Below, piece by piece: positions 1 to 64,000 of a stretch of DNA of 64,000 nt (the first letter of the stretch is position 1; the number at the start of each line of letters is the position of its first letter). A program made the position numbers and the translations under genes. The notes under the pieces are model-generated. The model was not told where the DNA came from, did not search any database, and saw only the letters and a program-made list of their open reading frames with translations. This DNA is from Poseidonia sp. (GTDB taxonomy: Archaea > Thermoplasmatota > Poseidoniia > Poseidoniales > Poseidoniaceae), in assembly GCA_965661285.1 (NCBI GenBank), contig CBFIDD010000006.1:1-64000 (forward strand). Reading direction: 5' to 3'.

Positions 1-1590
1 CTGGGACTTTATTTCCTTCTCACTGTGACAGTTCTCCAGAAATTTAGTGCAAGTGGACCTGACATATGATCCACAAGTTTTGCCCAAGCCGTCACCATTT
101 TATGTATGGGAGGCATACGAATATTAACGCATTTCCCTTTCGATCATTTCGGTTAAGAATGACCTTAGGACCGGCTAACCCTCGGCTGATAAACAGTGCC
201 GAGGAACCCTGGTTTATAAGGCGGTGCGGATTCTCACCACACTGTGCTGCTACTCTTCCCAAGACTCTCATTCGTACACGGTCCAGTAGACCTCAAAGCC
301 TACCTTCCGCCCATGCACGACGCCGCGTTACCACATCATCTTTCGATGGTCTGAAGTATCGGTAATCAATTTGAGCCCCGTCCCTTTTCCCGGCCCGCAA
401 GCTAGACCAGTGATCTGTTACGAACTCTTTCAAGGATGGCTGCTTCTAAGCCCACCTTCTGGTTGTTTTCGACCACGGACACGGTTTGTCTGTGACACTT
501 AATTGATATTTAGGGACCTTAACTTCAGGCTGGTTTGTTCACCTTGCGTAATGGTAGCTTACCCACCATCACTCACTGCTCGTATCTTCAACGATTACAC
601 CTTCGGAGTTTGGCAGCACGCCGAGGGATCGCTCCCCCTAAACGCACAATCAGTGCTCTACAGCGTAATCTATCTCCACGAACGTCTACCTACGAGTAGT
701 TTCACGCGGAACCTGCTATTGCCAACCTCGATTGGACTTTCACCCCTATACCCAGCTCGTCCGAGCGATTTGCAGATCAGCAACGGTTCGATCCTCCACC
801 CAGTTTTCACCGGGCTTCAATCTGGCCAGGCATAGATCGGTTGGCTTCAGGTCCTCCACCATTGACTCCAAGCGAGCACACTTCGTCCCTCACAGTAAAA
901 CTGCTGCGGACTTGTCGGTTTCCCTTCGGCTACGTGGATCAACCACTTAACCTCGCCAATGATCAAGACTCCCTGGGGCATTTTTCTAAACGCACGACTG
1001 GACGCTGCTATATCATCGCTTTCACGCCCAATCAGCCTGTACCCAACTGGTTTCACGTTCTTTTCACATCCCGCTAAGGATACTTTTCAGCTTTCACTCA
1101 CGTTACTTGTAAACTATCGGTCTCGAGTTGTATTTAGGATTGGAAGTATCTGCCTCCCATATTCACACGCGATTTCCAACGCATGCTACTCTGTGACAGT
1201 CACGTGGTCATATCATGTACGGATACGGGACTTTCACCCTCTATGGATCCGCCGTTCCAGGCGAGTTCTCCTTCCATGACTTAGACAAAAGACTGCCAAC
1301 CACATCTCCCTCTCTTTCGATTTGGGATTCGGTTTGTCCTGATCCGTGTTCATTCGCCACTACTAACGGAATCTCAATTGATTTCATTTCCTCCACCTAC
1401 TAAGATGCTTCAATTCGGTGGGTTCCCTATCGCTAATGCGACCGTTTCCGAAGAAACAGGAAGTCCTATTCAGCCATCTGCGGATCTTAGGCATACATGC
1501 GCCTACCCGCAGCTTATCGCAGCTTGTCACGACCTTCATCGGCACTCGAGCCGAGCGATCCCCCAGTTGGGTTGTAGCATCACATGTGTA
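1..1590 (-). rRNA. rrl: 23S rRNA, 5' portion (continues past window start); 5' end approximate
   Basis: Reverse complement has conserved LSU segments (e.g. CCGATGAAGGTCGTG..GCTGCGATAAGC, GAACTGAAGCATCT-like ACCGAATTGAAGCATCTTAGTAG, GTGAAAAGAAC, GGGGCTCAAATT); only short spurious ORFs; no 16S gene upstream. Confidence 0.97.
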
Positions 1591-1739
1591 TGTTTCCACA
1601 CCATATGAGTAACCCTTCGGTATCTAGTCATGCCAATTCGGCCTCAACAGAAAACCACCTCCTCGAGGGCGGTTCTCCTCAGCCCTTCCCCCGCCATGAC
1701 AGGCATGACAGGGTGCTAAGCAACCACCCGACCTTCCAC

Positions 1740-1752
1740 CCATATAAGAAGA
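1740..1752 (-). promoter_or_regulatory. TATA box of the stand-alone 23S rRNA transcription unit
   Basis: Minus-strand TTCTTATATG about 150 nt upstream of the mature 23S 5' end, in the intergenic gap. Confidence 0.6.
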
Positions 1753-1819
1753 AATCGGTATCAAAGGGACCCCATAAAGTGGAACAGTGGTTCGTTTTTT
1801 TGCCAAAACAGCCGAATCC

Positions 1820-3316
1820 TCACGAATGAGCGGCTTTCGGCGAGAGTTGCGCCAAATTTCCGGCGACCAGCGAATCATCGCCGGCCTTGCCGAGTGTCTC
1901 GACCGCCTGTGTCAGTTGCCCCAACTCAAACATGGCAACAGCAGCGGCATTCAGCCCTCTCGAGGAGCCTGGCGTGCGAGCATTGTGAACGTTCATGATG
2001 CCCAGCGCTTTTTCGGGTCGACCACTTTCGATGAGAGCAATAGCGAGATTGACCAGAATATCACCGTTGGTCGGTGCGTTCTTCGCCGCTTCCCTCAGGG
2101 CGAGAATGGACGATTCAAACTGGGTTGAAGCAACGGAGTTCTGCTGAGCATCACCGCCATCGCGCATGGTTGTAGCTCGTTGAAGGAGGGCGATACCGTA
2201 GTTGTTGTAGACTTCGGCGTTGTCAGGCATGCTAGCAGCCATTTTCTGGAAGGCTCGGGCCGCAGAAGACCAATCACCGGCCTGCATGGCTTGGAAGCCT
2301 TCCTGCAGGGTTGTTTGCATCGCAGGTGATGCTCCAACATCAACACGGAGCGCTTGGGCTGGATGAAGTCGAAGCTTGACGGATGGCTTTGGGGTCGAAG
2401 AAGGGCTGGCTTCAAGCGGTGAGTGGAAGACCGCTGCGGGAGAATCGGCACCGTGGTCGTACACGATGACGTCCTCCTCAAGGGAGCCGTATTCCATTTC
2501 AACGACGGCTTCATCCTGGCCGTAGATCTGTTCGTAATTCGGAATTTCTGCATCAATCTTCCAGTAATCTGGAACGGCCGGCACCTCTTGAACGGGGTCG
2601 GTTGTGATGAGACGAGCCGAGGTGAGGCGGAGAGGTTCACCCGAAGTGGCAGGTGCAGGCGGAGGGGGTGGCGGAGAAGGTGGGGTTGACGTTGGGGGCG
2701 GCGGGGGTGTCGAACGAGAGGTCTGCGCAGTATCCTCAACGCTGGCTGGAGGAGCCGGTGTATCGGCGATCTCCGGAAGCGTCGGTGCGGCGGAGAGTTC
2801 AACCTCTGACACCGGTGGCTCTTGAGCAGGCACGACCGGTGCAAGGGGTTCAACGGGTGCATTCGCATCATTAGGTTGAGCAGGTTGAGGTTCAGGGACC
2901 TCCATCGGTTCTGGTTGTGCCTGAACAGGGACTGGCGAAACGACCTGTTCTGCCTTTTCAACGACCCGTTCGACTGGAGCGTCGTGTTGATTGGGGTCAA
3001 AGGGAATCCCTTCGGCGAAACTCCCGATGCCAAAGGGAAGGCGTGAGTCGTACACGTTGGATTCTCCCTGAAAACCAAACGGCAGATTGCTAGGTGCAGG
3101 CGCGTCGGGTTCGGGTTCTGCTGCCTCTTCCTCGGGCGGTTCAATGCCTTCGAGATCGTACCACGCTGCGGCGGCATCGTCGAGTCCGGGGACCTCTGTC
3201 GGCAACACGTCCCCCGACATCTCCTCGCGAGAGAGGTCGGTGCGGAGTTGACTGCCACAGGCGGGACAGGCCGTCCCACCTAGCGAAAGGAGTCCACAGA
3301 TTTGGCACTCAAACAT
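1820..3316 (-). CDS. Zn-ribbon / Pro-rich linker / TPR protein
   Basis: N-terminal CxxC...CPAC, long acidic Pro-rich region, C-terminal TPR-like helices (PDNAEVYNNYGIAL). Confidence 0.8.
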   Translation of the reverse strand: MFECQICGLLSLGGTACPACGSQLRTDLSREEMSGDVLPTEVPGLDDAAAAWYDLEGIEPPEEEAAEPEPDAPAPSNLPFGFQGESNVYDSRLPFGIGSFAEGIPFDPNQHDAPVERVVEKAEQVVSPVPVQAQPEPMEVPEPQPAQPNDANAPVEPLAPVVPAQEPPVSEVELSAAPTLPEIADTPAPPASVEDTAQTSRSTPPPPPTSTPPSPPPPPPAPATSGEPLRLTSARLITTDPVQEVPAVPDYWKIDAEIPNYEQIYGQDEAVVEMEYGSLEEDVIVYDHGADSPAAVFHSPLEASPSSTPKPSVKLRLHPAQALRVDVGASPAMQTTLQEGFQAMQAGDWSSAARAFQKMAASMPDNAEVYNNYGIALLQRATTMRDGGDAQQNSVASTQFESSILALREAAKNAPTNGDILVNLAIALIESGRPEKALGIMNVHNARTPGSSRGLNAAAVAMFELGQLTQAVETLGKAGDDSLVAGNLAQLSPKAAHS

Positions 3317-3378
3317 ATGGCAGGCCCAAACATCCCTTGAGCCGAGGGGACTTCAAGTCAACGCTTTGTTGACCCGCC

Positions 3379-5109
3379 TCATTCCTCTTCGCCGCGCAGC
3401 ATGCCAACGACAACGCTCTTGGCTTCAACGACCATCTCTTCGATGCCTTCCATCTCGTCGTCAACGAGCGCTTCGGCGAAGGTTTTGCCCTTGCTGCGGC
3501 CACGTGCAAGCTGACCGATGATGCTCAACGTGGTAATACCAACGAGGATGAGTTTCACGTACGTAGCGTTGTCCTCCCCGCCAACAATGAACACGAGAAG
3601 CATGTAGAGCGACACGATGAAGGTGGTGAGAATCATGACCGGGAATCCAGCCTTGAAAAATTCGTTGAAGGAAATTGGGTAGCCCGCCTCTTCGGACATA
3701 CCAGCCGTGACAACATTCGCCGAAGCGCCGATCAAGGTACCGTTGCCACCCAAACAGGCTCCAAAGGCAAGCGCCCAAATGAGTGGGTCAAGCAGGTAAT
3801 CGCCAAGTTCGTGGGCGATTTGGAGAACGATGGGGATCATGGTCGCCGTGTAGGGAATGTTGTCAATGAAGGCCGAAGCCACAGCCGACACCCACAACAC
3901 GATGAGAATGGCAGCAGCGAGTCGAACGGTTTGGCCGTCGCCGGTATCGCTACCGAAGAATTCGATGGCGGCCATGACGTATTCACCAATGAAGTTGATG
4001 ACGCCCATGTACTGAAGGGAGTGAACCAAAACGAAGAGACCGGCGAAGAATAACAACGTGGTCCATTCAACATGGTGAAGTGGCTCTTCGAGTTCGTGCC
4101 GGTCCGTTGCCAACAGCATGACCACCGCACCCACCAGGGCGATCCAAGAGACAGCGATGTGGGTGATGGGATGAAGGAAGAAATTGAGGATGACCAGGAC
4201 GAGAATGAAGCCAGCGACTTTGAGCATTTTGGGGTCCTTGATGCCGTATTTTGCCTCAAGCTCGGCCACATCACGAATGCGAGAGCCCGAAAACTCCTCC
4301 GCATAGAACCACTTGAGAAGCATGAAGCTCGGGACGATGCACATCAAAATGCCCGGCCCCATTTCGATAATGAAATCGTTGAACGTCACGCCATACTGGC
4401 TCATGTACTCGTATTTTCCATCCTCAGCGGAGGCGATTTTGGCAGGGGAAAGCCCTGAGCCGATCATGATGTTGGGAGGGTCGCCAATCATCGTAGCAGC
4501 GCCGCCGATGTTGGAAAACAGCACTTCGGAAATGAGCAGCGGGATGGGTTTGATGTCGAGCACTTTTGCAAGTTGGATGGTGACCGGTGTGAGCAGGAGC
4601 ATCGTGGTCACGTTATCGAGAAAGGCTGAAAGAACGGCGGTCACCGAACAGAGAATGACGACAAGCGTCCAGATGGAGCCGCCGCTCTTCTTGTAGGAAA
4701 GAACGGCAAAATATTCGAAAACACCCGTGTTGGAAAGAATACCAACCATCACCATCATACCGAGCAGGAGCCCAATCGTCTCCCAGTCGATCATCGTCGT
4801 GACCTCCGCCAGCGAGAGGGTATCACCGGTGTCGTAGTAGTTCAGCGCAAGCATGGCTACAATGCCGCCAACAGCAGCCGCCAGCGTGCGATGGACCGTT
4901 TCAAAGATGATGAGAACATACACGGCGACGAGAATGGCAAGACCGACATACACGGCTTGGGTTTCAAGTCCGTCCTTGATGTGAATCTCAAGGCCAACAC
5001 CACCTCCGCCGCCGGCGCGGGAAGGATTGGCGAACATCATGGCGCCGATGAACATCAAGAGGCCAAACGCAATTTGCCGACTACGGTTGGTGAACAAATG
5101 TGAATTCAT
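3379..5109 (-). CDS. ArsB/NhaD (IT superfamily) anion permease, P-protein/OCA2-like
   Basis: Many TM helices; motifs SAFLDNVTT, NIGGAATMIGDPPN, DNIPYTATMIP, GACLGGNGTLIGASANVV; start taken at MNSHLF to avoid overlap with the upstream gene. Confidence 0.9.
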   Translation of the reverse strand: MNSHLFTNRSRQIAFGLLMFIGAMMFANPSRAGGGGGVGLEIHIKDGLETQAVYVGLAILVAVYVLIIFETVHRTLAAAVGGIVAMLALNYYDTGDTLSLAEVTTMIDWETIGLLLGMMVMVGILSNTGVFEYFAVLSYKKSGGSIWTLVVILCSVTAVLSAFLDNVTTMLLLTPVTIQLAKVLDIKPIPLLISEVLFSNIGGAATMIGDPPNIMIGSGLSPAKIASAEDGKYEYMSQYGVTFNDFIIEMGPGILMCIVPSFMLLKWFYAEEFSGSRIRDVAELEAKYGIKDPKMLKVAGFILVLVILNFFLHPITHIAVSWIALVGAVVMLLATDRHELEEPLHHVEWTTLLFFAGLFVLVHSLQYMGVINFIGEYVMAAIEFFGSDTGDGQTVRLAAAILIVLWVSAVASAFIDNIPYTATMIPIVLQIAHELGDYLLDPLIWALAFGACLGGNGTLIGASANVVTAGMSEEAGYPISFNEFFKAGFPVMILTTFIVSLYMLLVFIVGGEDNATYVKLILVGITTLSIIGQLARGRSKGKTFAEALVDDEMEGIEEMVVEAKSVVVGMLRGEEE

Positions 5110-5170
5110 GGAAAGGCCCCTTGGATTTGGGGGGACGGATACACTCTTTGACCCTTTGCTTGACAAAGGA

Positions 5171-5437
5171 TTACCTGCGCCACAAAACACCGATGTTTCC
5201 TCGTTGCAGAACCAGCGTGGCGTCGGTGTTTTCGGCGATGTAGTTCCACACCTCGCTGCGTTGTTCCCGCTCAAACAATCCTTTGTTGACTTTGACCTTG
5301 ACGAGGGCTCGTGATTGAAGTTGCTGTCGAATTTCCTGAAGCACCGTCTCGCTCAAACCCGCCTTTCCGATGCGAACGCTCGCTCGAAAATCCCGGGACT
5401 TTGCCTGTCGAAGGATGTGAGTCGGTATGGTACTCAT
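5171..5437 (-). CDS. yhbY: YhbY/CRM-domain RNA-binding protein
   Basis: VRIGKAGL..EI..QL....LVKVKV and RG..GVLWR motifs; adjacent to rnp4 as usual in archaea. Confidence 0.88.
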   Translation of the reverse strand: MSTIPTHILRQAKSRDFRASVRIGKAGLSETVLQEIRQQLQSRALVKVKVNKGLFEREQRSEVWNYIAENTDATLVLQRGNIGVLWRR

Positions 5438-5784
5438 GACCGCTCACCTCGGCGATGGTGGCGAGGTCCTCCACCCAGTCGGCGAACGGTACCGCATTTT
5501 AGGCAGGTTTTGATGCGCTGACCGGCCTTTATTCGCACACGGAAACGACTGGAATGGACGTGGTGAGACCAACACTTTCTGCACACCGTTTCCTTTGCTT
5601 CAGCCGAAAGTGGCAAGCGGTGTCGTCGAGAGGTTTTCACCAAATGCACAGCAGCAGCATCCAAGATTGGGGAGGGGTGAGAAGCAGGTTGCTTCAGGAT
5701 GCTCGTCAAATGTTGTTGAGCGCGCAGCGCAGCGGTTCGCCTGCTCGCTTGTCTTGACGAGCGACGATTCCTCTTCCTGCTCAG
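5434..5784 (-). CDS. rnp4: RNase P protein component 4 (Rpp21); start uncertain (CTG 5784 or TTG 5709)
   Basis: CRKC...RVRI...TCLKCG.VRR Zn-ribbon signature; the basic N-terminal extension is open to 5793. Confidence 0.82.
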   Translation of the reverse strand: MSRKRNRRSSRQASRRTAALRAQQHLTSILKQPASHPSPILDAAAVHLVKTSRRHRLPLSAEAKETVCRKCWSHHVHSSRFRVRIKAGQRIKTCLKCGTVRRLGGGPRHHRRGERS

Positions 5785-5793
5785 AACAACACC

Positions 5794-6420
5794 TCAGTCG
5801 AGCACGGCGAGGAGGTCAACGGTGATTTCATCGATGGCACGGTCGCCGTTCACGCGATGGAAGAGACCGCGTTCTTCGTACCACAACGCCAGCGGAGAGG
5901 TCTGCTCGTGGTACGCACCCAGTCGATTGAGGACCGTGCTTTCGTTGTCATCTGCTCTGCGCTTTTCCTGGTAGTTGCCGCAGGAACACCCCTCGGCGGG
6001 GACGGGATTGAATGTATCGTGGTAAACCGCTCCGCAGTTCGCGCATGTTGAACGCCCGCAGATACGCTCAACGATGCGTTCGTCAGGGACGTCGATGGCC
6101 AGTACGTGGGTGATGGTCGTCAATTCTTGGAGTGCTTCTGCCTGCGGAATCGTTCGAGGAAAACCATCGAACATGACGCCGTTGGCGGCATCCGCCTCCT
6201 GAATCCGGGCCTCAATGAGCGAAAGGATGACGGCATCGGGAACCAACTCGCCTCGGTCCATGTAGCCCTTGGCATCCAATCCAACAGCCGTACCCGCCTT
6301 GACCGCAGCGCGCAACATATCACCGGTGGACACCTGTGGTAGACCGGTATGTTCCATGATTCGGTGCGCTTGGGTACCTTTCCCTGCGCCGGGGGGTCCA
6401 AACAAGACGATGCTGCCCAT
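5794..6420 (-). CDS. adk: Adenylate kinase, bacterial-type with Zn lid
   Basis: GPPGAGKGTQ, STGDMLR, DGFPRT, RADD; Cys-containing lid. Confidence 0.96.
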   Translation of the reverse strand: MGSIVLFGPPGAGKGTQAHRIMEHTGLPQVSTGDMLRAAVKAGTAVGLDAKGYMDRGELVPDAVILSLIEARIQEADAANGVMFDGFPRTIPQAEALQELTTITHVLAIDVPDERIVERICGRSTCANCGAVYHDTFNPVPAEGCSCGNYQEKRRADDNESTVLNRLGAYHEQTSPLALWYEERGLFHRVNGDRAIDEITVDLLAVLD

Positions 6421-6458
6421 GGTGCCGGGAGTGCCTCCTCCCTTTCAATCTTGATGAA

Positions 6459-9400
6459 TCAACCTTGGCGCTTGAGCCACTCATGCCCGTAATGGCGCCA
6501 CTGCTCCATGGTCCACCCTGCGGGCAAGCCTCCGGGTGGAAGGGGAGGTCCGGCTTGTGCAACCGGTGCCGGCGTTGCGGGAGCTGGCTGTGGTGATGTG
6601 GGCATCGGCAGCGGGGGGAGGGCTTTGGACGGAGGCAGGCCAGCGGGAGGCAGACCCTTGGGGACGGCAGCGGAAGGCATACCGGCGGGAGGAAGTCCTG
6701 CGGGAACAGCAGCGGGGAGACTTGGCAAATCCATGGATTGCATGATGGCTTGGGCTATTTCCTCGTCACTTACCTCGCCACTGGTGAGTTCATCCACAGC
6801 TGTACCGAGATCGAGAGCATTGTCCCTTCGCTCACCGAGCATGTCAGGATTGGCATGCGTGTTCGGTGCGACCAAGGTGGTCCCATCGTCTTCGAGTTCG
6901 CCCGATTTCTTCATACGGCGGGCAAGGACAACCCCGCCGAGCAAAAGTGCAGCCACAAGACCTGCACTCACGGCAGGGGGCAGGAGATTGAACAGACCTG
7001 TTGAACCTTCGGCGAACTCCACACTGACCACCTGTTCAAGAGATGAAAGCGACGCTCCATCAGCGGTCAGGTTGAGCAGGAGCCGAGCCGCACCCCGCTC
7101 CACATCATCGGAAGGCATGAGTGTCACCGCCACCTCAAGGGTGGCTCCCACTGCCAGGCCGCTGACCACGGACGGCTCAACGACCACCGACCAATCTTGA
7201 CGCTCAACGTCATTCTTATCCAGAAGGACCGCAGTGAGTTCACCCGCGAGTGGAACATTGCCATCGTTTCGTATCACGAACGTCTCCGTTCGTCCATCGC
7301 TGCGAGAAATGCCCTGCAACAAGCCTTCACCGTCGTTAAGGGAGGTGATGTTTCCAAATGAAGACGGCAAAACGGCGACGGAGACCGATTCGGACGCCTC
7401 AAAAAATCGTCCGTTGTTGGTTGCGTTCACCTGAATGAGAATTTCAAAGGCGTTCTCCGAAACTTCGGATTGTGCTGGTGGCACGAGACCAAACCGGACG
7501 GTTTTCTCCTCACGAGGCTCAAGGTAAACGGTCGGGTTGGCAAAACCCACGGACCACCCATCGGGTGCAAGACCGTGCGTCCACGTCAGTCCAAGGTTTG
7601 TGTTACCGGTGTTTTTCACCACAAATTCACCGTATGAGAAGGCATCGGATACGACGGTGTCAATGCGGCTTCCGGCAGGCGGTGTGAGGGAAATACCCAG
7701 TTCGTCTTTCACGACAAGCGTCGTGATGTTTTGTCGGAAGTTGGAGAGAGAACGCTCTGTTCGGATGGTGAATCCGTTGCTGTCACCCTCCTCAGCCGTG
7801 AGCGGGACACCGAAAATCAATCCTACAACGGTGGTTTCACCTGGCCCGAGTGAAAGTGACACTCGCCTTGAGTCTTGAACGCCATCGTGAGCGACTTGAA
7901 TGGCCCACTGGGGGTTGTCGGGAAGGACCGAGACATCGAGGTCAATACCGATGTTTCCTGTGTTTTCAATCGTCATGTTGAGGTGTACTTGTTCACCGCT
8001 GTCGACAGCGATGTCCGGCGAGAGGTGATTGGGTCCAACTCGGCCGTCGTCGTCTTCCAAATGAACATCAAAGGACTCTTGGGCGAGCACCGTGATGGTC
8101 ACGGTTTCGGTGAAATTCATGGACGGGTCCGTGAGCGAGGTGACGTAGCATGTCACGGTGTCGGTATCACCCGCAGCGGGAACCCCTTCTGCGATCAGAG
8201 GAACGAACACTCGGATGGACATCGGGAGATACTCGAGAATATTGAGCGGTTCAAAATCAAGTTGCGAAGAGTTCGAAGACCCCAGCATGACTTGCCAGCG
8301 TTCCTCGGACTGGCAATCGATGCTGTATTGCGCCGGTGCGTTACCCGTGTTCCTTACCGAGATGGAAAACACCGTTGACTGACCCGGAACGGCTTCAAGG
8401 CCCGACGTACCTGCCGCAACCACTTGCACTTGGTCAAGTTGTTCAACTTCGATGGTGATGCGCTGTGTATGGGCGACCGTTGGCTGATACTGATAGCGAG
8501 CTGTGAGTTCGACCACATAGGTCCCCGCACGCACAAACCGAGGATTGCTCGGGTCGGTGGTCAAATCGGCATCGATGTCTTCAAGTCTGAGATTGATGGA
8601 TTTGTTCGCAGTTTCAGTGCCTTGCGCCGTGAGGGCAAAGGTGGTTGATTCGTCGAACGTTCGGGTCCATAGGTCGGGGCTTGGAAGGAAGAAATCGTCC
8701 CGGCCAGGGACAGGAACCTGCACCATGGTCGCAGAAAGAACAACCGATTGATTCCCGGTTCCCTCGTGGAGCACAGATAGCGGAATGTCGATACCCGAAT
8801 CGTTGCGGACATCGAGGGTCATCATCGCATTGGACGACCGTTCCTCAGCCGTTTCAGGCAGGGTCCCGTCGGCGTTCTCAACGACGACTCGAACACCAAG
8901 GGCCTTCACCTCGACATCTTGCGTCCAGACATTGTTGTCCGTGCCAGAGATGACGTCGTTCATCTCAGCGACCGCATTCCCCGTATCAATCGAGAGCCTC
9001 AGCGTGTGGACACCCGTGGTGGTAAACTGGTGGAAAATAGTGTATGAATCGATAGCTCCAGGAGCGAGGGCCGGTCGGGAAGCAGTAGCCAAGGTGGTTT
9101 GGGCGGTGGTGTCTTCCAGAAGAATATCAAACGGCGCCGTTGTGCTCGTGCCTTGGTTCACCCACGCCAGACGGATTGAAATCAAGTCGTCTTTGAGTGG
9201 ATTTTCTGAAGAGACCAGGATGCTTCCATCGAACACGGCGAGGTCGGGCTGAGGTGTTGGTGTCGCCAGCGCGGTCATGACCAAGGCGAAATCTTGGTCG
9301 GTGCCGCCACGATGAAGCACCTTGACCACCCAATCGCCCGAGCCACTTGGAAGGGTGCCGGGTGCTACGCGTATGCGTTCAACATTGTTCACGGCGTCCG

Positions 9401-11423
9401 CCGTGCCACCGGTGGTGGAATACCCTTGGAAGAAGTCGTTGCCGAGCCACTCATTCCCGTTCGAGTCAACCAAAATGAGGTCGAGGTTGTTGACCAGTCG
9501 TGCCTCGGATTGTGGAGCGTTGGCACTTCCTGCTTCATCGGTCCACGCCAGCGTGAGGTCCAAGCCATGGCTGGGGTCGATGGAAAACGAGTAGAGCAGG
9601 CCGAAGCCCGGTGCGAGGACCTTCCGGTCGTCGAAGAAAGTGTTCAGCGGGGTTGTGTCGTCCATGGGAAGGACGGTGCGTTCCAAATCGATCTCCCCCC
9701 AACCCTCGGCTGCGTTTGGAATATCTGGCGTACCCAAGTCCCGTGCACCGTTGATCATGGCGGCCTTCACCAGTGCACTTGATGGGGAGGAAATACCGGC
9801 TTCCTCACGAATGAATTCACGGGTGAGGCCAGCCACGCCGGAAGCGATGGCTGTCGCCTGTGAAGTCCCACTTAGCGACATGTAGTAGGCATTACCACCG
9901 GCGTGTGTACCCGTTAAGCACGAAGGCCCTGCCGGAGTTTTGGCTTCTTCAGCGAGCCCCGAACAAATACCGACACCCGGAGCGACGAGATCGGGCTTGA
10001 CCCTGCCGTCCAGGCTCGGGCCGAGGGATGAAAAATTGACGACGGCCCCTGCCGCAGGTGTCCCGGGTGCTCCCGTTGTTGAGGCACCAATTCCGATGAC
10101 GTTCTTGGCCGTACCCGGAGACGAAACTTGAGAGGCGCCGGAGGCACCTCGGTCGCCAACCGAGAAGATTGGCGTGAGGTCTTTCCGGTCGTGAACGAAG
10201 GTGTCAACCGAACGAGCATCGGCGGTGTACTGACCGTAGTTTCCATTCAACCCCCAAGCATTGACCGAAATACGAGCGGTCATTTGTTCTGCATCCCTGA
10301 GCATGTCATAGACTGACCCGATGCGGCCGAAGGTTCCCGTTGGGTCGTGTTCTAAAGCGTACATCACAAGGTTGGCAGCTGGAGCGACGCCACGTGCATC
10401 GGCATCCCCCGAACCGTTTCCAAGAACCGATACGGCGATGTGGGTGCCGTGACCGCTGTTCGTGTCGGCAGGCGAGGGGTCGAGACCGAATTGGGTGAAG
10501 GTGCCAGCCACACGACCTGTGAGGTCGGGATGATTTTGGTCCAGACCGGTATCGGCGATAGCGATCATCTCACCCGATCCGTCAAGGGTAAACGTGGCGT
10601 TATTGGCAACGTTCTGCACGCCTGCGATGGACCATGCGAGCGCGTTGTGGACGCGCAATTCAGCGGTTGGTTCGGTCCATAGAACACGGCCATCGAAGGC
10701 GATGTGGTGCACGAGTGAGCGGGCGGACGATGCATCGAAGGTGGCCAAGCACATCCATGCATCGCACGAAGCCTCACGTGCTCCATAATGAACCAAGTCG
10801 GTGGCGAGTTTGGCGTAGCCACCCACACCCAAGTCCGGTGTAGGGACAACAGCGACCGCATCGTATGCGGCGGGTTGGGCGAGCAGAGCGGGGTCCAAAC
10901 GCCACCCGGGCTGGTGATGCCCAACCCAACGAACAGCGTCTTCTTCCTGCAGGTCTGCAAGGCTGAATGAGCTCCCCTCCTCCGAAAGGCGGACCAGCCA
11001 TGCCTCGTCATGCATCACGTCCAGAACCGTCAAATCGTGCTTGGCGACGACAGCCTTCAAGGCCGTTCCGTCAGGTTCATGCAGTTGGAGAATGACCATG
11101 CCGGTGTGTGATGCGTCGTGGTTTCGCAGCAGACTCGCCGGAGCCTCTGGACCTTCGCCAAACAACGGGTCGAAACTTCCCGACGCCAGGTGAATCAAAC
11201 CGGTCGATTTCATCAGCGATGTGGTCACAACGCTCGCCGAAGGCATGGCGTTCCAGAGTGATGCCGCCAGTTCAAGGCGTTCCTGCTCCGTTCTGTCGTC
11301 CGATGGGACCGCTTCCGTTTCCGGTGTTTCCTCGGACGGAGAAGCCGTGGCCGTGATGGCAACAGAAAGCGGTGTTGAAACCATCAGGAAGAGAACGAGC
11401 ATGAGCGAGGCTCGCGAAAGCAT
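6459..11423 (-). CDS. Membrane-anchored S8 (KP-43-like) serine peptidase with CARDB and Ig-like repeats, C-terminal TM and Pro-rich tail
   Basis: Signal peptide; DTG, GHGTH, SGTS triad; RVKPDLVAPG; CARDB (PDLAV..VAEMND..NN); repeated V.NTGN modules; start 11423 or 11429. Confidence 0.92.
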   Translation of the reverse strand: MLSRASLMLVLFLMVSTPLSVAITATASPSEETPETEAVPSDDRTEQERLELAASLWNAMPSASVVTTSLMKSTGLIHLASGSFDPLFGEGPEAPASLLRNHDASHTGMVILQLHEPDGTALKAVVAKHDLTVLDVMHDEAWLVRLSEEGSSFSLADLQEEDAVRWVGHHQPGWRLDPALLAQPAAYDAVAVVPTPDLGVGGYAKLATDLVHYGAREASCDAWMCLATFDASSARSLVHHIAFDGRVLWTEPTAELRVHNALAWSIAGVQNVANNATFTLDGSGEMIAIADTGLDQNHPDLTGRVAGTFTQFGLDPSPADTNSGHGTHIAVSVLGNGSGDADARGVAPAANLVMYALEHDPTGTFGRIGSVYDMLRDAEQMTARISVNAWGLNGNYGQYTADARSVDTFVHDRKDLTPIFSVGDRGASGASQVSSPGTAKNVIGIGASTTGAPGTPAAGAVVNFSSLGPSLDGRVKPDLVAPGVGICSGLAEEAKTPAGPSCLTGTHAGGNAYYMSLSGTSQATAIASGVAGLTREFIREEAGISSPSSALVKAAMINGARDLGTPDIPNAAEGWGEIDLERTVLPMDDTTPLNTFFDDRKVLAPGFGLLYSFSIDPSHGLDLTLAWTDEAGSANAPQSEARLVNNLDLILVDSNGNEWLGNDFFQGYSTTGGTADAVNNVERIRVAPGTLPSGSGDWVVKVLHRGGTDQDFALVMTALATPTPQPDLAVFDGSILVSSENPLKDDLISIRLAWVNQGTSTTAPFDILLEDTTAQTTLATASRPALAPGAIDSYTIFHQFTTTGVHTLRLSIDTGNAVAEMNDVISGTDNNVWTQDVEVKALGVRVVVENADGTLPETAEERSSNAMMTLDVRNDSGIDIPLSVLHEGTGNQSVVLSATMVQVPVPGRDDFFLPSPDLWTRTFDESTTFALTAQGTETANKSINLRLEDIDADLTTDPSNPRFVRAGTYVVELTARYQYQPTVAHTQRITIEVEQLDQVQVVAAGTSGLEAVPGQSTVFSISVRNTGNAPAQYSIDCQSEERWQVMLGSSNSSQLDFEPLNILEYLPMSIRVFVPLIAEGVPAAGDTDTVTCYVTSLTDPSMNFTETVTITVLAQESFDVHLEDDDGRVGPNHLSPDIAVDSGEQVHLNMTIENTGNIGIDLDVSVLPDNPQWAIQVAHDGVQDSRRVSLSLGPGETTVVGLIFGVPLTAEEGDSNGFTIRTERSLSNFRQNITTLVVKDELGISLTPPAGSRIDTVVSDAFSYGEFVVKNTGNTNLGLTWTHGLAPDGWSVGFANPTVYLEPREEKTVRFGLVPPAQSEVSENAFEILIQVNATNNGRFFEASESVSVAVLPSSFGNITSLNDGEGLLQGISRSDGRTETFVIRNDGNVPLAGELTAVLLDKNDVERQDWSVVVEPSVVSGLAVGATLEVAVTLMPSDDVERGAARLLLNLTADGASLSSLEQVVSVEFAEGSTGLFNLLPPAVSAGLVAALLLGGVVLARRMKKSGELEDDGTTLVAPNTHANPDMLGERRDNALDLGTAVDELTSGEVSDEEIAQAIMQSMDLPSLPAAVPAGLPPAGMPSAAVPKGLPPAGLPPSKALPPLPMPTSPQPAPATPAPVAQAGPPLPPGGLPAGWTMEQWRHYGHEWLKRQG

Positions 11424-11490
11424 GAACATCGGACCAGTTCGCCACTTTTGAAGGAACCTCTTTGCTGTGTTGCAAGGGTGGGCGTTGAAG

Positions 11491-12528
11491 TCACAATCCG
11501 TAGTAGGCAGAAATGGCAGCGTCGGTCTTCTCAACAGACACGTTCCAATCGGCCTCCGTCCCCATCAAAGCACGAATGGCATCAACGTTTTCGGGGATGA
11601 CATCGGACTCTTGGTGGATGGCTTGGAAATAATACAGCGTATTACCGTCGAGTTTGACGCCATCTTCCCAAACAAAAATTTCGTGCAAATCACCCCATTT
11701 CCGCCCAATATCCCGGGCGTACTCCATCACCTCGGCCGTGGTGGTGATGTTGGTTTCCCCGCCGTTCATGATGATAATTCGGGGGTTTGAGCGCCAAAGC
11801 TCAAGCACGCTCTCCGTCGTCAAACCATGACCCTCGGGCAGGAAGGCAACGATGGAATGGCAGTGCATCAGGGTGGTTGGAACGGCAACAGCCATGGAAT
11901 TGATGTCAATTTCTGGCTTGACGGTCATCACGTCCGGTCCGTGATGCGAGGGCACCTTCAGGACCGGTTTGATGGCGTTGATGGGTCCCTTTTTGGAGTC
12001 GCCGGGGTCGGCAGCACGTCGAATCATGGTGCACTCGACCTTGAGCGAACCGCAGTGATTGTACAGCGGCACGAGGGTACGAGAGAGTCCGGTGGTGTTG
12101 CATGAGACTACGCGTGTCCCTGGGGCGTTCAGGTTCTCGGCGTGGTTTGCCGAAGACGTGTATGACATCCCGGCCATGTCGTGCTTTTCACCGCCCTGGA
12201 AGATGTACTTCACGCCCGCTGCCACATAGGCTTCTTTGTTGGCAGCGCCGACCTTGCCTGGCGAACAATCAACCACGACATCGGCCACAGCCAACAGGTC
12301 GCTCAAGCCACCGTGGCAGGTGTATCCTGCTGGAGCAAAAGCAGCAATTTTCTCCTTGTCGTTAAACGTACAATAGAGTGGAAATCCTTTGCGAACGGCA
12401 AGATCGCATCCGAACGAAGGGCGTGTTTTTGTCACGCCGACAATCTCCATATCATCCTGCGCATCAACCGCATCTGCGACTCGTTTTCCAATGGTTCCGT
12501 ATCCGTTGATGGCGACTTTGATGGTCAT
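11491..12528 (-). CDS. gap: Archaeal type II glyceraldehyde-3-phosphate dehydrogenase
   Basis: NGYGTIGKRVADAV, VVSCNTTGL, PSHHGPDV, IHQESDVIPENVDAIRA. Confidence 0.97.
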   Translation of the reverse strand: MTIKVAINGYGTIGKRVADAVDAQDDMEIVGVTKTRPSFGCDLAVRKGFPLYCTFNDKEKIAAFAPAGYTCHGGLSDLLAVADVVVDCSPGKVGAANKEAYVAAGVKYIFQGGEKHDMAGMSYTSSANHAENLNAPGTRVVSCNTTGLSRTLVPLYNHCGSLKVECTMIRRAADPGDSKKGPINAIKPVLKVPSHHGPDVMTVKPEIDINSMAVAVPTTLMHCHSIVAFLPEGHGLTTESVLELWRSNPRIIIMNGGETNITTTAEVMEYARDIGRKWGDLHEIFVWEDGVKLDGNTLYYFQAIHQESDVIPENVDAIRALMGTEADWNVSVEKTDAAISAYYGL

Positions 12529-12663
12529 GTTCATCTCCACTCCTTGCTCATGAAGGCCGTCAATAAAGCCTTCTTCATGGCTCAGAGGATACGCCTCGTG
12601 GAAATCGTGGTTCGTTCACCGAAGGACAGCAGTGTATTTGTGGGAGAGGGGCGAGCAAGGCCC

Positions 12664-14238
12664 ATGGCGGGTGTTTCCGAGGTCGTCTTGCGCTCGATGA
12701 ACATCAACGAGAAATTGGGGCCACGACTCGTTGCGGCGGCCGAACAGAACGCTATCCTCCGAATCGGTTGGACCAATGCCGGCGACCCGGTCCCAAAAAA
12801 CGGTGAACTTGGGTTGTGCCCTGCGCTCCCAGAAGGCGCTCGATTGCGCGCCCTTGGCGTCCTTGGCTCGTGGGTTGCAGCGTTCGGAAGCGGAGGGTCG
12901 TTCACCCTCCAAGGCGATGCTGGGAGTTTCCTCGGGGCGGCCAATCAAGGCACCACCGTCATTTGCGAACGCATGGCGGGACATTTCACTGGATACATGA
13001 TGGAAAAAGGCTCCATCACGGTCCTCGACGGGTGTGGCGATGATACGGGCGCCCACATGAAAGGTGGTCACATCGTCGTCCGAGGAGCAAGCGGTGCCCG
13101 AGTTGGCGGCGGGATGTCCGACGGTCTCATCGTGATCCACGGTGATGTTGGACCTGACCCCGGCGCAGGGATGACGGGCGGTCGAATCGTCATCAACGGG
13201 CGCTGCCCCACACCGCCCCCGGGGGTTCTTTTGCGGCCGCTGACCAAAAAAGAGGTCGCCGAAATCAACGGGCTCATCGAGGACGAGAGCATGCATGTTC
13301 CATCCGACGCCGTGTGTCTGGTACCTCAGAACGGATTGCATCTCGATACGACCGGCTACTCCGTCTCCTCAGATGACCTGTCAAACATCGGATTAACCAG
13401 CGAAAACACCCCACTTCGCACCTACGAAACCGTCGACACGGTGGCCTTGGTCGGTTTGGCCGAGGAGGTCCAATCACTTGCGCTCCCGCTGCCCCTTCTT
13501 CCCTGCACCCAGTCGGGTCAGACGATGCAGGCCACGAAGAGCCATGACGAGACCATCCATGACGTTCTCAACCGACATCCTGCCATGGTGCATGAACACC
13601 CACGAGCCGTTGACATCATCATGGTCTCCAACCACAACCTCACCTCCGTTCGAGATTCACTTCCTTCCGCTGGTGGCTTTGCCATCGACTTGCAAAACCT
13701 CCCACCCATGGATGCTGAACAACTCGACGGGCTCCTCGTCGCCCTCAGGTCAATGGCGATGGAGAAGGTACCTGTGGTGCTGGTTGAAGCCATCAGCAGA
13801 GTGCAGGCTTTGCATGCAAGGGCAGCACATCACAACATCGATGTGGCCATGGCACGCATAGAAGACGGTTCGGGGCTTTCCGAGGCCGCCGCTCTTCCAA
13901 TGACCGGGCGTTCAAAAAAGGAACATCTTGCCTCAGGGCACACACAAACCGGCTTCTTACTCGGGTTCGCAGCCAGTGGTCACGACCTTGGTGTTTTGAT
14001 GGCATCCGGTGTTGACATCGTCAGTTGCGCCGCTCCCATGGCTGATACCGAAGACATTGCCTATTGGCTCAAAGGCACGCAAGAAGATTTGGCCAACGAA
14101 TTGCGCAGGGTCGGCGTGAAGAGCATCGACGCCCTACAACGCAAGCATCTTAGAGCCCTTAATCAGGAGACGGCTGCGGTAAGTGGCCTGCGTTTGGCTG
14201 GCTACGAACGTCCGTTGCCCCACTGGTTTGCAAGGTGA
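12664..14238 (+). CDS. GXGXG (GltB-C/FwdC-like) domain fused to a degenerate glutamate-synthase FMN-domain-like region
   Basis: Gly-rich repeats (GDDTGAHMKGGHIVVRG, GAGMTGGRIVING); C-terminus resembles GltB2/GlxD ends (LRALNQETAAVSGLRLAG). Confidence 0.72.
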   Translation: MAGVSEVVLRSMNINEKLGPRLVAAAEQNAILRIGWTNAGDPVPKNGELGLCPALPEGARLRALGVLGSWVAAFGSGGSFTLQGDAGSFLGAANQGTTVICERMAGHFTGYMMEKGSITVLDGCGDDTGAHMKGGHIVVRGASGARVGGGMSDGLIVIHGDVGPDPGAGMTGGRIVINGRCPTPPPGVLLRPLTKKEVAEINGLIEDESMHVPSDAVCLVPQNGLHLDTTGYSVSSDDLSNIGLTSENTPLRTYETVDTVALVGLAEEVQSLALPLPLLPCTQSGQTMQATKSHDETIHDVLNRHPAMVHEHPRAVDIIMVSNHNLTSVRDSLPSAGGFAIDLQNLPPMDAEQLDGLLVALRSMAMEKVPVVLVEAISRVQALHARAAHHNIDVAMARIEDGSGLSEAAALPMTGRSKKEHLASGHTQTGFLLGFAASGHDLGVLMASGVDIVSCAAPMADTEDIAYWLKGTQEDLANELRRVGVKSIDALQRKHLRALNQETAAVSGLRLAGYERPLPHWFAR

Positions 14239-14243
14239 TTTCC

Positions 14244-15992
14244 ATGCCCACCATCTCCGTACCTCAATCCCTCCTCCGTTCGTTGATAGAGCAGCAAGGG
14301 TTTGTTCACGACATCACCGTGGTGAACGAGCAACTTCCGTTGCTTGGAACCGACATCGACGCCTGCACTGAGGAGCAGTTGGACATCGAAATTTTCCCCG
14401 ACCGCCCCGACCTGCTGAGCGGAGAAACCCTTGCGGTCGCCATGGCGAATTTCCTCCACGGTGCTCCATCAAAACCACATCTGGACGTCTCGAAAAGCGA
14501 CATCACCGTAACCGTCGATTCAAGTTTAAAGGCCATCCGTCCGATCATCTACGGTGCGGTGGTAAGGGATGTCGTTCTGCCAGAGGACGAAGAAGAGCGT
14601 GAAATGTTCATCAAGGGATTGATGGACCACCAAGAAAAACTCCATTTTGCCCTCGGTAGAGGACGCCGGCGTGCGTCCATCGGTGTGCACGACCTCAGCA
14701 AGCTCGCTCCCCCGTTCCGTGTCGTTAGCGTTCCCTCGAACCATCGCTTCGTACCCCTTGCGTGCGATGAGGCGATGAGTGTCTCGGAAATTCTTGAACA
14801 CCATCCAAAAGGGGTCGAGTATGCCCATTTGCTCGAGGGCATGAACGCCTATCCAATGATTCTTGACAAAAACGATGACGTTTTGTCCTTCCCCCCCATC
14901 ATTAACGGCGACCACACCACCGTCACCCACCAAACCAGGGATTTCTTCATCGATGTGACCGGCTGGGACGAGCGGGCATGCGAATCTGCCTTGATGCTGG
15001 TGTGTCTTCAACTCGCCCAACGAGGTGGTACGGTCCAAACCGTTGACATCACGACCTGCGAGGGTTCAACCATCACCACACCAAACGGTGAAGGACAGCA
15101 ACATTCCGTTCCAGAAGAACTCGTCAACCAACTTCTGGGCCGTTCATTCACCGACGAAGAGATTCAGACCGCAATTCAACGCATGGGGGGCCATTTCGAC
15201 GGACGACGAGCGGCACCGGTTAGCGCACCAGAGCGCACGCAGAAGATGGCCGAAGCCAGTGCGGGAACATCCGAACTTCTGTTGACCATGCCACGATGGC
15301 GCTTTGATATTCTTCATCCTGTTGACCTCGTCGAGGAATTGGCCATTGGACACGGTTACGAAGACCTCGGTGAAGACCTTCCAAAGGCGCCGTTGACCTC
15401 GGTGCCAAGAGATGACCATCACCTCCGAAGACGTCTTCGGGAATCCATGCAGGGCATGGGCATGGTGCAAATTCAATCCCTCACCCTCTCCAATCAGCAG
15501 GACCAATTTACCAACATGCGTTGGACGCCGTCCCATGAGGTGACCACCATCACCAACCCCATCACGGTCGACCACACGATTCTACGGCAACACCTTCTGC
15601 CCGGTCTGCTCAAACTGCTCGCAACAAATCGACACCACGACCTGCCCCAATCCGTTTACGAACTGGGGACCGTTGTGCGTGATCATCGAAACGAAAATCG
15701 TCTGGCCTTCCTCACAGCAGAGCGTAGTGGTGGATTTGCAGCCGTACGCGGTCGTATTCAGGCCCTTTGCACCGACATGGGCATTGATGACTGGTCTGCT
15801 GAGCCGCTTCCTGAAAACGAAGGACCGTGGCTGGCAGGACGCGGAGCGAAATTGATGATCAACGGACAGTGGATTGGTTGCTTCGGAGAACTGGACCCAA
15901 CGGTTGCATCACACTATGACCTTCGCGTGCCGCTCAACGGCGGTGAATTGGACATCACGGCCTTGATGGCGGCGATTAAAGACCCCGTTTGA
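14244..15992 (+). CDS. pheT: Phenylalanine-tRNA ligase beta subunit
   Basis: MPTI start, PDRPDLLS.E, QEKLH..LGR.RR.ASIGVHD, VLSFPPIIN, RFDILHPVDLVEE. Confidence 0.96.
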   Translation: MPTISVPQSLLRSLIEQQGFVHDITVVNEQLPLLGTDIDACTEEQLDIEIFPDRPDLLSGETLAVAMANFLHGAPSKPHLDVSKSDITVTVDSSLKAIRPIIYGAVVRDVVLPEDEEEREMFIKGLMDHQEKLHFALGRGRRRASIGVHDLSKLAPPFRVVSVPSNHRFVPLACDEAMSVSEILEHHPKGVEYAHLLEGMNAYPMILDKNDDVLSFPPIINGDHTTVTHQTRDFFIDVTGWDERACESALMLVCLQLAQRGGTVQTVDITTCEGSTITTPNGEGQQHSVPEELVNQLLGRSFTDEEIQTAIQRMGGHFDGRRAAPVSAPERTQKMAEASAGTSELLLTMPRWRFDILHPVDLVEELAIGHGYEDLGEDLPKAPLTSVPRDDHHLRRRLRESMQGMGMVQIQSLTLSNQQDQFTNMRWTPSHEVTTITNPITVDHTILRQHLLPGLLKLLATNRHHDLPQSVYELGTVVRDHRNENRLAFLTAERSGGFAAVRGRIQALCTDMGIDDWSAEPLPENEGPWLAGRGAKLMINGQWIGCFGELDPTVASHYDLRVPLNGGELDITALMAAIKDPV

Positions 15993-16001
15993 GGAATTCA
16001 C

Positions 16002-16688
16002 GTGTGCGGTCGTTTCGCCTTGTCCACACCGATGCACGATGTTGCAAGGATGGCGGAGGCTGAACCGCTTTCCGACATTACCCCGTTTACGCCCTCGTGG
16101 AACGTCACTCCTCAGAGCCTCATTCCCGTCGGCACCGAAACAGGCGTCCACGGCGAGCCCGACGCCCCACGTCATTTTCGCCTCATGCGATGGGGTCTCC
16201 GACCTTCGTGGTCAAAACCTTCGAATCGCGAACCCATCAATGCTCGAAGCGAAACCATGCACGACAAACCAATGTTCCGGCGGGCAGCGCAATCACGCCG
16301 GGGATTTGTTCCAGCAAACGGCTGGTATGAATGGATGACGACACCCCAAGGGAAAGTGCCATGGTTTCACCAACGCATGGACGGCGGGCTTTCCTTCTTG
16401 GCGGTGCTTTGGGAAACGTGGACAAGCGCTGATGAGCATCTGGAATCCTGTGTCCTTCTGACGCAGGAAGCGAACGAAGACTGTGAAGATGTCCACAACA
16501 GGATGCCGGTGGTGCTCGACATCCATGGTTTGGAGGCATGGTTGGCCAGCGGCACACTCCCTCCATCTCCGGTATCTGGATTCATCGATCGGCACCCTGT
16601 TTCCCGAGACGTTAACAGCGTGAGCAACGACCATCCCGGCCTCGTCAAGCCGCTTCCCGGTCTGTTCAATCAGGAATACGGGTCGTAG
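16002..16688 (+). CDS. SRAP-family abasic-site processing protein (YedK/HMCES-like)
   Basis: MCGRF N-terminus, INARSET, WYEW, HNRMP. Confidence 0.93.
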   Translation: MCGRFALSTPMHDVARMAEAEPLSDITPFTPSWNVTPQSLIPVGTETGVHGEPDAPRHFRLMRWGLRPSWSKPSNREPINARSETMHDKPMFRRAAQSRRGFVPANGWYEWMTTPQGKVPWFHQRMDGGLSFLAVLWETWTSADEHLESCVLLTQEANEDCEDVHNRMPVVLDIHGLEAWLASGTLPPSPVSGFIDRHPVSRDVNSVSNDHPGLVKPLPGLFNQEYGS

Positions 16689-17113
16689 GTGCCATCGGCG
16701 TTTTGCACGTGAGGTGTGGATTCAAACGAACCGTCGGCGTTTTGCTTGTAGTGGTATCCATCGGTGTGATGAACCCAGGTGAACGACACCTCTTCTTGTT
16801 CGGCCTCAGCCGACTCAGCCGTCTCCACCGCCTCAGCCGTCTCGACCGCCTCGTTCTGAGACGCTGTGGTTTCACTGGCTGATGGCGCCGGTGCCGTCAC
16901 CCCGTCGTAGTGGACGGACTGGTCGGTCGCAGCTTGGACCTCCGAAGAACCATCGCCGAACAAGGCGAGGGCATCTTTGTATGCGCCAGCATCGGTTGCA
17001 ATACCGCCCCTCGCATTCGGATCTTCGCCACGTTTGTAAACGATAGGCGCAGGTTGTTGCTCATCTATTTCGACCACAGATTCCTTCTTTTTGAACGGCC
17101 AAAAGGGTGCCAT
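16670..17113 (-). CDS. Acidic hypothetical protein with aromatic C-terminal module
   Basis: 147-aa ORF filling the gap; putative promoter 21 nt upstream; duplicated (K/V)QNADG(S/T)(F/Y) repeat. Confidence 0.7.
   Translation of the reverse strand: MAPFWPFKKKESVVEIDEQQPAPIVYKRGEDPNARGGIATDAGAYKDALALFGDGSSEVQAATDQSVHYDGVTAPAPSASETTASQNEAVETAEAVETAESAEAEQEEVSFTWVHHTDGYHYKQNADGSFESTPHVQNADGTYDPYS
16814..16849. repeat. 18-bp tandem duplication encoding AVETAE x2
   Basis: ctcagccgtctccaccgc / ctcagccgtctcgaccgc. Confidence 0.7.
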
Positions 17114-17206
17114 GACGTTGCCACATACGTTTTCCTCATGAAGGCACCGACAAGGATGGATTCACGAGAGGGAGTGATTGATAGGGGGGAGTGTTGAGCA
17201 ACCACC

Positions 17207-19618
17207 ATGAGGTGGGCGGTTCTCCTCGCCATGTTTCTTTCACACCTCGCTGTTCCATTCGGCATTGCGGTCGCTGCCGATGTTGGAAGAGAGGATGCAT
17301 TGTTGGAATTCACAGCACCCAGCGAGGTCTACGTCCATCAAAATGAAACCGTCAGCACCTACATCACCGTCCACAACAAAGCTGATGAAAATCAAGCCTT
17401 TACTGTTCAACCCTTCGATGTCCCGGCTGAATTAAGCACGGTTGGATTACCGAAAACCGAATTGCTGGTTCCCAATCATCTCAAACAGATCGCCTTCGGT
17501 ATCCAAACTCAAGATGACACACCGCTGCAGGTGTTCAATGTCTCTTTTTCAATCACGAGTGATTTGGATGATTCCATCAGCGAAACGGTAGAAATGAAGG
17601 TTCATGTTGTACCGCAGTCGAATTTATCCTTTGGCGTGGATGATTTCGCTGCCTTTACCGTTGACGAGTTGGTTCGCACCTCCATCGCCGTAAACCTGAC
17701 CAATAACGCAAGTAATACCGACGATGTGACCTTCAATCTGTACTCCACCTCCGACTGGGAATGGGGATGGGACATGGACAACACCAACGGCACGGAAGCC
17801 TTCATCTCGATGGGTCCTAACACCCTTTCGTATGTGTATCTCTGGGTCGAGGTACCCGCTGTTGTCGACGGTGCCCCGTTGGCCCAAACCGGACCCCGGT
17901 TCACGCTCTCAGCGATTTCAGGCTTGGACAACGCCGTTTCAACCTGGAGTTTTGACCTCTTGATGAACGGAAAGAAAAACGCCTCCATCGATGCGATACA
18001 GGCCTCTGCCGAAGTGGCGCCAAACCAAGATGTTCGAGTGCAGGCCGTCGTGCGAAATGTTGGAAACACCCCCAACACCCTCAACATCACCCTTCAGGGG
18101 CTTCGCCCAACTGGGGAACCTCTTCCGGGTTCAACCGCTGCAGACCGGTTCAACCAAAGCGGCTGGGTTGTTGCATTGTTTGGGGGTTTGGAAGACCTCG
18201 TCCTCGAACCCAACGAATCACGTACGATTGAAATCGGCTTTCAAGCCCCAAACGAGTTTGAGGGTGAGATGCACGTGCAGTTGCAAGTGTATGCCAGTGG
18301 AGCGAAATCCAACACCAAGACGGCAACGACCGTCGCCATCATCAATCGAACATCATCGGGAACACTCACCTATGAAGCCACAGGATGCCAAGCCATCCTC
18401 CCCAACCAAACCTGTGATGTGGCCCTCCAGGTAAGAAACACGGGAAATTCCTACAATTCCTTTGTCCTCCGAGATGGAGGGACAACCGACGGTTTTTCCC
18501 TCAACCTCCCCAGCGAAGCACTCCTGCTCCAACCAAACGAAGTCAAAACATTCCTTCCTGCGACCATCGGAGCGGCTGAAGGAGCGATGGCGTTTACCCT
18601 CGGTGAATCCACCATCGAAGTGTTGGACGACACCGGCTCCGTCGTGGATGCCGTGGTCGTCGCACTCAAGGTCGCACCCGTCATTCAGTGGAATTTCCGA
18701 AATGTTGAGGAGCAGGTGAATGCGAATGGGAGATTGTCCATCGCCATGGAAGTGCGCAATGAAGGAAACGCCGTTGACGGCCTGACGGTGCAACTCCAAT
18801 CCAGTCACGCCGTCGACATGGGATTCATCCCGCCAGACATCGCCATTTACGAAGAGGGCGTTGAGTATCCACGTTCGTTTGATATCAACGACATCCCACT
18901 GAATTCAAATTTCACGATCCGCGCATGGGTCCAACTCCCACAAGATCAAACCAGCAATGGAACCGTCTATGTCAACACCACCATTCGTTCGCGACTCTCC
19001 CCGGAGGTCCCCTTCGTGCACACCAGCACAGGTGACTATCTCGGGGCCGCTTGGCAACCAAATCCAGATGGAGACGAGGGCATTGATTGGGGAGAAATGA
19101 TCGATACGGTCGTCCTCTATGTCAAAGCATGGTGGGGCGTTGTCGCAAGTATCCTCCTTGCGGGCGTCATCATCTACAAGGCCGTGCTTGACCGGGAACG
19201 AAGAATGGAGCATCAAACGACGCTGCCCTATCAAGAGACGAATACCTCTGCCGAAGACTGGATGAGTCAATATCGAGACCAATCGACGGCGGAACCTGAA
19301 CCGGCACCAATCCAACCGACGCAGCAGGTGCCCAAGGAGACTTACCAAGCCATGTTCCGGCACCAACACGGCGCCTCGCAACCCAGTCAACCACCCGTCG
19401 ACAGCAACCTTGTGTCCGCAGCCACCGTCGTCCTTGATGCTCGCACGGAAGAGGTATCAAAGGAAAAGGCAAATTCGCTTCTGGATTCCTTACCAGAAGG
19501 CCCGCAACCCCGGCCGCTACCTGCCAACCAACAACTCGCCAAGATGGACGGCACTCGCGTCCCCCTCCCCGAGTCTGCCTCCAAGGCTAACGAACCGGTC
19601 GACGATCTGGAATTTTGA
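17207..19618 (+). CDS. Membrane-anchored surface protein with repeated Ig-like (COG1470-like) modules
   Basis: Signal peptide; repeated VRN.GN modules; TM near residue 645; acidic Pro/Gln tail. Confidence 0.8.
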   Translation: MRWAVLLAMFLSHLAVPFGIAVAADVGREDALLEFTAPSEVYVHQNETVSTYITVHNKADENQAFTVQPFDVPAELSTVGLPKTELLVPNHLKQIAFGIQTQDDTPLQVFNVSFSITSDLDDSISETVEMKVHVVPQSNLSFGVDDFAAFTVDELVRTSIAVNLTNNASNTDDVTFNLYSTSDWEWGWDMDNTNGTEAFISMGPNTLSYVYLWVEVPAVVDGAPLAQTGPRFTLSAISGLDNAVSTWSFDLLMNGKKNASIDAIQASAEVAPNQDVRVQAVVRNVGNTPNTLNITLQGLRPTGEPLPGSTAADRFNQSGWVVALFGGLEDLVLEPNESRTIEIGFQAPNEFEGEMHVQLQVYASGAKSNTKTATTVAIINRTSSGTLTYEATGCQAILPNQTCDVALQVRNTGNSYNSFVLRDGGTTDGFSLNLPSEALLLQPNEVKTFLPATIGAAEGAMAFTLGESTIEVLDDTGSVVDAVVVALKVAPVIQWNFRNVEEQVNANGRLSIAMEVRNEGNAVDGLTVQLQSSHAVDMGFIPPDIAIYEEGVEYPRSFDINDIPLNSNFTIRAWVQLPQDQTSNGTVYVNTTIRSRLSPEVPFVHTSTGDYLGAAWQPNPDGDEGIDWGEMIDTVVLYVKAWWGVVASILLAGVIIYKAVLDRERRMEHQTTLPYQETNTSAEDWMSQYRDQSTAEPEPAPIQPTQQVPKETYQAMFRHQHGASQPSQPPVDSNLVSAATVVLDARTEEVSKEKANSLLDSLPEGPQPRPLPANQQLAKMDGTRVPLPESASKANEPVDDLEF

Positions 19619-19627
19619 GGTGTTCTC

Positions 19628-20341
19628 GTGCTGGTCGGTATTGATGAAGCAGGACGGGGTCCTGTCCTCGGCCCACTCGTCATCGGCATCTGCGCTGTAC
19701 CAGCAGACAACGAACAGATGCTCCTCAATATGGGCGTCAAGGATTCAAAGGACTTGACGGCAAGGAAACGCAGTGGCATCGAATCCTGGTTCAACAAGAA
19801 CCGGGAGGAGCACGGATGGTTCGGAGCGACCATCGTCCTGACGGCGGAAACCATCGACCTTGCCCTTCAGAAGCGTGGATTGAATTGGTTGGAAGTTGAT
19901 GGTTTTCGACAAGCGTTGGAAACCCTCCCAGCGAAGAGCGAAGCCTGCATCGTTGCCGACGCATGTGATGTCAATCCCGACCGGTTTACGCAACGCATTG
20001 TCAACGGATTGAGCGGCTGGCCATGGCCGGAGAGTACCATGATTTCTGAGCACAAAGCCGACACCCATCATTCCGTCGTGGCGATGGCCAGCATCTTGGC
20101 GAAAGAAGAACGAGACCGACAGATTGCTGCGATGACCGAACGCGTTGGCGTGAACGTGGGCTCTGGCTATCCAAGCGATCCAACCACCAAGGCGGTTCTC
20201 GAACACCTCATTCTCCAATCTGGGATTGATCGCGATGTCCGTTGGAGCTGGGCTACCGTTGAACGATTTTGGAAAACCCACCGCACGGGAAGCCTTCCCG
20301 TACGAGGAGAACACCGAACCGAACAGCAGCGGCTCTTCTAG
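19628..20341 (+). CDS. rnhB: Ribonuclease HII
   Basis: GIDEAGRGPVLGPLV, VKDSK, ASILAK..RD, GSGYPSDP; C-terminal PIP-like QQRLF; GAGGTG RBS. Confidence 0.97.
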   Translation: MLVGIDEAGRGPVLGPLVIGICAVPADNEQMLLNMGVKDSKDLTARKRSGIESWFNKNREEHGWFGATIVLTAETIDLALQKRGLNWLEVDGFRQALETLPAKSEACIVADACDVNPDRFTQRIVNGLSGWPWPESTMISEHKADTHHSVVAMASILAKEERDRQIAAMTERVGVNVGSGYPSDPTTKAVLEHLILQSGIDRDVRWSWATVERFWKTHRTGSLPVRGEHRTEQQRLF

Positions 20342-20394
20342 GCCGGGCCTCCACGCACTTCATGAAGTGGAGGCCTCTGGTCTGCACGAGCGAC

Positions 20395-22122
20395 ATGGAT
20401 TGGAGTCCCGACCAAGAAACGTTGAGCCTCATTCGACATGTTGCTCTGCAGAACGTTCTCGAATACGAGGGAAAGGCTGCGGTTGGTTCGGTCATCGGCC
20501 GAATCATGGGCATGCGCGACGACCTCAAGCAAAACGGCAAGCACGTGACGGGACTGGTCGCCAAGGAGGTCGCACAAGCGAATACCATGGCCACAGAACA
20601 GGGACTGGATGCCGTTCGTGAAGTCCTTGAAAACGAAGCACCACACCTCCTTGAAAAGCGCGAAACAAAAGCTCGCCGTGAAGGACTGCCCGATCTCAAA
20701 AACGCCACAAAAGGCAAGGTTGTGCTCAGATTTGCTCCCAACCCAAACGGCCCGCTCTCGTTTGGGCATGCCAGAGGACTGGTCATCAACAGCACCTATC
20801 GTGAGAACTACAACGGTGAATTCATCCTTCGCTTTGACGACACCGACACCAAGGTCAAACCGCCCATGCTTGAGGCGTATCAGCAAATTCAGGAGGAAAC
20901 CGAGTGGCTCACAGGCCGGAAACCGGATCGCGTGGTCATCGCCTCAGACCGTATCGAAACCTACTACGCTCACGCAAAAACCATGTTGGAACAAGGGTTC
21001 GGCTATGTCTGTCGTTGCAGTGCAGAGGAATTCAAAGAATACCGCGTTTCGAAGACCAGTTGTCCATGCCGAACCCAAACGCCTCAGGACAATCTTGTGT
21101 TCTGGGACCGCATGCTCAACGGGAATTTCAAGCCCGGAGACGCCGTAGTGCGAGTCAAAACAGACATGAAACTGAAAAATCCAGCCCTCAGGGACTGGCC
21201 GGCTCTACGTCTCCAGGACACGCTCGCCCATCCACACCCCCGTCCAGAAATCGGTTCGAATTACCGTGTGTGGCCCCTCCTTGATTTCCAAAGTGCCGTT
21301 GAAGATCACCTTCAGGGGGTCACCCACATCATCCGAGGTAAGGATCTCATGGACTCGACTAGAAAACAGACCTTGCTGTACGAGCACTTCGGGTGGACCT
21401 ATCCCGAAACGATGTACTGGGGACGGGTGAAAGTCCACGAATGGGGCGGATTTTCCACTTCGCAAATGCGGACCGACATTGAGGGCGGGAAATACAGCGG
21501 TTGGGACGACCCACGCTTGCCAACCCTTGCTGGTCTGAAAAAGCGAGGCACTCAGGCGCAAGCACTGCGTCAATTTTGGCTCGAATTGGGCATCACCCAA
21601 AAGGACATCTCCGTGCCGTTGGCCACGTTATACGCACACAACACAAAAATGATCGATGACCAGGCACCGAGGCTGTCATTTGTGCGCCATCCTGTTGGCT
21701 TTGCGTTGGTGGGTGAACACCCTGCGGCCATTGAACTGCCTCACCATCCCAACCATCCGGCCATGGGTGTACGGCGTTGGAAGCTTGACAGCAGAAAAAT
21801 ATGGCTCGAGGGGGAAGACATTGAGAAAATGGACCTCCGCCTCAAGGAATTTGCAGATGTGGCCCTTCACGATAACGAGGCCCGCATGGAGAGTATCGAG
21901 CGGAGCGATAAGCGACCCATCGTCCACTGGGTGACCGAAGAGAACAGCACCGAAGGCGTGCTCGTCGGTACCAAAGATGACGCCATGATTCGAATCGAGG
22001 GGCGTGTTGAACGGCATAAGCACGAGGTTGGCACCGTTGTTCAGTTGGAGCGCATCGGTTATGCAAAGGTGATGTCGGATGGAGCCCTCATGCTCTGCCA
22101 CGAACAACTTCAGCACGATTGA
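20395..22122 (+). CDS. gltX: Glutamate-tRNA ligase (archaeal type)
   Basis: RFAPNPNGP, LRFDDTD, GVTHIIRGKDL, GWDDPRLPTL, QLERIGY. Confidence 0.97.
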   Translation: MDWSPDQETLSLIRHVALQNVLEYEGKAAVGSVIGRIMGMRDDLKQNGKHVTGLVAKEVAQANTMATEQGLDAVREVLENEAPHLLEKRETKARREGLPDLKNATKGKVVLRFAPNPNGPLSFGHARGLVINSTYRENYNGEFILRFDDTDTKVKPPMLEAYQQIQEETEWLTGRKPDRVVIASDRIETYYAHAKTMLEQGFGYVCRCSAEEFKEYRVSKTSCPCRTQTPQDNLVFWDRMLNGNFKPGDAVVRVKTDMKLKNPALRDWPALRLQDTLAHPHPRPEIGSNYRVWPLLDFQSAVEDHLQGVTHIIRGKDLMDSTRKQTLLYEHFGWTYPETMYWGRVKVHEWGGFSTSQMRTDIEGGKYSGWDDPRLPTLAGLKKRGTQAQALRQFWLELGITQKDISVPLATLYAHNTKMIDDQAPRLSFVRHPVGFALVGEHPAAIELPHHPNHPAMGVRRWKLDSRKIWLEGEDIEKMDLRLKEFADVALHDNEARMESIERSDKRPIVHWVTEENSTEGVLVGTKDDAMIRIEGRVERHKHEVGTVVQLERIGYAKVMSDGALMLCHEQLQHD

Positions 22123-22161
22123 GAAGCAAGAACCAAAACCCGCAACCTTCGTCGGTCGTCC

Positions 22162-22572
22162 ATGGGAAAGACGGTGGCAGACCTGACGCTTGACGACGAA
22201 CACATGACGGTGGGTGTTGCCGACACACTCCAAGAAGCGGCAAAGCGCTTGTTGACGATCTCAGGTGGCATCGTCGTGGTGTTGGATGACGACCAGCGCG
22301 TGAAAGGCGTCATCGGCCAGCGGCAACTCATCAAAGCCCTCAGCGAGGGGATCGACGGCAGCGCTGCCCAATGCCATGAATTCATGGAGATGGATTTCAT
22401 GCAAGTGGAACTCAACGATTCCCTCAAAGGCGTTCTTGCCGACATTCAAACCCGAAGTCCGCAAGCCGTCGTGGCGGTTGATGACAACGGGGAATTCCTC
22501 GGTTATTTCTCCCCGAGTGATTATCAAGAGGCTGTTCAAATCGTGAACAATTTGAAAGGGCTCAATCTTTGA
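22162..22572 (+). CDS. CBS-domain pair protein
   Basis: Two CBS repeats (VVVLDDD..VKGVI; VVAVDDNGEFLG). Confidence 0.85.
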   Translation: MGKTVADLTLDDEHMTVGVADTLQEAAKRLLTISGGIVVVLDDDQRVKGVIGQRQLIKALSEGIDGSAAQCHEFMEMDFMQVELNDSLKGVLADIQTRSPQAVVAVDDNGEFLGYFSPSDYQEAVQIVNNLKGLNL

Positions 22573-24594
22573 TCAGGCCACGAGTTTGATCACACGCCCA
22601 CAACCGCTGCAATTGAAGCGATGCGGACGTTCATCGGTGGTCACCGGGTTCGGTGTTTGACAGGCCGGGCAGGGAATTTTCGGATAGTTTGCTTTGGATG
22701 GACGACGGGGACCACCCACCAACCTTGGGCTGGCAATCGCTGTTACGAACCAGATGAGACCCACGCCACCCAATGCGATGCCGATGAACACCGGCGGGTA
22801 CCCAAACAGGGTGACCAGCAGGACGATGGGGACCAAGACCAACTCAAGGTAGAGGTAGGTGCGACGTCGGGAACGGGTGAGACGAAGGCCGATCATGAAC
22901 GAGCCGAGCAGCCCGAACAGCGTCAAAACAGAGAGGGAGAGGGGAGCATACATCGGATTGGAGGTTGGCAATGTTGACAAGGAAAACGTCTCGCTTTGCT
23001 CAAGACCCTCGCCCTCCAGGCGGATGTGGTCGCCCCACGGGAGACGTGAAACCGAGAAATCGAAAGCTGTGGATTCCCGAACGATGCTGTTGCTAAGAGC
23101 AGTAAGTGACGAGGACCGGGCATCGAGGGTCAGGTCGTAATCACTCCAAAGTGGCGCAGGTTGCACGACAATAAAGCTCCGAAGGAGGTCGATGCGTTTG
23201 CCATCCTCGACAAGTTCGGTGGTAGAGAAACGAAGGGTTACAGGATGGTTAATCACCGCTGATTGACCGTTGAGGTCGACTTCTATTTTCAATTCGTTAA
23301 ACGATCTGAAGTCCCCGAGCAGTTCCTCCGTGTCCAAGCCCAAACCCGCATTCATGTACATCGGGCCGAGGCTCACCATTTGCCGCTCAAATTCAGCACG
23401 CTCCACATCCTCCACGAATCGACTCACTCGGTCTTCATCGGTCACTGGTCCTGCCGAAAATGCACGAAGCATGGGCGACAAGGCGGGGTTTTCATCTCCG
23501 ATGTGGTCCATACCCCACCGCATCCAAAAGGCGATTTCATCGTCTACGGTGAGGGTGGTGACGCGTTCGAGCATGAGCCCGCCGTCTTGCTGTTCAAGAT
23601 TCATCGTGATGTCAAGGACCATGCTGCTTCCACCCCCATCGGTTCGTAGTGGCTCATCAGGAGGATAGTAGGTGCCCGTCCCTCCCCCCGTATCGAAGGT
23701 CTCAATGTCGTAGGTCGTGGAACCCCGGAGGGCGGCTTGCCGTGGTTGGAATTTCAGCTCCACTTCGACGTTAATGGTTTCTTCACCTCCCGCCGCACCT
23801 GTCCAGGTCCATGTGACCCGAACGGTGTCATCAACCGCAGTTTCGATGGGGTCTCCCGAGACCGGATTGCCGTTGACCTTGAGCATGATCGACTCGGCCA
23901 TCGCCAACGTGGTCAAACCCCAAGGCGAATCCAAGCGAACGGCGAGGTAAACATCAGAACCCTCGACCTCCGGTTCAAGCATCAAAATGTCCAGCAGGGG
24001 TATGGTGGCCTCGAGACTGGAATCATCAGATTCACTTCCCCAGAAGAATTCGAGCTTCGCATCAGCGGCCGGAACGCTGAACAAAACCGCTTGCACCGTG
24101 AGTTCAACTTCGATGTTGGACGAGCCGCTGGTGGAGAAGGACTCCACATCGATATTGAAATTTAGCGAGCCAGAACCTTGCGCTAAGAAGGAAGACCCCG
24201 GTTCGGTTTCTGCGCTGAAACTCTTCGAACCAACGCTGACGGTCACGGTGGCGTTGAGTTGAACACCCGCAGCGTTGGAGACCTCGTAGTTCATTGAAAA
24301 CACCCATGTCGATGATGGCACTGTGCCAGCCCACGTGTTGGGTAAGAGCCACCGTCCAATGCTCTCTTGGGAAGAGATGGATGTTTCCACGCCCACGCTC
24401 TGTGCGTCCTCTGCCAGCTCGGCAACAAACGGTGTCAGGCGTTTGTTGGATTCACTGCCGATGAGGTAGAGTTCTACCGGAGCCGCATCGCAACACACCA
24501 ACGTGTCCCCGCTGGCCTCACCTTGAGCGTGGGAGAGAACGGGCGAAAGCACCGTCAGGAGGAGAACAGCGGTCAAAAGAAAGGCTTGTCGCAT
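22573..24594 (-). CDS. Secreted ectodomain + 3 TM + C-terminal Zn ribbon protein
   Basis: Signal peptide, hydrophobic C-terminal helices, CPAC...RP..CSGCG. Confidence 0.8.
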   Translation of the reverse strand: MRQAFLLTAVLLLTVLSPVLSHAQGEASGDTLVCCDAAPVELYLIGSESNKRLTPFVAELAEDAQSVGVETSISSQESIGRWLLPNTWAGTVPSSTWVFSMNYEVSNAAGVQLNATVTVSVGSKSFSAETEPGSSFLAQGSGSLNFNIDVESFSTSGSSNIEVELTVQAVLFSVPAADAKLEFFWGSESDDSSLEATIPLLDILMLEPEVEGSDVYLAVRLDSPWGLTTLAMAESIMLKVNGNPVSGDPIETAVDDTVRVTWTWTGAAGGEETINVEVELKFQPRQAALRGSTTYDIETFDTGGGTGTYYPPDEPLRTDGGGSSMVLDITMNLEQQDGGLMLERVTTLTVDDEIAFWMRWGMDHIGDENPALSPMLRAFSAGPVTDEDRVSRFVEDVERAEFERQMVSLGPMYMNAGLGLDTEELLGDFRSFNELKIEVDLNGQSAVINHPVTLRFSTTELVEDGKRIDLLRSFIVVQPAPLWSDYDLTLDARSSSLTALSNSIVRESTAFDFSVSRLPWGDHIRLEGEGLEQSETFSLSTLPTSNPMYAPLSLSVLTLFGLLGSFMIGLRLTRSRRRTYLYLELVLVPIVLLVTLFGYPPVFIGIALGGVGLIWFVTAIASPRLVGGPRRPSKANYPKIPCPACQTPNPVTTDERPHRFNCSGCGRVIKLVA

Positions 24595-24660
24595 TGGTTC
24601 TCATATGGGCCAAGTATTTGTGGCTCATAACTTCAACTCATGACCGTGAGGAAAAAACGG

Positions 24661-25011
24661 TCAAAGCGCCTTCTCGAGCAGTGCGCCAAGTTCCTTTTCG
24701 AAGAGGGTGACCAAGGCTTCCCCGACCTCGCCTTGCAAATCGTCTGGAAGCAGGCGGAGACCCAAGCGTGTCGCAGCGCGAGTCGCTTTCAATTCGGCAT
24801 AAATAGTACGTGCTTTCGAATGGAAGTAGTAGGCTACGGCTTCTTTGATTTCGGCCTTTAGGTCCGGGTCAGCCTCGACCTTCGCTCGTATGTGGGACTT
24901 GAGTTCGTCCTTCACGAGGTCACGAAAGGCTTCGATGACCAAATCCTCGGTTGACATCAATTCTTGGAGTTGACTTTGAATGCTGCCAGTGAGCAATCGT
25001 TCAATCGCCAT
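24661..25011 (-). CDS. Small helical hypothetical protein
   Basis: Fills the gap; amphipathic helical composition; TTCAAA element 22 nt upstream. Confidence 0.72.
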   Translation of the reverse strand: MAIERLLTGSIQSQLQELMSTEDLVIEAFRDLVKDELKSHIRAKVEADPDLKAEIKEAVAYYFHSKARTIYAELKATRAATRLGLRLLPDDLQGEVGEALVTLFEKELGALLEKAL

Positions 25012-25048
25012 GGACCACCCAAGGGCCATGAAGGTTTGAATCCGTCGC

Positions 25049-25960
25049 TCAATCGGAGGTTTGCAACGTACCCGAAGTCAACCAAGCATCGAGCAGCTTT
25101 GAAGCATGTAATTTTGATGCCGTTTCTTCTTCTGGCCATGTTTTTTTGATGGCGTGAGCCTGACTGGCGAGGTCCATCTCAGCATCACCCACCAGCATTC
25201 GGTGCCAGACAAGTTCTTCGAGCCGAGGGGTGGAGAGTTCCTGTTCTTTCAAGCAGGGCAAGATGAGTTCACTCAAGGCGAGACTCCGCTGGTCAACATC
25301 CATCGTGGGCCACACGTTTGACAATCGCTTCAACTGGCGTTCGGCGAGACCGGGAATCATACCGGGGGACGGAGCACGGACTTCAGGAAGAGGAACAATT
25401 CGCACCGAGCCCTCCTCTTTGAGGTGATTCAACATGGTCGTGTGTATGGGGTCCATGGTCGTGTCCAAGGCTCCACGAAGCCACAACCCAAGCGAGATGT
25501 ACGGGCGTAATTTCCGAACACGACGACCATTCGGTGCAAGGCACGCTGCCAACGCTCCAGCCTGAACGACAGAATCGAGTGCACCGTGAAATGTTCGATT
25601 TTTTTCACCCATCTCAACGCTGGTGTTCAACGGAACGAGATGGACAAGATGACCTTCCGGGCGATCTGCGACTTCCCACGTGGCCTCTTCAACATCGGCG
25701 ATGACCGACAGGCCCTTGTCTTCTTCCCGCCATGCAGGAGGGGCATCTCGGGGGAGATGATGGCGAGGTGTGTACAAGCGACGACGGTATTTCAGGCCCA
25801 GGTCGAGGCACGCCGCTTCCAACTGCCCGAGGGCGAGAATACCTTCAATCGAGGCGGGAGCGCTGATGTGAACCAAATCGGCTTGTTTGATCCGTTCTCC
25901 ATGCGAAGTGAGCAGCGCCGATACGGGCGTGAAGACCGGTGTACTGAGCACGTCTCGCAT
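25049..25960 (-). CDS. Degenerate DHH/RecJ-like protein, probably inactive
   Basis: Directly downstream of rps15, the usual position of an archaeal DHH protein; HISAPASIEG..ALG resembles DHH motif I without the Asp residues. Confidence 0.5.
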   Translation of the reverse strand: MRDVLSTPVFTPVSALLTSHGERIKQADLVHISAPASIEGILALGQLEAACLDLGLKYRRRLYTPRHHLPRDAPPAWREEDKGLSVIADVEEATWEVADRPEGHLVHLVPLNTSVEMGEKNRTFHGALDSVVQAGALAACLAPNGRRVRKLRPYISLGLWLRGALDTTMDPIHTTMLNHLKEEGSVRIVPLPEVRAPSPGMIPGLAERQLKRLSNVWPTMDVDQRSLALSELILPCLKEQELSTPRLEELVWHRMLVGDAEMDLASQAHAIKKTWPEEETASKLHASKLLDAWLTSGTLQTSD

Positions 25961-26018
25961 GGGAACGATGTAGAGGAACCATGGGTTCCTCATGAAGATG
26001 TTCGTGATGGCGAACCGT

Positions 26019-26477
26019 TTACTCAACCATCAGGCGGAGTTCGTCTCGCTTGTAGCGCCAGTCGCTTGGCAGGCGCTTTTCAGCGATGTAGTAAGAAGAA
26101 AGTCGGCGGATTTTCGATTCGGTGATCTCAAGCGCCCGCTTGTTGTGAAGGTCCTTGTGGTTTCCAGAACCAAGATGGTTGATGATAGCGACGGCTTGGC
26201 GCATGAGGTTCATCAAGTCCTCGGGATAGGCGCCGACCATGTCGTTTTCAGCCAACACTTGGCCGATGCGCTTTCCGAGAACGAGGCGAACATTTGGGAC
26301 AGCGTGCTTGTCTCGCAAAATGGTCCCAATCTCTGCGGTTGAATGACCGTTCTTAGCGAGGTCCAAAATGAGTGACTGCACGGCATCCTTGTCGGTGTTG
26401 GACCACTCTGGAGCTTCCTTGACGTGAGGGCGAGAGGAGCCACTCTGACCTTTTCGGGACTTGTACATACGTGCCAT
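26019..26477 (-). CDS. rps15: 30S ribosomal protein S15 (uS15)
   Basis: MARM..RKG.SGS.RP, IG.ILRD, PEDL.NL, KDLHNKR.L...ESKIRRL. Confidence 0.98.
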   Translation of the reverse strand: MARMYKSRKGQSGSSRPHVKEAPEWSNTDKDAVQSLILDLAKNGHSTAEIGTILRDKHAVPNVRLVLGKRIGQVLAENDMVGAYPEDLMNLMRQAVAIINHLGSGNHKDLHNKRALEITESKIRRLSSYYIAEKRLPSDWRYKRDELRLMVE

Positions 26478-26551
26478 ATCACACCACCAAGCGACTTCCC
26501 GACTTGTCTCCCCTTCTTAATCACTCCGCCAAAGGAGAGCCTTGGACTTGC

Positions 26552-28330
26552 TCAGCGCTTTTTCTTTCGCTGGTGGGATTTGGCCAGTGTGCCCGGCGTT
26601 CCACCCCACTCCCACCCAGGAGCAACGGCTCGTGCCAGACCGACCACGTGTCCGCCCTGTAGAACTCGGAGATCGTCCCCCCTGCGAATGGACGGGTCGT
26701 AGTCCGAGACGAGTTGTGAAAACACATCACCACGCCACGAAACATCGTCTTTGAGATGGACAGCAGGGAGGGCTTCATGCTCGTGCAGGAGGTCAATGGA
26801 TGCTCTGGAAAAGGAAAACCCGTTCCTGTCAATGGACCAAACCGCCATTTGCGTGCCGTCACGTTCCAATTTCCATCGCGGGAGCTTCCCTTTGACGACA
26901 AGGTGCTCAAGCCACGCATCGGTGCCCGTCGTCTTCCGAGCGATGCTCATGAAATGCTCCTTCAAACGGTGGCTGTTTTTCTGATTGCGTAACCCGAATG
27001 CTTCCACGGCTGCCTTCACAGCCGCCCCCAATCGTCCCAACGCATCAAAATGCGTCGCCCCTTGGCCTTCGCGAGTGTTGACCACTTCAACAGGCAAGAA
27101 CTCAAGGTCCATGTTGGTGTGATTGATGATCCGTTTGTATCCAAACCGGTCCACCATCGAGGCCAGCATACGTCGAACGCGCTGGAGTTCGTCCGAGGAC
27201 CAATCCCCCGTGACAGGGACATCATAATTTGACGCCGGCCACACATCTTCCAAATCGCGGGGCACGAGCCCCAGTGGAGACGTCATCATGACTTCATGGC
27301 AGCCAGATGAACTGATGGCGCGAAGAAACTGGCTGTGTGATTTCGACAAACGGTAGGGTTTTCTTGCCGAACAAGGCAGAAAAATCATCACGTCTCGAAC
27401 CTTAACGGGCGCTTGGTAGTCCATTGTCATGAAGCGTTCCCAATCTTCGACCAGCGGGTCCACCAACGCGTTGGATGTGTAGCATGGAAACGACCTCGAG
27501 GCCGGTTGGTGGGACGAAAGCGTTCCCTCCCGTTCACACATGAGTGCATGATGACGTCGAAGGTGTTCAACCAAGCGCGGACTGGAAGAGCTTTGTTTTT
27601 CAGCCAAACTTCGCAGAGATTCGTTTTTCACAGCAGCACGCACTTCATCCAAGGCCTTCATGAAATGGTAGGCCTGCGCCTCGAGGGTGGTTTCTTCGTG
27701 TTCAAGCGCTAAACGCGGCCCCCACGCCGTCAGCAAAACGCCGTTGGCTTCGGCTTCTCGGCAACGGGCCAAGTCGAATAAATCCACACCCATGGATGCC
27801 AGCACGGCCACGTTATCTGGTCCACCCAAACCTGGCGTCCACAAGAGGGCACCGGGGAACCGGTGTTTGAGCGTCAGCAGAGCAAGAGGGAGTTTGCCTG
27901 GCTGGCTGGCGAGTTGCAATGCATCGGTAAGGACGACAATCTCGGGTGCGAGCGTGGTATCCGTCAAGGTGTCATCGTGATTCATTCGCTGCCATGAAAC
28001 CGGCAACAACGCCGATGTCCCCTGAATTTCTCCGGCGTTGGCATCCTCGAGCGAAGGTGGCAAAACATGGCCGAGGTTGACGGCATAATGCGGGCCAGCC
28101 TCGGCAAATTCGGGAGGAATAAAGGGGCTGCGGCTGCTGATCTTGAGCGTTGAAGGAAGCGTTGCTGTGCTGGAGGTCGTGAAGCCCGCATAGGCAAGCG
28201 GGAGGGCGGGGTCATCCTCTATGAGAATCAGCGAAGGTGTGGTGGCGGCAGGAGATTTCCGATCGCCCAACCCCCATATCCGAGCATAACGGTCGCGATG
28301 CAAGACGGTACGTGCCAGTACATCGGCCAT
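26552..28330 (-). CDS. arcS: Archaeosine synthase subunit alpha (TGT-like + DUF5591 + PUA)
   Basis: MGVDLFD, LPCSARKPY..SKSH, TSPLGLVPR.LE, YDVPVTG.W, C-terminal PUA-like domain. Confidence 0.88.
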   Translation of the reverse strand: MADVLARTVLHRDRYARIWGLGDRKSPAATTPSLILIEDDPALPLAYAGFTTSSTATLPSTLKISSRSPFIPPEFAEAGPHYAVNLGHVLPPSLEDANAGEIQGTSALLPVSWQRMNHDDTLTDTTLAPEIVVLTDALQLASQPGKLPLALLTLKHRFPGALLWTPGLGGPDNVAVLASMGVDLFDLARCREAEANGVLLTAWGPRLALEHEETTLEAQAYHFMKALDEVRAAVKNESLRSLAEKQSSSSPRLVEHLRRHHALMCEREGTLSSHQPASRSFPCYTSNALVDPLVEDWERFMTMDYQAPVKVRDVMIFLPCSARKPYRLSKSHSQFLRAISSSGCHEVMMTSPLGLVPRDLEDVWPASNYDVPVTGDWSSDELQRVRRMLASMVDRFGYKRIINHTNMDLEFLPVEVVNTREGQGATHFDALGRLGAAVKAAVEAFGLRNQKNSHRLKEHFMSIARKTTGTDAWLEHLVVKGKLPRWKLERDGTQMAVWSIDRNGFSFSRASIDLLHEHEALPAVHLKDDVSWRGDVFSQLVSDYDPSIRRGDDLRVLQGGHVVGLARAVAPGWEWGGTPGTLAKSHQRKKKR

Positions 28331-28414
28331 GGGTGGGGCTAACGCCGTGTCTTCTTGAAGGGTTTGAACCCGAACCGGGGGTGGATTTGAAAGACTCCGC
28401 CTCCACCCGTGACC

Positions 28415-30646
28415 ATGGGTTGGTCACCTCGCCAAGCACGAGCCGTGGTGCTCACCGCCTTGTTGGTGTTGGTGCTCGTGCCGTCCAGTGGCGCGCAATC
28501 GAACGCACCTCCCGTCCTCGACCAACGACTGACCTCCATCTCCGTTGAGCCAAATACGCCCGTGGATGTCCGCATCGAGACGGAAAGCAACACCACCGTC
28601 CTCCTCTCGTGGGCTTGTTCTTCATGCGAGGTCACCGTTGATGATGCACAAATCGGCATCACGACCACCACATACGGCGAATCGATGCTCGGCGTTCATG
28701 TTGAAGACGAAATGGGTATCGACATCCACCTCACCTCCACCGTAACGGAAGTCATTGAGGTGATGGTACTCAACGACATTGACAACACACATCACCACGC
28801 CCTCCGCCCGTCCCCCGGGACAGAGGTCCCAGCGCCATCCATCGGTTTGTGTTCAACACCTGCCGCTTGTATTGATGTCTCCACCGGGACATTATCATCC
28901 CAAACCACAACCGCCAATGATGCAAACTATGTTCATGCTGGTGATGTTCGGGTTTCCGAAGACGAGTACATCGTCTTCGATGCATCAAAGGACGACACCC
29001 TGGAATGGCAATGGCTCGCAACGACTCACGCAATGAACATGCAGGTGTATCACCAGACTTCGGCGGAGGAAGTCTTGCTCAGCGGTGTTTCAACATCGAC
29101 CAGCGAGTTTTCTGTGGTCGATGGGGTCGATGGCGTCCCAATGTATTGGGTTGCACCCGATGACGGACGATTTGTTGTCCGTATGTCGACCGATGATGCG
29201 CATGCGTTGTGGGGTGCATTCGCCTTCCTTCATCCACACCAGCCCGTTGAATCCCTTGTGAACATGGACTTGACCCTGGGTGCCAACATCCTTGGACACG
29301 GAAACACATCGGCACCGTTTGACTGGCCTGATGTGGAAGCCTTGACGCTCAAACCGGTTCACGCACAAACAGCGGTTCAGGTTGACCAACTTCTCAACGG
29401 GGCTTGGGTAGCAGGCGAAGATCACGTGCTGCAGGCAGGGGAAGAGCTGCATGTCTATCCCTACCCCGACGTCGATGCGGGCCGCATCCATGTCGTCAAC
29501 ACCCCCGTATTTTCAGTCGATGTACAACTCACCACTTTCGCAGTTGAAAACGGCCTGGAAGCCCCTTCCTACCTGCCAGAAAACTTGGATGTTGACAACG
29601 CCTCATGGCCCGTAGCCAACCTCACCGAAGCGACGAACGGTGAGTTCACCCTTTCCATTCACGACACGACCGACACCTATCGCATCGTGGTGGATGGCTG
29701 GGAAGATTCCATCCACTTCGTTCAATTTGTGGTAGCCGGGGACATCGCTGGCCTCGAACTCCAACTTTGGGACGTGGACCAAGGCACCTCCGAAACGCTG
29801 TCAACCGACATCACCCAACCCGTTGGAGACCAACTGAAAATCGGTCTCCAAGTCGGCCGAGGGACCCACTACCTCCAAATCCGATTCCAAAATGCTTCGC
29901 AAGCCACACCTCATCTTTGGGGCGAACATGTTGAACCACGGACCTACGTGCTTCAACCTTCATATTCACTCATCGACGAAGGAGAAGAACCTTGGTTCCC
30001 GCCAAGCGAAGATGCCGTGTATTGGGGGAACATCGCCCGCTGGTTCATGGGCATCCTTTTCCTTCTGCCTGTTGTTTATCTCGGCGTCCATATTCGACGC
30101 TCTCGGACCTATGCCGCCTCCGTTGCTGAGAAGAAGGAACGCTTGGCTTGGTACACCTCGCGCCTCGACAGCGGAGAGGCCAGCGTCAAACAGGCCAGAA
30201 CGGACATGGCGAAAGCCTTGCACGCCGTAGCCCAACTCGAATGGCAGGACGGTTTGGATGCATGGGGGCCAGAGCGGATTCAACATCGCACTGAGGACAT
30301 CGCATTGGCGGTCTGGAGTGTGGACGAACGTCTCGTCAACAACGAAGGAGCGTGGCCGGTCGTGGTCGGCGTTCACGTGATGAAAGGGACATGGGATTTG
30401 GCTGCCCTTCGCTTCGATGCGCCGGAAGGCAGCGCTTACGAAGTCGTCCATGTTGAACCCCGATTCTTGTTCCAGGGAGAAGAGGTGTTCCTCGACACCA
30501 TGGGTCCTGGACATCGGGCGTACTTGGTGATTGAACTGAGCGGTTCAGCACAGCAGGTCGATGTGGAGTTGAACGGACGAATGAACGGCGAGCCTTTCGC
30601 TGCACGAATTCCCGAATCACTCCTTCGAAGCGATACCACATCATGA
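28415..30646 (+). CDS. Single-pass membrane protein with large ectodomain and ~180-aa cytoplasmic domain
   Basis: Signal peptide, beta-rich acidic ectodomain, TM (WFMGILFLLPVVYLGV) followed by RRSR. Confidence 0.8.
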   Translation: MGWSPRQARAVVLTALLVLVLVPSSGAQSNAPPVLDQRLTSISVEPNTPVDVRIETESNTTVLLSWACSSCEVTVDDAQIGITTTTYGESMLGVHVEDEMGIDIHLTSTVTEVIEVMVLNDIDNTHHHALRPSPGTEVPAPSIGLCSTPAACIDVSTGTLSSQTTTANDANYVHAGDVRVSEDEYIVFDASKDDTLEWQWLATTHAMNMQVYHQTSAEEVLLSGVSTSTSEFSVVDGVDGVPMYWVAPDDGRFVVRMSTDDAHALWGAFAFLHPHQPVESLVNMDLTLGANILGHGNTSAPFDWPDVEALTLKPVHAQTAVQVDQLLNGAWVAGEDHVLQAGEELHVYPYPDVDAGRIHVVNTPVFSVDVQLTTFAVENGLEAPSYLPENLDVDNASWPVANLTEATNGEFTLSIHDTTDTYRIVVDGWEDSIHFVQFVVAGDIAGLELQLWDVDQGTSETLSTDITQPVGDQLKIGLQVGRGTHYLQIRFQNASQATPHLWGEHVEPRTYVLQPSYSLIDEGEEPWFPPSEDAVYWGNIARWFMGILFLLPVVYLGVHIRRSRTYAASVAEKKERLAWYTSRLDSGEASVKQARTDMAKALHAVAQLEWQDGLDAWGPERIQHRTEDIALAVWSVDERLVNNEGAWPVVVGVHVMKGTWDLAALRFDAPEGSAYEVVHVEPRFLFQGEEVFLDTMGPGHRAYLVIELSGSAQQVDVELNGRMNGEPFAARIPESLLRSDTTS

Positions 30647-31762
30647 GCGGCGTCGCTCAACCGCATCGTCGAGGATGCTTTGCTCCGTATCAGCAGGTGC
30701 GAGGGCAGCACGGAGGGAATCAAGACTCTTTTTTGCTGACTTGGGTACCTTTTTGGGCATGTGCAATTTGAGCAGCACAACAACATCCCCTCTGCCGCCG
30801 CCTCGTTGCCGGGGCAGCCCACGTTTTCTGATCTCAATGGTTTCACCCGAGTTGGAGTAGGCTGGAACTTTGATTTGGAGAGGCTTGCCGTCAAGGTGTT
30901 CTAGTTCAACAGTGGTGCCGAGAAGAAGATCGCTGTAGCCAAGCGGCAGGGACATGATGAGGTCCGTTCCGGAGCGTTCGAACCAGCGGTGTGGTTCAAT
31001 TTCCAATTCAATGAACAAATCGCCGGGCTCTCCAATCCCTTGGGGCGCCGGCTCGCCCTTGCCACGCATCCGCAATCTCGTCCCGGACTCTGCACCTTCT
31101 GGAACGCTAAAGCGAAGCGTGTTCGACTTCATCTCTCGCCCGCGTCCACCGCAATCATCGCATGCGTGTTCAGCGATCTTCCCCCGACCGCCGCAATCCT
31201 GACAGGGCTGAACCGATTCTTGGATGAATGGACCCACCTGTTGGCGGACACGAACCTGCCCTTGACCCGAACAGGACGAGCAGGTTTTGAGGTCGCCGCC
31301 CTTTGCACCGGTACCATCGCATGTGGTGCAAGGTTCGGGCAGGTCAATGACCAATTCTTGCTCTGACCCGAGAAAGACATCCTTGAGTTCCACCGAATGG
31401 CGTAAAAGGATATCATTTCCACGGCGAGATTGGCGTCGACGGGAACCTCCACCAAAAAACGAGGAGAAGAAGTCCCCGCCCAAAATATCCTCGAGGTTGA
31501 TGTTGATGCCGCCGCCAAACCCACCGAAGGGAGATCCTTGAGGGCCGTCGTGGCCAAATCGGTCGTACTGCACCCTTTTTTGATCGTCTGAGAGCACCGC
31601 ATATGCTTCCTGTATCTCCTTGAAACGGTCCTCTGCGTCAGGCTCTGAACTCCTGTCTGGATGGTATTTTCGGGCCAAACGCCGGAAGGCGTTTTTCAAA
31701 TCCCCGGCCGAAGCGGATTTCTCGACCCCCAAGACTTCGTAGTAGTCTCGTTTGTCACTCAT
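30641..31762 (-). CDS. dnaJ: Chaperone DnaJ
   Basis: RDYYEVLGV, HPD, G/F-rich region, four CxxCxGxG repeats, C-terminal domain. Confidence 0.97.
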   Translation of the reverse strand: MSDKRDYYEVLGVEKSASAGDLKNAFRRLARKYHPDRSSEPDAEDRFKEIQEAYAVLSDDQKRVQYDRFGHDGPQGSPFGGFGGGININLEDILGGDFFSSFFGGGSRRRQSRRGNDILLRHSVELKDVFLGSEQELVIDLPEPCTTCDGTGAKGGDLKTCSSCSGQGQVRVRQQVGPFIQESVQPCQDCGGRGKIAEHACDDCGGRGREMKSNTLRFSVPEGAESGTRLRMRGKGEPAPQGIGEPGDLFIELEIEPHRWFERSGTDLIMSLPLGYSDLLLGTTVELEHLDGKPLQIKVPAYSNSGETIEIRKRGLPRQRGGGRGDVVVLLKLHMPKKVPKSAKKSLDSLRAALAPADTEQSILDDAVERRRS

Positions 31763-31818
31763 AGGCTCGTCCTCGTCTCCCACGATGCGGGGCCTGTTTT
31801 GAACCTCACGCCTCGTCC

Positions 31819-32754
31819 TCAAAGGTCAAGCCCGCAATGAGGGCAGAACCGTTCTGTGGCGCCGACGGGTGCAGAACAACCTCGACATTGCGGGCCCGTG
31901 GTCGCGATGTGGACCGATGGGGATGAAGCCTGACCCATCATGGCCATGCTTTCCAAGGATTCGGATACCGGTGGGACCTGCTTGATCGAGGTCGGCACGT
32001 CAACATCCTGTTTCACCCTGCCCGAAGTGGTCATGACGGTCTCAACACCCCCAGAATCGCTCATTGAGGTCATGTTGATTTCAGAATCATCGTTCGCCTT
32101 GTTCAATCGAAGAGGAGCTACGGGTCGCTGGGCGGTGACAGGAGCCGTTGCTGCAGCTTGCCGGAGCCTGGCCTGGCGCTCCGCTTCTCGGTCGGCTCGA
32201 CTGTCAAACCCAAACAATCCAAACACAGCATCGAGAAAACGGTCCATCGGCCCAACCCTTCGCTGAGCACCGATGGTACCCGCAACCGTTTCCTCGTCAA
32301 GGTTGGAACTGCCCGTAACCCGAGCATTCGCTTTGACGATGTGGTCGGCCTCACTGAGCATCCGCACTTCGACCTTGGAATCCTCATCCAATTCCATTTC
32401 GGGGGCTTCGCCGGAGAGTTCTGAAATCGACCGAGACAACCCCATCTGTGTCTGCTGGTCCATGGTGCCGTCCAGCGCCACGTCTTTTGACCAAACGCCG
32501 GCTTCCTCTGCCTCGTAGACATGTTTGATTTTCCGCATGGCCTTGGCCCTGTTGTATTCGTGGTCCTTGACCACGCCCGTCCGTCGATAAACAAGGTAAC
32601 ACAGCAGGAGTGCAACAGCGTACCAGCCGTACATCAGCGCAGATTCAATTTCAAACATGGCTTGCAGAGGCGGAAGAGAAAGATGCGTTGCACCCATCAA
32701 GAGGAGCGGGAGTGCGCTCAAACTCCGATTGGTGAGGCCTTTGGTTTCCGCCAT
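31819..32754 (-). CDS. Membrane protein with C-terminal Zn ribbon
   Basis: Two N-terminal hydrophobic segments; CRGC...FCPHCG; AGGTGA RBS. Confidence 0.75.
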   Translation of the reverse strand: MAETKGLTNRSLSALPLLLMGATHLSLPPLQAMFEIESALMYGWYAVALLLCYLVYRRTGVVKDHEYNRAKAMRKIKHVYEAEEAGVWSKDVALDGTMDQQTQMGLSRSISELSGEAPEMELDEDSKVEVRMLSEADHIVKANARVTGSSNLDEETVAGTIGAQRRVGPMDRFLDAVFGLFGFDSRADREAERQARLRQAAATAPVTAQRPVAPLRLNKANDDSEINMTSMSDSGGVETVMTTSGRVKQDVDVPTSIKQVPPVSESLESMAMMGQASSPSVHIATTGPQCRGCSAPVGATERFCPHCGLDL

Positions 32755-32809
32755 GTGGTTCACCTTGATGACTTGACGGTGCCCTCATGTATCTATTGGC
32801 TTCTTGTGT

Positions 32810-33847
32810 TCACGCACGGTCGGTTGGAAGACGACCTTTTCTCAGCAAGCCGTCAGCGAGTCCCAGTGTGAAACTGATGTGAAGCATCAGCAAACACACC
32901 GGGACACCCACAACCGAAGAAAAACGTCGTTGGCGAACAGCCTCAACCGCCCCACCCAGCAACAAAACAACGGCGTAGACAACCAAAGGCGACACGGCCG
33001 CCTGATGATTGGCCAAGAAAAGTACAGCCACGAGGACAAGACCAAGCAGGGGTAAAAATTCCTGCCATTTCGCTCGTCCGGGGTGTTTGAGAAGAACCTT
33101 GGTTCTCCAAAATCCGTAGCGATGGCCCATTTTCCACCACTGACGAAGCCCGCTTCGCTTGTGCATGCGTACGGTTGGCAGGGGGTGCCGATACAGGCGC
33201 TTTCCCGCTTTCAGCAGACGCATGGAGAGATCGCTGTCCTGGCTTGTGATGAACGATTCGTCCCAACCCCCTACAGCATCAACCGCCTCACGACGATGCA
33301 TCACAAAGGCAGGAACGTTGGTCGGGCCCGGAACGGTGAATTGACTGAATTGGCCGCCGCTTCGCCCGAGCGGTGAGGCCAGAGCACCCTCGACCCAATC
33401 GCCCACACGGGTACGACGATGTTCCGCCTTGAGCACACGAACCCCAACACCTGCCAAGCCGTCGGGCGCCAAGGCTTCGCAATCTTCCCAAGCACGAAAG
33501 CGTTGCTCGAGATGGTCCTCGGAAACCGTGGCGTGCCCGATCATTTCAACGGTGAACTGTACGCTCTCGGGCAGAATTTTCAGAGCGAGATTACGGGCAT
33601 GCGCCACCGTTCGTTGTGGATTCTTATCCAGCACCAAACGTGGCCATTTCGAATCCTGATGCTCCTTGATCAGCCGCTGAACAATGGCGACCGTCCCGTC
33701 ATCGGAACCACCATCGAGAACGAGAATCATGTGGCTGGTCGGTTCAAGTGTTTGATGAAGTAAACTGGTGAGACACGCCTCAATGAATTCGGCTTCGTTG
33801 AGCACGGGAACGACGGTCGCCAGCAACGGCATGCCGTCCCCATCCAT
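32810..33847 (-). CDS. GT2 glycosyltransferase (ExoA-like) with C-terminal TMs
   Basis: VVPVLNE, LDGGSDDGT, ARN, VGGWDE...SQD.DL..R. Confidence 0.9.
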   Translation of the reverse strand: MDGDGMPLLATVVPVLNEAEFIEACLTSLLHQTLEPTSHMILVLDGGSDDGTVAIVQRLIKEHQDSKWPRLVLDKNPQRTVAHARNLALKILPESVQFTVEMIGHATVSEDHLEQRFRAWEDCEALAPDGLAGVGVRVLKAEHRRTRVGDWVEGALASPLGRSGGQFSQFTVPGPTNVPAFVMHRREAVDAVGGWDESFITSQDSDLSMRLLKAGKRLYRHPLPTVRMHKRSGLRQWWKMGHRYGFWRTKVLLKHPGRAKWQEFLPLLGLVLVAVLFLANHQAAVSPLVVYAVVLLLGGAVEAVRQRRFSSVVGVPVCLLMLHISFTLGLADGLLRKGRLPTDRA

Positions 33848-33936
33848 GAAGGAGGCTGGAACGCCCCGGTTTTCACCTCTTCGCCATGCAGTGAGACCGC
33901 CCGCATGTTCTTTGAGTGACGGCCCCTGCCACAGCC

Positions 33937-34452
33937 ATGGAAGGCTCTCGCATCCGGCTCACGGGAACGGGCGAAGGGTTTGCAACCAAGGTGCACACGG
34001 TTCTTTCGGGAGCCGATTCTCCACAGAGCGTCCTTGCTGCTCTTCAACTCCTTTTTCCCGAAATACAGCTGGATGACCTTCCCGGTGAGCCCTCGTTTGG
34101 CCACGCCTCTCACCACGAATGGGCCTTTGTAGACGTCTCGTTGCATGCGTTCCTCAATCAACTGCACGAACAGCGAATATTGGACACAGCCTTGGACGCC
34201 ATGTCACTCAACATGGAAGGAACATCCACGACGTTCTCGATTGCACGACAGGCGGCGGTTGCCGGAAAAATCGCCTTTCCCATACCGGGAGACCGTCCCC
34301 TTGGCGGGGTGATTGACATCACGATTTCCGGCCAAGGTCTCGCCGATTGGCTTCAAGCAGCGACATGGCATGCGGGTCGAAGCCAAGTTCCCCGTCATAT
34401 CAACGACGAGCGTTCGATGGAAGCCGACGGTGAGGCGACGACTTGGGTTTGA
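33937..34452 (+). CDS. Hypothetical protein, possible COG1931/RNA-binding family
   Basis: V.AAL..LFP, L.EQRILDTA, RQAAVAGK motifs. Confidence 0.65.
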   Translation: MEGSRIRLTGTGEGFATKVHTVLSGADSPQSVLAALQLLFPEIQLDDLPGEPSFGHASHHEWAFVDVSLHAFLNQLHEQRILDTALDAMSLNMEGTSTTFSIARQAAVAGKIAFPIPGDRPLGGVIDITISGQGLADWLQAATWHAGRSQVPRHINDERSMEADGEATTWV

Positions 34453-35464
34453 TGATGTTCAGCAAACGTTCAGCCATCTCTCCATCCCGACCGGCCCAGA
34501 CCAAGGCATCGTCAGTGAAATCACCCCTCCAATCAAAGGCGTCGTGAACGGTCATGGCGGGCTCCGCGTCATCGTCAACCGAGGTGCACAAGACGAGATG
34601 AATGGCAAAGTGTGCGTCGCCCCTCGACCGATACCATGTGCCAAGGGGATGCAACGGCGACACCTCAAGGTCCAATTCTTCTCGGACCTCCCGAACAACG
34701 GCGTCACGCCAATGCTCACCGGGTTCACACTTCCCACCAGGAAATTCCCATCGTCCAGCGTCAGCCTCTTGGGACTGTCGTCGGGTGATGAGCACACGGT
34801 CCTGCTTTCGGACGGCCGCTGCTACAACGTGAACCGCATCATGAGGATAGGGTCGCAGAAGATGGGCGAGGCATGCCTCAACGAAGGCCTCCGCCATGGG
34901 AGCTGGCAGGTGGTCCTCGCTGGGCAAATGGAGGAAGAGGACAGGTGGGGGAAGCGGTGTAGCACCTGGACCGCTTGAGAGGGCCTTCAGGGTCGCATGG
35001 TACGTTTCGTTGCAAAGATACGCCCCGGCGTCCACCGAAAGGGTGTAAGCGCTTGGAAAGTGTTCGGGGCTCCAAACAGACGGGTCGACCCAGCAACCTC
35101 GTGCGCCCTGTCCATCGATGATTGTGTTGTTCACCTGTCGGCCTGCGTTATCTGGAATATGCATATCCAACGTGTCCCTCGCCAGGCATTCAATTCGTGG
35201 CACCGTGCATGAATCACACAACCCCACGTGAAGAATCGCGTCCCATCGTTCGCCACCATCAATTCGCTGGGAGGTTTTTTGAGCACCTCGTGAATCCACG
35301 GAGAGGACATCGGTGGCTATGGAAAGGTAGAGGGGTTCCTTTGACCACGGACATGCCAAGGCGCGTTCACCGGCCATCTTCGATACAACGGTTTGGCTGA
35401 TGTTGGTCGCATGCCCTCCAAAGGGTTCGAACCCCGTGAGGAGCACATTGTACTCAGGTGCCAT
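34400..35464 (-). CDS. Pyroglutamyl peptidase I (C15) - NUDIX (MutT-like) fusion
   Basis: LTGFEPFGG..N, DAGAYLCN, FLHLP; then WEFPGGKCEPGE....AVVREVREEL. Confidence 0.9.
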   Translation of the reverse strand: MAPEYNVLLTGFEPFGGHATNISQTVVSKMAGERALACPWSKEPLYLSIATDVLSVDSRGAQKTSQRIDGGERWDAILHVGLCDSCTVPRIECLARDTLDMHIPDNAGRQVNNTIIDGQGARGCWVDPSVWSPEHFPSAYTLSVDAGAYLCNETYHATLKALSSGPGATPLPPPVLFLHLPSEDHLPAPMAEAFVEACLAHLLRPYPHDAVHVVAAAVRKQDRVLITRRQSQEADAGRWEFPGGKCEPGEHWRDAVVREVREELDLEVSPLHPLGTWYRSRGDAHFAIHLVLCTSVDDDAEPAMTVHDAFDWRGDFTDDALVWAGRDGEMAERLLNIIKPKSSPHRRLPSNARR

Positions 35465-35549
35465 GCTCCGAACGGTGCGCCTCAGTTATTGATACATCCT
35501 CCCTGATTGTCTGCGTCATCTTGACAAAGAAGAAACGATACCCCGTTTC

Positions 35550-35885
35550 ATGGAAGAGGAATTGGTGGTTCAATTCACCCCCGAGACCAATTCCGTCAAA
35601 GAGGGCATTCTCCCGGTGCGAATCGTCAAGGAAATTTGGCGTGAAATCACCTTTGGTGTGGGAACATGGGGGGCTTTGAGACCACTTGTAGCGGCGTTAT
35701 TGGCGGTCGTACCGTTCCTCTTTTTGGGCCAACATTTCAATCGGCAACACCGCCGAGGTTTCGAATGGTCGTTCCTTCAAATCCCACTGGCCTTCACCGT
35801 CCTTTTGTGGATCGGTTTGTACCTTTGGTCCATTTTTGACGCATGGCGGGATGCGGTAGCGGCCTTGGGTCAAGGCCAGAGTTGA
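35550..35885 (+). CDS. Small membrane protein
   Basis: Two to three hydrophobic segments; LGQHFN.Q..RG and WSIFDAW motifs. Confidence 0.72.
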   Translation: MEEELVVQFTPETNSVKEGILPVRIVKEIWREITFGVGTWGALRPLVAALLAVVPFLFLGQHFNRQHRRGFEWSFLQIPLAFTVLLWIGLYLWSIFDAWRDAVAALGQGQS

Positions 35886-36658
35886 TCGCGGACGGGGATG
35901 CTTCCGTCGGCCAACCCAGCCATGTCGTTGAGATCGTCGGCATCGAATTCATTGGGTAATTCACCAAAAATGAAGTTCGAAATATCACCGGATTCTACCG
36001 CCCAGTACATCACGGATTCTTCGTTATTTGAGTGCCCCGGATGTTCATCGTCTTCGTGGTCAACCGGTGATTGGTACACCAAATTCACCAAGCCAAGCAA
36101 ATGACCGACTTCGTGGATGAGGACGCTGTTTTCAACATCTTCAATGGATGGACGGCCAAATGGACCATCGGCTTCATCGATGGAATCACTGAACAGCGCA
36201 ACCGTCGAGGCATCAACGGCAACACCCAGCACCGAATCTGTCTCGTAAGTTCCCGAGGGGAACATGACTTGCCAGTAGAGGGTGGTTCCCTCCCTTGGGG
36301 AATGGTCCTTCGTTGCCCAGCCCTTGTCCCGAACGTCCTGAGCCGACCATGTCCCTTCGTGCTCAAAGGAGACCTCTTCAAACGAGACAGAAATTCCAGA
36401 AGGTTTGTCGCAGACTTGCTCCAAACGGTCAACGAGCATGTCCGTGCTGCTTGAGAACGGCCGATACCCTGGTTCGTGTGTGATTTCAACGACCATCGAG
36501 GTGTACATGCTGCTGCGGAGGCACGCCAAGGTGAGGCCACCGGGAACGCCTTTCTTTTCTGGCAGCAGGGTCAAATTTTCATCGCCTAAACAGCCTGAAA
36601 GTCCACACGCAAGCATCATGCTCACGAGAAGGAAAGCGAGTGGGGCACGCCGTGCCAT
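35870..36658 (-). CDS. Lipoprotein zinc metallopeptidase
   Basis: Lipobox LSGC; HEVGHLLGL; SVMY Met-turn. Confidence 0.85.
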   Translation of the reverse strand: MARRAPLAFLLVSMMLACGLSGCLGDENLTLLPEKKGVPGGLTLACLRSSMYTSMVVEITHEPGYRPFSSSTDMLVDRLEQVCDKPSGISVSFEEVSFEHEGTWSAQDVRDKGWATKDHSPREGTTLYWQVMFPSGTYETDSVLGVAVDASTVALFSDSIDEADGPFGRPSIEDVENSVLIHEVGHLLGLVNLVYQSPVDHEDDEHPGHSNNEESVMYWAVESGDISNFIFGELPNEFDADDLNDMAGLADGSIPVRDQLWP

Positions 36659-36694
36659 GGCTCCTGCTCGCATGATGTCTTTTTGAATCTCTGC

Positions 36695-37138
36695 TTACCA
36701 ATCGTCGGGGACATCCAGCGGTGAAAAGAGTTGACCCGGACCGGTAGCGGAGGCCAGTTGCGACCGGGCGAGGTGCTCCCACTGTCGCAGCGCAAGGAGA
36801 GCTTCGATGACCGAAACGTCGATCTCAATCAGCGTCACCCGAATCAACGTGTCAAGGATGTCCATGCGTTGATGGTCGATGATGTCCATCACCTTGTCCA
36901 AAGCAAAATTCGACGAGGATTCCGCACCCTCCACCTCGAGAGGCCACGGAGAGTGAACCCGTTCGTTGACGGTCTGTCCCGTCGCCTCAAGATGTTGGTT
37001 GAGGGTGTGCATGAGCTGATTGATGTGTTTCTGAAGCACCAAGGAAACCTCGACCAGCGGCATGTTGAGTTGCTTGATGAGATTCACCGTGCGCTCTGTC
37101 AGCGTGACCAAGCCGTCCACAGGTTCGTCGTCCGACAC
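36695..37138 (-). CDS. Hypothetical helical protein
   Basis: GTG start after GGGGTGA RBS just past the upstream stop; amphipathic composition. Confidence 0.65.
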   Translation of the reverse strand: MSDDEPVDGLVTLTERTVNLIKQLNMPLVEVSLVLQKHINQLMHTLNQHLEATGQTVNERVHSPWPLEVEGAESSSNFALDKVMDIIDHQRMDILDTLIRVTLIEIDVSVIEALLALRQWEHLARSQLASATGPGQLFSPLDVPDDW

Positions 37139-37149
37139 CTGTTCACCCC

Positions 37150-40100
37150 TCACTTCTTCGATAGGGCATCGATGAACTGCCAACCGTAGGAATTCCATTG
37201 TTCCTGAGACCATCCGTCAGGAAGGCCGGTCGGTGGCAGGGGAGCAGGTTGTGAACGGTCGGGGCCGCTGGGTGGAGGTGGGACCTGCGCCGATGGTGCC
37301 GCGGGTACTGGCGCTGCTGGAGCGGGGGGTTGTGCAATGGCAGGCACAGCCTTGCTCGAGTTCATCTCTTCTGCGACCACATCGGTTTGGTCAGCAGCCT
37401 CTTCTTCGGTTTCGGGTGCGAGCATACGACGTCGGAGCACCATAGCGTACATACCGAAGGAGACCGAAGCGAGAGCGATGATAAACAGCGAAACGCTGAA
37501 CACATCGGTGGAGAGTTGTTGTGTGAGGGCTTCACCGTCTCGCACGGTTTCCTCTTTGATGAGAAGTGAATCCACGGTGTGGCGGTCCATTTCCACGCCA
37601 TCAACCAGAACGATCACGCGATAGTCGATGCTTGAGCCAGCCGGTGCATCGGCCACAATCGGGAGAGCGGCCGTAAGAGAAGTACCGGTTGAAGCAGCCA
37701 CCTCAACCGAGGCCACGGTGGACCAGAAGCCTCCGTCCACGAGTTCCTGAAGCGCAAAGGCCACATCGCCGTTACCACCGAGGTTGTCGGTCGTGACAAT
37801 CATCTTCGCTGTTTCACCCACATAGGGGCTTGGAACGTCCCACTGCAGCGTTGTTGAAGCATCTTGCAGGTCAACTCGAGGACCGACCAAAGCCAACGGC
37901 CATGATGAGAAGGGCTCGGCCATGGAATTGGATTGCGTGTCGTAAGGATTGCCCGCTTCATCAGAACCGGAAACCCACACATCAACAGCATAGGAAGGCA
38001 GGAGGGTCGTGGCGCCTGAGTCGGTCAAATCCAGGGAGCCGCTCCAGAAGAATTGCTGACCAAACGGTGTGATGTCGGGCAGCAAAACACTGCCTCGTGA
38101 GATTTCGGCCTCGCCTGCTTTCACCCTGTAATGGAGCACAGCGGGTTCATCAAAGTCAAACCCGTTTTCGTCATTCGTGATGAGAATGACTTCGAGGTTG
38201 TCGGCCTGCCCAATTGAAATCGGTGAACCTTGAGGCACACCGTTCAGGGAGATGCTGTCAATGGTGGGTCGCGAATTGTCAACCGCCAGGCGCACCCGTG
38301 GGGAAAAGGCCGTTTCATCCAAGGCCAAACCGGGCATGTCGTCCATGCTCAAACGAAGGTCAAGTCGACCGGAGCGCACCGCTGGCACAAGCAAGTCAAG
38401 GCTGAACTCACCATCGTCCCGCGTGGAGGTTCGCCAGTTGTTTTCGAAATCCCCAAACACGACATCGAAGGCGCCTGCAGGAGCAGGAGTTTCGTCTTCT
38501 GCAAAGAGAACCCGGCCGGAAACCCGGAGAGCCTGTCCTGCACCGATGATGGTCTCATAATTTTCTGAGTTGTAGTGGTTCACGCTGTTTCGCAACTCAA
38601 TCGCACGTATCTTCCCCGATTGGGTATCAAAACGGAAATCGTTGTCAAGACTCCACCAATCATCGCCGAAGCCTTCCGAAACCTCAAAGCACGGCACGAC
38701 TTCATTTTCGTTGCACGGCATGTCCGTCACCTTGATTCGAGGCAAGAAATGGGATACGCCGTCGGTGTCATAGGCCTCGGGGAACATCCATGTGAGTTGG
38801 AACCTCGCTTGGATGATGACAACCGTATCGTCGCCTTCTTCCAAATCAACCGTTGAGTAGAGATTGGAGACGGCAATGTTGTCAGACCCGGACGTCATGA
38901 CGGCGACCGGGAGCCCGTCTTCGCCTTTGGCGAGGGTGATGAACAAGGACGATTCGTCGTCGTCAAAGTCACCCGCAAGCGCGACTTGGACATATTGGAT
39001 ATCTTGCCAACCGTTCGCATCGCTGAGCTTGATTTGCGCCGTGTAGGGGACACCTGGATGCATGGGTTCGTAATCATCATGTCCGAGAATGGTCGTGTTG
39101 CCAAGGTCAACCTCTGGCTCGAATTCTTGACGGATATGGTAGGTCACCAGGTCAGCGTCCCAATCGGGAAGCACCTCGCCCGGCCGATAACCGCAGGTGA
39201 TGGAAGAGACGGGACAAACGGGCCCGCGCCCCATGGCGATCTCGTTGTTTTGCTCGTCCTCACCGGAGACATAGAACGAAACCCGCTGCTTGTGCAGCAG
39301 CATCGAATCGTCGATGAGCCCCTCAAAGATGTTCAGGCCACCGGCCCGCGTTTCGGGGGAGGTCAAGGTCATGAGTTCGTATTCATCTTCGTTGGGCAAA
39401 CCGTCGAAGTTGTAGTCCGTACATCCGATGGCATCGCTGGCTTTGCACCCAACCCAGTAGTGGAGGTTGAGTTGGCGTGGCGGGTCCACCGAGTCTTGGA
39501 CGGTGACGGAGACGGATTGACCCACGCCGGAGGCTCCAGCATGCCGCTCCTCTCCGTCCATTGGCGTTGCACTCAGCACAAGCGGGGAGTTACCGTCAAG
39601 GATCAATCGAATGGAGTTGTAGTTTGGATTTGTGTAGGTGGAGCCGTTCTCCAAATCGACCGCTTGGACGTAGAAAATCATCCCGCCCGGTTGTGATTCT
39701 ATGGGTGAGGTGAAGGTCATGTTGTAGGCGCCAAAGGCAGGGTTGACTTCCTCGTACAGGACGAGTGGCTCGCCCATCGGGTCCCCGTCAAAGGTCACGT
39801 TTTGACCGATGACGCGCAGTGAGAAACTACCAGCGGGCGGCATGAGTTGGGAGTCCTGGAAGTGGATGGAACCACTGAAACTGAGATTGAACCCACCGCG
39901 AACCCAATCCATAGGGAAGAGTTGTCGGCCTGTTTCTTCCCATACCTGGAGTCCGTCAAGTTGGATATCGTTCTCCACGACGAGCTCCATTTCGGAGGTG
40001 GTCCATTGATTGACGGCAACACCGAGGTCGTCTTCCACGGTGATCACAGCCTCTGCGCTGCTCTCATCGTCCCACGACCAGTTGACTTTCGTCGGCATCC

Positions 40101-42567
40101 AAATGGACAAGACACCATCGGCATCTTCCATCGATGTGCAGTTGGCTGCATCGAACATCACGATGCCCTCTGCGTCGGAATTTACGCTGCATGCATCACC
40201 GCGCTGCCAGGTGAAGGAAGGGTTGTCACCGTGGGTGTGTTCAATGGCGATGACCGCTTTGGTCACGTGGTCCACTTCGTCACCGGGTGCGACGCGCGTG
40301 ATGAAGTTCCTGTACAGACCATCAGGTGCCGCGAGGCCACCCTCAAACGAGGCGTCCACGGCCCGTGTTTGCATGGCATAGGTGATGTCGATGTTGGAAA
40401 TTTTCACACGACCGGAACTGGCGGCCTTGACGCCGATTGGAATGTTGACCGTTCCGTCACCGTTTTCTGGGATGTGGTCGTTGAAAGCATCGACAAGCGT
40501 GGGGGCTTTCTTGACCACGGCACCGACCGGAGAATCGTCTGAGGCGACCACCGATGACTCGTTGAGGAATATATCGGATTCCCAATCGTACGTGCCGTCT
40601 CCACCGATGTCGAGCATCGGACGGTCGGGATAGCCCTCTTCATATTCGAGAATAAATTCGTCAATCGCCGGCGTTGCACCGTCGTTGGTTGACGTCATAA
40701 ACACGGCATAGCGCAGCGTATTGCCGGCCGCCTCGGTTGAGAAACTCGTTTCTTGATTGTTGCTGGCATCCAACCATGTGGTTCCGTTATCGTTGGAAAC
40801 AACCACCTGAAGACTCGTGCCCGGTGGCACATCAGCGGTCCACTGCGGTCGGACCTTCCCGACTTTCGTCCCCGTGTTAAAGGGAGGTGAGGTCCAGTCG
40901 CCAGAGGTTTGGTAGGCGGTGGCGTACTCAATGTCAACCCACCATGAAACGGCGGTTGAACCGATGAGTTGTGCCTTCCAAACGAGTTCCTTTCCTGGAT
41001 AGTTGAAGTGGATGGTGGATTCGGACTCCACCGGTTCCCAATGCGTTCCGTTGTCGGCTGAAATCCAGTAGTCGACACGGTCGCCGATGGATGCAGCAGA
41101 CCAGTAGGTTTCCACATTCGCTGAAAGAATATCATCGCCGGACTGAACGACTTCACCGTACCATGTGGTCGTGCCTGGGGCGGGTGTTGTTTCGTACATC
41201 CAACCTGTACCGAATTCACGGTAATAGAGGGTCGCTCCGGACCAGGTAGAGTAGCCGCAATCAACCGTCACGAAGCGCTCACCGTCAAACTGGAGGCCGT
41301 AGCCAAGGCGAGAGATTTGGCGGGTCGTGGACTCTGGAATAAGGGCAGAGGAGGTCCCGGACACCGACCATGCTTCGAGTTGATCACGGTCGTTGTAGGG
41401 TGAATCTTCTTGGCAGCGCATGTAGAACGTCGAGCCGTTCACTTCCAATCCACGCAGCATCTGCTTGGAGCCGCTGCCATAGCTGCCGCCACATTCCCAA
41501 CTGGAACCCGTGGCCGAAGTGTAGGTGTAGAACTCTTGGCTTCTGGTGTAGGTGGAGGTCCCGTCTCCTGCAAAGTCGTATGCGTACAAGCGATTCATGG
41601 CGTTGTGCGCCACCCAGACCTTACCGGTGTCCCGGTCGTAAGCGATGCCCGTGTATTCGCCTACCGAAGGTGATACGTCGTAGGAATCGATGCAGGTCCA
41701 CGTATCGTCTCGGGAGATATCCATCTCCATGATACGGTGGTAATTGACCGGAGCCGTGGAACCGTAGGTGTACCGATAACCGGAGAGGATTCCGAACAAA
41801 CGCTCGTCATCGGTGACCGTCCAGTCCCGGAATCCGTAGTAGGCGTAATAGGAGGACGAGTGCTTTTGAGGCAGCGTACAGGACGCTTTGTCAAGCGTGA
41901 TGACCGATTCTCGGGTGGCGTTGTTGGGGTAGAGGCGTTCAACGATGTTGTGGAAGTTGGACGACGACCACGTGGAGAGGAAAAGCCAGTCGTGATGTTT
42001 GAGGATAGCCCCCTGGCTTTGCGCCATGAAACTCGAGGATGTTTTCGTCAACTGTTGTGAATACAGGGATTCTGTGGCGTTGGACGTGTGGGGTTGACGA
42101 AGGGCGTAGGAACCGTTGTCCAACCACGCATCGGAATTGGCGTCAACATAGGCGTCGTTGCCGTGGGGGAGGAAATTTCGGCTGATGTTGTCCATGCCAA
42201 GTGTCAGGTCTCCCGAACGGTCATCGACGTTGCTCTCGGCACCTCGAATCCAGTGCACCCGGTCATCTGCAACAACCTGCGACCACCCGGTCGCAGAGGC
42301 ACCGGAAAGGGTCATGCTCACGTCGGTAACGTAGGCCCCACGGGGAAGAGAAACCGTTGCCCCCATGTCGGGATTCGCCCCTTGATACAGGGCGATGTGT
42401 TCCACCGAACCGTCGCTAAACTCGTAGACGTGGCGTGTGCCAGCGGCCGCTTCAGCCTCGGTGGAGAACAACTCTGCCATCGGACTGAGGGGCGTCAAGA
42501 ACATCAGCGATACGAGCAACAAGAAAGCGGCTCGGCCTCGGCGTGCTTGCTGTCCGCTACCTTGCAT
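37150..42567 (-). CDS. Giant membrane-anchored surface protein (propeller-like and Ig-like regions) with Pro-rich tail and GLPxGW motif
   Basis: Signal peptide, ~1800 aa acidic beta-rich sequence, many N-x-S/T sequons, C-terminal TM + RRR + Pro-rich tail. Confidence 0.87.
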   Translation of the reverse strand: MQGSGQQARRGRAAFLLLVSLMFLTPLSPMAELFSTEAEAAAGTRHVYEFSDGSVEHIALYQGANPDMGATVSLPRGAYVTDVSMTLSGASATGWSQVVADDRVHWIRGAESNVDDRSGDLTLGMDNISRNFLPHGNDAYVDANSDAWLDNGSYALRQPHTSNATESLYSQQLTKTSSSFMAQSQGAILKHHDWLFLSTWSSSNFHNIVERLYPNNATRESVITLDKASCTLPQKHSSSYYAYYGFRDWTVTDDERLFGILSGYRYTYGSTAPVNYHRIMEMDISRDDTWTCIDSYDVSPSVGEYTGIAYDRDTGKVWVAHNAMNRLYAYDFAGDGTSTYTRSQEFYTYTSATGSSWECGGSYGSGSKQMLRGLEVNGSTFYMRCQEDSPYNDRDQLEAWSVSGTSSALIPESTTRQISRLGYGLQFDGERFVTVDCGYSTWSGATLYYREFGTGWMYETTPAPGTTTWYGEVVQSGDDILSANVETYWSAASIGDRVDYWISADNGTHWEPVESESTIHFNYPGKELVWKAQLIGSTAVSWWVDIEYATAYQTSGDWTSPPFNTGTKVGKVRPQWTADVPPGTSLQVVVSNDNGTTWLDASNNQETSFSTEAAGNTLRYAVFMTSTNDGATPAIDEFILEYEEGYPDRPMLDIGGDGTYDWESDIFLNESSVVASDDSPVGAVVKKAPTLVDAFNDHIPENGDGTVNIPIGVKAASSGRVKISNIDITYAMQTRAVDASFEGGLAAPDGLYRNFITRVAPGDEVDHVTKAVIAIEHTHGDNPSFTWQRGDACSVNSDAEGIVMFDAANCTSMEDADGVLSIWMPTKVNWSWDDESSAEAVITVEDDLGVAVNQWTTSEMELVVENDIQLDGLQVWEETGRQLFPMDWVRGGFNLSFSGSIHFQDSQLMPPAGSFSLRVIGQNVTFDGDPMGEPLVLYEEVNPAFGAYNMTFTSPIESQPGGMIFYVQAVDLENGSTYTNPNYNSIRLILDGNSPLVLSATPMDGEERHAGASGVGQSVSVTVQDSVDPPRQLNLHYWVGCKASDAIGCTDYNFDGLPNEDEYELMTLTSPETRAGGLNIFEGLIDDSMLLHKQRVSFYVSGEDEQNNEIAMGRGPVCPVSSITCGYRPGEVLPDWDADLVTYHIRQEFEPEVDLGNTTILGHDDYEPMHPGVPYTAQIKLSDANGWQDIQYVQVALAGDFDDDESSLFITLAKGEDGLPVAVMTSGSDNIAVSNLYSTVDLEEGDDTVVIIQARFQLTWMFPEAYDTDGVSHFLPRIKVTDMPCNENEVVPCFEVSEGFGDDWWSLDNDFRFDTQSGKIRAIELRNSVNHYNSENYETIIGAGQALRVSGRVLFAEDETPAPAGAFDVVFGDFENNWRTSTRDDGEFSLDLLVPAVRSGRLDLRLSMDDMPGLALDETAFSPRVRLAVDNSRPTIDSISLNGVPQGSPISIGQADNLEVILITNDENGFDFDEPAVLHYRVKAGEAEISRGSVLLPDITPFGQQFFWSGSLDLTDSGATTLLPSYAVDVWVSGSDEAGNPYDTQSNSMAEPFSSWPLALVGPRVDLQDASTTLQWDVPSPYVGETAKMIVTTDNLGGNGDVAFALQELVDGGFWSTVASVEVAASTGTSLTAALPIVADAPAGSSIDYRVIVLVDGVEMDRHTVDSLLIKEETVRDGEALTQQLSTDVFSVSLFIIALASVSFGMYAMVLRRRMLAPETEEEAADQTDVVAEEMNSSKAVPAIAQPPAPAAPVPAAPSAQVPPPPSGPDRSQPAPLPPTGLPDGWSQEQWNSYGWQFIDALSKK

Positions 42568-42631
42568 GGCTGGGACACGCCTTAAGCACCATTTGAACCA
42601 TGCGGTTTGAAGTCGGGACGGCTGGACGGCG

Positions 42632-45600
42632 TCAACTGGTTTGACGGGAATCGTAGCGTATCGGGGATGAATCTCCACGCACCCCGTCTTCTTCATCGTC
42701 GCGCACTTCGAACCAATCGTTCATCCAATCGCCGTCCGTGTCCCAGTTGATGGGACTGCTTCCCTCAGCCAGATGGTCGTCGTCAAAGTCGAGGAGATAC
42801 CAGCCATATTCATGCTCACCCACGCTTCTGACAGGGGGCGTGTTTGGCGAACCCGCATAGTAGATCTCCCATGCATCGGTACGGTTACCGGCCATCAGTA
42901 CGGTATCATCCGAGGCGTCAACGATGAGGAAGTTGGTGTCTTTGTCATCAACGATGTAGCCGTATTGATTATCAGGGCCACCAAATTTGTCCAACTTGAG
43001 GTAGTTCAACACCAGTTCGTTGGGTTGGCCCAACCCGAGGATGGCCGCCCTGAACTGCCAGCCTTCGGTGACCGGCATACCGTCATAGGTTAGCCCGCTC
43101 AAGCGAACGGCGTTCGGAGAAGCGTAGTCACTGGTCGTGATGGCGTAAAATTCCTGGAAATTCGTGTACGACTCGTAGGTACAGCCCGCGCCCGAACAGT
43201 CCCAATTTCCGTCTTGGTCGGGGTCGAGGTTGGCATCGTCCGGGTCAGCCGGGTCAAGCGTGAACCAGGTGAATTCGGTATCCGGTCGAGCAAGTGTACC
43301 TCCTGAACCGTCTTGGGAGAGGGGGAGACAGGAATTCGTATCGGTGTTGCAGGGCCCACCGGTCGCAACATCAATCCAGACAACCCGAATATCAAGATAA
43401 GAACTGAAGTTGTCGTTGCTCTCGTTCCAAGCCATCTTGTACTCGTACCAGTCGGGCAACATATCGCCGTCGCTGTCGTTATCGCTCGGGTTTGACCCGT
43501 ACTTGAAGACCTCCCGACCGTCGGAGTAGTTGTAATCTCTGACATGGGAGACAACCGCCCCGTTCACGGTGGTTGTGATGTAGGTACGACTGTCCTCGTC
43601 GCTATCGTTGAGGTCAGGACGGGTTTGGTTGTCGTACTCCATGAAATTGGTGAACGGAAGGTTGCCGACGCCGTTTTGAACCGCGACACCGGAGGGTGTG
43701 AAGACGCGGTCTTCCCAGGAACCTTGGGTTGCTGGAATGTCGAAACTGGTGCGGTCGTACCATCCATCATGGTCACCATCGTAGTCCACATCCCAAGGGT
43801 TGAGGGGGTTCGCAGCCCAGTGATTTTGTGTGGTGATGTCATCCATGCCGTACGTCGCATAGCAATATTCCCACCCGTCTGGAATGCCGTCGCTGTCCGA
43901 GTCAGGGTGGGTAGGGTCAGCGACACCACGCAGACTTCGATTGAAATTTTCCGCATCGAGTGAATTGATTTTCGCCATTCTGTCAACCGATTCCCGTCCC
44001 TTCTTCACGAAGTCTTGATACAGGGCCTGTTGTGCTTGGAGTGGCGTAAATCCGAGTTCTTCCTGATAGGCAGCCATGGCGTCTTCACCGAAGTCGATGA
44101 TGCCCAGATTCGCAGGAACCGTGTTCCGAGTGAGGAATTTCCCCCATGTTCGAGATTCCCATTCACGAAGATTGCTGAAGGTCTCGTTGGCGTCGATCTC
44201 ACCGTCGCCATTGCAGTCGAAGCTGTCCTGGTCGGAATCCAGATTCACATCCCCATCGATGAGTGGATTGATCGACCATCGGTTTTCGTCAAGGTCCCAC
44301 GATGTGAACCAATACTCAAACCCGTCATACATGCCATCCCCGTCGGTGTCAGCGATGGTAGGGTCGGTCATACCGAGCACGACTTCGATGAAGGCATTGG
44401 GTGGCTCACCTTGCTGCCATGCGTTGAAATCGTTCAGCAAGCGCTTTCCTCTCGTTTCTTTTGAGATGAGGATGTTGAAAACACGTTGAGCTTTTTCCGT
44501 GGGTTGTTGGAAATCACCGTCAACGTGCATCAACGGCGCATCGCTGGGGTGCTCCATACCGTTATCGGGTTGCTCGGAAGCAAGCGCAAACTCTTGGCGG
44601 TCGATCAGACCATCTTCATCCCCGTCAAAGTCGCCATCGCCAGCAACAAGTGGATTCAACGTCCATGTCCCCGCTGTGACATTCCATGAGGTAAACAGGA
44701 GTTCAACGCCGTCCAGCATGCCATCACCGTCCGTGTCCACATTGTTGGGGTCGGCGGTGAACCCGGTAAGGTTGGTTTGGTTCTCCGAGAGGAAATCACC
44801 AAATGAGAGCGTGGTTGAAATGCCTGGCCATTGTTGCAGGGCATAGGCTGTCCCGATGGTGGTGACAAACCACTGGGGAGATGAGCGGTTGGCGTCGGTT
44901 TGGGACAGCAGCGGCGAGATCACGTTGTATTCTTCCCAGTTGGTCATGCCGTCATCGTCGGCGTCTTGCCAGCGGTCGGTTGAATCCAACGGATTGAGGG
45001 TCCACGCATCGTCAAGAAGATTCCATCGAGCAAACCAAATTTCCCACCCGTCTGGCATACCGTCATCATCGGTGTCGGCATTGAGCGGGTCGGAGGCACC
45101 GATGCTGTAGGAGGAAAGCCCCGCTGTCACGGACCCGGAGGCTCGGTCGGCAAACGTGTCATCGGGAACGCCTTGGTCGCTGATGTGGTCAAAGAGTTGC
45201 GTGGTAAATCCTTCAGGCAACGTATCACCGTCGAGGGTTTGATTCCCGTTGAACAAGTCCGAGCGGATGTGATACTCGAGATAGTTGACAAAGGCTTCGT
45301 CCTGTGAGAGAACGCCGTCTCGATTGATGTCATAGCCATCACCGTCGGGGTTTTCAAAGGCATCAGACCCGTTGAGTGGATTGACCCCGACACGCGTGGG
45401 GTCCCACGAGCAGAGGCCTTTGGATTCCCAGCCATCAGGGAGCGTATCGCCGTCAGAATCCACCAAATTAGGGTCGGCGACCGACCAGCCTTCAGCGGCC
45501 TCGGGAGATTCACCGTACAACTCGAACAATTCACCGTTGATGCCCATCAAGCGGACAACGGACCACTGGTATTCGCACAGGTTGGGCAGACCATCTCCGT

Positions 45601-48382
45601 CAGCATCCCAGTTGGCGTCTTCGGGACGAAGCGGGTCAAGACTCCAATTGTTTCCACCCGAGAAGGTGTCGCCAACCCATCGGCGATGTTCTATTTCCCA
45701 ACCGTCGGGCATACCGTCCCCATCTGTGTCATGGTTGGTCGGGTCCGTGGCGGCGTCAACGTTAGCCATCGAGAGGTAGGTGGCATTGGCTGCAGCACCT
45801 TTGGCCTCGTCGCAAACATAGACCATTTGAACCGTGTAATGGCACCAAAGGTTGCTCTGTTCGAAGAAGAAGCCGTAATATTCTGCCCCGTCTCCAAGGC
45901 CGTCACCGTCGGTATCGCCCTCCCTTGGGTCGGTTGCGTTGTAGCCTTCCGGCGTGATGCTTGTGTAGCGGAACTCGTCAAGATTGGTCCACAATCGCTC
46001 AAGGGTCATGTCGCCCGACTGGTCAAGGTCAAGACCGTCGGCGTCGTTGTCATACAGCGCATCCCAAGGGTCGGTTGGGTCAAGTCCGTGCACAACCTCC
46101 CAACCGTCGGGCATCCCGTCTGCATCGGAGTCGTTCGCACCGGGATCCATGAGAAGCAGGTTGGCGTACCGACCCGGCGAGACTGCGCCGTAGACCGTCA
46201 CGTTCCCTTCTCTAACAGATGTCGCAAGGGCGACAATCTCCCCTGGCAGTCTCGTTTGGTCTTGCAGCCCGTAAACGGCCGTGTAGTCCCCGGCCAGCGC
46301 CCACAAGCCCCACTCAGAGCCCACGAGCAACTCGTCCCCGGTCGGATGAATCGTGTGAATGTTGTTGGTTTGGCGGGAGAGTTTACCGTCAACGCCGGGA
46401 TGGGCCATGAGGCCGCTGTGTTCGATAAAATCGTCGTTGAGGTCCAGTTTGTGAAGCCCAGCAGGCGTACCAAACCAAAGCGCCTGTGCGTTGGATGGCG
46501 TTGGACCATCGAGCACCATGTCTCGAACTTCAGCGGGGTTTTCGCTGGAGCCAAGGGGCAAACTTCGAACTTCGTCAACGTTGGTTGGAATAGGGTTGGT
46601 TTCAGGCGTGAAAAAGAAGCGCCACGATCCCGCAGTATCGTCTCGAGCAGAGGGTGTATCCACAATGAACATGCCTCGGTCGGTCCCCACAAAGAGATGG
46701 AATGTCGTGCCTCCAACCATGCCGTGCTGAATGGAGGAGACGGTGGCGTTGGCCTCGGACAATCCGGCCACCAGACCGGTGCCGAGTTCAAAGGTGGTGG
46801 CGATGGCAGCGGTGCTGTCGATTTCAACAATGGCACCTGCACCTGCTTGGCCCAGTCCAATGGCATGCAGGTTCACGTCTTCACCAGCGAGCGGCGAGAC
46901 AGCATGAAGCGGCTCGGTGAGACTCCAGTCCCACGTCGCCACGCTACCAAGACTGCCATCAGCCAAAAGCGGCGCCACGGCGAAACCGACACTCGTCCCC
47001 ATCACAACAGCGTACGGCGTGGCGCCCGAGAAAGCGAGGAAACCGTCGTGGAGCAGGACGCCTTGAGGTAGCCAGTGATGACTCTGTGTGTTCGATTCCT
47101 CATCGAGAACACTCACCCCGTATTTGGTCATGGCGTAGACAGCCCCGTCGTGTTCCTCTAAGGCACGAATATCATGATGCATCACGGCGAGAACATCTTC
47201 GGGGACGTCATAGACCAGCGGCATGGTTTCAAAGCCGAGTTCATCACCAACAAGCGTGGTCTTGAGGCCGGGGTAGACGGTGTTGCCGTCGTCGTAGTGA
47301 ACGAGGTATTCCTCGAGCGTGGACAACGCCTCGCCGAGGTTCAGTGCCGTTTCGGTGCGAGCCAAATCCTCGCTGATACCACCGTCTCGGTTCGCATCCC
47401 AACCGTCCATATCCGGGTCTTCGAGGGCGTTTGAACGGTTCAAGGGGTCGAGGCCGAAATGAACTTCCCATCCGTCTGGAATACCGTCGCCGAACGATGG
47501 GTACAAAGGTCGAATCGAAAAGCCGTCCCAAAGATACCGGTCAGAATCGTCCAGCACCGGGTCGGTGCCCAACCACAAGTCCTCGCCGACCGGATTGACG
47601 GCTCGTGTAGTGCAGGCCTCCAAGAGATTGTGGAAGGTTGCATTATTGCCCGATGGGAGGTACGGCCAGTTCTTCAACACGGCCCCCTCGGGCAGCGTCG
47701 CATGGCACCAAAGACCGTCGAGTTCAGCAGTGAAATTGGACGGCGTGCCGTGCGCATACTCTTCGGGAGCCGTGTACCGCTCGGCATCGCTGAGGACGCC
47801 GTCCCTGTCGACATCAAAGCCGTCGTTGTCTCCGTCGAGGGTCAGATCGCTCCCGTTCAGTGGGTCAAACGACGGGCAGGAGTATCGCAGTGCAAGGGGG
47901 TCAAATCCACCCATGCGATGACACATGTAGGCTTCGTACCCGTCGGGCATCCCGTCGCCGTCGGAATCCGAAACACGAGGGTCAAGATAAATCCGGTCGC
48001 TGTTTTCGTCAAGTTGACCGGTCAAGCCTCTTGGGAATCCAGGGGCTGTGCAGTTGGCAGGGTAAGGCCAACAGAACTCTTCCGTGGCGTTCAATCCGTC
48101 TCGGTCTCGGTCGGTCGATGCATCCGAGGCGTTGTTTTTGTCAAGGCCGGGAATCACCACATCACGGCCGTCAACCGCCGTCCAATTCATCCACTCTTCA
48201 AACAGGGTTTCGTGAACATCGGGAATCAAATCGCCGTCCGTGTCAGTGTTTGGTGGAGGCGTTCCGTCCGTTTGGTCCGGGTGGATGTTGGACACGTTCG
48301 AGATGGTTGGAAACTGCGACATGAACAGAAGGCTCGCAATCACGGCAAGCGTGGTCAAGATGGTTGTTTGACTTCGTCGCAT
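42632..48382 (-). CDS. Giant Ca-binding DxDxDG (thrombospondin type 3-like) repeat protein with central propeller-like insert
   Basis: Many D[TS]DxDG[ML]PDG[WY]E and DxDxDG..N.EE repeats; N-terminal hydrophobic anchor. Confidence 0.88.
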   Translation of the reverse strand: MRRSQTTILTTLAVIASLLFMSQFPTISNVSNIHPDQTDGTPPPNTDTDGDLIPDVHETLFEEWMNWTAVDGRDVVIPGLDKNNASDASTDRDRDGLNATEEFCWPYPANCTAPGFPRGLTGQLDENSDRIYLDPRVSDSDGDGMPDGYEAYMCHRMGGFDPLALRYSCPSFDPLNGSDLTLDGDNDGFDVDRDGVLSDAERYTAPEEYAHGTPSNFTAELDGLWCHATLPEGAVLKNWPYLPSGNNATFHNLLEACTTRAVNPVGEDLWLGTDPVLDDSDRYLWDGFSIRPLYPSFGDGIPDGWEVHFGLDPLNRSNALEDPDMDGWDANRDGGISEDLARTETALNLGEALSTLEEYLVHYDDGNTVYPGLKTTLVGDELGFETMPLVYDVPEDVLAVMHHDIRALEEHDGAVYAMTKYGVSVLDEESNTQSHHWLPQGVLLHDGFLAFSGATPYAVVMGTSVGFAVAPLLADGSLGSVATWDWSLTEPLHAVSPLAGEDVNLHAIGLGQAGAGAIVEIDSTAAIATTFELGTGLVAGLSEANATVSSIQHGMVGGTTFHLFVGTDRGMFIVDTPSARDDTAGSWRFFFTPETNPIPTNVDEVRSLPLGSSENPAEVRDMVLDGPTPSNAQALWFGTPAGLHKLDLNDDFIEHSGLMAHPGVDGKLSRQTNNIHTIHPTGDELLVGSEWGLWALAGDYTAVYGLQDQTRLPGEIVALATSVREGNVTVYGAVSPGRYANLLLMDPGANDSDADGMPDGWEVVHGLDPTDPWDALYDNDADGLDLDQSGDMTLERLWTNLDEFRYTSITPEGYNATDPREGDTDGDGLGDGAEYYGFFFEQSNLWCHYTVQMVYVCDEAKGAAANATYLSMANVDAATDPTNHDTDGDGMPDGWEIEHRRWVGDTFSGGNNWSLDPLRPEDANWDADGDGLPNLCEYQWSVVRLMGINGELFELYGESPEAAEGWSVADPNLVDSDGDTLPDGWESKGLCSWDPTRVGVNPLNGSDAFENPDGDGYDINRDGVLSQDEAFVNYLEYHIRSDLFNGNQTLDGDTLPEGFTTQLFDHISDQGVPDDTFADRASGSVTAGLSSYSIGASDPLNADTDDDGMPDGWEIWFARWNLLDDAWTLNPLDSTDRWQDADDDGMTNWEEYNVISPLLSQTDANRSSPQWFVTTIGTAYALQQWPGISTTLSFGDFLSENQTNLTGFTADPNNVDTDGDGMLDGVELLFTSWNVTAGTWTLNPLVAGDGDFDGDEDGLIDRQEFALASEQPDNGMEHPSDAPLMHVDGDFQQPTEKAQRVFNILISKETRGKRLLNDFNAWQQGEPPNAFIEVVLGMTDPTIADTDGDGMYDGFEYWFTSWDLDENRWSINPLIDGDVNLDSDQDSFDCNGDGEIDANETFSNLREWESRTWGKFLTRNTVPANLGIIDFGEDAMAAYQEELGFTPLQAQQALYQDFVKKGRESVDRMAKINSLDAENFNRSLRGVADPTHPDSDSDGIPDGWEYCYATYGMDDITTQNHWAANPLNPWDVDYDGDHDGWYDRTSFDIPATQGSWEDRVFTPSGVAVQNGVGNLPFTNFMEYDNQTRPDLNDSDEDSRTYITTTVNGAVVSHVRDYNYSDGREVFKYGSNPSDNDSDGDMLPDWYEYKMAWNESNDNFSSYLDIRVVWIDVATGGPCNTDTNSCLPLSQDGSGGTLARPDTEFTWFTLDPADPDDANLDPDQDGNWDCSGAGCTYESYTNFQEFYAITTSDYASPNAVRLSGLTYDGMPVTEGWQFRAAILGLGQPNELVLNYLKLDKFGGPDNQYGYIVDDKDTNFLIVDASDDTVLMAGNRTDAWEIYYAGSPNTPPVRSVGEHEYGWYLLDFDDDHLAEGSSPINWDTDGDWMNDWFEVRDDEEDGVRGDSSPIRYDSRQTS

Positions 48383-48571
48383 GCACTCACCGTCAGGAAA
48401 GGCTACGCTTCCCTCTCTTCTCACTCTGCCAAGATTGCTTATGAGGGTGATGGAACAATGTTCATACAAATCGCTGTTCCAAACGGTGATTTTCATGAGA
48501 AAAACATCATCTTAACACCTCTTCGTATCGGTGCATTCAAGTCCCTCCCGCGCCGGAATGACGTTGTTCGC

Positions 48572-49384
48572 ATGACCATGACCATCACCCATCTGGGCAC
48601 CGGCAGCCGTGGCAACTCGACCCTGCTCGAGACGCCGCATGCCAAGGTGTTGGTGGACCAAGGGTTCAGCGGTGCGCAACTGGCAAAGCGACTTGCTCGA
48701 TTAAACCTCAAGCCGGAAGACATCGATTGCGTGTTCATCTCGCACCATCACGGCGATCATGGGGGGGGCGCTCGGGTCCTCCAAACCCGTTGGAACATAC
48801 CGGTCCTCGCCAACGAGCGGACGGCGCTGGAGCTCGACTTAATTCCGGAATTGACCACGTTTTTCGAGGGCCTCGACCTCGTTCGGGTGGGCGAGGATTT
48901 GGCCGTCCTTCCGGTACCTGTCCCCCACGACGGCTCGGACAACGTGGCGTTTGTCGCAAGCCACGGCGGAGAACGAGCGGCCATCATCACCGACCTCGGC
49001 TCGTGGACAGACGAGTTGGTCACCCATGTACGCGGCTGCGAACACATTTCCATCGAGGCCAATTATGACCATAACAAGCTCATGTACGGCCCCTATCCTT
49101 ATTCACTCAAAGACCGAATCTCCGGTCGTGGAGGCCACCTGTCGAACGAACAGACGGGCCAATTCTTGGCCGAAGTGTGCACCGAACAAACTCGAAGCAT
49201 CACCCTGACCCACCTCAGCGAAAAGAACAACCGACCGCATCTCGCAGAGTCAACCGTGTTGTATTACATCGACGATGTGTTCTCCGGAGACCTGCGAATC
49301 TCTGCCCAAAACGGGCCTGATTTCGCCCACTATATCGGGAAATCTCAAACGATTTCAGAGGTTGAAAAAACGGCGACCAACTGA
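48572..49384 (+). CDS. Metallo-beta-lactamase-fold hydrolase (YycJ/WalJ-like)
   Basis: LGTGSRGN, SHHHGDH, VPHD, TDLG, EANYD, GHLSN, HLSEKNN. Confidence 0.92.
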   Translation: MTMTITHLGTGSRGNSTLLETPHAKVLVDQGFSGAQLAKRLARLNLKPEDIDCVFISHHHGDHGGGARVLQTRWNIPVLANERTALELDLIPELTTFFEGLDLVRVGEDLAVLPVPVPHDGSDNVAFVASHGGERAAIITDLGSWTDELVTHVRGCEHISIEANYDHNKLMYGPYPYSLKDRISGRGGHLSNEQTGQFLAEVCTEQTRSITLTHLSEKNNRPHLAESTVLYYIDDVFSGDLRISAQNGPDFAHYIGKSQTISEVEKTATN

Positions 49385-49440
49385 CCCATGGTGCCGACTT
49401 TGGGGTGAATGGCTAAATGATACGGGGTCGTAACCACACC

Positions 49441-50502
49441 GTGAACCGACGCGCAGGCCGAGTTGCGTCTCATCGCCTCCGTGCGGATGAGCGAGGTGTG
49501 AGCGAGGTTCTCGGCGTCGTGATGCTGCTTGCCATGGTCATCACCATCATGGGCGGCGTGTGGGTTTTTCTCAATCCCTACCTGTCGGATTTTGAGGACA
49601 ACACCAACTGGAATTCTGCTACGGGGCTGGCTGACCGAATTGAAGACCGCATCGAGGTGGCCGGGAATGCACCCGACGGGACTGGGTTTCGAAACACACT
49701 CGCGATTCAATCCACGGCCATTCGAACCGTACAAAATGTCGAACACTGGACCATAAGCGCTGATTTAACCGAGCGAGAACGCATTCAGTTGCGTCATGTC
49801 AACGACACCACCGTGGCTGTCTTGGCAGCGAACGAAACCGCTCGCTCAATCTCGGTTGAATCACCCGGTGTTTCCTTTGAAGATGATGTGACACGCAGCC
49901 ATCTTGAAGTGTTCATCACGCACAACGCAAGTGCATCGCATTGGATGATCATCACCGTCTATGGGGCCGACGGCGAACCGCTCCACCGGCAGGTGTCATG
50001 GACCCTTTCGGGGCTTCAAGTCACGACCTCGCTCGGCCAGGGCGAGCATCAAATCGCGCTCATGAACAACGCACGGGCGGAACGATTCCCCAATCAAGCC
50101 TGGGAGGTAAGTGCCATGCCATCGGTTGAGTTTGACCGGATGGCCAACGATGAACTGCGACTCTCCATTTTGTTGACCGACATCACGGCGAACGGGAGCA
50201 TCGGCTCTGGGTCCAATGTCGGTATGCAGTTTGTCTCCAAAGGCCCCATGACGCTCTTTACCGGTCAAGCCTACAACGTGAATTTCAACGTCTTCAATGC
50301 CCTTCACGATGTCATCACGCCTCAATACCACAACAGTTGGCTTTCCGATTACACCGTGCAGCGTTCGGCAGGAACCCTCGACACCTACATCGGCTTCGCA
50401 CCCTACGAACGAGCGAGCGGTGCCGACGGATTCAGTGTCTCGTCCCAAGACCTCCCGCTGTACTTTGAAGTCGATGTTCAGCGAGTGGAGGTGAGTCGAT
50501 GA
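49441..50502 (+). CDS. Archaeal type IV pilin-like protein (class III signal peptide)
   Basis: ADERG|VSEVLGVVMLLAMVITIMG; start 49441 or 49417. Confidence 0.82.
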   Translation: MNRRAGRVASHRLRADERGVSEVLGVVMLLAMVITIMGGVWVFLNPYLSDFEDNTNWNSATGLADRIEDRIEVAGNAPDGTGFRNTLAIQSTAIRTVQNVEHWTISADLTERERIQLRHVNDTTVAVLAANETARSISVESPGVSFEDDVTRSHLEVFITHNASASHWMIITVYGADGEPLHRQVSWTLSGLQVTTSLGQGEHQIALMNNARAERFPNQAWEVSAMPSVEFDRMANDELRLSILLTDITANGSIGSGSNVGMQFVSKGPMTLFTGQAYNVNFNVFNALHDVITPQYHNSWLSDYTVQRSAGTLDTYIGFAPYERASGADGFSVSSQDLPLYFEVDVQRVEVSR

Positions 50503-52733
50503 GGGGCTCCATGCGCCGAGATGAGGGCGCGGTATCCGCTGCTGTTGCCACCGTCTTGTTGTTTGGCGGCGTGCTCTCCATCATCGGTTTGATGATGATT
50601 TCCATGATGCCCGTTATCGAGGAGATGGAGGGTTCGGTGGAGCGCCACGATATGTCGTCGCAAATGACCCTTCTCGCTCACGAGACATCGGCCTTGAGCG
50701 AACGTGGGATGCCGGGCGATGTCGCTCAAGCGACCCTGATTCCCGTTGATGGTGATCTGGTTTGGGACAGTTTGCGAGGAGGGATGTGGTATTCTGCGAC
50801 ATGGGCCGAAGACATGAGCCTGCGAGCCCGAGGTGCGTTGGATTTTGATGATACGATGGAAATCCGCCATCCTGAAAGTTTCGTTGAGGCCGTCTGTATC
50901 TCCGACCTTCGCCTCGGGCCCGAGCGCCCGTACCACTACACGCTTGAGGCCGTCCACGACAGCGCCATGGTCACTGTAACACCCGGTTTGGCGATGCCGC
51001 TTGGACCCATCGATGTCACCTTGGTCGTTGACGGTGAAGAGGCGACAGTGACCTCGCTCCGTGTCGATGAAATGGCTACCTTTGACCTGACGGATGTCGA
51101 CGAAGCGGTGCTTACCTCAAGTCACGAACTCAACGTCTACGGTTTGGTTGGAAACAGCGGTGCCACCTATGTCCTTCCAAACGCACCGGAACCTGCCGAC
51201 AAGCGAGGTCAAGCATGGTCAATCCCCATCCAAGCCGGGGTTCATGCCATTCAACTCCTCAGCGACAACGCCAATCAAATCCACATCACCGTTGATGGCG
51301 AGACCACCATCCATTACGCCACACCAACCGGCCTTGCACGAACAGGTGTTCATTTCCACCACGAGCTCAACCTGAGCGAGCAGAGCGTCGTTCACATCAC
51401 GACCAGTGCGCCATCACGAATGGTGTTGAAAACGGGACTTGACACCGCGGATGGGGTGACTGCATGGCCCGCAACCAATGGGGCTTTTCTTGGAAACACC
51501 TTCCTTCCACCGCACATGAACGGTACGCTTCGTTTTGCGAACCCTGGTGAGAAGGTGGTCACCATCACGTGGCGTGGCGGCGGTGTTTCGGTGGCAGCAG
51601 GAGGCGTTGAGCACGTCGATTGGCCACCCGCTTATGATGACGGGGCAGCCACCTTGGATGCCGACGGTGATGTCTTCGTCACCTGGGGTGGCTCAACCGA
51701 TGTTGGCAGCACCGATGCCATCAACGGTTCCATGTTCCTCGCCGCTGACGACACCGGGGCCATCTCCGGCGGATTGTTTTCCTATGCCAACACGCTCAAC
51801 GAGACCGAAGAACGATTGGTGCTCCGATTAGCAGGCTACACATCAACATGGAACGTCAGCAGCACGACCTTCCAATCGGGTGTTTTTCTTGAAAACAACC
51901 AGCACCAAAACCTCCCGTTGAGCGCCGGTACGACCTCCGTGCGCGTTGATGCAGGGCATCCACTGCGTGTGCTTCGCACATCAGGCGACGCCGGCCTCCT
52001 CCACCTCCCGCATGACGGCGCTCGACGGTGCACCAGCATTGATACACAAGCCAGCGGTTGGATCACCACCGACCTTCCTTGGGAGCGTATGGGTGGACGA
52101 GGTGAAATTGACACCCAAGAGGCATGGCGTGATGGACGGCATCCAGCCAGCGTGAGTATCGACGTGCTCGGTGATGACGGCTTGTCCTCTCACGCCTCCA
52201 TCGGCTCCGTTTGGGCCTTCCACCTGTCCCGCTTGTCGTATCAGTTCGCATCGTCCATCGACGGCATGGAGGTGGCGTACAGTGGCGGCGCCGTGGTCAC
52301 CAACCATCCCGAATTCAGACCGTACGTGGTCGTCCCACCCTCAGACCGAGGCGGCCCTGGCCCGCGGTTCGCAGCGACCATTCCGTCACTTCATCCCACG
52401 GCATCAAGCGAAAGTGGAGCGGGTGAACTGGAACTTGACATCGAGTTGGTTCATCGCACCTCGCTTGCCTCGACACCTGCCTACGAGGTTCGCCGAGGGT
52501 GGTCCGAGCCCTACGGGACGGCCATTGCAGACGATGCGGGGATTGGCCTTGAAGCGAGTGAAGACTGGACGGTGTATCCGGGCAGACTCGATTTACTCAC
52601 CGATTATGTTGGCTGGGTCCCCGACCCGAGTTATGGTACCTCCGAGGCGGTGTGGCACACCAACGGAGAAGTGATCGAGTTCACCCTGCAGTTGGCCTCC
52701 ATCGATGTGACGACACGGGAGGTGCTGGTATGA
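50499..52733 (+). CDS. Large type IV pilin-like protein (putative adhesin/minor pilin)
   Basis: RRDEGA|VSAAVATVLLFGGVLSIIG; ATGA overlap with the previous gene. Confidence 0.78.
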   Translation: MRGSMRRDEGAVSAAVATVLLFGGVLSIIGLMMISMMPVIEEMEGSVERHDMSSQMTLLAHETSALSERGMPGDVAQATLIPVDGDLVWDSLRGGMWYSATWAEDMSLRARGALDFDDTMEIRHPESFVEAVCISDLRLGPERPYHYTLEAVHDSAMVTVTPGLAMPLGPIDVTLVVDGEEATVTSLRVDEMATFDLTDVDEAVLTSSHELNVYGLVGNSGATYVLPNAPEPADKRGQAWSIPIQAGVHAIQLLSDNANQIHITVDGETTIHYATPTGLARTGVHFHHELNLSEQSVVHITTSAPSRMVLKTGLDTADGVTAWPATNGAFLGNTFLPPHMNGTLRFANPGEKVVTITWRGGGVSVAAGGVEHVDWPPAYDDGAATLDADGDVFVTWGGSTDVGSTDAINGSMFLAADDTGAISGGLFSYANTLNETEERLVLRLAGYTSTWNVSSTTFQSGVFLENNQHQNLPLSAGTTSVRVDAGHPLRVLRTSGDAGLLHLPHDGARRCTSIDTQASGWITTDLPWERMGGRGEIDTQEAWRDGRHPASVSIDVLGDDGLSSHASIGSVWAFHLSRLSYQFASSIDGMEVAYSGGAVVTNHPEFRPYVVVPPSDRGGPGPRFAATIPSLHPTASSESGAGELELDIELVHRTSLASTPAYEVRRGWSEPYGTAIADDAGIGLEASEDWTVYPGRLDLLTDYVGWVPDPSYGTSEAVWHTNGEVIEFTLQLASIDVTTREVLV

Positions 52734-53209
52734 GGCGAGGCATGCTCACACACGACACGCGAGCGGCTGCCACCGAATTGGGCTATATCTTCACCTTCCT
52801 TCTGGGTGTTCTCCTGATGAGCATGTTCAGCGTTTGGGCGTGGGACATTGAGACGAACACACGACTACGATGGAACGAGGAGGCCATCCAAGCCAACATG
52901 GACGACATTGCGGCCGCTGTTGAACGAGCGGATGAAGCCAGTCGTCTGGGTGGAAACATCTCGTATGCTGAAGAAATCAGTTGGCGCCCCACGGAAGCCG
53001 ATGAATCCCTTTTCTGGTTGGAGTTGCATGACACCTCCCTCTTGCTCATCGACGAAGGCGGGCCACTGGATACCGAAATTTCGCTTTCAGGAACAGGAGC
53101 GGGAACTCACGAAGGGCGAGTACCGCTCGCCGGTGTGGAGCGCTTATGGGTGGTTCATGACAAAGGTGTTACGTTTCTTTCACTTGACCGCCCGCAAGCC
53201 GTCCAGTGA
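52730..53209 (+). CDS. Small pilin-like protein
   Basis: HDTRA|ATELGYIFTFLLGVLL; ATGA overlap; GGAGGTG RBS. Confidence 0.72.
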   Translation: MRRGMLTHDTRAAATELGYIFTFLLGVLLMSMFSVWAWDIETNTRLRWNEEAIQANMDDIAAAVERADEASRLGGNISYAEEISWRPTEADESLFWLELHDTSLLLIDEGGPLDTEISLSGTGAGTHEGRVPLAGVERLWVVHDKGVTFLSLDRPQAVQ

Positions 53210-53210
53210 T

Positions 53211-55736
53211 TCAGCGGCTCATGACGGCTCGGTGAACCATGGTTTGGACTTCTCGCATGCGCGACTTTGCTCCAAGTTCACGGAAGACTTTCAGTGCACG
53301 TTGGAGGTATTCCATGCGGCCTTGACGGTCGGGTGCGACGCCGCCCAGCCGCGTGAGCAATTCCCCAATTTGCATGCGTAAATCGTTCGCTTCTGCCATC
53401 ACCAAGGCTTGCCGATAGTGCTCCATGGCCTCATCGGTCCGACCGGAATCGTGCAGCACCTCCCCGAGCAGCATGGCGATTTCCACCAGGGACTGCACGT
53501 CGCCCGCCTCTGTCATGGCCTCAAGGGCTTCAGAATAGTGGAACAGTGCAAGTTCAGACTGACCCACTTTGGAATAATAACGGCCAAGAACACCTTGAGC
53601 GCGTGCGTGAAGCACCCCGTCATCCATTTCTGCTGAACGTTCATGCGAAGCCATGGCGTGTTCTCGTGCTCTGTCAACCTCACCGAGGGAAATGAGGGCT
53701 CTCGCAAGCGTGATTTGACTGCTGATGAGTTGGTCATCATCGGAACTTGACAGGATGGCTTCAACCTCACCGTAGGCTTCCAGCGCTTTTGATCGCTCGT
53801 TCTTTCGACGAAGGAGGTACCCGATGTTGTTGTATGTGCGAGCTGCCCACCGAGCGTTTCCTCGGGCGATGTAGTGTTTGAGCGCCTTCTTGTGGCGACT
53901 GAGCGAAAGGTCGCTATCACCCATCTTTCTGCTCACATCGGCCAGTGATGACAGAAGTTCGGCCTGCACCAACTCGTCCGCCTTCTTCTCCGCTCTCTTG
54001 AGGGTGCTGTTCAGGACCGTTTCCGCTTCATCAAGGCGGCCAAGAAGGGCGAGAATGTCGCCCTGAAGTTGTTCCATACGCATCACAACGTCTGAGGAGA
54101 TGTCGTCCGTTTCGATTTGTTCGATCAAGCCGAGAAGTTCCATGTGGCCTTGCGAAATCAGTTGGTGGCCTTCTGCAACGACGAGAGCAGAGGCATTCTC
54201 ATGTTGCGCTGCCTTGATTGAGTGATAAATCAACTCCATGAGCATATCATGTGTTCGGGTTTGTTTTTGATACCAGTCCACACATTTTGAATGAAATTCT
54301 TGGCGAAGAGCAGGGGACAGACTGCGCAGAAGGAATTCCCGAATCAAATCGTGAACATCGTATGTCGCTGAATCTGCTTGACGAGCCAAGCCCGATTCAA
54401 CCAGACTGTCCAATTCATCCGTGTTCAGTTGCTGTTGTGCCAGCGCACCGAGTTCAACAGGTTCACGGAAGATTGAGAGGGCTGAGAGAACACGTTTTTG
54501 TTCTGCAGTTAGTTTTGAAAAGATCTCAACGGTCACGTAGTTTTCGAGCGTCTCGTGAAAAGCGCCGGCAGAGGCGCCTCGATTGATCAGCTCCAGCACA
54601 AGGGGATGCCCGCGGGATAAGCCATGAATGTGCAACCACTGTTCATCGCCCAAGGATTCGAAACTTGTCAGCAGTTTTCGCCCTGATTCCGGGTCGAGTC
54701 CATCGAGCGGAAGAACCAAACTCGCAATTCGGCCTTCTGCGTCCTTTGTTGGAACAACGGGTTTGAAGGAACGCGAGAAGATGACGAGACCGGTTTTCTC
54801 CTCACTTCCAAGCAGCGCGAGTGACATCGCTTGGAAGGTTTGGTGGAGCACCATATCCGAGACCTTGTGGAAGTCATCGATAACCAGCAAGGACGGCGTG
54901 CCCTCCAAGGCCTCGACGAGTATTCGTGCAGCATCGGCAGGTTGCGGCACGGGTGTTGCCGCTAGGTAGGTCGAGAAATCTGAATTTCCCATGCTGGACA
55001 ACCAGTCCGCTACCGATTCAAATAAGGAACGAGACCCTTCCCAATCTTGACACCGATGGTAAAGGAGATTCCTTCTGTGCATGAATCGCTCGATCAATTT
55101 TGAGGCCATCGTGGTTTTTCCAATGCCTGCAATTCCGGGTACCAACAAGGTTGTCGCCCGCGCTTCAAGCAAGTTGACCATGTTGTCCAATTCGGTCGCA
55201 CGTCCGTAAAAATGCCGCAGTCGAGGCAAGTCCGCCAACGATGTTACCAGTTGTTTTTCGACATGTTTTGAAAGGTCACGCTCAACGAGGTCCGCCGACA
55301 GGTTTCGCACATCCAAGCAATTGTTTTCGTCGATGTAGCGAATGATGTCAACCGGCCTCATCTCAAACGGCAACACGGACTTAGCTCCACTCAGTGTGGT
55401 CTCCACCGAGGGTTGGTCGTTCAAGATGCACCGAACGGGAAACTCGGAGAGTCGCTCCCATGTTTCAGTCGCAAGGGCAACACCCGAATCGGTCAGGAAG
55501 TATGCTTTGCGTTTTCGAGAAACACCCTTGACGTGGGCTTGTCGCTCGACGAGAATCTCTTGGTCTTTCAACCCGGCAATGGCGCGCGGAACGTTGGACC
55601 TGGCGATAGCCACGGCGTTTGCGATACCCATTTGGGAGAGCGCAAACGGAACCTCGATGCTGTCCTTGTAGTCGGAATAATCCAACAGATGCAACAGGAT
55701 ACGTTCCTGCACGCCCGGTTTTGCCTGCACGGCCAT
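53211..55736 (-). CDS. Winged-helix + STAND-type P-loop NTPase + TPR protein
   Basis: wHTH (SQMGIANAVAIARSNVPR...YFLTDSG), Walker A GIAGIGKT, Walker B LVIDDFH, GHPL, HDLIR, TPR array; alternative GTG start 55760. Confidence 0.88.
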   Translation of the reverse strand: MAVQAKPGVQERILLHLLDYSDYKDSIEVPFALSQMGIANAVAIARSNVPRAIAGLKDQEILVERQAHVKGVSRKRKAYFLTDSGVALATETWERLSEFPVRCILNDQPSVETTLSGAKSVLPFEMRPVDIIRYIDENNCLDVRNLSADLVERDLSKHVEKQLVTSLADLPRLRHFYGRATELDNMVNLLEARATTLLVPGIAGIGKTTMASKLIERFMHRRNLLYHRCQDWEGSRSLFESVADWLSSMGNSDFSTYLAATPVPQPADAARILVEALEGTPSLLVIDDFHKVSDMVLHQTFQAMSLALLGSEEKTGLVIFSRSFKPVVPTKDAEGRIASLVLPLDGLDPESGRKLLTSFESLGDEQWLHIHGLSRGHPLVLELINRGASAGAFHETLENYVTVEIFSKLTAEQKRVLSALSIFREPVELGALAQQQLNTDELDSLVESGLARQADSATYDVHDLIREFLLRSLSPALRQEFHSKCVDWYQKQTRTHDMLMELIYHSIKAAQHENASALVVAEGHQLISQGHMELLGLIEQIETDDISSDVVMRMEQLQGDILALLGRLDEAETVLNSTLKRAEKKADELVQAELLSSLADVSRKMGDSDLSLSRHKKALKHYIARGNARWAARTYNNIGYLLRRKNERSKALEAYGEVEAILSSSDDDQLISSQITLARALISLGEVDRAREHAMASHERSAEMDDGVLHARAQGVLGRYYSKVGQSELALFHYSEALEAMTEAGDVQSLVEIAMLLGEVLHDSGRTDEAMEHYRQALVMAEANDLRMQIGELLTRLGGVAPDRQGRMEYLQRALKVFRELGAKSRMREVQTMVHRAVMSR

Positions 55737-55756
55737 TGTCAAACCCTCAGGTGTAC

Positions 55757-58700
55757 TCACGCTTGGGGAGGCTGCTGATAGTCGGGGTCAGGCACCCATT
55801 GGTTGGATGCTTGGTCCCAAAGCCAGCCGGGGTGTTGAGATGCTGCTGGGGCTGCTGCCTCTTGAACAGCAGGTGCTGCCTGTGTTTGCGGTGCAACTTG
55901 CTGTTGAGGGAGGCTGGGTGTTTGTTTGGTCTTGGCCCAAGCGTAGGGGTCCTCTTGCTGTGGAGCATCGTCGCCGGTCAGGTCGGCCTCGTCGGGAATC
56001 TCTTCAAACTCGATGAAGAAGAACGCCCCTGCTCCGAGGAGGACAAGGACCGCGATGACGATGAGGGCGATGGTCAACACACCCGAGCCGCCGTCGTCTC
56101 CGCTCGAGACGGTGATGGCGAACTCGGCGTTGTCTGTTTGCCCGGCGAAATTGAAGATTTGACCGTCCATTTCGAAGATCACATTTGAGGTGCCTTCAAC
56201 ACCGCTCAATTGGCCGGCCGTGAGGTCCATGCTCCAAGAGCCGTCTGAGAGGACACGCGTTGAGTTCAACTTCGCATTTCCATCTGCAAATCGCGCAATG
56301 ACCAGACTGCCGGGCAAACCTTCACCCTGGAAGGTGGCAGGGTCGTTGACGGTGATGTCGCCGACGTCAGCACGTTCAACGGTGAACGAAACAGAACGTA
56401 CCAAGAAGTTCACCTTGAGCGAGTAGGCCTTCGACTCCTGGTCGTCCTGGGCGTACACGACGACACCGTTCAACGACCAGTCCGGTATGCTGCTGGTGGT
56501 TTGGGCCATGTAGGACATGGGGTCGTAGGTCAGCACGCCCAGAGGCGTAATGGTGATGAAATCGTCGTAGAAGTCGTCCTCGATGGTCTCATCATCGTCA
56601 TAGACATAGAACTCGAGGTCATTGCCGGGTGAACCGGTGCCGTCCGGGTCGCTGAAGAATTCAGCCAAGTCGAACGAAACACCACCGCCACAGCGGTCAA
56701 AGGAGTTGGAGTTCTGGTCGCAGAAGATGGTCCAGGTGCCAACCCATCCGGTCTCATTGAAGACAGGGTCGATGTTTTCTGCATCGAGTGGATTGTTGAT
56801 GGTCATTCTCCATGTCGACCATTCCGAATAATCATCGCCGTCATAGGCACGGACAGCGACCGAATAGACGCTGTCGTGGACGAGTTTTGAGGTATCCCAG
56901 TTGGCGACCCAAGAGCCGTCTTGAGCAAAGGTCGTGACCGGAAGCGGCCCGTCGTTGAGGACAATGCCGTTGGCCAGGTCGGTGATTTCAATCTCAACAC
57001 GGGTCACGAATCCACCGATGTCTCGAGCAACGCCGATAATCTTGGTCTCAGGAGAGGCTCGTACGGTATCGCCGTCAATGCCTCCGGAGGTTTGGTCTTC
57101 CGCACCGATCCAAGAGAGTTGGAGGTTGGGCGGGACGTTATCGTTGTTGATGGTGATGGTTCGCGTCTCGGCAACGCAACCGTCGGCCACCACGATCTCG
57201 TCAATGCAGAAATCACTGTCAGCGGCCCATACCTCAATGGTATACTCACCGGAGGGAAGTTCTGCAACACTCCACTGGTACGACCAACTCGTCGAGCCTT
57301 GGTTGAAGAACTGCTGTTCAAAGTCGTTAGGTCCGGTGATGTGGAACCAAATCTGCTTGATGTCGCTGCCATAGGTGCCCTGGTAGGGGTCCGATGCGGT
57401 CCCCTGGAACATGACCTTCCCTGTCTGGTGAACGCTGCCTTCTGTTGGCACGTCGACAAGAATGGTGGGCGGAACCAAGTTGAGTTTGTACTGGCGAACT
57501 TCAACCGGTGAGTAGTCCAACCCGTCGTAGGAACGGATGCGGAACGCGATGTCACCTTCACCATCAGGGTGAGCAGCGCCGTCCCATTCGTAGACCCAAT
57601 CTCTGAAAGGATGGGACTGCATTGTAATCTCCCCGTTCGAGCCTGAAACATCGGAGGCGTAGAACCAGTCGCTTGACCCGGGGGGTTGAATCTCAACCCG
57701 CTTGATCACACCAAATTGGGCTTGTTGAGCCGTGTTGTCGTTCGCATAAGGCCACTTGAGACCGTCCCATGCCTGTCCGGTAATTCGAACGGTCGTGGCG
57801 TAAGAGTAGCCATCGGGTTCGTTAACGCTCACACTGGGTCGCTGATTCTCAAGGTTGATGACATCATCAATCGGTCCGGAAAGCACGTATGAGAAGTCAT
57901 CTTTCCCACTGCCGAACTTGAAGGCCTCAACCGAATAGAAAGGCTTCTCGCGATTCCCGTTTTCACAGTTGGAGTTATCGCTGATATCCGAAGCAAGGTC
58001 ACCACCGTCGATGAAGGTGTCACCATCGTTGTCAATACCGTCAGCGCAGGAGTCCTCGTCCACATAGATTGGCTGACCGGTTCCGTCGTTTGATCCGGGA
58101 ATGGCAGCATTTTTGTCTCCGACCACATGGTTCCAGTTCCGGTCAAGCAAGAAATCCGAAGGGAGTGAAACTTGGGGGGTAAAGCCAAACGCATCCGTGG
58201 TAAGTTCGTACAATGGCAAACCTGTTGCGTCTTTGATCACCACAGTGGCGCCTTCAACGTTCGAATTTTTGGCTTTCACCTGATAGCGGACCAACTCACC
58301 TTGACGGACTTGGGAGCCCCAAGCCGTGTTTTGGTTCTGTACATGAATCATGGATGAATCAAAGTTTTGTAGGGCTGCAAAAGAGAACACGGTGGCGTTT
58401 TCCACCAGTTCAAGGGCGAGTGGCATCTGAGCAGGTGGGAGGGCCACCGTGTCAGGCAGTTGAAGGCATTCGTCTTGGACATAGGGGCATTCTGCTCCAA
58501 GCCAACGGATGTTGACAGGGTACAACTCACCGTTGCCCGGCGAGGGGATTTGCTCGGATTGGACAGTCACACGGGATTCGGTGATGTTGTAGACTTGAGA
58601 GACCCCGGTCCACGTGTTTCCAGAGAAGTAAGCCACGGACCCGTACTTGTTGCCGTAATTGTCATCATGAAGGCTGATGTTTCCAGCGAAGCCACCTTGT

Positions 58701-60190
58701 GAGTCGGCGGTGTTCCGTTGGACATTGATAAGGGAACCCTTGGCGCGAATGATGTCGCCGGTGTTACCCGTGATGGTGTTGTCGAGAATGCTGGCAGAGG
58801 AACGGAACACGTGTACGGCAGGGCAAGCAAAGTCGCCTCCATACATTTGCGAGTTGCACGTACCGGAGTTGTTGGAAATGGCGTTGTTGGCGAGGTACAA
58901 CCGAGCGGCAGAGGGCGCTGGAACTTGCCACCCTTGGTCTTCGTAGTGGTATTCGCCGATGAGCACGGGTTCCTTCCCCGTGTCTTGAATCGTGTTGTTT
59001 TCCGCAATAACATCGGACACGCCATAGATCCACAAGCCGTTCCATCCGCCAATAGGACCGATGGTGTTCTCGTGGAGTTCAACAACAGAGCCACGGATGC
59101 CAACACCAGACGCCTCAGCGGCACCAGAGATGGTATTACGTTCTGCGTAGACCTTTGCACCGTCGTAGGCGGTGAGACCCGCACCTTCTTCTGTGGTGAT
59201 GATGTTGTTGTTCACCTCAAGCGTGTGCTCGATGGTACCCGTTGTTTTCAGGGAGTTGGTGTCGATGGCGTTACATTTGACGTCAATGTCCGAATTGGTG
59301 AGGGTCCCCGAACTTGACTTCATGAGGATACCGTAGCTGTTGTCAGCGATGTCCAAATTGTCCATATCAACATACGAATCCTCGATGTAAATCACAGCAC
59401 GACCACCTCCCTGCTGCCCGCAATCCGCATCATTACCGGTAAATTCCGAGTTCTTGACCTCAAAAGTCGAGAGGATTCCTGCTCCTGCAGAATATGCCCG
59501 GACTGCGGCAGCGTCGTACCCTTGTCCGTCAACACCTAACTCAAATGATGAGTCGAGGAGAAGGGGCGATGCAAAGTCAAGAGCGATGACGTTTGAGGTA
59601 TTGACATCAGCAAACGAAAGGCCGCGAGCCGTGGTTGAGGACCCGTCAAAGACGAGGGCACCGTACTGCAACGACTGGAGGGATGGTACATACACAGGAT
59701 AGCCATATGCGTTTTCAAAATGAGCAAAATTGATCGATGTGATGGCTTGGTCGATGGTGTTTCTGATCACCATGCCGGAGCCACAAGCCGTGTCAGGGTT
59801 GTTGAAGCTGGCTGAATTGCTGTTCAAACACCAACCGGCCTTTTCGTAGGTGCTCGGCTGAGTCCAGATAAAGCGTGCCTGGGACGAGGCGGAACCTGCG
59901 CTTGCTCCGCAAGCCGCATCGCCGATGCAAATGGCACCCTCAACATCGATGTATTTTCCGAAGGGGATGTTCACCGTTGTACCAGCATTGACAATGAGTT
60001 TCGAACCCTGCGCAACGGTGACGTTGTCTTGGAGGTTCATTGTACCGGTCCATGTCTCGGTCCCGGTCACGGTCCCCTGGGTTGTTTCATTGACCGCCAT
60101 GACGGATGGGACCGAAACCACCGCCAACATGAGTGACATCATGTAGAGCAGCACCAAGGAGACGGATTTCGTTTTATTTTCTCGGGACAT
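55757..60190 (-). CDS. Surface protein with right-handed beta-helix and Ig-like repeats, C-terminal TM and Trp-rich tail
   Basis: Asn-ladder repeats (NNIIT, NTISG, NNTIQ), G.A.D...I..VE Ig modules, TM IALIVIAVLVLLGAGAFFFI. Confidence 0.87.
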   Translation of the reverse strand: MSRENKTKSVSLVLLYMMSLMLAVVSVPSVMAVNETTQGTVTGTETWTGTMNLQDNVTVAQGSKLIVNAGTTVNIPFGKYIDVEGAICIGDAACGASAGSASSQARFIWTQPSTYEKAGWCLNSNSASFNNPDTACGSGMVIRNTIDQAITSINFAHFENAYGYPVYVPSLQSLQYGALVFDGSSTTARGLSFADVNTSNVIALDFASPLLLDSSFELGVDGQGYDAAAVRAYSAGAGILSTFEVKNSEFTGNDADCGQQGGGRAVIYIEDSYVDMDNLDIADNSYGILMKSSSGTLTNSDIDVKCNAIDTNSLKTTGTIEHTLEVNNNIITTEEGAGLTAYDGAKVYAERNTISGAAEASGVGIRGSVVELHENTIGPIGGWNGLWIYGVSDVIAENNTIQDTGKEPVLIGEYHYEDQGWQVPAPSAARLYLANNAISNNSGTCNSQMYGGDFACPAVHVFRSSASILDNTITGNTGDIIRAKGSLINVQRNTADSQGGFAGNISLHDDNYGNKYGSVAYFSGNTWTGVSQVYNITESRVTVQSEQIPSPGNGELYPVNIRWLGAECPYVQDECLQLPDTVALPPAQMPLALELVENATVFSFAALQNFDSSMIHVQNQNTAWGSQVRQGELVRYQVKAKNSNVEGATVVIKDATGLPLYELTTDAFGFTPQVSLPSDFLLDRNWNHVVGDKNAAIPGSNDGTGQPIYVDEDSCADGIDNDGDTFIDGGDLASDISDNSNCENGNREKPFYSVEAFKFGSGKDDFSYVLSGPIDDVINLENQRPSVSVNEPDGYSYATTVRITGQAWDGLKWPYANDNTAQQAQFGVIKRVEIQPPGSSDWFYASDVSGSNGEITMQSHPFRDWVYEWDGAAHPDGEGDIAFRIRSYDGLDYSPVEVRQYKLNLVPPTILVDVPTEGSVHQTGKVMFQGTASDPYQGTYGSDIKQIWFHITGPNDFEQQFFNQGSTSWSYQWSVAELPSGEYTIEVWAADSDFCIDEIVVADGCVAETRTITINNDNVPPNLQLSWIGAEDQTSGGIDGDTVRASPETKIIGVARDIGGFVTRVEIEITDLANGIVLNDGPLPVTTFAQDGSWVANWDTSKLVHDSVYSVAVRAYDGDDYSEWSTWRMTINNPLDAENIDPVFNETGWVGTWTIFCDQNSNSFDRCGGGVSFDLAEFFSDPDGTGSPGNDLEFYVYDDDETIEDDFYDDFITITPLGVLTYDPMSYMAQTTSSIPDWSLNGVVVYAQDDQESKAYSLKVNFLVRSVSFTVERADVGDITVNDPATFQGEGLPGSLVIARFADGNAKLNSTRVLSDGSWSMDLTAGQLSGVEGTSNVIFEMDGQIFNFAGQTDNAEFAITVSSGDDGGSGVLTIALIVIAVLVLLGAGAFFFIEFEEIPDEADLTGDDAPQQEDPYAWAKTKQTPSLPQQQVAPQTQAAPAVQEAAAPAASQHPGWLWDQASNQWVPDPDYQQPPQA

Positions 60191-60194
60191 CAGC

Positions 60195-60385
60195 GATTCA
60201 CCCAGTCCGTCCATGAACGGGCCGAATATAATACTGCGCCTCATTTGACGGATTAAAAATATCAATGTTGGCTTAGAGTATCAGTAAAACCGCCGGATTT
60301 CGGGGCCATAATACCGTATTCTAGACGAAAACCAACCTAAAATGGTTCAATATTGGACCGTAGGAACGCTGGAATTCATCAACAT
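60195..60385. promoter_or_regulatory. AT-rich intergenic control region with TATA box and near-palindrome
   Basis: Minus-strand TATTATAT (~60216-60223); imperfect palindrome GGTTCAATATTGGACC (60344-60359). Confidence 0.5.
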
Positions 60386-61594
60386 CTAGCAATCCCTTAT
60401 CCTCAATGCTGATTGATGCCAGGCTTCTGCATCGAGCGCGCCATATCCTCCCCGAGCATCATGCTCGGGAACACCGCTCTCGCTCATCGAATCCACCAGG
60501 GCTTGCTTGACCTCAATAAGACAAGAAGCATTACCACCAGGTTGTGGCTTCAACCAGGGAAGATCTTCCAGAATGAGGGCTAAAGCGCCAGCCACGAAGA
60601 CCGTCGCATCGGAGGTCCCACTGCTGGAGTACCACAGGTTGTCCTCCCCAGTGCTGATCACGCGTTCTCCTGGGGCAACCACCTCAGGTTTGAGATGGGG
60701 AGTTTGGCGCTCAACACCGTCCCGGTCGTATGCTGAACCCGTGGAAGTATTGGACCACAATGCCCCTGTTTTGCTTGAGGCCCCGACAGAAATGGCCAGA
60801 GCCACACTTCCGGGAGAAGCAACATCGCCGTCATCATCCATACCGTCGTTCCCTGCCGCAGCAACAACATAGACGCCTGCATCCGTGGCTTGCCTGGTCG
60901 CAGAGGACGAACCACCCTCTGAACCTCCTCGCGGTTCTGAGCCTCCCAAGGAAAGCGAAATGATATCGGCTTCAAATTCAAATTGGCACCAACGAATAGC
61001 ATCGGCAACATCGTTGTCGAGTCCAGTATTTTCGCCACCACCGTTGTCGCTCAGGGCTGCAACCATGGCGAAGCTCGCGTTCGGAGCAGCCCCTGTTTGA
61101 TGCGACGTCGAAAGCAGCAATCCCGCCATCAACGTCCCGTGGGAAACAGCGCCGTAGTCAATGGGTGTACGGGACGTGCCAACCAAGTCCTTGAACTCGA
61201 TTTGACTGGTTGAAAACGCCTCGTGTGAAGCATCCACGCCCGTGTCAACCATGCAAACCCGAACGCCCTCACCGGACAAACCAGCCTGTTGGAGGTCACG
61301 AAGGGATGTGTCTTCAAACGCCCATTCGGATTCAGGCAACGGCAAATCGATGACAATCCACTGATTTTGCCACATGAGTAGACTGGCCGAAACCAACAAC
61401 GCAAAAGCGACCATACCAGGTACCGTAAGAGGCCGTCGACGCTGACGAACGACCGGTTCAACTTCATAGGGTGCCCACCCCATGATTTCTGAACGCCATT
61501 CGTTTTGGAATCCGACCACGGTCGGGTCAACAGCAGACACAATGCGCCGGTCGGTGGGCTCTGGAAGGTACTCTACATCCCGGAGACCTTCCAT
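60386..61594 (-). CDS. S8 serine peptidase with N-terminal membrane anchor
   Basis: DTG, HGT, AAAGNDG, KPEVVAPG, SGTS; RRR followed by a TM near the N-terminus. Confidence 0.92.
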   Translation of the reverse strand: MEGLRDVEYLPEPTDRRIVSAVDPTVVGFQNEWRSEIMGWAPYEVEPVVRQRRRPLTVPGMVAFALLVSASLLMWQNQWIVIDLPLPESEWAFEDTSLRDLQQAGLSGEGVRVCMVDTGVDASHEAFSTSQIEFKDLVGTSRTPIDYGAVSHGTLMAGLLLSTSHQTGAAPNASFAMVAALSDNGGGENTGLDNDVADAIRWCQFEFEADIISLSLGGSEPRGGSEGGSSSATRQATDAGVYVVAAAGNDGMDDDGDVASPGSVALAISVGASSKTGALWSNTSTGSAYDRDGVERQTPHLKPEVVAPGERVISTGEDNLWYSSSGTSDATVFVAGALALILEDLPWLKPQPGGNASCLIEVKQALVDSMSESGVPEHDARGGYGALDAEAWHQSALRIRDC

Positions 61595-61658
61595 GGCTAT
61601 CACTACCCAAAGGTTGGGCACATGAACCCTTGTTTGAAAATTCAGCAGAAACTGAACA

Positions 61659-64000
61659 TCAGAACTTGCTTCCACCACGACTCCGAGCTGTCTTCACACC
61701 GCCGTACACCACCAAGATGGCGAGCAAGGCGATCAACAGGGTCATCCAGGCCGATTCACCGTCAGCCGAAGATTCGATGTTGTATTCCAGAGCGAAGTCA
61801 TCAGCGTCCGGTATGGATTCCACGCTTTCAGCCTCAGCACCAGCTACTTCCATGCGATAGTCAAACCGCTGATTACCGGGATTGAACGACATGCCCTCAA
61901 AGACAGCCGTGCCTTCTCCGCCTGCGGGGACAGAAATGGTTTGCGACATCTCTGCGCCGCCGGGCGGGGTCAAGTAGACAATCACCGACGGGGCGTCGAG
62001 CAGTCCCTCGTTCTTCACGGGCACGCGGACAGCGCCGTCCTGACCTGCAATCAAGTCCGAAGCCGTAGCGATGTCTGCGGTGTTGAGGGTGAGTTTGATG
62101 GTCGCCTTTTGGATGCTGACAACCACTTCTTCACGCTCAACATCGTCACTCTGACTGTTGACATACACAGTCAGGTCAAAGTTGCCCTCGGCGAAAGATG
62201 CGGGAGCGAACACAGTAAATTGTTGCGTACGGGTTTCGCCCTTGTTCAATGTCAGCGTCGAGGTCATCGGGGTGACCGACCAGTCGGCTGGTATACCGCT
62301 TTCAAGCAACTCAATGCTAAAGGAATCCTGGCCGTTTCCATCGTTGGTCAAATCAAAGGAGAATTGACGCTCGATGAGGGCGGACATACCGACTTCTTCC
62401 GTAGCCTCAGAGATGGAGAAGCCATACGTCTGTGGCACGAAGACCTTCACAGAAGCCTGTGAGGACTCGCCAAGGTCGGTTTGCAAGCGCATTGTCATGC
62501 GGTGGCCGTTGGTTAATTTCCAAGCATCCTCAACACCGGGGAGCGTAATCTGAACCTTGATGTTCTCAGAGAGAACGGCCGGTGTTTCGGCGTCTCCAAT
62601 GCCCAAAGCAACGCTGATGCTGTCTTCGTACGATTCGCTCGTTTCGTTGTAGAATTGAACGGTCCACAGGTCAGAATCCTGTGCAAGGCCCATCTCTCCG
62701 GTTACGGAGAACACGTCCATCAGTTCGGTGCCGTTGTACACCAAATCGTAGTCAAAGGTGATGGTTGAGTAAGCCGATTCGTTCGTGGTCGACACCGTAG
62801 CTTCAATTTCTGAATCGGATGCACTTAGCAGAGAGGCGCCAACAAGTGAAGCCTCGCCAAAGGTGATGTCAACAGCGGAATTCACTCGGCGGTTGTACTG
62901 CAGGGTCGCAGAGATGGTTGAATCAGCGGAGACTGAAGTGGTCTGACCACCGTAGTATTCCATCTCGAGGTTGGTGCTGTGTTGGACCGTCATGAATTCA
63001 CTGTCGAAGGCTACGCTGCCTTCAGGGAACAGTTCGCGAATCTCGCCGTCGGCGGGTACATCCATCACCCATGACAGTTCGTCAAAGGTGACTTCTATTT
63101 GCACCTCATCACTGATCATGCTCGCGCCATCACCATCAGAACCAGCGTCATGCTCGTTTTGTTCGATATCCGTCCACGCTGTGGTCAATTCAACATAGCC
63201 ACCAAGGGCCATGACCATGGTGATGTTTCCACCGTCGGAAACAGAGGCATCCAACAATCCGATAGCTACACCACCGCCGTTGAAACCGGGTTCAGACTCT
63301 GTGACTATAACCACCCATTCACCAGGCTGGACGCTGCTCGTCCATTCCAGGACGCTTCCGTTCATTGTACCGTCAACGTGGATGGGTTCACGCTCAACAC
63401 CCGCAACCGGGTAGAGAACGATGTTCGCGTTAACAAGGCGGGCAGCATCAACTTGGTCGGTAACGCTTCCTTGAACGTCAACCGAGCCAGCAGTCACTTC
63501 AATGTCTGTGGAGTCTGGACTGTCATGGACGGTATATCCGGATTGGTTTTGCGTCTCGTAATACACGGTTTCGAATCCTTCGCGCTCGACCGTGACGTTG
63601 TACACATCGCGAATAGGGACAAACACCCGCCAAACACCCTCGTCGTCCGTCATGACGGTTTCAAAGAATGACGTGTTGTCTCCTTGTACGGTCACGCTCA
63701 TGTCGGGAAGTCCTTCGTTCAGGCTTGGCGCACTGTTGTTGTCAAGATCCCAGTAGACCTTTCCACCGATCTCGACCTCAAGGGTGGCGAATTCGGGCTC
63801 AAGTATGAGGCGGTTGTCGGTGGCCGACGTCGTGGTAAATGATCGCTCGCTGGTGTCCAAGAACCAAGATTTTCCACCGACCGTGCGGTTGAGGTACAGG
63901 CTCCACGTCCCGGGCATCAGTAATTCAGTCGAGTTCCCATCAACATCGGTTCGCTCAAACGTGATGTTGCCAAGACCATCGTGGCTGACAGCGGTAACCG
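61659..64000 (-). CDS. C-terminal part of a large surface protein with carboxypeptidase-regulatory-like/Ig repeats and C-terminal TM (truncated by window end)
   Basis: Frame stays open from 63998; TDDEG.W...P...Y.V modules, N.GN modules, terminal TM with basic tail. Confidence 0.85.
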   Translation of the reverse strand, partial: VTAVSHDGLGNITFERTDVDGNSTELLMPGTWSLYLNRTVGGKSWFLDTSERSFTTTSATDNRLILEPEFATLEVEIGGKVYWDLDNNSAPSLNEGLPDMSVTVQGDNTSFFETVMTDDEGVWRVFVPIRDVYNVTVEREGFETVYYETQNQSGYTVHDSPDSTDIEVTAGSVDVQGSVTDQVDAARLVNANIVLYPVAGVEREPIHVDGTMNGSVLEWTSSVQPGEWVVIVTESEPGFNGGGVAIGLLDASVSDGGNITMVMALGGYVELTTAWTDIEQNEHDAGSDGDGASMISDEVQIEVTFDELSWVMDVPADGEIRELFPEGSVAFDSEFMTVQHSTNLEMEYYGGQTTSVSADSTISATLQYNRRVNSAVDITFGEASLVGASLLSASDSEIEATVSTTNESAYSTITFDYDLVYNGTELMDVFSVTGEMGLAQDSDLWTVQFYNETSESYEDSISVALGIGDAETPAVLSENIKVQITLPGVEDAWKLTNGHRMTMRLQTDLGESSQASVKVFVPQTYGFSISEATEEVGMSALIERQFSFDLTNDGNGQDSFSIELLESGIPADWSVTPMTSTLTLNKGETRTQQFTVFAPASFAEGNFDLTVYVNSQSDDVEREEVVVSIQKATIKLTLNTADIATASDLIAGQDGAVRVPVKNEGLLDAPSVIVYLTPPGGAEMSQTISVPAGGEGTAVFEGMSFNPGNQRFDYRMEVAGAEAESVESIPDADDFALEYNIESSADGESAWMTLLIALLAILVVYGGVKTARSRGGSKF

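Follow-up and report, generated by a model that had tools for sequence, protein, structure and literature searches.

The window analysed here, a stretch of 64,000 nucleotides from Poseidonia sp., codes on its reverse strand for two large surface proteins whose C-terminal tails share a Pro- and Trp-rich peptide of about 26 amino acids. In the translation of both proteins this peptide, referred to here as the W-module, reads PPLPxxGLPxGW[TS]xEQWxxYGxx[WY]L, and both tails present the same order of elements: a transmembrane (TM) segment, a basic cluster, an acidic and then Pro/Ala-rich linker, and the module. The tails quoted in an earlier note on this DNA, for an S8 protease and for the protein at 37150, were reproduced exactly by ORF translation. 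The coordinates given below for the TM, signal and linker segments of both carriers were derived arithmetically from ORF lists, translations and hydrophobicity windows.

6459..11534, reverse strand: carrier 1, membrane-anchored S8 (subtilisin-like) protease; 1691 aa from TTG (ORF list; Pfam)
11373..11429, reverse strand: N-terminal signal-like hydrophobic segment of carrier 1 (Kyte-Doolittle window score 1.83)
9696..10580, reverse strand: Peptidase_S8 catalytic domain of carrier 1, residues 319-613 (PF00082, 143 bits, full-length profile match)
6921..6977, reverse strand: single C-terminal TM segment of carrier 1, core 19 residues 1520-1538 (hydrophobicity window 2.17)
6906..6920, reverse strand: basic cluster RRMKK directly after the TM segment of carrier 1 (translation)
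6552..6905, reverse strand: flexible tether of carrier 1, 118 aa, an acidic orthologue-specific half and then a Pro/Ala-rich half (translation)
6462..6551, reverse strand: W-module copy 1, a 26-aa core (6474-6551) plus 4 variable residues; stop codon at 6459-6461
37150..42696, reverse strand: carrier 2, type-I surface protein, 1848 aa (ORF translation; no significant Pfam match)
37438..37494, reverse strand: C-terminal TM segment of carrier 2, residues 1735-1753 (hydrophobicity window)
37426-37437, reverse strand: basic LRRR right after the TM segment of carrier 2 (translation)
37249..37425, reverse strand: tether of carrier 2, 59 aa, acidic and then Pro/Ala-rich (translation)
37153..37248, reverse strand: W-module copy 2, core 37171-37248 (HMM 52.5 bits; 61.5 bits in a second search)

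Carrier 1 likely starts at a Met at about position 11429 rather than at the listed TTG, and its product matches the Pfam families Peptidase_S8 (E 1.4e-41) and CARDB (E 1e-10). Its module copy scored 57 bits, and 65.9 bits in a second HMM search; the span originally singled out, 6459-6720, covers the stop codon, the module and the Pro-rich part of the linker, the TM segment lying upstream, outside that span. Of the nine copies in the genome, copy 2 diverges most (47% identity to copy 1), and a module-bearing orthologue of carrier 2, 1814 aa long, occurs in the closed genome G075. The two ectodomains are unrelated, in agreement with the earlier note, because BLASTP aligns the tail alone (E 9e-7), the next segment reaching an E of 0.17.

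Three carriers of the module are core to the whole order, among them the S8 protease. Its orthologues in MGIIb genomes measure 1575-1613 aa at 29-35% identity, and the module is kept in the S8 orthologues of two main families despite an overall identity of about 35%; a segment of the tether, EELIPxGSA...AL(D)T...VS..EI, is conserved among S8 orthologues as well. In G030 the C-terminus of the S8 orthologue lies just past a PPLP, and the module is absent. More generally, the module has been lost from individual Poseidoniales lineages in which the carrier was kept, and is thus not essential to each carrier.

Copies and distribution of the W-module

A loose module pattern gave 11 matches in 10 ORFs of the genome, against none in each of 20 shuffles; the occurrence of the module in this genome is far above chance. 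Nine ORFs were recovered by the module HMM at 52-61 bits, the next best scoring 15 bits. Each of the nine strong copies is confined to the last ~10-40 residues of its ORF. These ORFs measure 835-1856 aa and combine an N-terminal signal-like hydrophobic segment with one C-terminal TM segment, and basic residues follow the latter immediately in eight of the nine. According to Pfam, the nine ectodomains include S8 with CARDB, PKD, PKD with CARDB, TSP3, Ig-like and CARDB/NEW3 domains, two in which no family was recognised, and one further case with a weak, sub-threshold match to a beta-propeller. The motif is therefore neither confined to the two proteins of the window nor placed at random in soluble proteins, the two objections foreseen when it was described, and the proposal of a tag on unrelated hydrolases and adhesins is borne out by the Pfam content of the carriers, among which are unrelated hydrolases and adhesin-like proteins. 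When the ORFs lying up to 8 kb from each of the nine loci were compared by all-against-all BLAST, no recurrent neighbour family emerged apart from a single pair of other large ORFs.

One HMM search detected the module in 41 of 41 Poseidoniales genomes and a wider search in 64 of 301 genomes, namely G000, all 41 of family f1 and all 22 of family f3. The description of the tag as lineage-specific holds, since every Poseidoniales genome searched has it, as opposed to 0 of 237 searched elsewhere in the phylum, including 0 of 8 of the same class. Between 1 and 11 different surface proteins carry it in each genome. Public records contain at least 612 pattern matches, 572 of them confirmed, and the 80 public matches listed bear archaeal titles in all cases but one, a mislabelled single-cell genome with a Poseidoniales-like contig; from viral contigs 27 pattern matches were obtained, none of which was confirmed. 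A representative library of 1.84 billion proteins yielded 639 module clusters at E<=1e-3. The end of the module is 4-15 aa from the C-terminus in 127 of the best 150 of these 639 clusters, and one subfamily among the best library clusters has 35-36 further residues after it, while a carrier with PA14/LamG domains bears two tandem mini-copies.

With both tails as queries, no match to the module was returned by Pfam at E<=10, and NCBIfam at the same threshold gave no family for copy 1 and three chance-level rows for copy 2 (E 0.66-4.5). The module thus corresponds to no Pfam or NCBIfam model, an outcome at odds with the possibility, raised beforehand, of a match to a characterised domain. No description of it was found in a literature search whose scope left out about 1.7 million PMC articles and the subscription journals.

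Topology and predicted structure of the tail

The earlier note placed the module after the TM segment, and hence in the cytoplasm. The position was confirmed, and in 62 of 70 TM-bearing module records at least one K/R occurs within 8 residues after the TM segment; because it is sited after this segment and its basic cluster, the module would be cytoplasmic, according to hydrophobicity windows and the positive-inside rule. All ten copies of the closed genome G075 likewise follow a C-terminal TM segment, in carriers of about 375-1814 aa. The tether that leads from the TM segment to the module is 31-142 aa long (median 72) and of low complexity. Over 70 tails, its TM-proximal half contains 12% E and 8% D, with a net charge of -13 per 100 aa, and its module-proximal half 19% P and 13% A. 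A tethered ligand fits this arrangement better than a fixed structural element, since the tether varies in length and is of low complexity. The role in export that had also been suggested is unlikely, as the module is translated last and would stay on the cytoplasmic side.

Twelve positions of the module are invariant among the nine paralogues. Ten of these use 2-4 synonymous codons, and the remaining two are Trp, encoded by one codon only; selection on the module is therefore judged to act at the protein level, and conservation at the DNA level or gene conversion was rejected on account of the several codons used per invariant residue. An AF2 model of the carrier 1 tail reaches a pLDDT of 83-89 in its final 30 residues and has a helix that begins at the Met following GWT and runs to the end. 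The module is best read as a predicted polyproline-type arm (PPLPxxGLPxG) that leads into an amphipathic helix with an N-cap. By the usual helix-capping rules, this helix would start with W-[TS]-x-E-Q-W, in which Thr/Ser would provide the N-cap and the two Trp would make a hydrophobic staple; the invariant W13, Q17, W18, Y21 and G22 would then lie on one helix face. A structure search with a model of the 60-aa tail returned no chain at Z>=2. The last 37 residues fell among unnamed clusters alone in the ESM Atlas, at 0.79-0.82.

Several known domains were considered. The string LPxGW and the Pro/Trp-rich character of the module recall the WW domain (PF00397), a three-stranded beta-sheet of ~35-40 aa with LPxGW in its first strand and a Trp pair 20-22 residues apart. 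This domain was ruled out, the module being too short at 26 aa, helical in the AF2 model, with Trp 5 and 12 residues apart, and without a Pfam match at E<=10. Neither the GYF domain nor the mycoplasma EAGR box is supported by the Pfam scan at this threshold, and the first helix of Myb/SANT (W[ST]xEE ... YG..W), which also lacks such support, differs in spacing.

Proposed docking and alternative roles of the module

None of the Poseidoniales (Marine Group II), which rank with the most abundant archaea in surface seawater, has ever been cultured; their use of proteins and other polymers is attributed to giant surface hydrolases and adhesins. We tentatively propose, with a probability of roughly 0.45, that the W-module is a cytoplasmic docking peptide common, in this order, to type-I surface proteins that are otherwise unrelated, its form being the one expected of such a ligand: a short, conserved, near-C-terminal peptide on a variable tether of low complexity. 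Each carrier comprises a predicted signal peptide, a variable ectodomain, one TM segment, usually a basic cluster, a disordered tether and then the module. The helix face and the proline arm of the module would together be the binding site for a conserved candidate partner, either intracellular or peripheral to the membrane. One interface would in this way serve 1 to 11 different surface proteins per cell, and docking might position or cluster these proteins, couple them to an internal scaffold or lead to their turnover. Such a near-invariant handle on the cytoplasmic side of so many surface proteins would imply an intracellular machine that organises the cell surface. As to the reader, the genome (93% complete) encodes no MIT and no Snf7 family that would suggest one of ESCRT type, and known peptide-binding modules gave no partner lead. 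The question of docking is testable because the module is short and well defined, and the W-module can also serve as a simple sequence marker for Poseidoniales surface proteins in metagenomes.

In its short C-terminal signature, its occurrence on several unrelated surface proteins per genome and its restriction to one lineage, the module resembles the sorting tags PGF-CTERM, LPXTG, PEP-CTERM and GlyGly-CTERM. In these systems, however, an extracellular motif lies just before a TM segment and basic tail, and is cleaved by a dedicated membrane enzyme (archaeosortase, sortase, exosortase and rhombosortase, respectively), whereas the W-module lies 31-142 residues after the TM segment, on the presumed cytoplasmic side, and no sortase-like partner was seen. 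A PGF-CTERM/archaeosortase signal was ruled out on the basis of this position, after the TM segment and basic cluster, and of the lack of a match to any curated NCBIfam/TIGRFAM signal model. To our knowledge, all shared C-terminal tags of prokaryotic surface proteins act outside the membrane, so a cytoplasmic W-module would represent a different principle. Closer parallels in design are the C-terminal peptide of FtsZ, which docks on SepF, FtsA or ZipA, and the SSB tail, both short conserved peptides that end a variable disordered tether and act as ligands for a folded partner, bringing different proteins to one hub; neither shows sequence similarity to the module. The adhesins of the apicomplexan TRAP/MIC2 family, in which an acidic tail and a subterminal Trp couple to the gliding motor, also share the general build of a modular adhesive ectodomain, one TM segment and a disordered acidic tail with Trp in its end motif, but they belong to another domain of life and are not homologous, so that the comparison is an analogy only; we know of no actin/myosin-type machinery in Poseidoniales.

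An unlikely alternative is that the module marks proteins for turnover by LonB, an AAA+ protease bound to the membrane, which in this case would remove mis-assembled surface proteins, or their tails or stubs, from the membrane. Lon proteases favour exposed aromatic-rich peptides on unstructured ends, and a core carrier (L005 type, one of the three order-wide) lies immediately upstream of LonB, in the same orientation, at 24 of 30 LonB loci (19/19 in f1, 2/2 in f2 and 3/9 in f3, one of the six misses being at a contig end), as it does by coordinates in G039, G037, G031, G235 and G035. G030, the only genome with a single module, has it on the LonB-adjacent carrier, and no giant gene is found upstream of LonB in five genomes outside the order. 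Other carriers, however, are equally close upstream of the genes for thermosome, adenylate kinase and a SepF-like protein, and different genes precede LonB at five assessable MGIIb loci; the synteny is suggestive but not specific, and may reflect only the conserved gene order of compact genomes. Moreover, the near-invariant Pro and Gly exceed the usual needs of a degron, and the N-terminal extension of Poseidoniales LonB varies within the order and so offers no obvious docking site. Three to four aromatic residues on one helical face, together with Wimley-White interfacial energies of -0.6 to -4.4 kcal/mol for the 14-residue helix in all nine copies, might instead point to a Trp/Tyr-rich helix that folds back on the inner leaflet without a protein partner, as a second anchor or as a curvature or lipid sensor. 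We consider this very unlikely: the high hydrophobic moment and the cationic or neutral polar face of an amphipathic membrane helix were not found in the nine copies (moment 0.18-0.32, net charge 0 to -3 and no flanking basic residues, on standard scales), the helix is carried on an acidic tether of 31-142 aa rather than adjoining the TM segment, and plain lipid binding would leave the invariant Gln and Gly and the PPLPxxGLP arm unexplained.

Aromatic-rich surfaces often bind polyproline helices, and every tail has a Pro/Ala-rich segment (19% Pro) beside the module, with up to 11 carriers per genome; modules might therefore bind each other, or the Pro-rich tethers of their neighbours, and gather surface proteins in patches under the membrane. 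The proline segments, though, are conserved neither in sequence nor in length, and one genome has a single carrier, which makes self-association quite improbable. Co-folding of a pair of 60-aa tails, supported by an alignment of 79 rows, returned no answer (score 0.00), a result that speaks neither for nor against binding. Finally, it is extremely improbable that the module acts in the ribosome tunnel as an arrest or pause peptide, coupling completion of the giant protein to expression of the next gene. Arrest peptides typically have invariant Trp, Pro and Gly, the module usually ends 4-15 codons before the stop, and housekeeping genes begin within tens of bases after several carriers; yet the distance to the stop codon is variable, as the subfamily with 35-36 extra residues illustrates, the tandem mini-copies of the PA14/LamG carrier do not fit, and there is no fixed pulling-force geometry because the module lies anywhere from 31 to 142 aa after the TM segment.

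An acidic tail end and a SepF-like gene

An extension of the docking-peptide proposal, which we regard as doubtful, is a eukaryote-like 'tail code' in which the W-module, as a general handle, and a second tail end, DDL[DE]F, would wire envelope proteins to intracellular machines (division ring, scaffold or protease), the partner of the W-module being an order-specific hub protein. Were this the case, the surface coat would be positioned, partitioned at division and renewed from inside the cell. The second peptide, acidic and of the LLDDLDF type, travels with a SepF-like gene, with or without the W-module. The W-module was itself rejected as a SepF-binding peptide, the SepF-linked giant being devoid of it in four of five other genomes (G039, G037, G027 and G030), and FtsZ mimicry was rejected as well, the C-terminal tails of three tubulin-family proteins resembling neither the module nor the acidic end. 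The PDB entry 6scq, which we take from its title to be 'SepF in complex with C-terminal domain of FtsZ', represents the known type of interaction. The SepF profile PF04472 has no match in the genome, and the 189-aa SepF-like neighbour no Pfam or PDB sequence match. Its gene follows the giant surface-protein gene in G000 and in the five other genomes checked, and its predicted fold, which compares with SepF structures at TMt 0.63-0.75 (E 0.014-0.28), points to a putative divergent SepF.

A common C-terminal tail and its copies in the genome

Two large surface proteins encoded in the window end in the same Pro/Trp-rich peptide of about 26 residues, referred to here as the W-module (consensus PPLPxxGLPxGW[TS]xEQWxxYGxx[WY]L), and proteins bearing it are termed carriers:

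6459-11534, minus strand: carrier 1, an S8 protease of 1691 aa in which Pfam recognises a complete Peptidase_S8 domain (E 1.4e-41) together with CARDB
37150-42696, minus strand: carrier 2, 1848 aa, with no significant Pfam family

Both begin with a signal-like hydrophobic segment, and in both the tail runs from one transmembrane (TM) segment through a basic cluster (RRMKK in carrier 1, LRRR in carrier 2), an acidic stretch and a Pro/Ala-rich stretch to the W-module. The earlier note had described a common tail on two proteins with unlike ectodomains. ORF translation and a BLASTP comparison, in which the tail alone aligned (E 9e-7; next segment E 0.17), bear this out, and the observation is correct as written because both tails match the sequence quoted there and only the tails align. 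Other genes lie downstream of the carriers:

5794-6420, minus strand: adenylate kinase, after the S8 protease gene
3379-5274, minus strand: CitMHS-family transporter, after the adenylate kinase gene
35870-36673, minus strand: 267-aa ORF, separated from carrier 2 by roughly 0.5 kb that contains a 172-aa ORF without Pfam family; its Matrixin (M10) match is weak (E 0.004, below cut-off) and confined to the zinc-binding stretch of the profile

A regular-expression search of the genome (G000; 8 contigs, 1.98 Mb, the window being C6:1-64000) matched 10 ORFs, and a looser core pattern gave 11 matches in 10 ORFs versus none in each of 20 residue shuffles. The earlier note had proposed an HMM scan of the proteome, a look for enrichment at the extreme C-termini of signal-peptide and TM proteins, and a check for an existing family model. 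When the nine clear copies were made into an HMM, their own ORFs scored 52-61 bits and the next one 15 bits, so the motif is not confined to two proteins. All nine strong copies lie within the last ~10-40 residues of ORFs 835-1856 aa long, in each of which a hydrophobic segment at the N-terminus is paired with a single TM at the C-terminus; in eight, basic residues come directly after this TM. Their ectodomains are mutually unrelated, comprising S8+CARDB, PKD, PKD+CARDB, TSP3 repeats, Ig-like, CARDB/NEW3, two without family and one beta-propeller assigned from a weak, sub-threshold match. Scans of both window tails against Pfam and NCBIfam at E<=10 returned nothing meaningful, and the literature searched yielded neither the motif strings nor an account of a cytoplasmic-tail or C-terminal motif in Poseidoniales; the W-module is thus undescribed in these libraries and this literature.

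Twelve positions are invariant in the alignment of the nine modules (P3, L4, P5, G8, L9, P10, G12, W13, Q17, W18, Y21 and G22). Ten of them use 2-4 different synonymous codons, the remaining two being Trp, so that conservation acts on the protein, the variety of codons ruling out recent gene conversion as well as an element of the DNA itself.

Distribution, position and losses of the module

The W-module is real and order-wide. A 30-position profile detected it in all 41 Poseidoniales genomes compared (three families, 11 genera), at 1-10 copies each. When 301 genomes were drawn evenly from the phylum, the 64 positives were G000, all 41 of family f1 (Poseidoniaceae) and all 22 of family f3, and the 237 genomes outside the order, including eight of the same class, had none. 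Copy number per genome was 5-11 in f1, 3 in family f2 and 1-7 in f3. Among 1.84 billion representative proteins, 639 clusters matched at E<=1e-3, of which 270 also passed the stricter E<=1e-10, and a species-genome collection gave at least 612 pattern matches, 572 of the 612 being confirmed as W-module; viral contigs, searched by pattern with confirmation, carried none. The titles among the 80 matches listed named Poseidoniales, Poseidoniaceae, Poseidonia, Thalassarchaeaceae or an unclassified eury- or Thermoplasmatota archaeon, with one deltaproteobacterial exception. This is the single-cell assembly of Deltaproteobacteria bacterium AH-558-G13, in which a W-module tail on contig NODE_36 (locus L150) is followed by a thermosome gene; since this thermosome is 86% identical to that of G000, the locus is a Poseidoniales-like contig inside an assembly labelled bacterial.

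Among the top 150 representatives, the module ends 4-15 residues from the C-terminus in 127, while 16 have 18-36 extra residues with an acidic-hydrophobic end (LLDDLDF, DLDLDF and similar), and the remaining ends look like read-through or frameshifted ones. An upstream hydrophobic segment is present in 70 of 152 records (these representatives plus the two window proteins), the other 82 all being short fragments of 39-177 aa, bar one of 273 aa. The TM-to-GW distance is 31-142 aa (median 72), and the tether is acidic in its TM-proximal half (E 12%, D 8%) and Pro/Ala-rich in its module-proximal half (P 19%, A 13%). In a closed genome (G075) all 10 modules follow a C-terminal TM and nine of the 10 ORFs have an N-terminal hydrophobic segment; their lengths, about 375 to 1814 aa, show that the W-module is not limited to giant proteins.

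A giant with PA14 and Laminin_G_3 domains (G000 C1:526306-531624, locus L008) bears two tandem mini-copies of the core after its TM, with the pattern [IV]PxGW[ST]xE.[FY]..WL.GP.PxGW[ST]..QW..[YF] and without the PPLP arm or YG. Searches with this query detected the giant in 14 of 14 other f1 genomes and in none of 16 f2/f3 genomes. From these copies, the minimal unit seems to be PxGW[ST]xEQWxxY. The S8 orthologues of three genomes (G031, G032, G035) retain the W-module, that of G030 (L064) ends just past a PPLP, and that of G028 (L068) has a stop inside the proline arm and an in-frame TGA in the same match. These two shortened tails, which are either natural losses or assembly errors, suggest that individual carriers can lose the tag.

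Predicted structure and candidate partners

An AlphaFold2 model of the C-terminal 60 residues of the S8 protease, made from a 79-row alignment, had a mean pLDDT of 77 (83-89 over the last 30 residues), with one helix that starts at the Met following GWT and continues to the C-terminus, and a proline arm without regular secondary structure; a structure search with this model found no solved chain resembling it. The segment W-[TS]-x-E-Q-W we take, from the rules of helix capping, to be a helix start with a Thr/Ser N-cap and a W13/W18 hydrophobic staple. On a helical wheel, in our reading, invariant W13, Q17, Y21, W18 and G22 occupy one half and variable positions the other.

The complete MGIIb genome G039 has three modules, whose carriers are orthologous to three in G000, the downstream gene being kept in each; on these grounds the S8 protease is one of three order-wide core carriers.

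Carriers of G039, their G000 orthologues and downstream genes
1074 aa; L005 type; LonB
1289 aa; L006 type; thermosome
1613 aa; S8 protease of the window; adenylate kinase (5794-6420)

We tentatively favour, at a probability of roughly 45%, a reading in which the W-module is a cytoplasmic ligand on a disordered tether and would dock on a conserved partner protein that serves as adaptor or scaffold and not in proteolysis. LonB is a candidate reader, which would make the module a turnover tag. At 24 of 30 LonB loci (f1 19/19, f2 2/2, f3 3/9), lonB has a module no more than 1.5 kb upstream on its own strand; of the other six loci, one is cut off by the end of a contig and five have different genes in this place. 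Coordinates put a module next to lonB in five more f3 genomes as well, and LonB lacks an upstream giant gene in five genomes from outside the order; moreover, the sole module of G030, the only single-module genome, is on the LonB-adjacent carrier. Nevertheless, unrelated housekeeping genes follow the other carriers just as tightly, the neighbours of the nine G000 loci, compared all against all, included no recurrent family, and the N-terminal extension that LonB has in Poseidoniales shows no conservation within the order, and for these reasons we consider the LonB link unlikely. A helix lying at the membrane interface is still less probable; the low hydrophobic moment of the nine module helices (0.18-0.32) and their net charge, between 0 and -3, speak against simple lipid binding. 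Self-association of modules is given an equally small chance, and an element pausing the nascent chain is very improbable; the rest of the probability is assigned to no reading.

A ligand docking from a tether would follow a principle already known, resembling FtsZ, SSB and eukaryotic receptor tails, in which a short peptide on a disordered tether docks on its partner. What sets the W-module apart is its predicted placement on the cytoplasmic side of the membrane: to our knowledge, the C-terminal tags that prokaryotic surface proteins share all lie on the other side.

Acidic tail ends and a SepF-like protein

In a tandem pair of carriers, the second gene (G000 C1:207668-211492) encodes a W-module with 35 further residues behind it, the last of them LLDDLDF, and 12 nt past its stop begins another gene:

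G000 C1:211504-212073 (L022:28-597): SepF-like protein, 189 aa

This order-specific protein has an amphipathic peptide at its N-terminus, which is invariant, then a Pro-rich linker and an alpha/beta core of ~80 aa, and it contains a conserved stretch PPLGWxGPxTPDGExFHDLG. The 120 of its 328 relatives listed are hypothetical or unnamed, without Pfam domain, and from Poseidoniales wherever a source is named. Pfam SepF has no match anywhere in G000, and sequence searches with the 189-aa protein likewise did not recover SepF, while the best PDB matches of the predicted core (pLDDT 81-89) are SepF structures (3zie, 3zig, 3zii, 6scq, 7al1; TMt 0.61-0.75, with weak E-values of 0.014-0.28); the protein is therefore probably the divergent SepF of the order, as judged from a predicted fold. 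Five other genomes were compared: in each, a big ORF for a surface protein with an acidic end comes immediately before the SepF-like gene, and only one of these five ORFs bears the W-module. Module and acidic end are thus separable, and SepF makes a poor candidate for the W-module partner.

The acidic ends look like a second, separate class of tail-end peptide. A two-peptide "tail code", in which W-module and acidic end would couple the envelope to intracellular machines, is conceivable although doubtful. An acidic end without W-module also occurs in the window:

17198-19618, plus strand: 806-aa type-I surface protein whose N-terminus is signal-like, whose TM spans residues 641-659 and whose 147-aa cytoplasmic tail ends in DDLEF (19601-19615)

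Similar ends are found on the SepF-linked tandem carrier and on a soluble 311-aa protein of contig C4 (DDDLEF).
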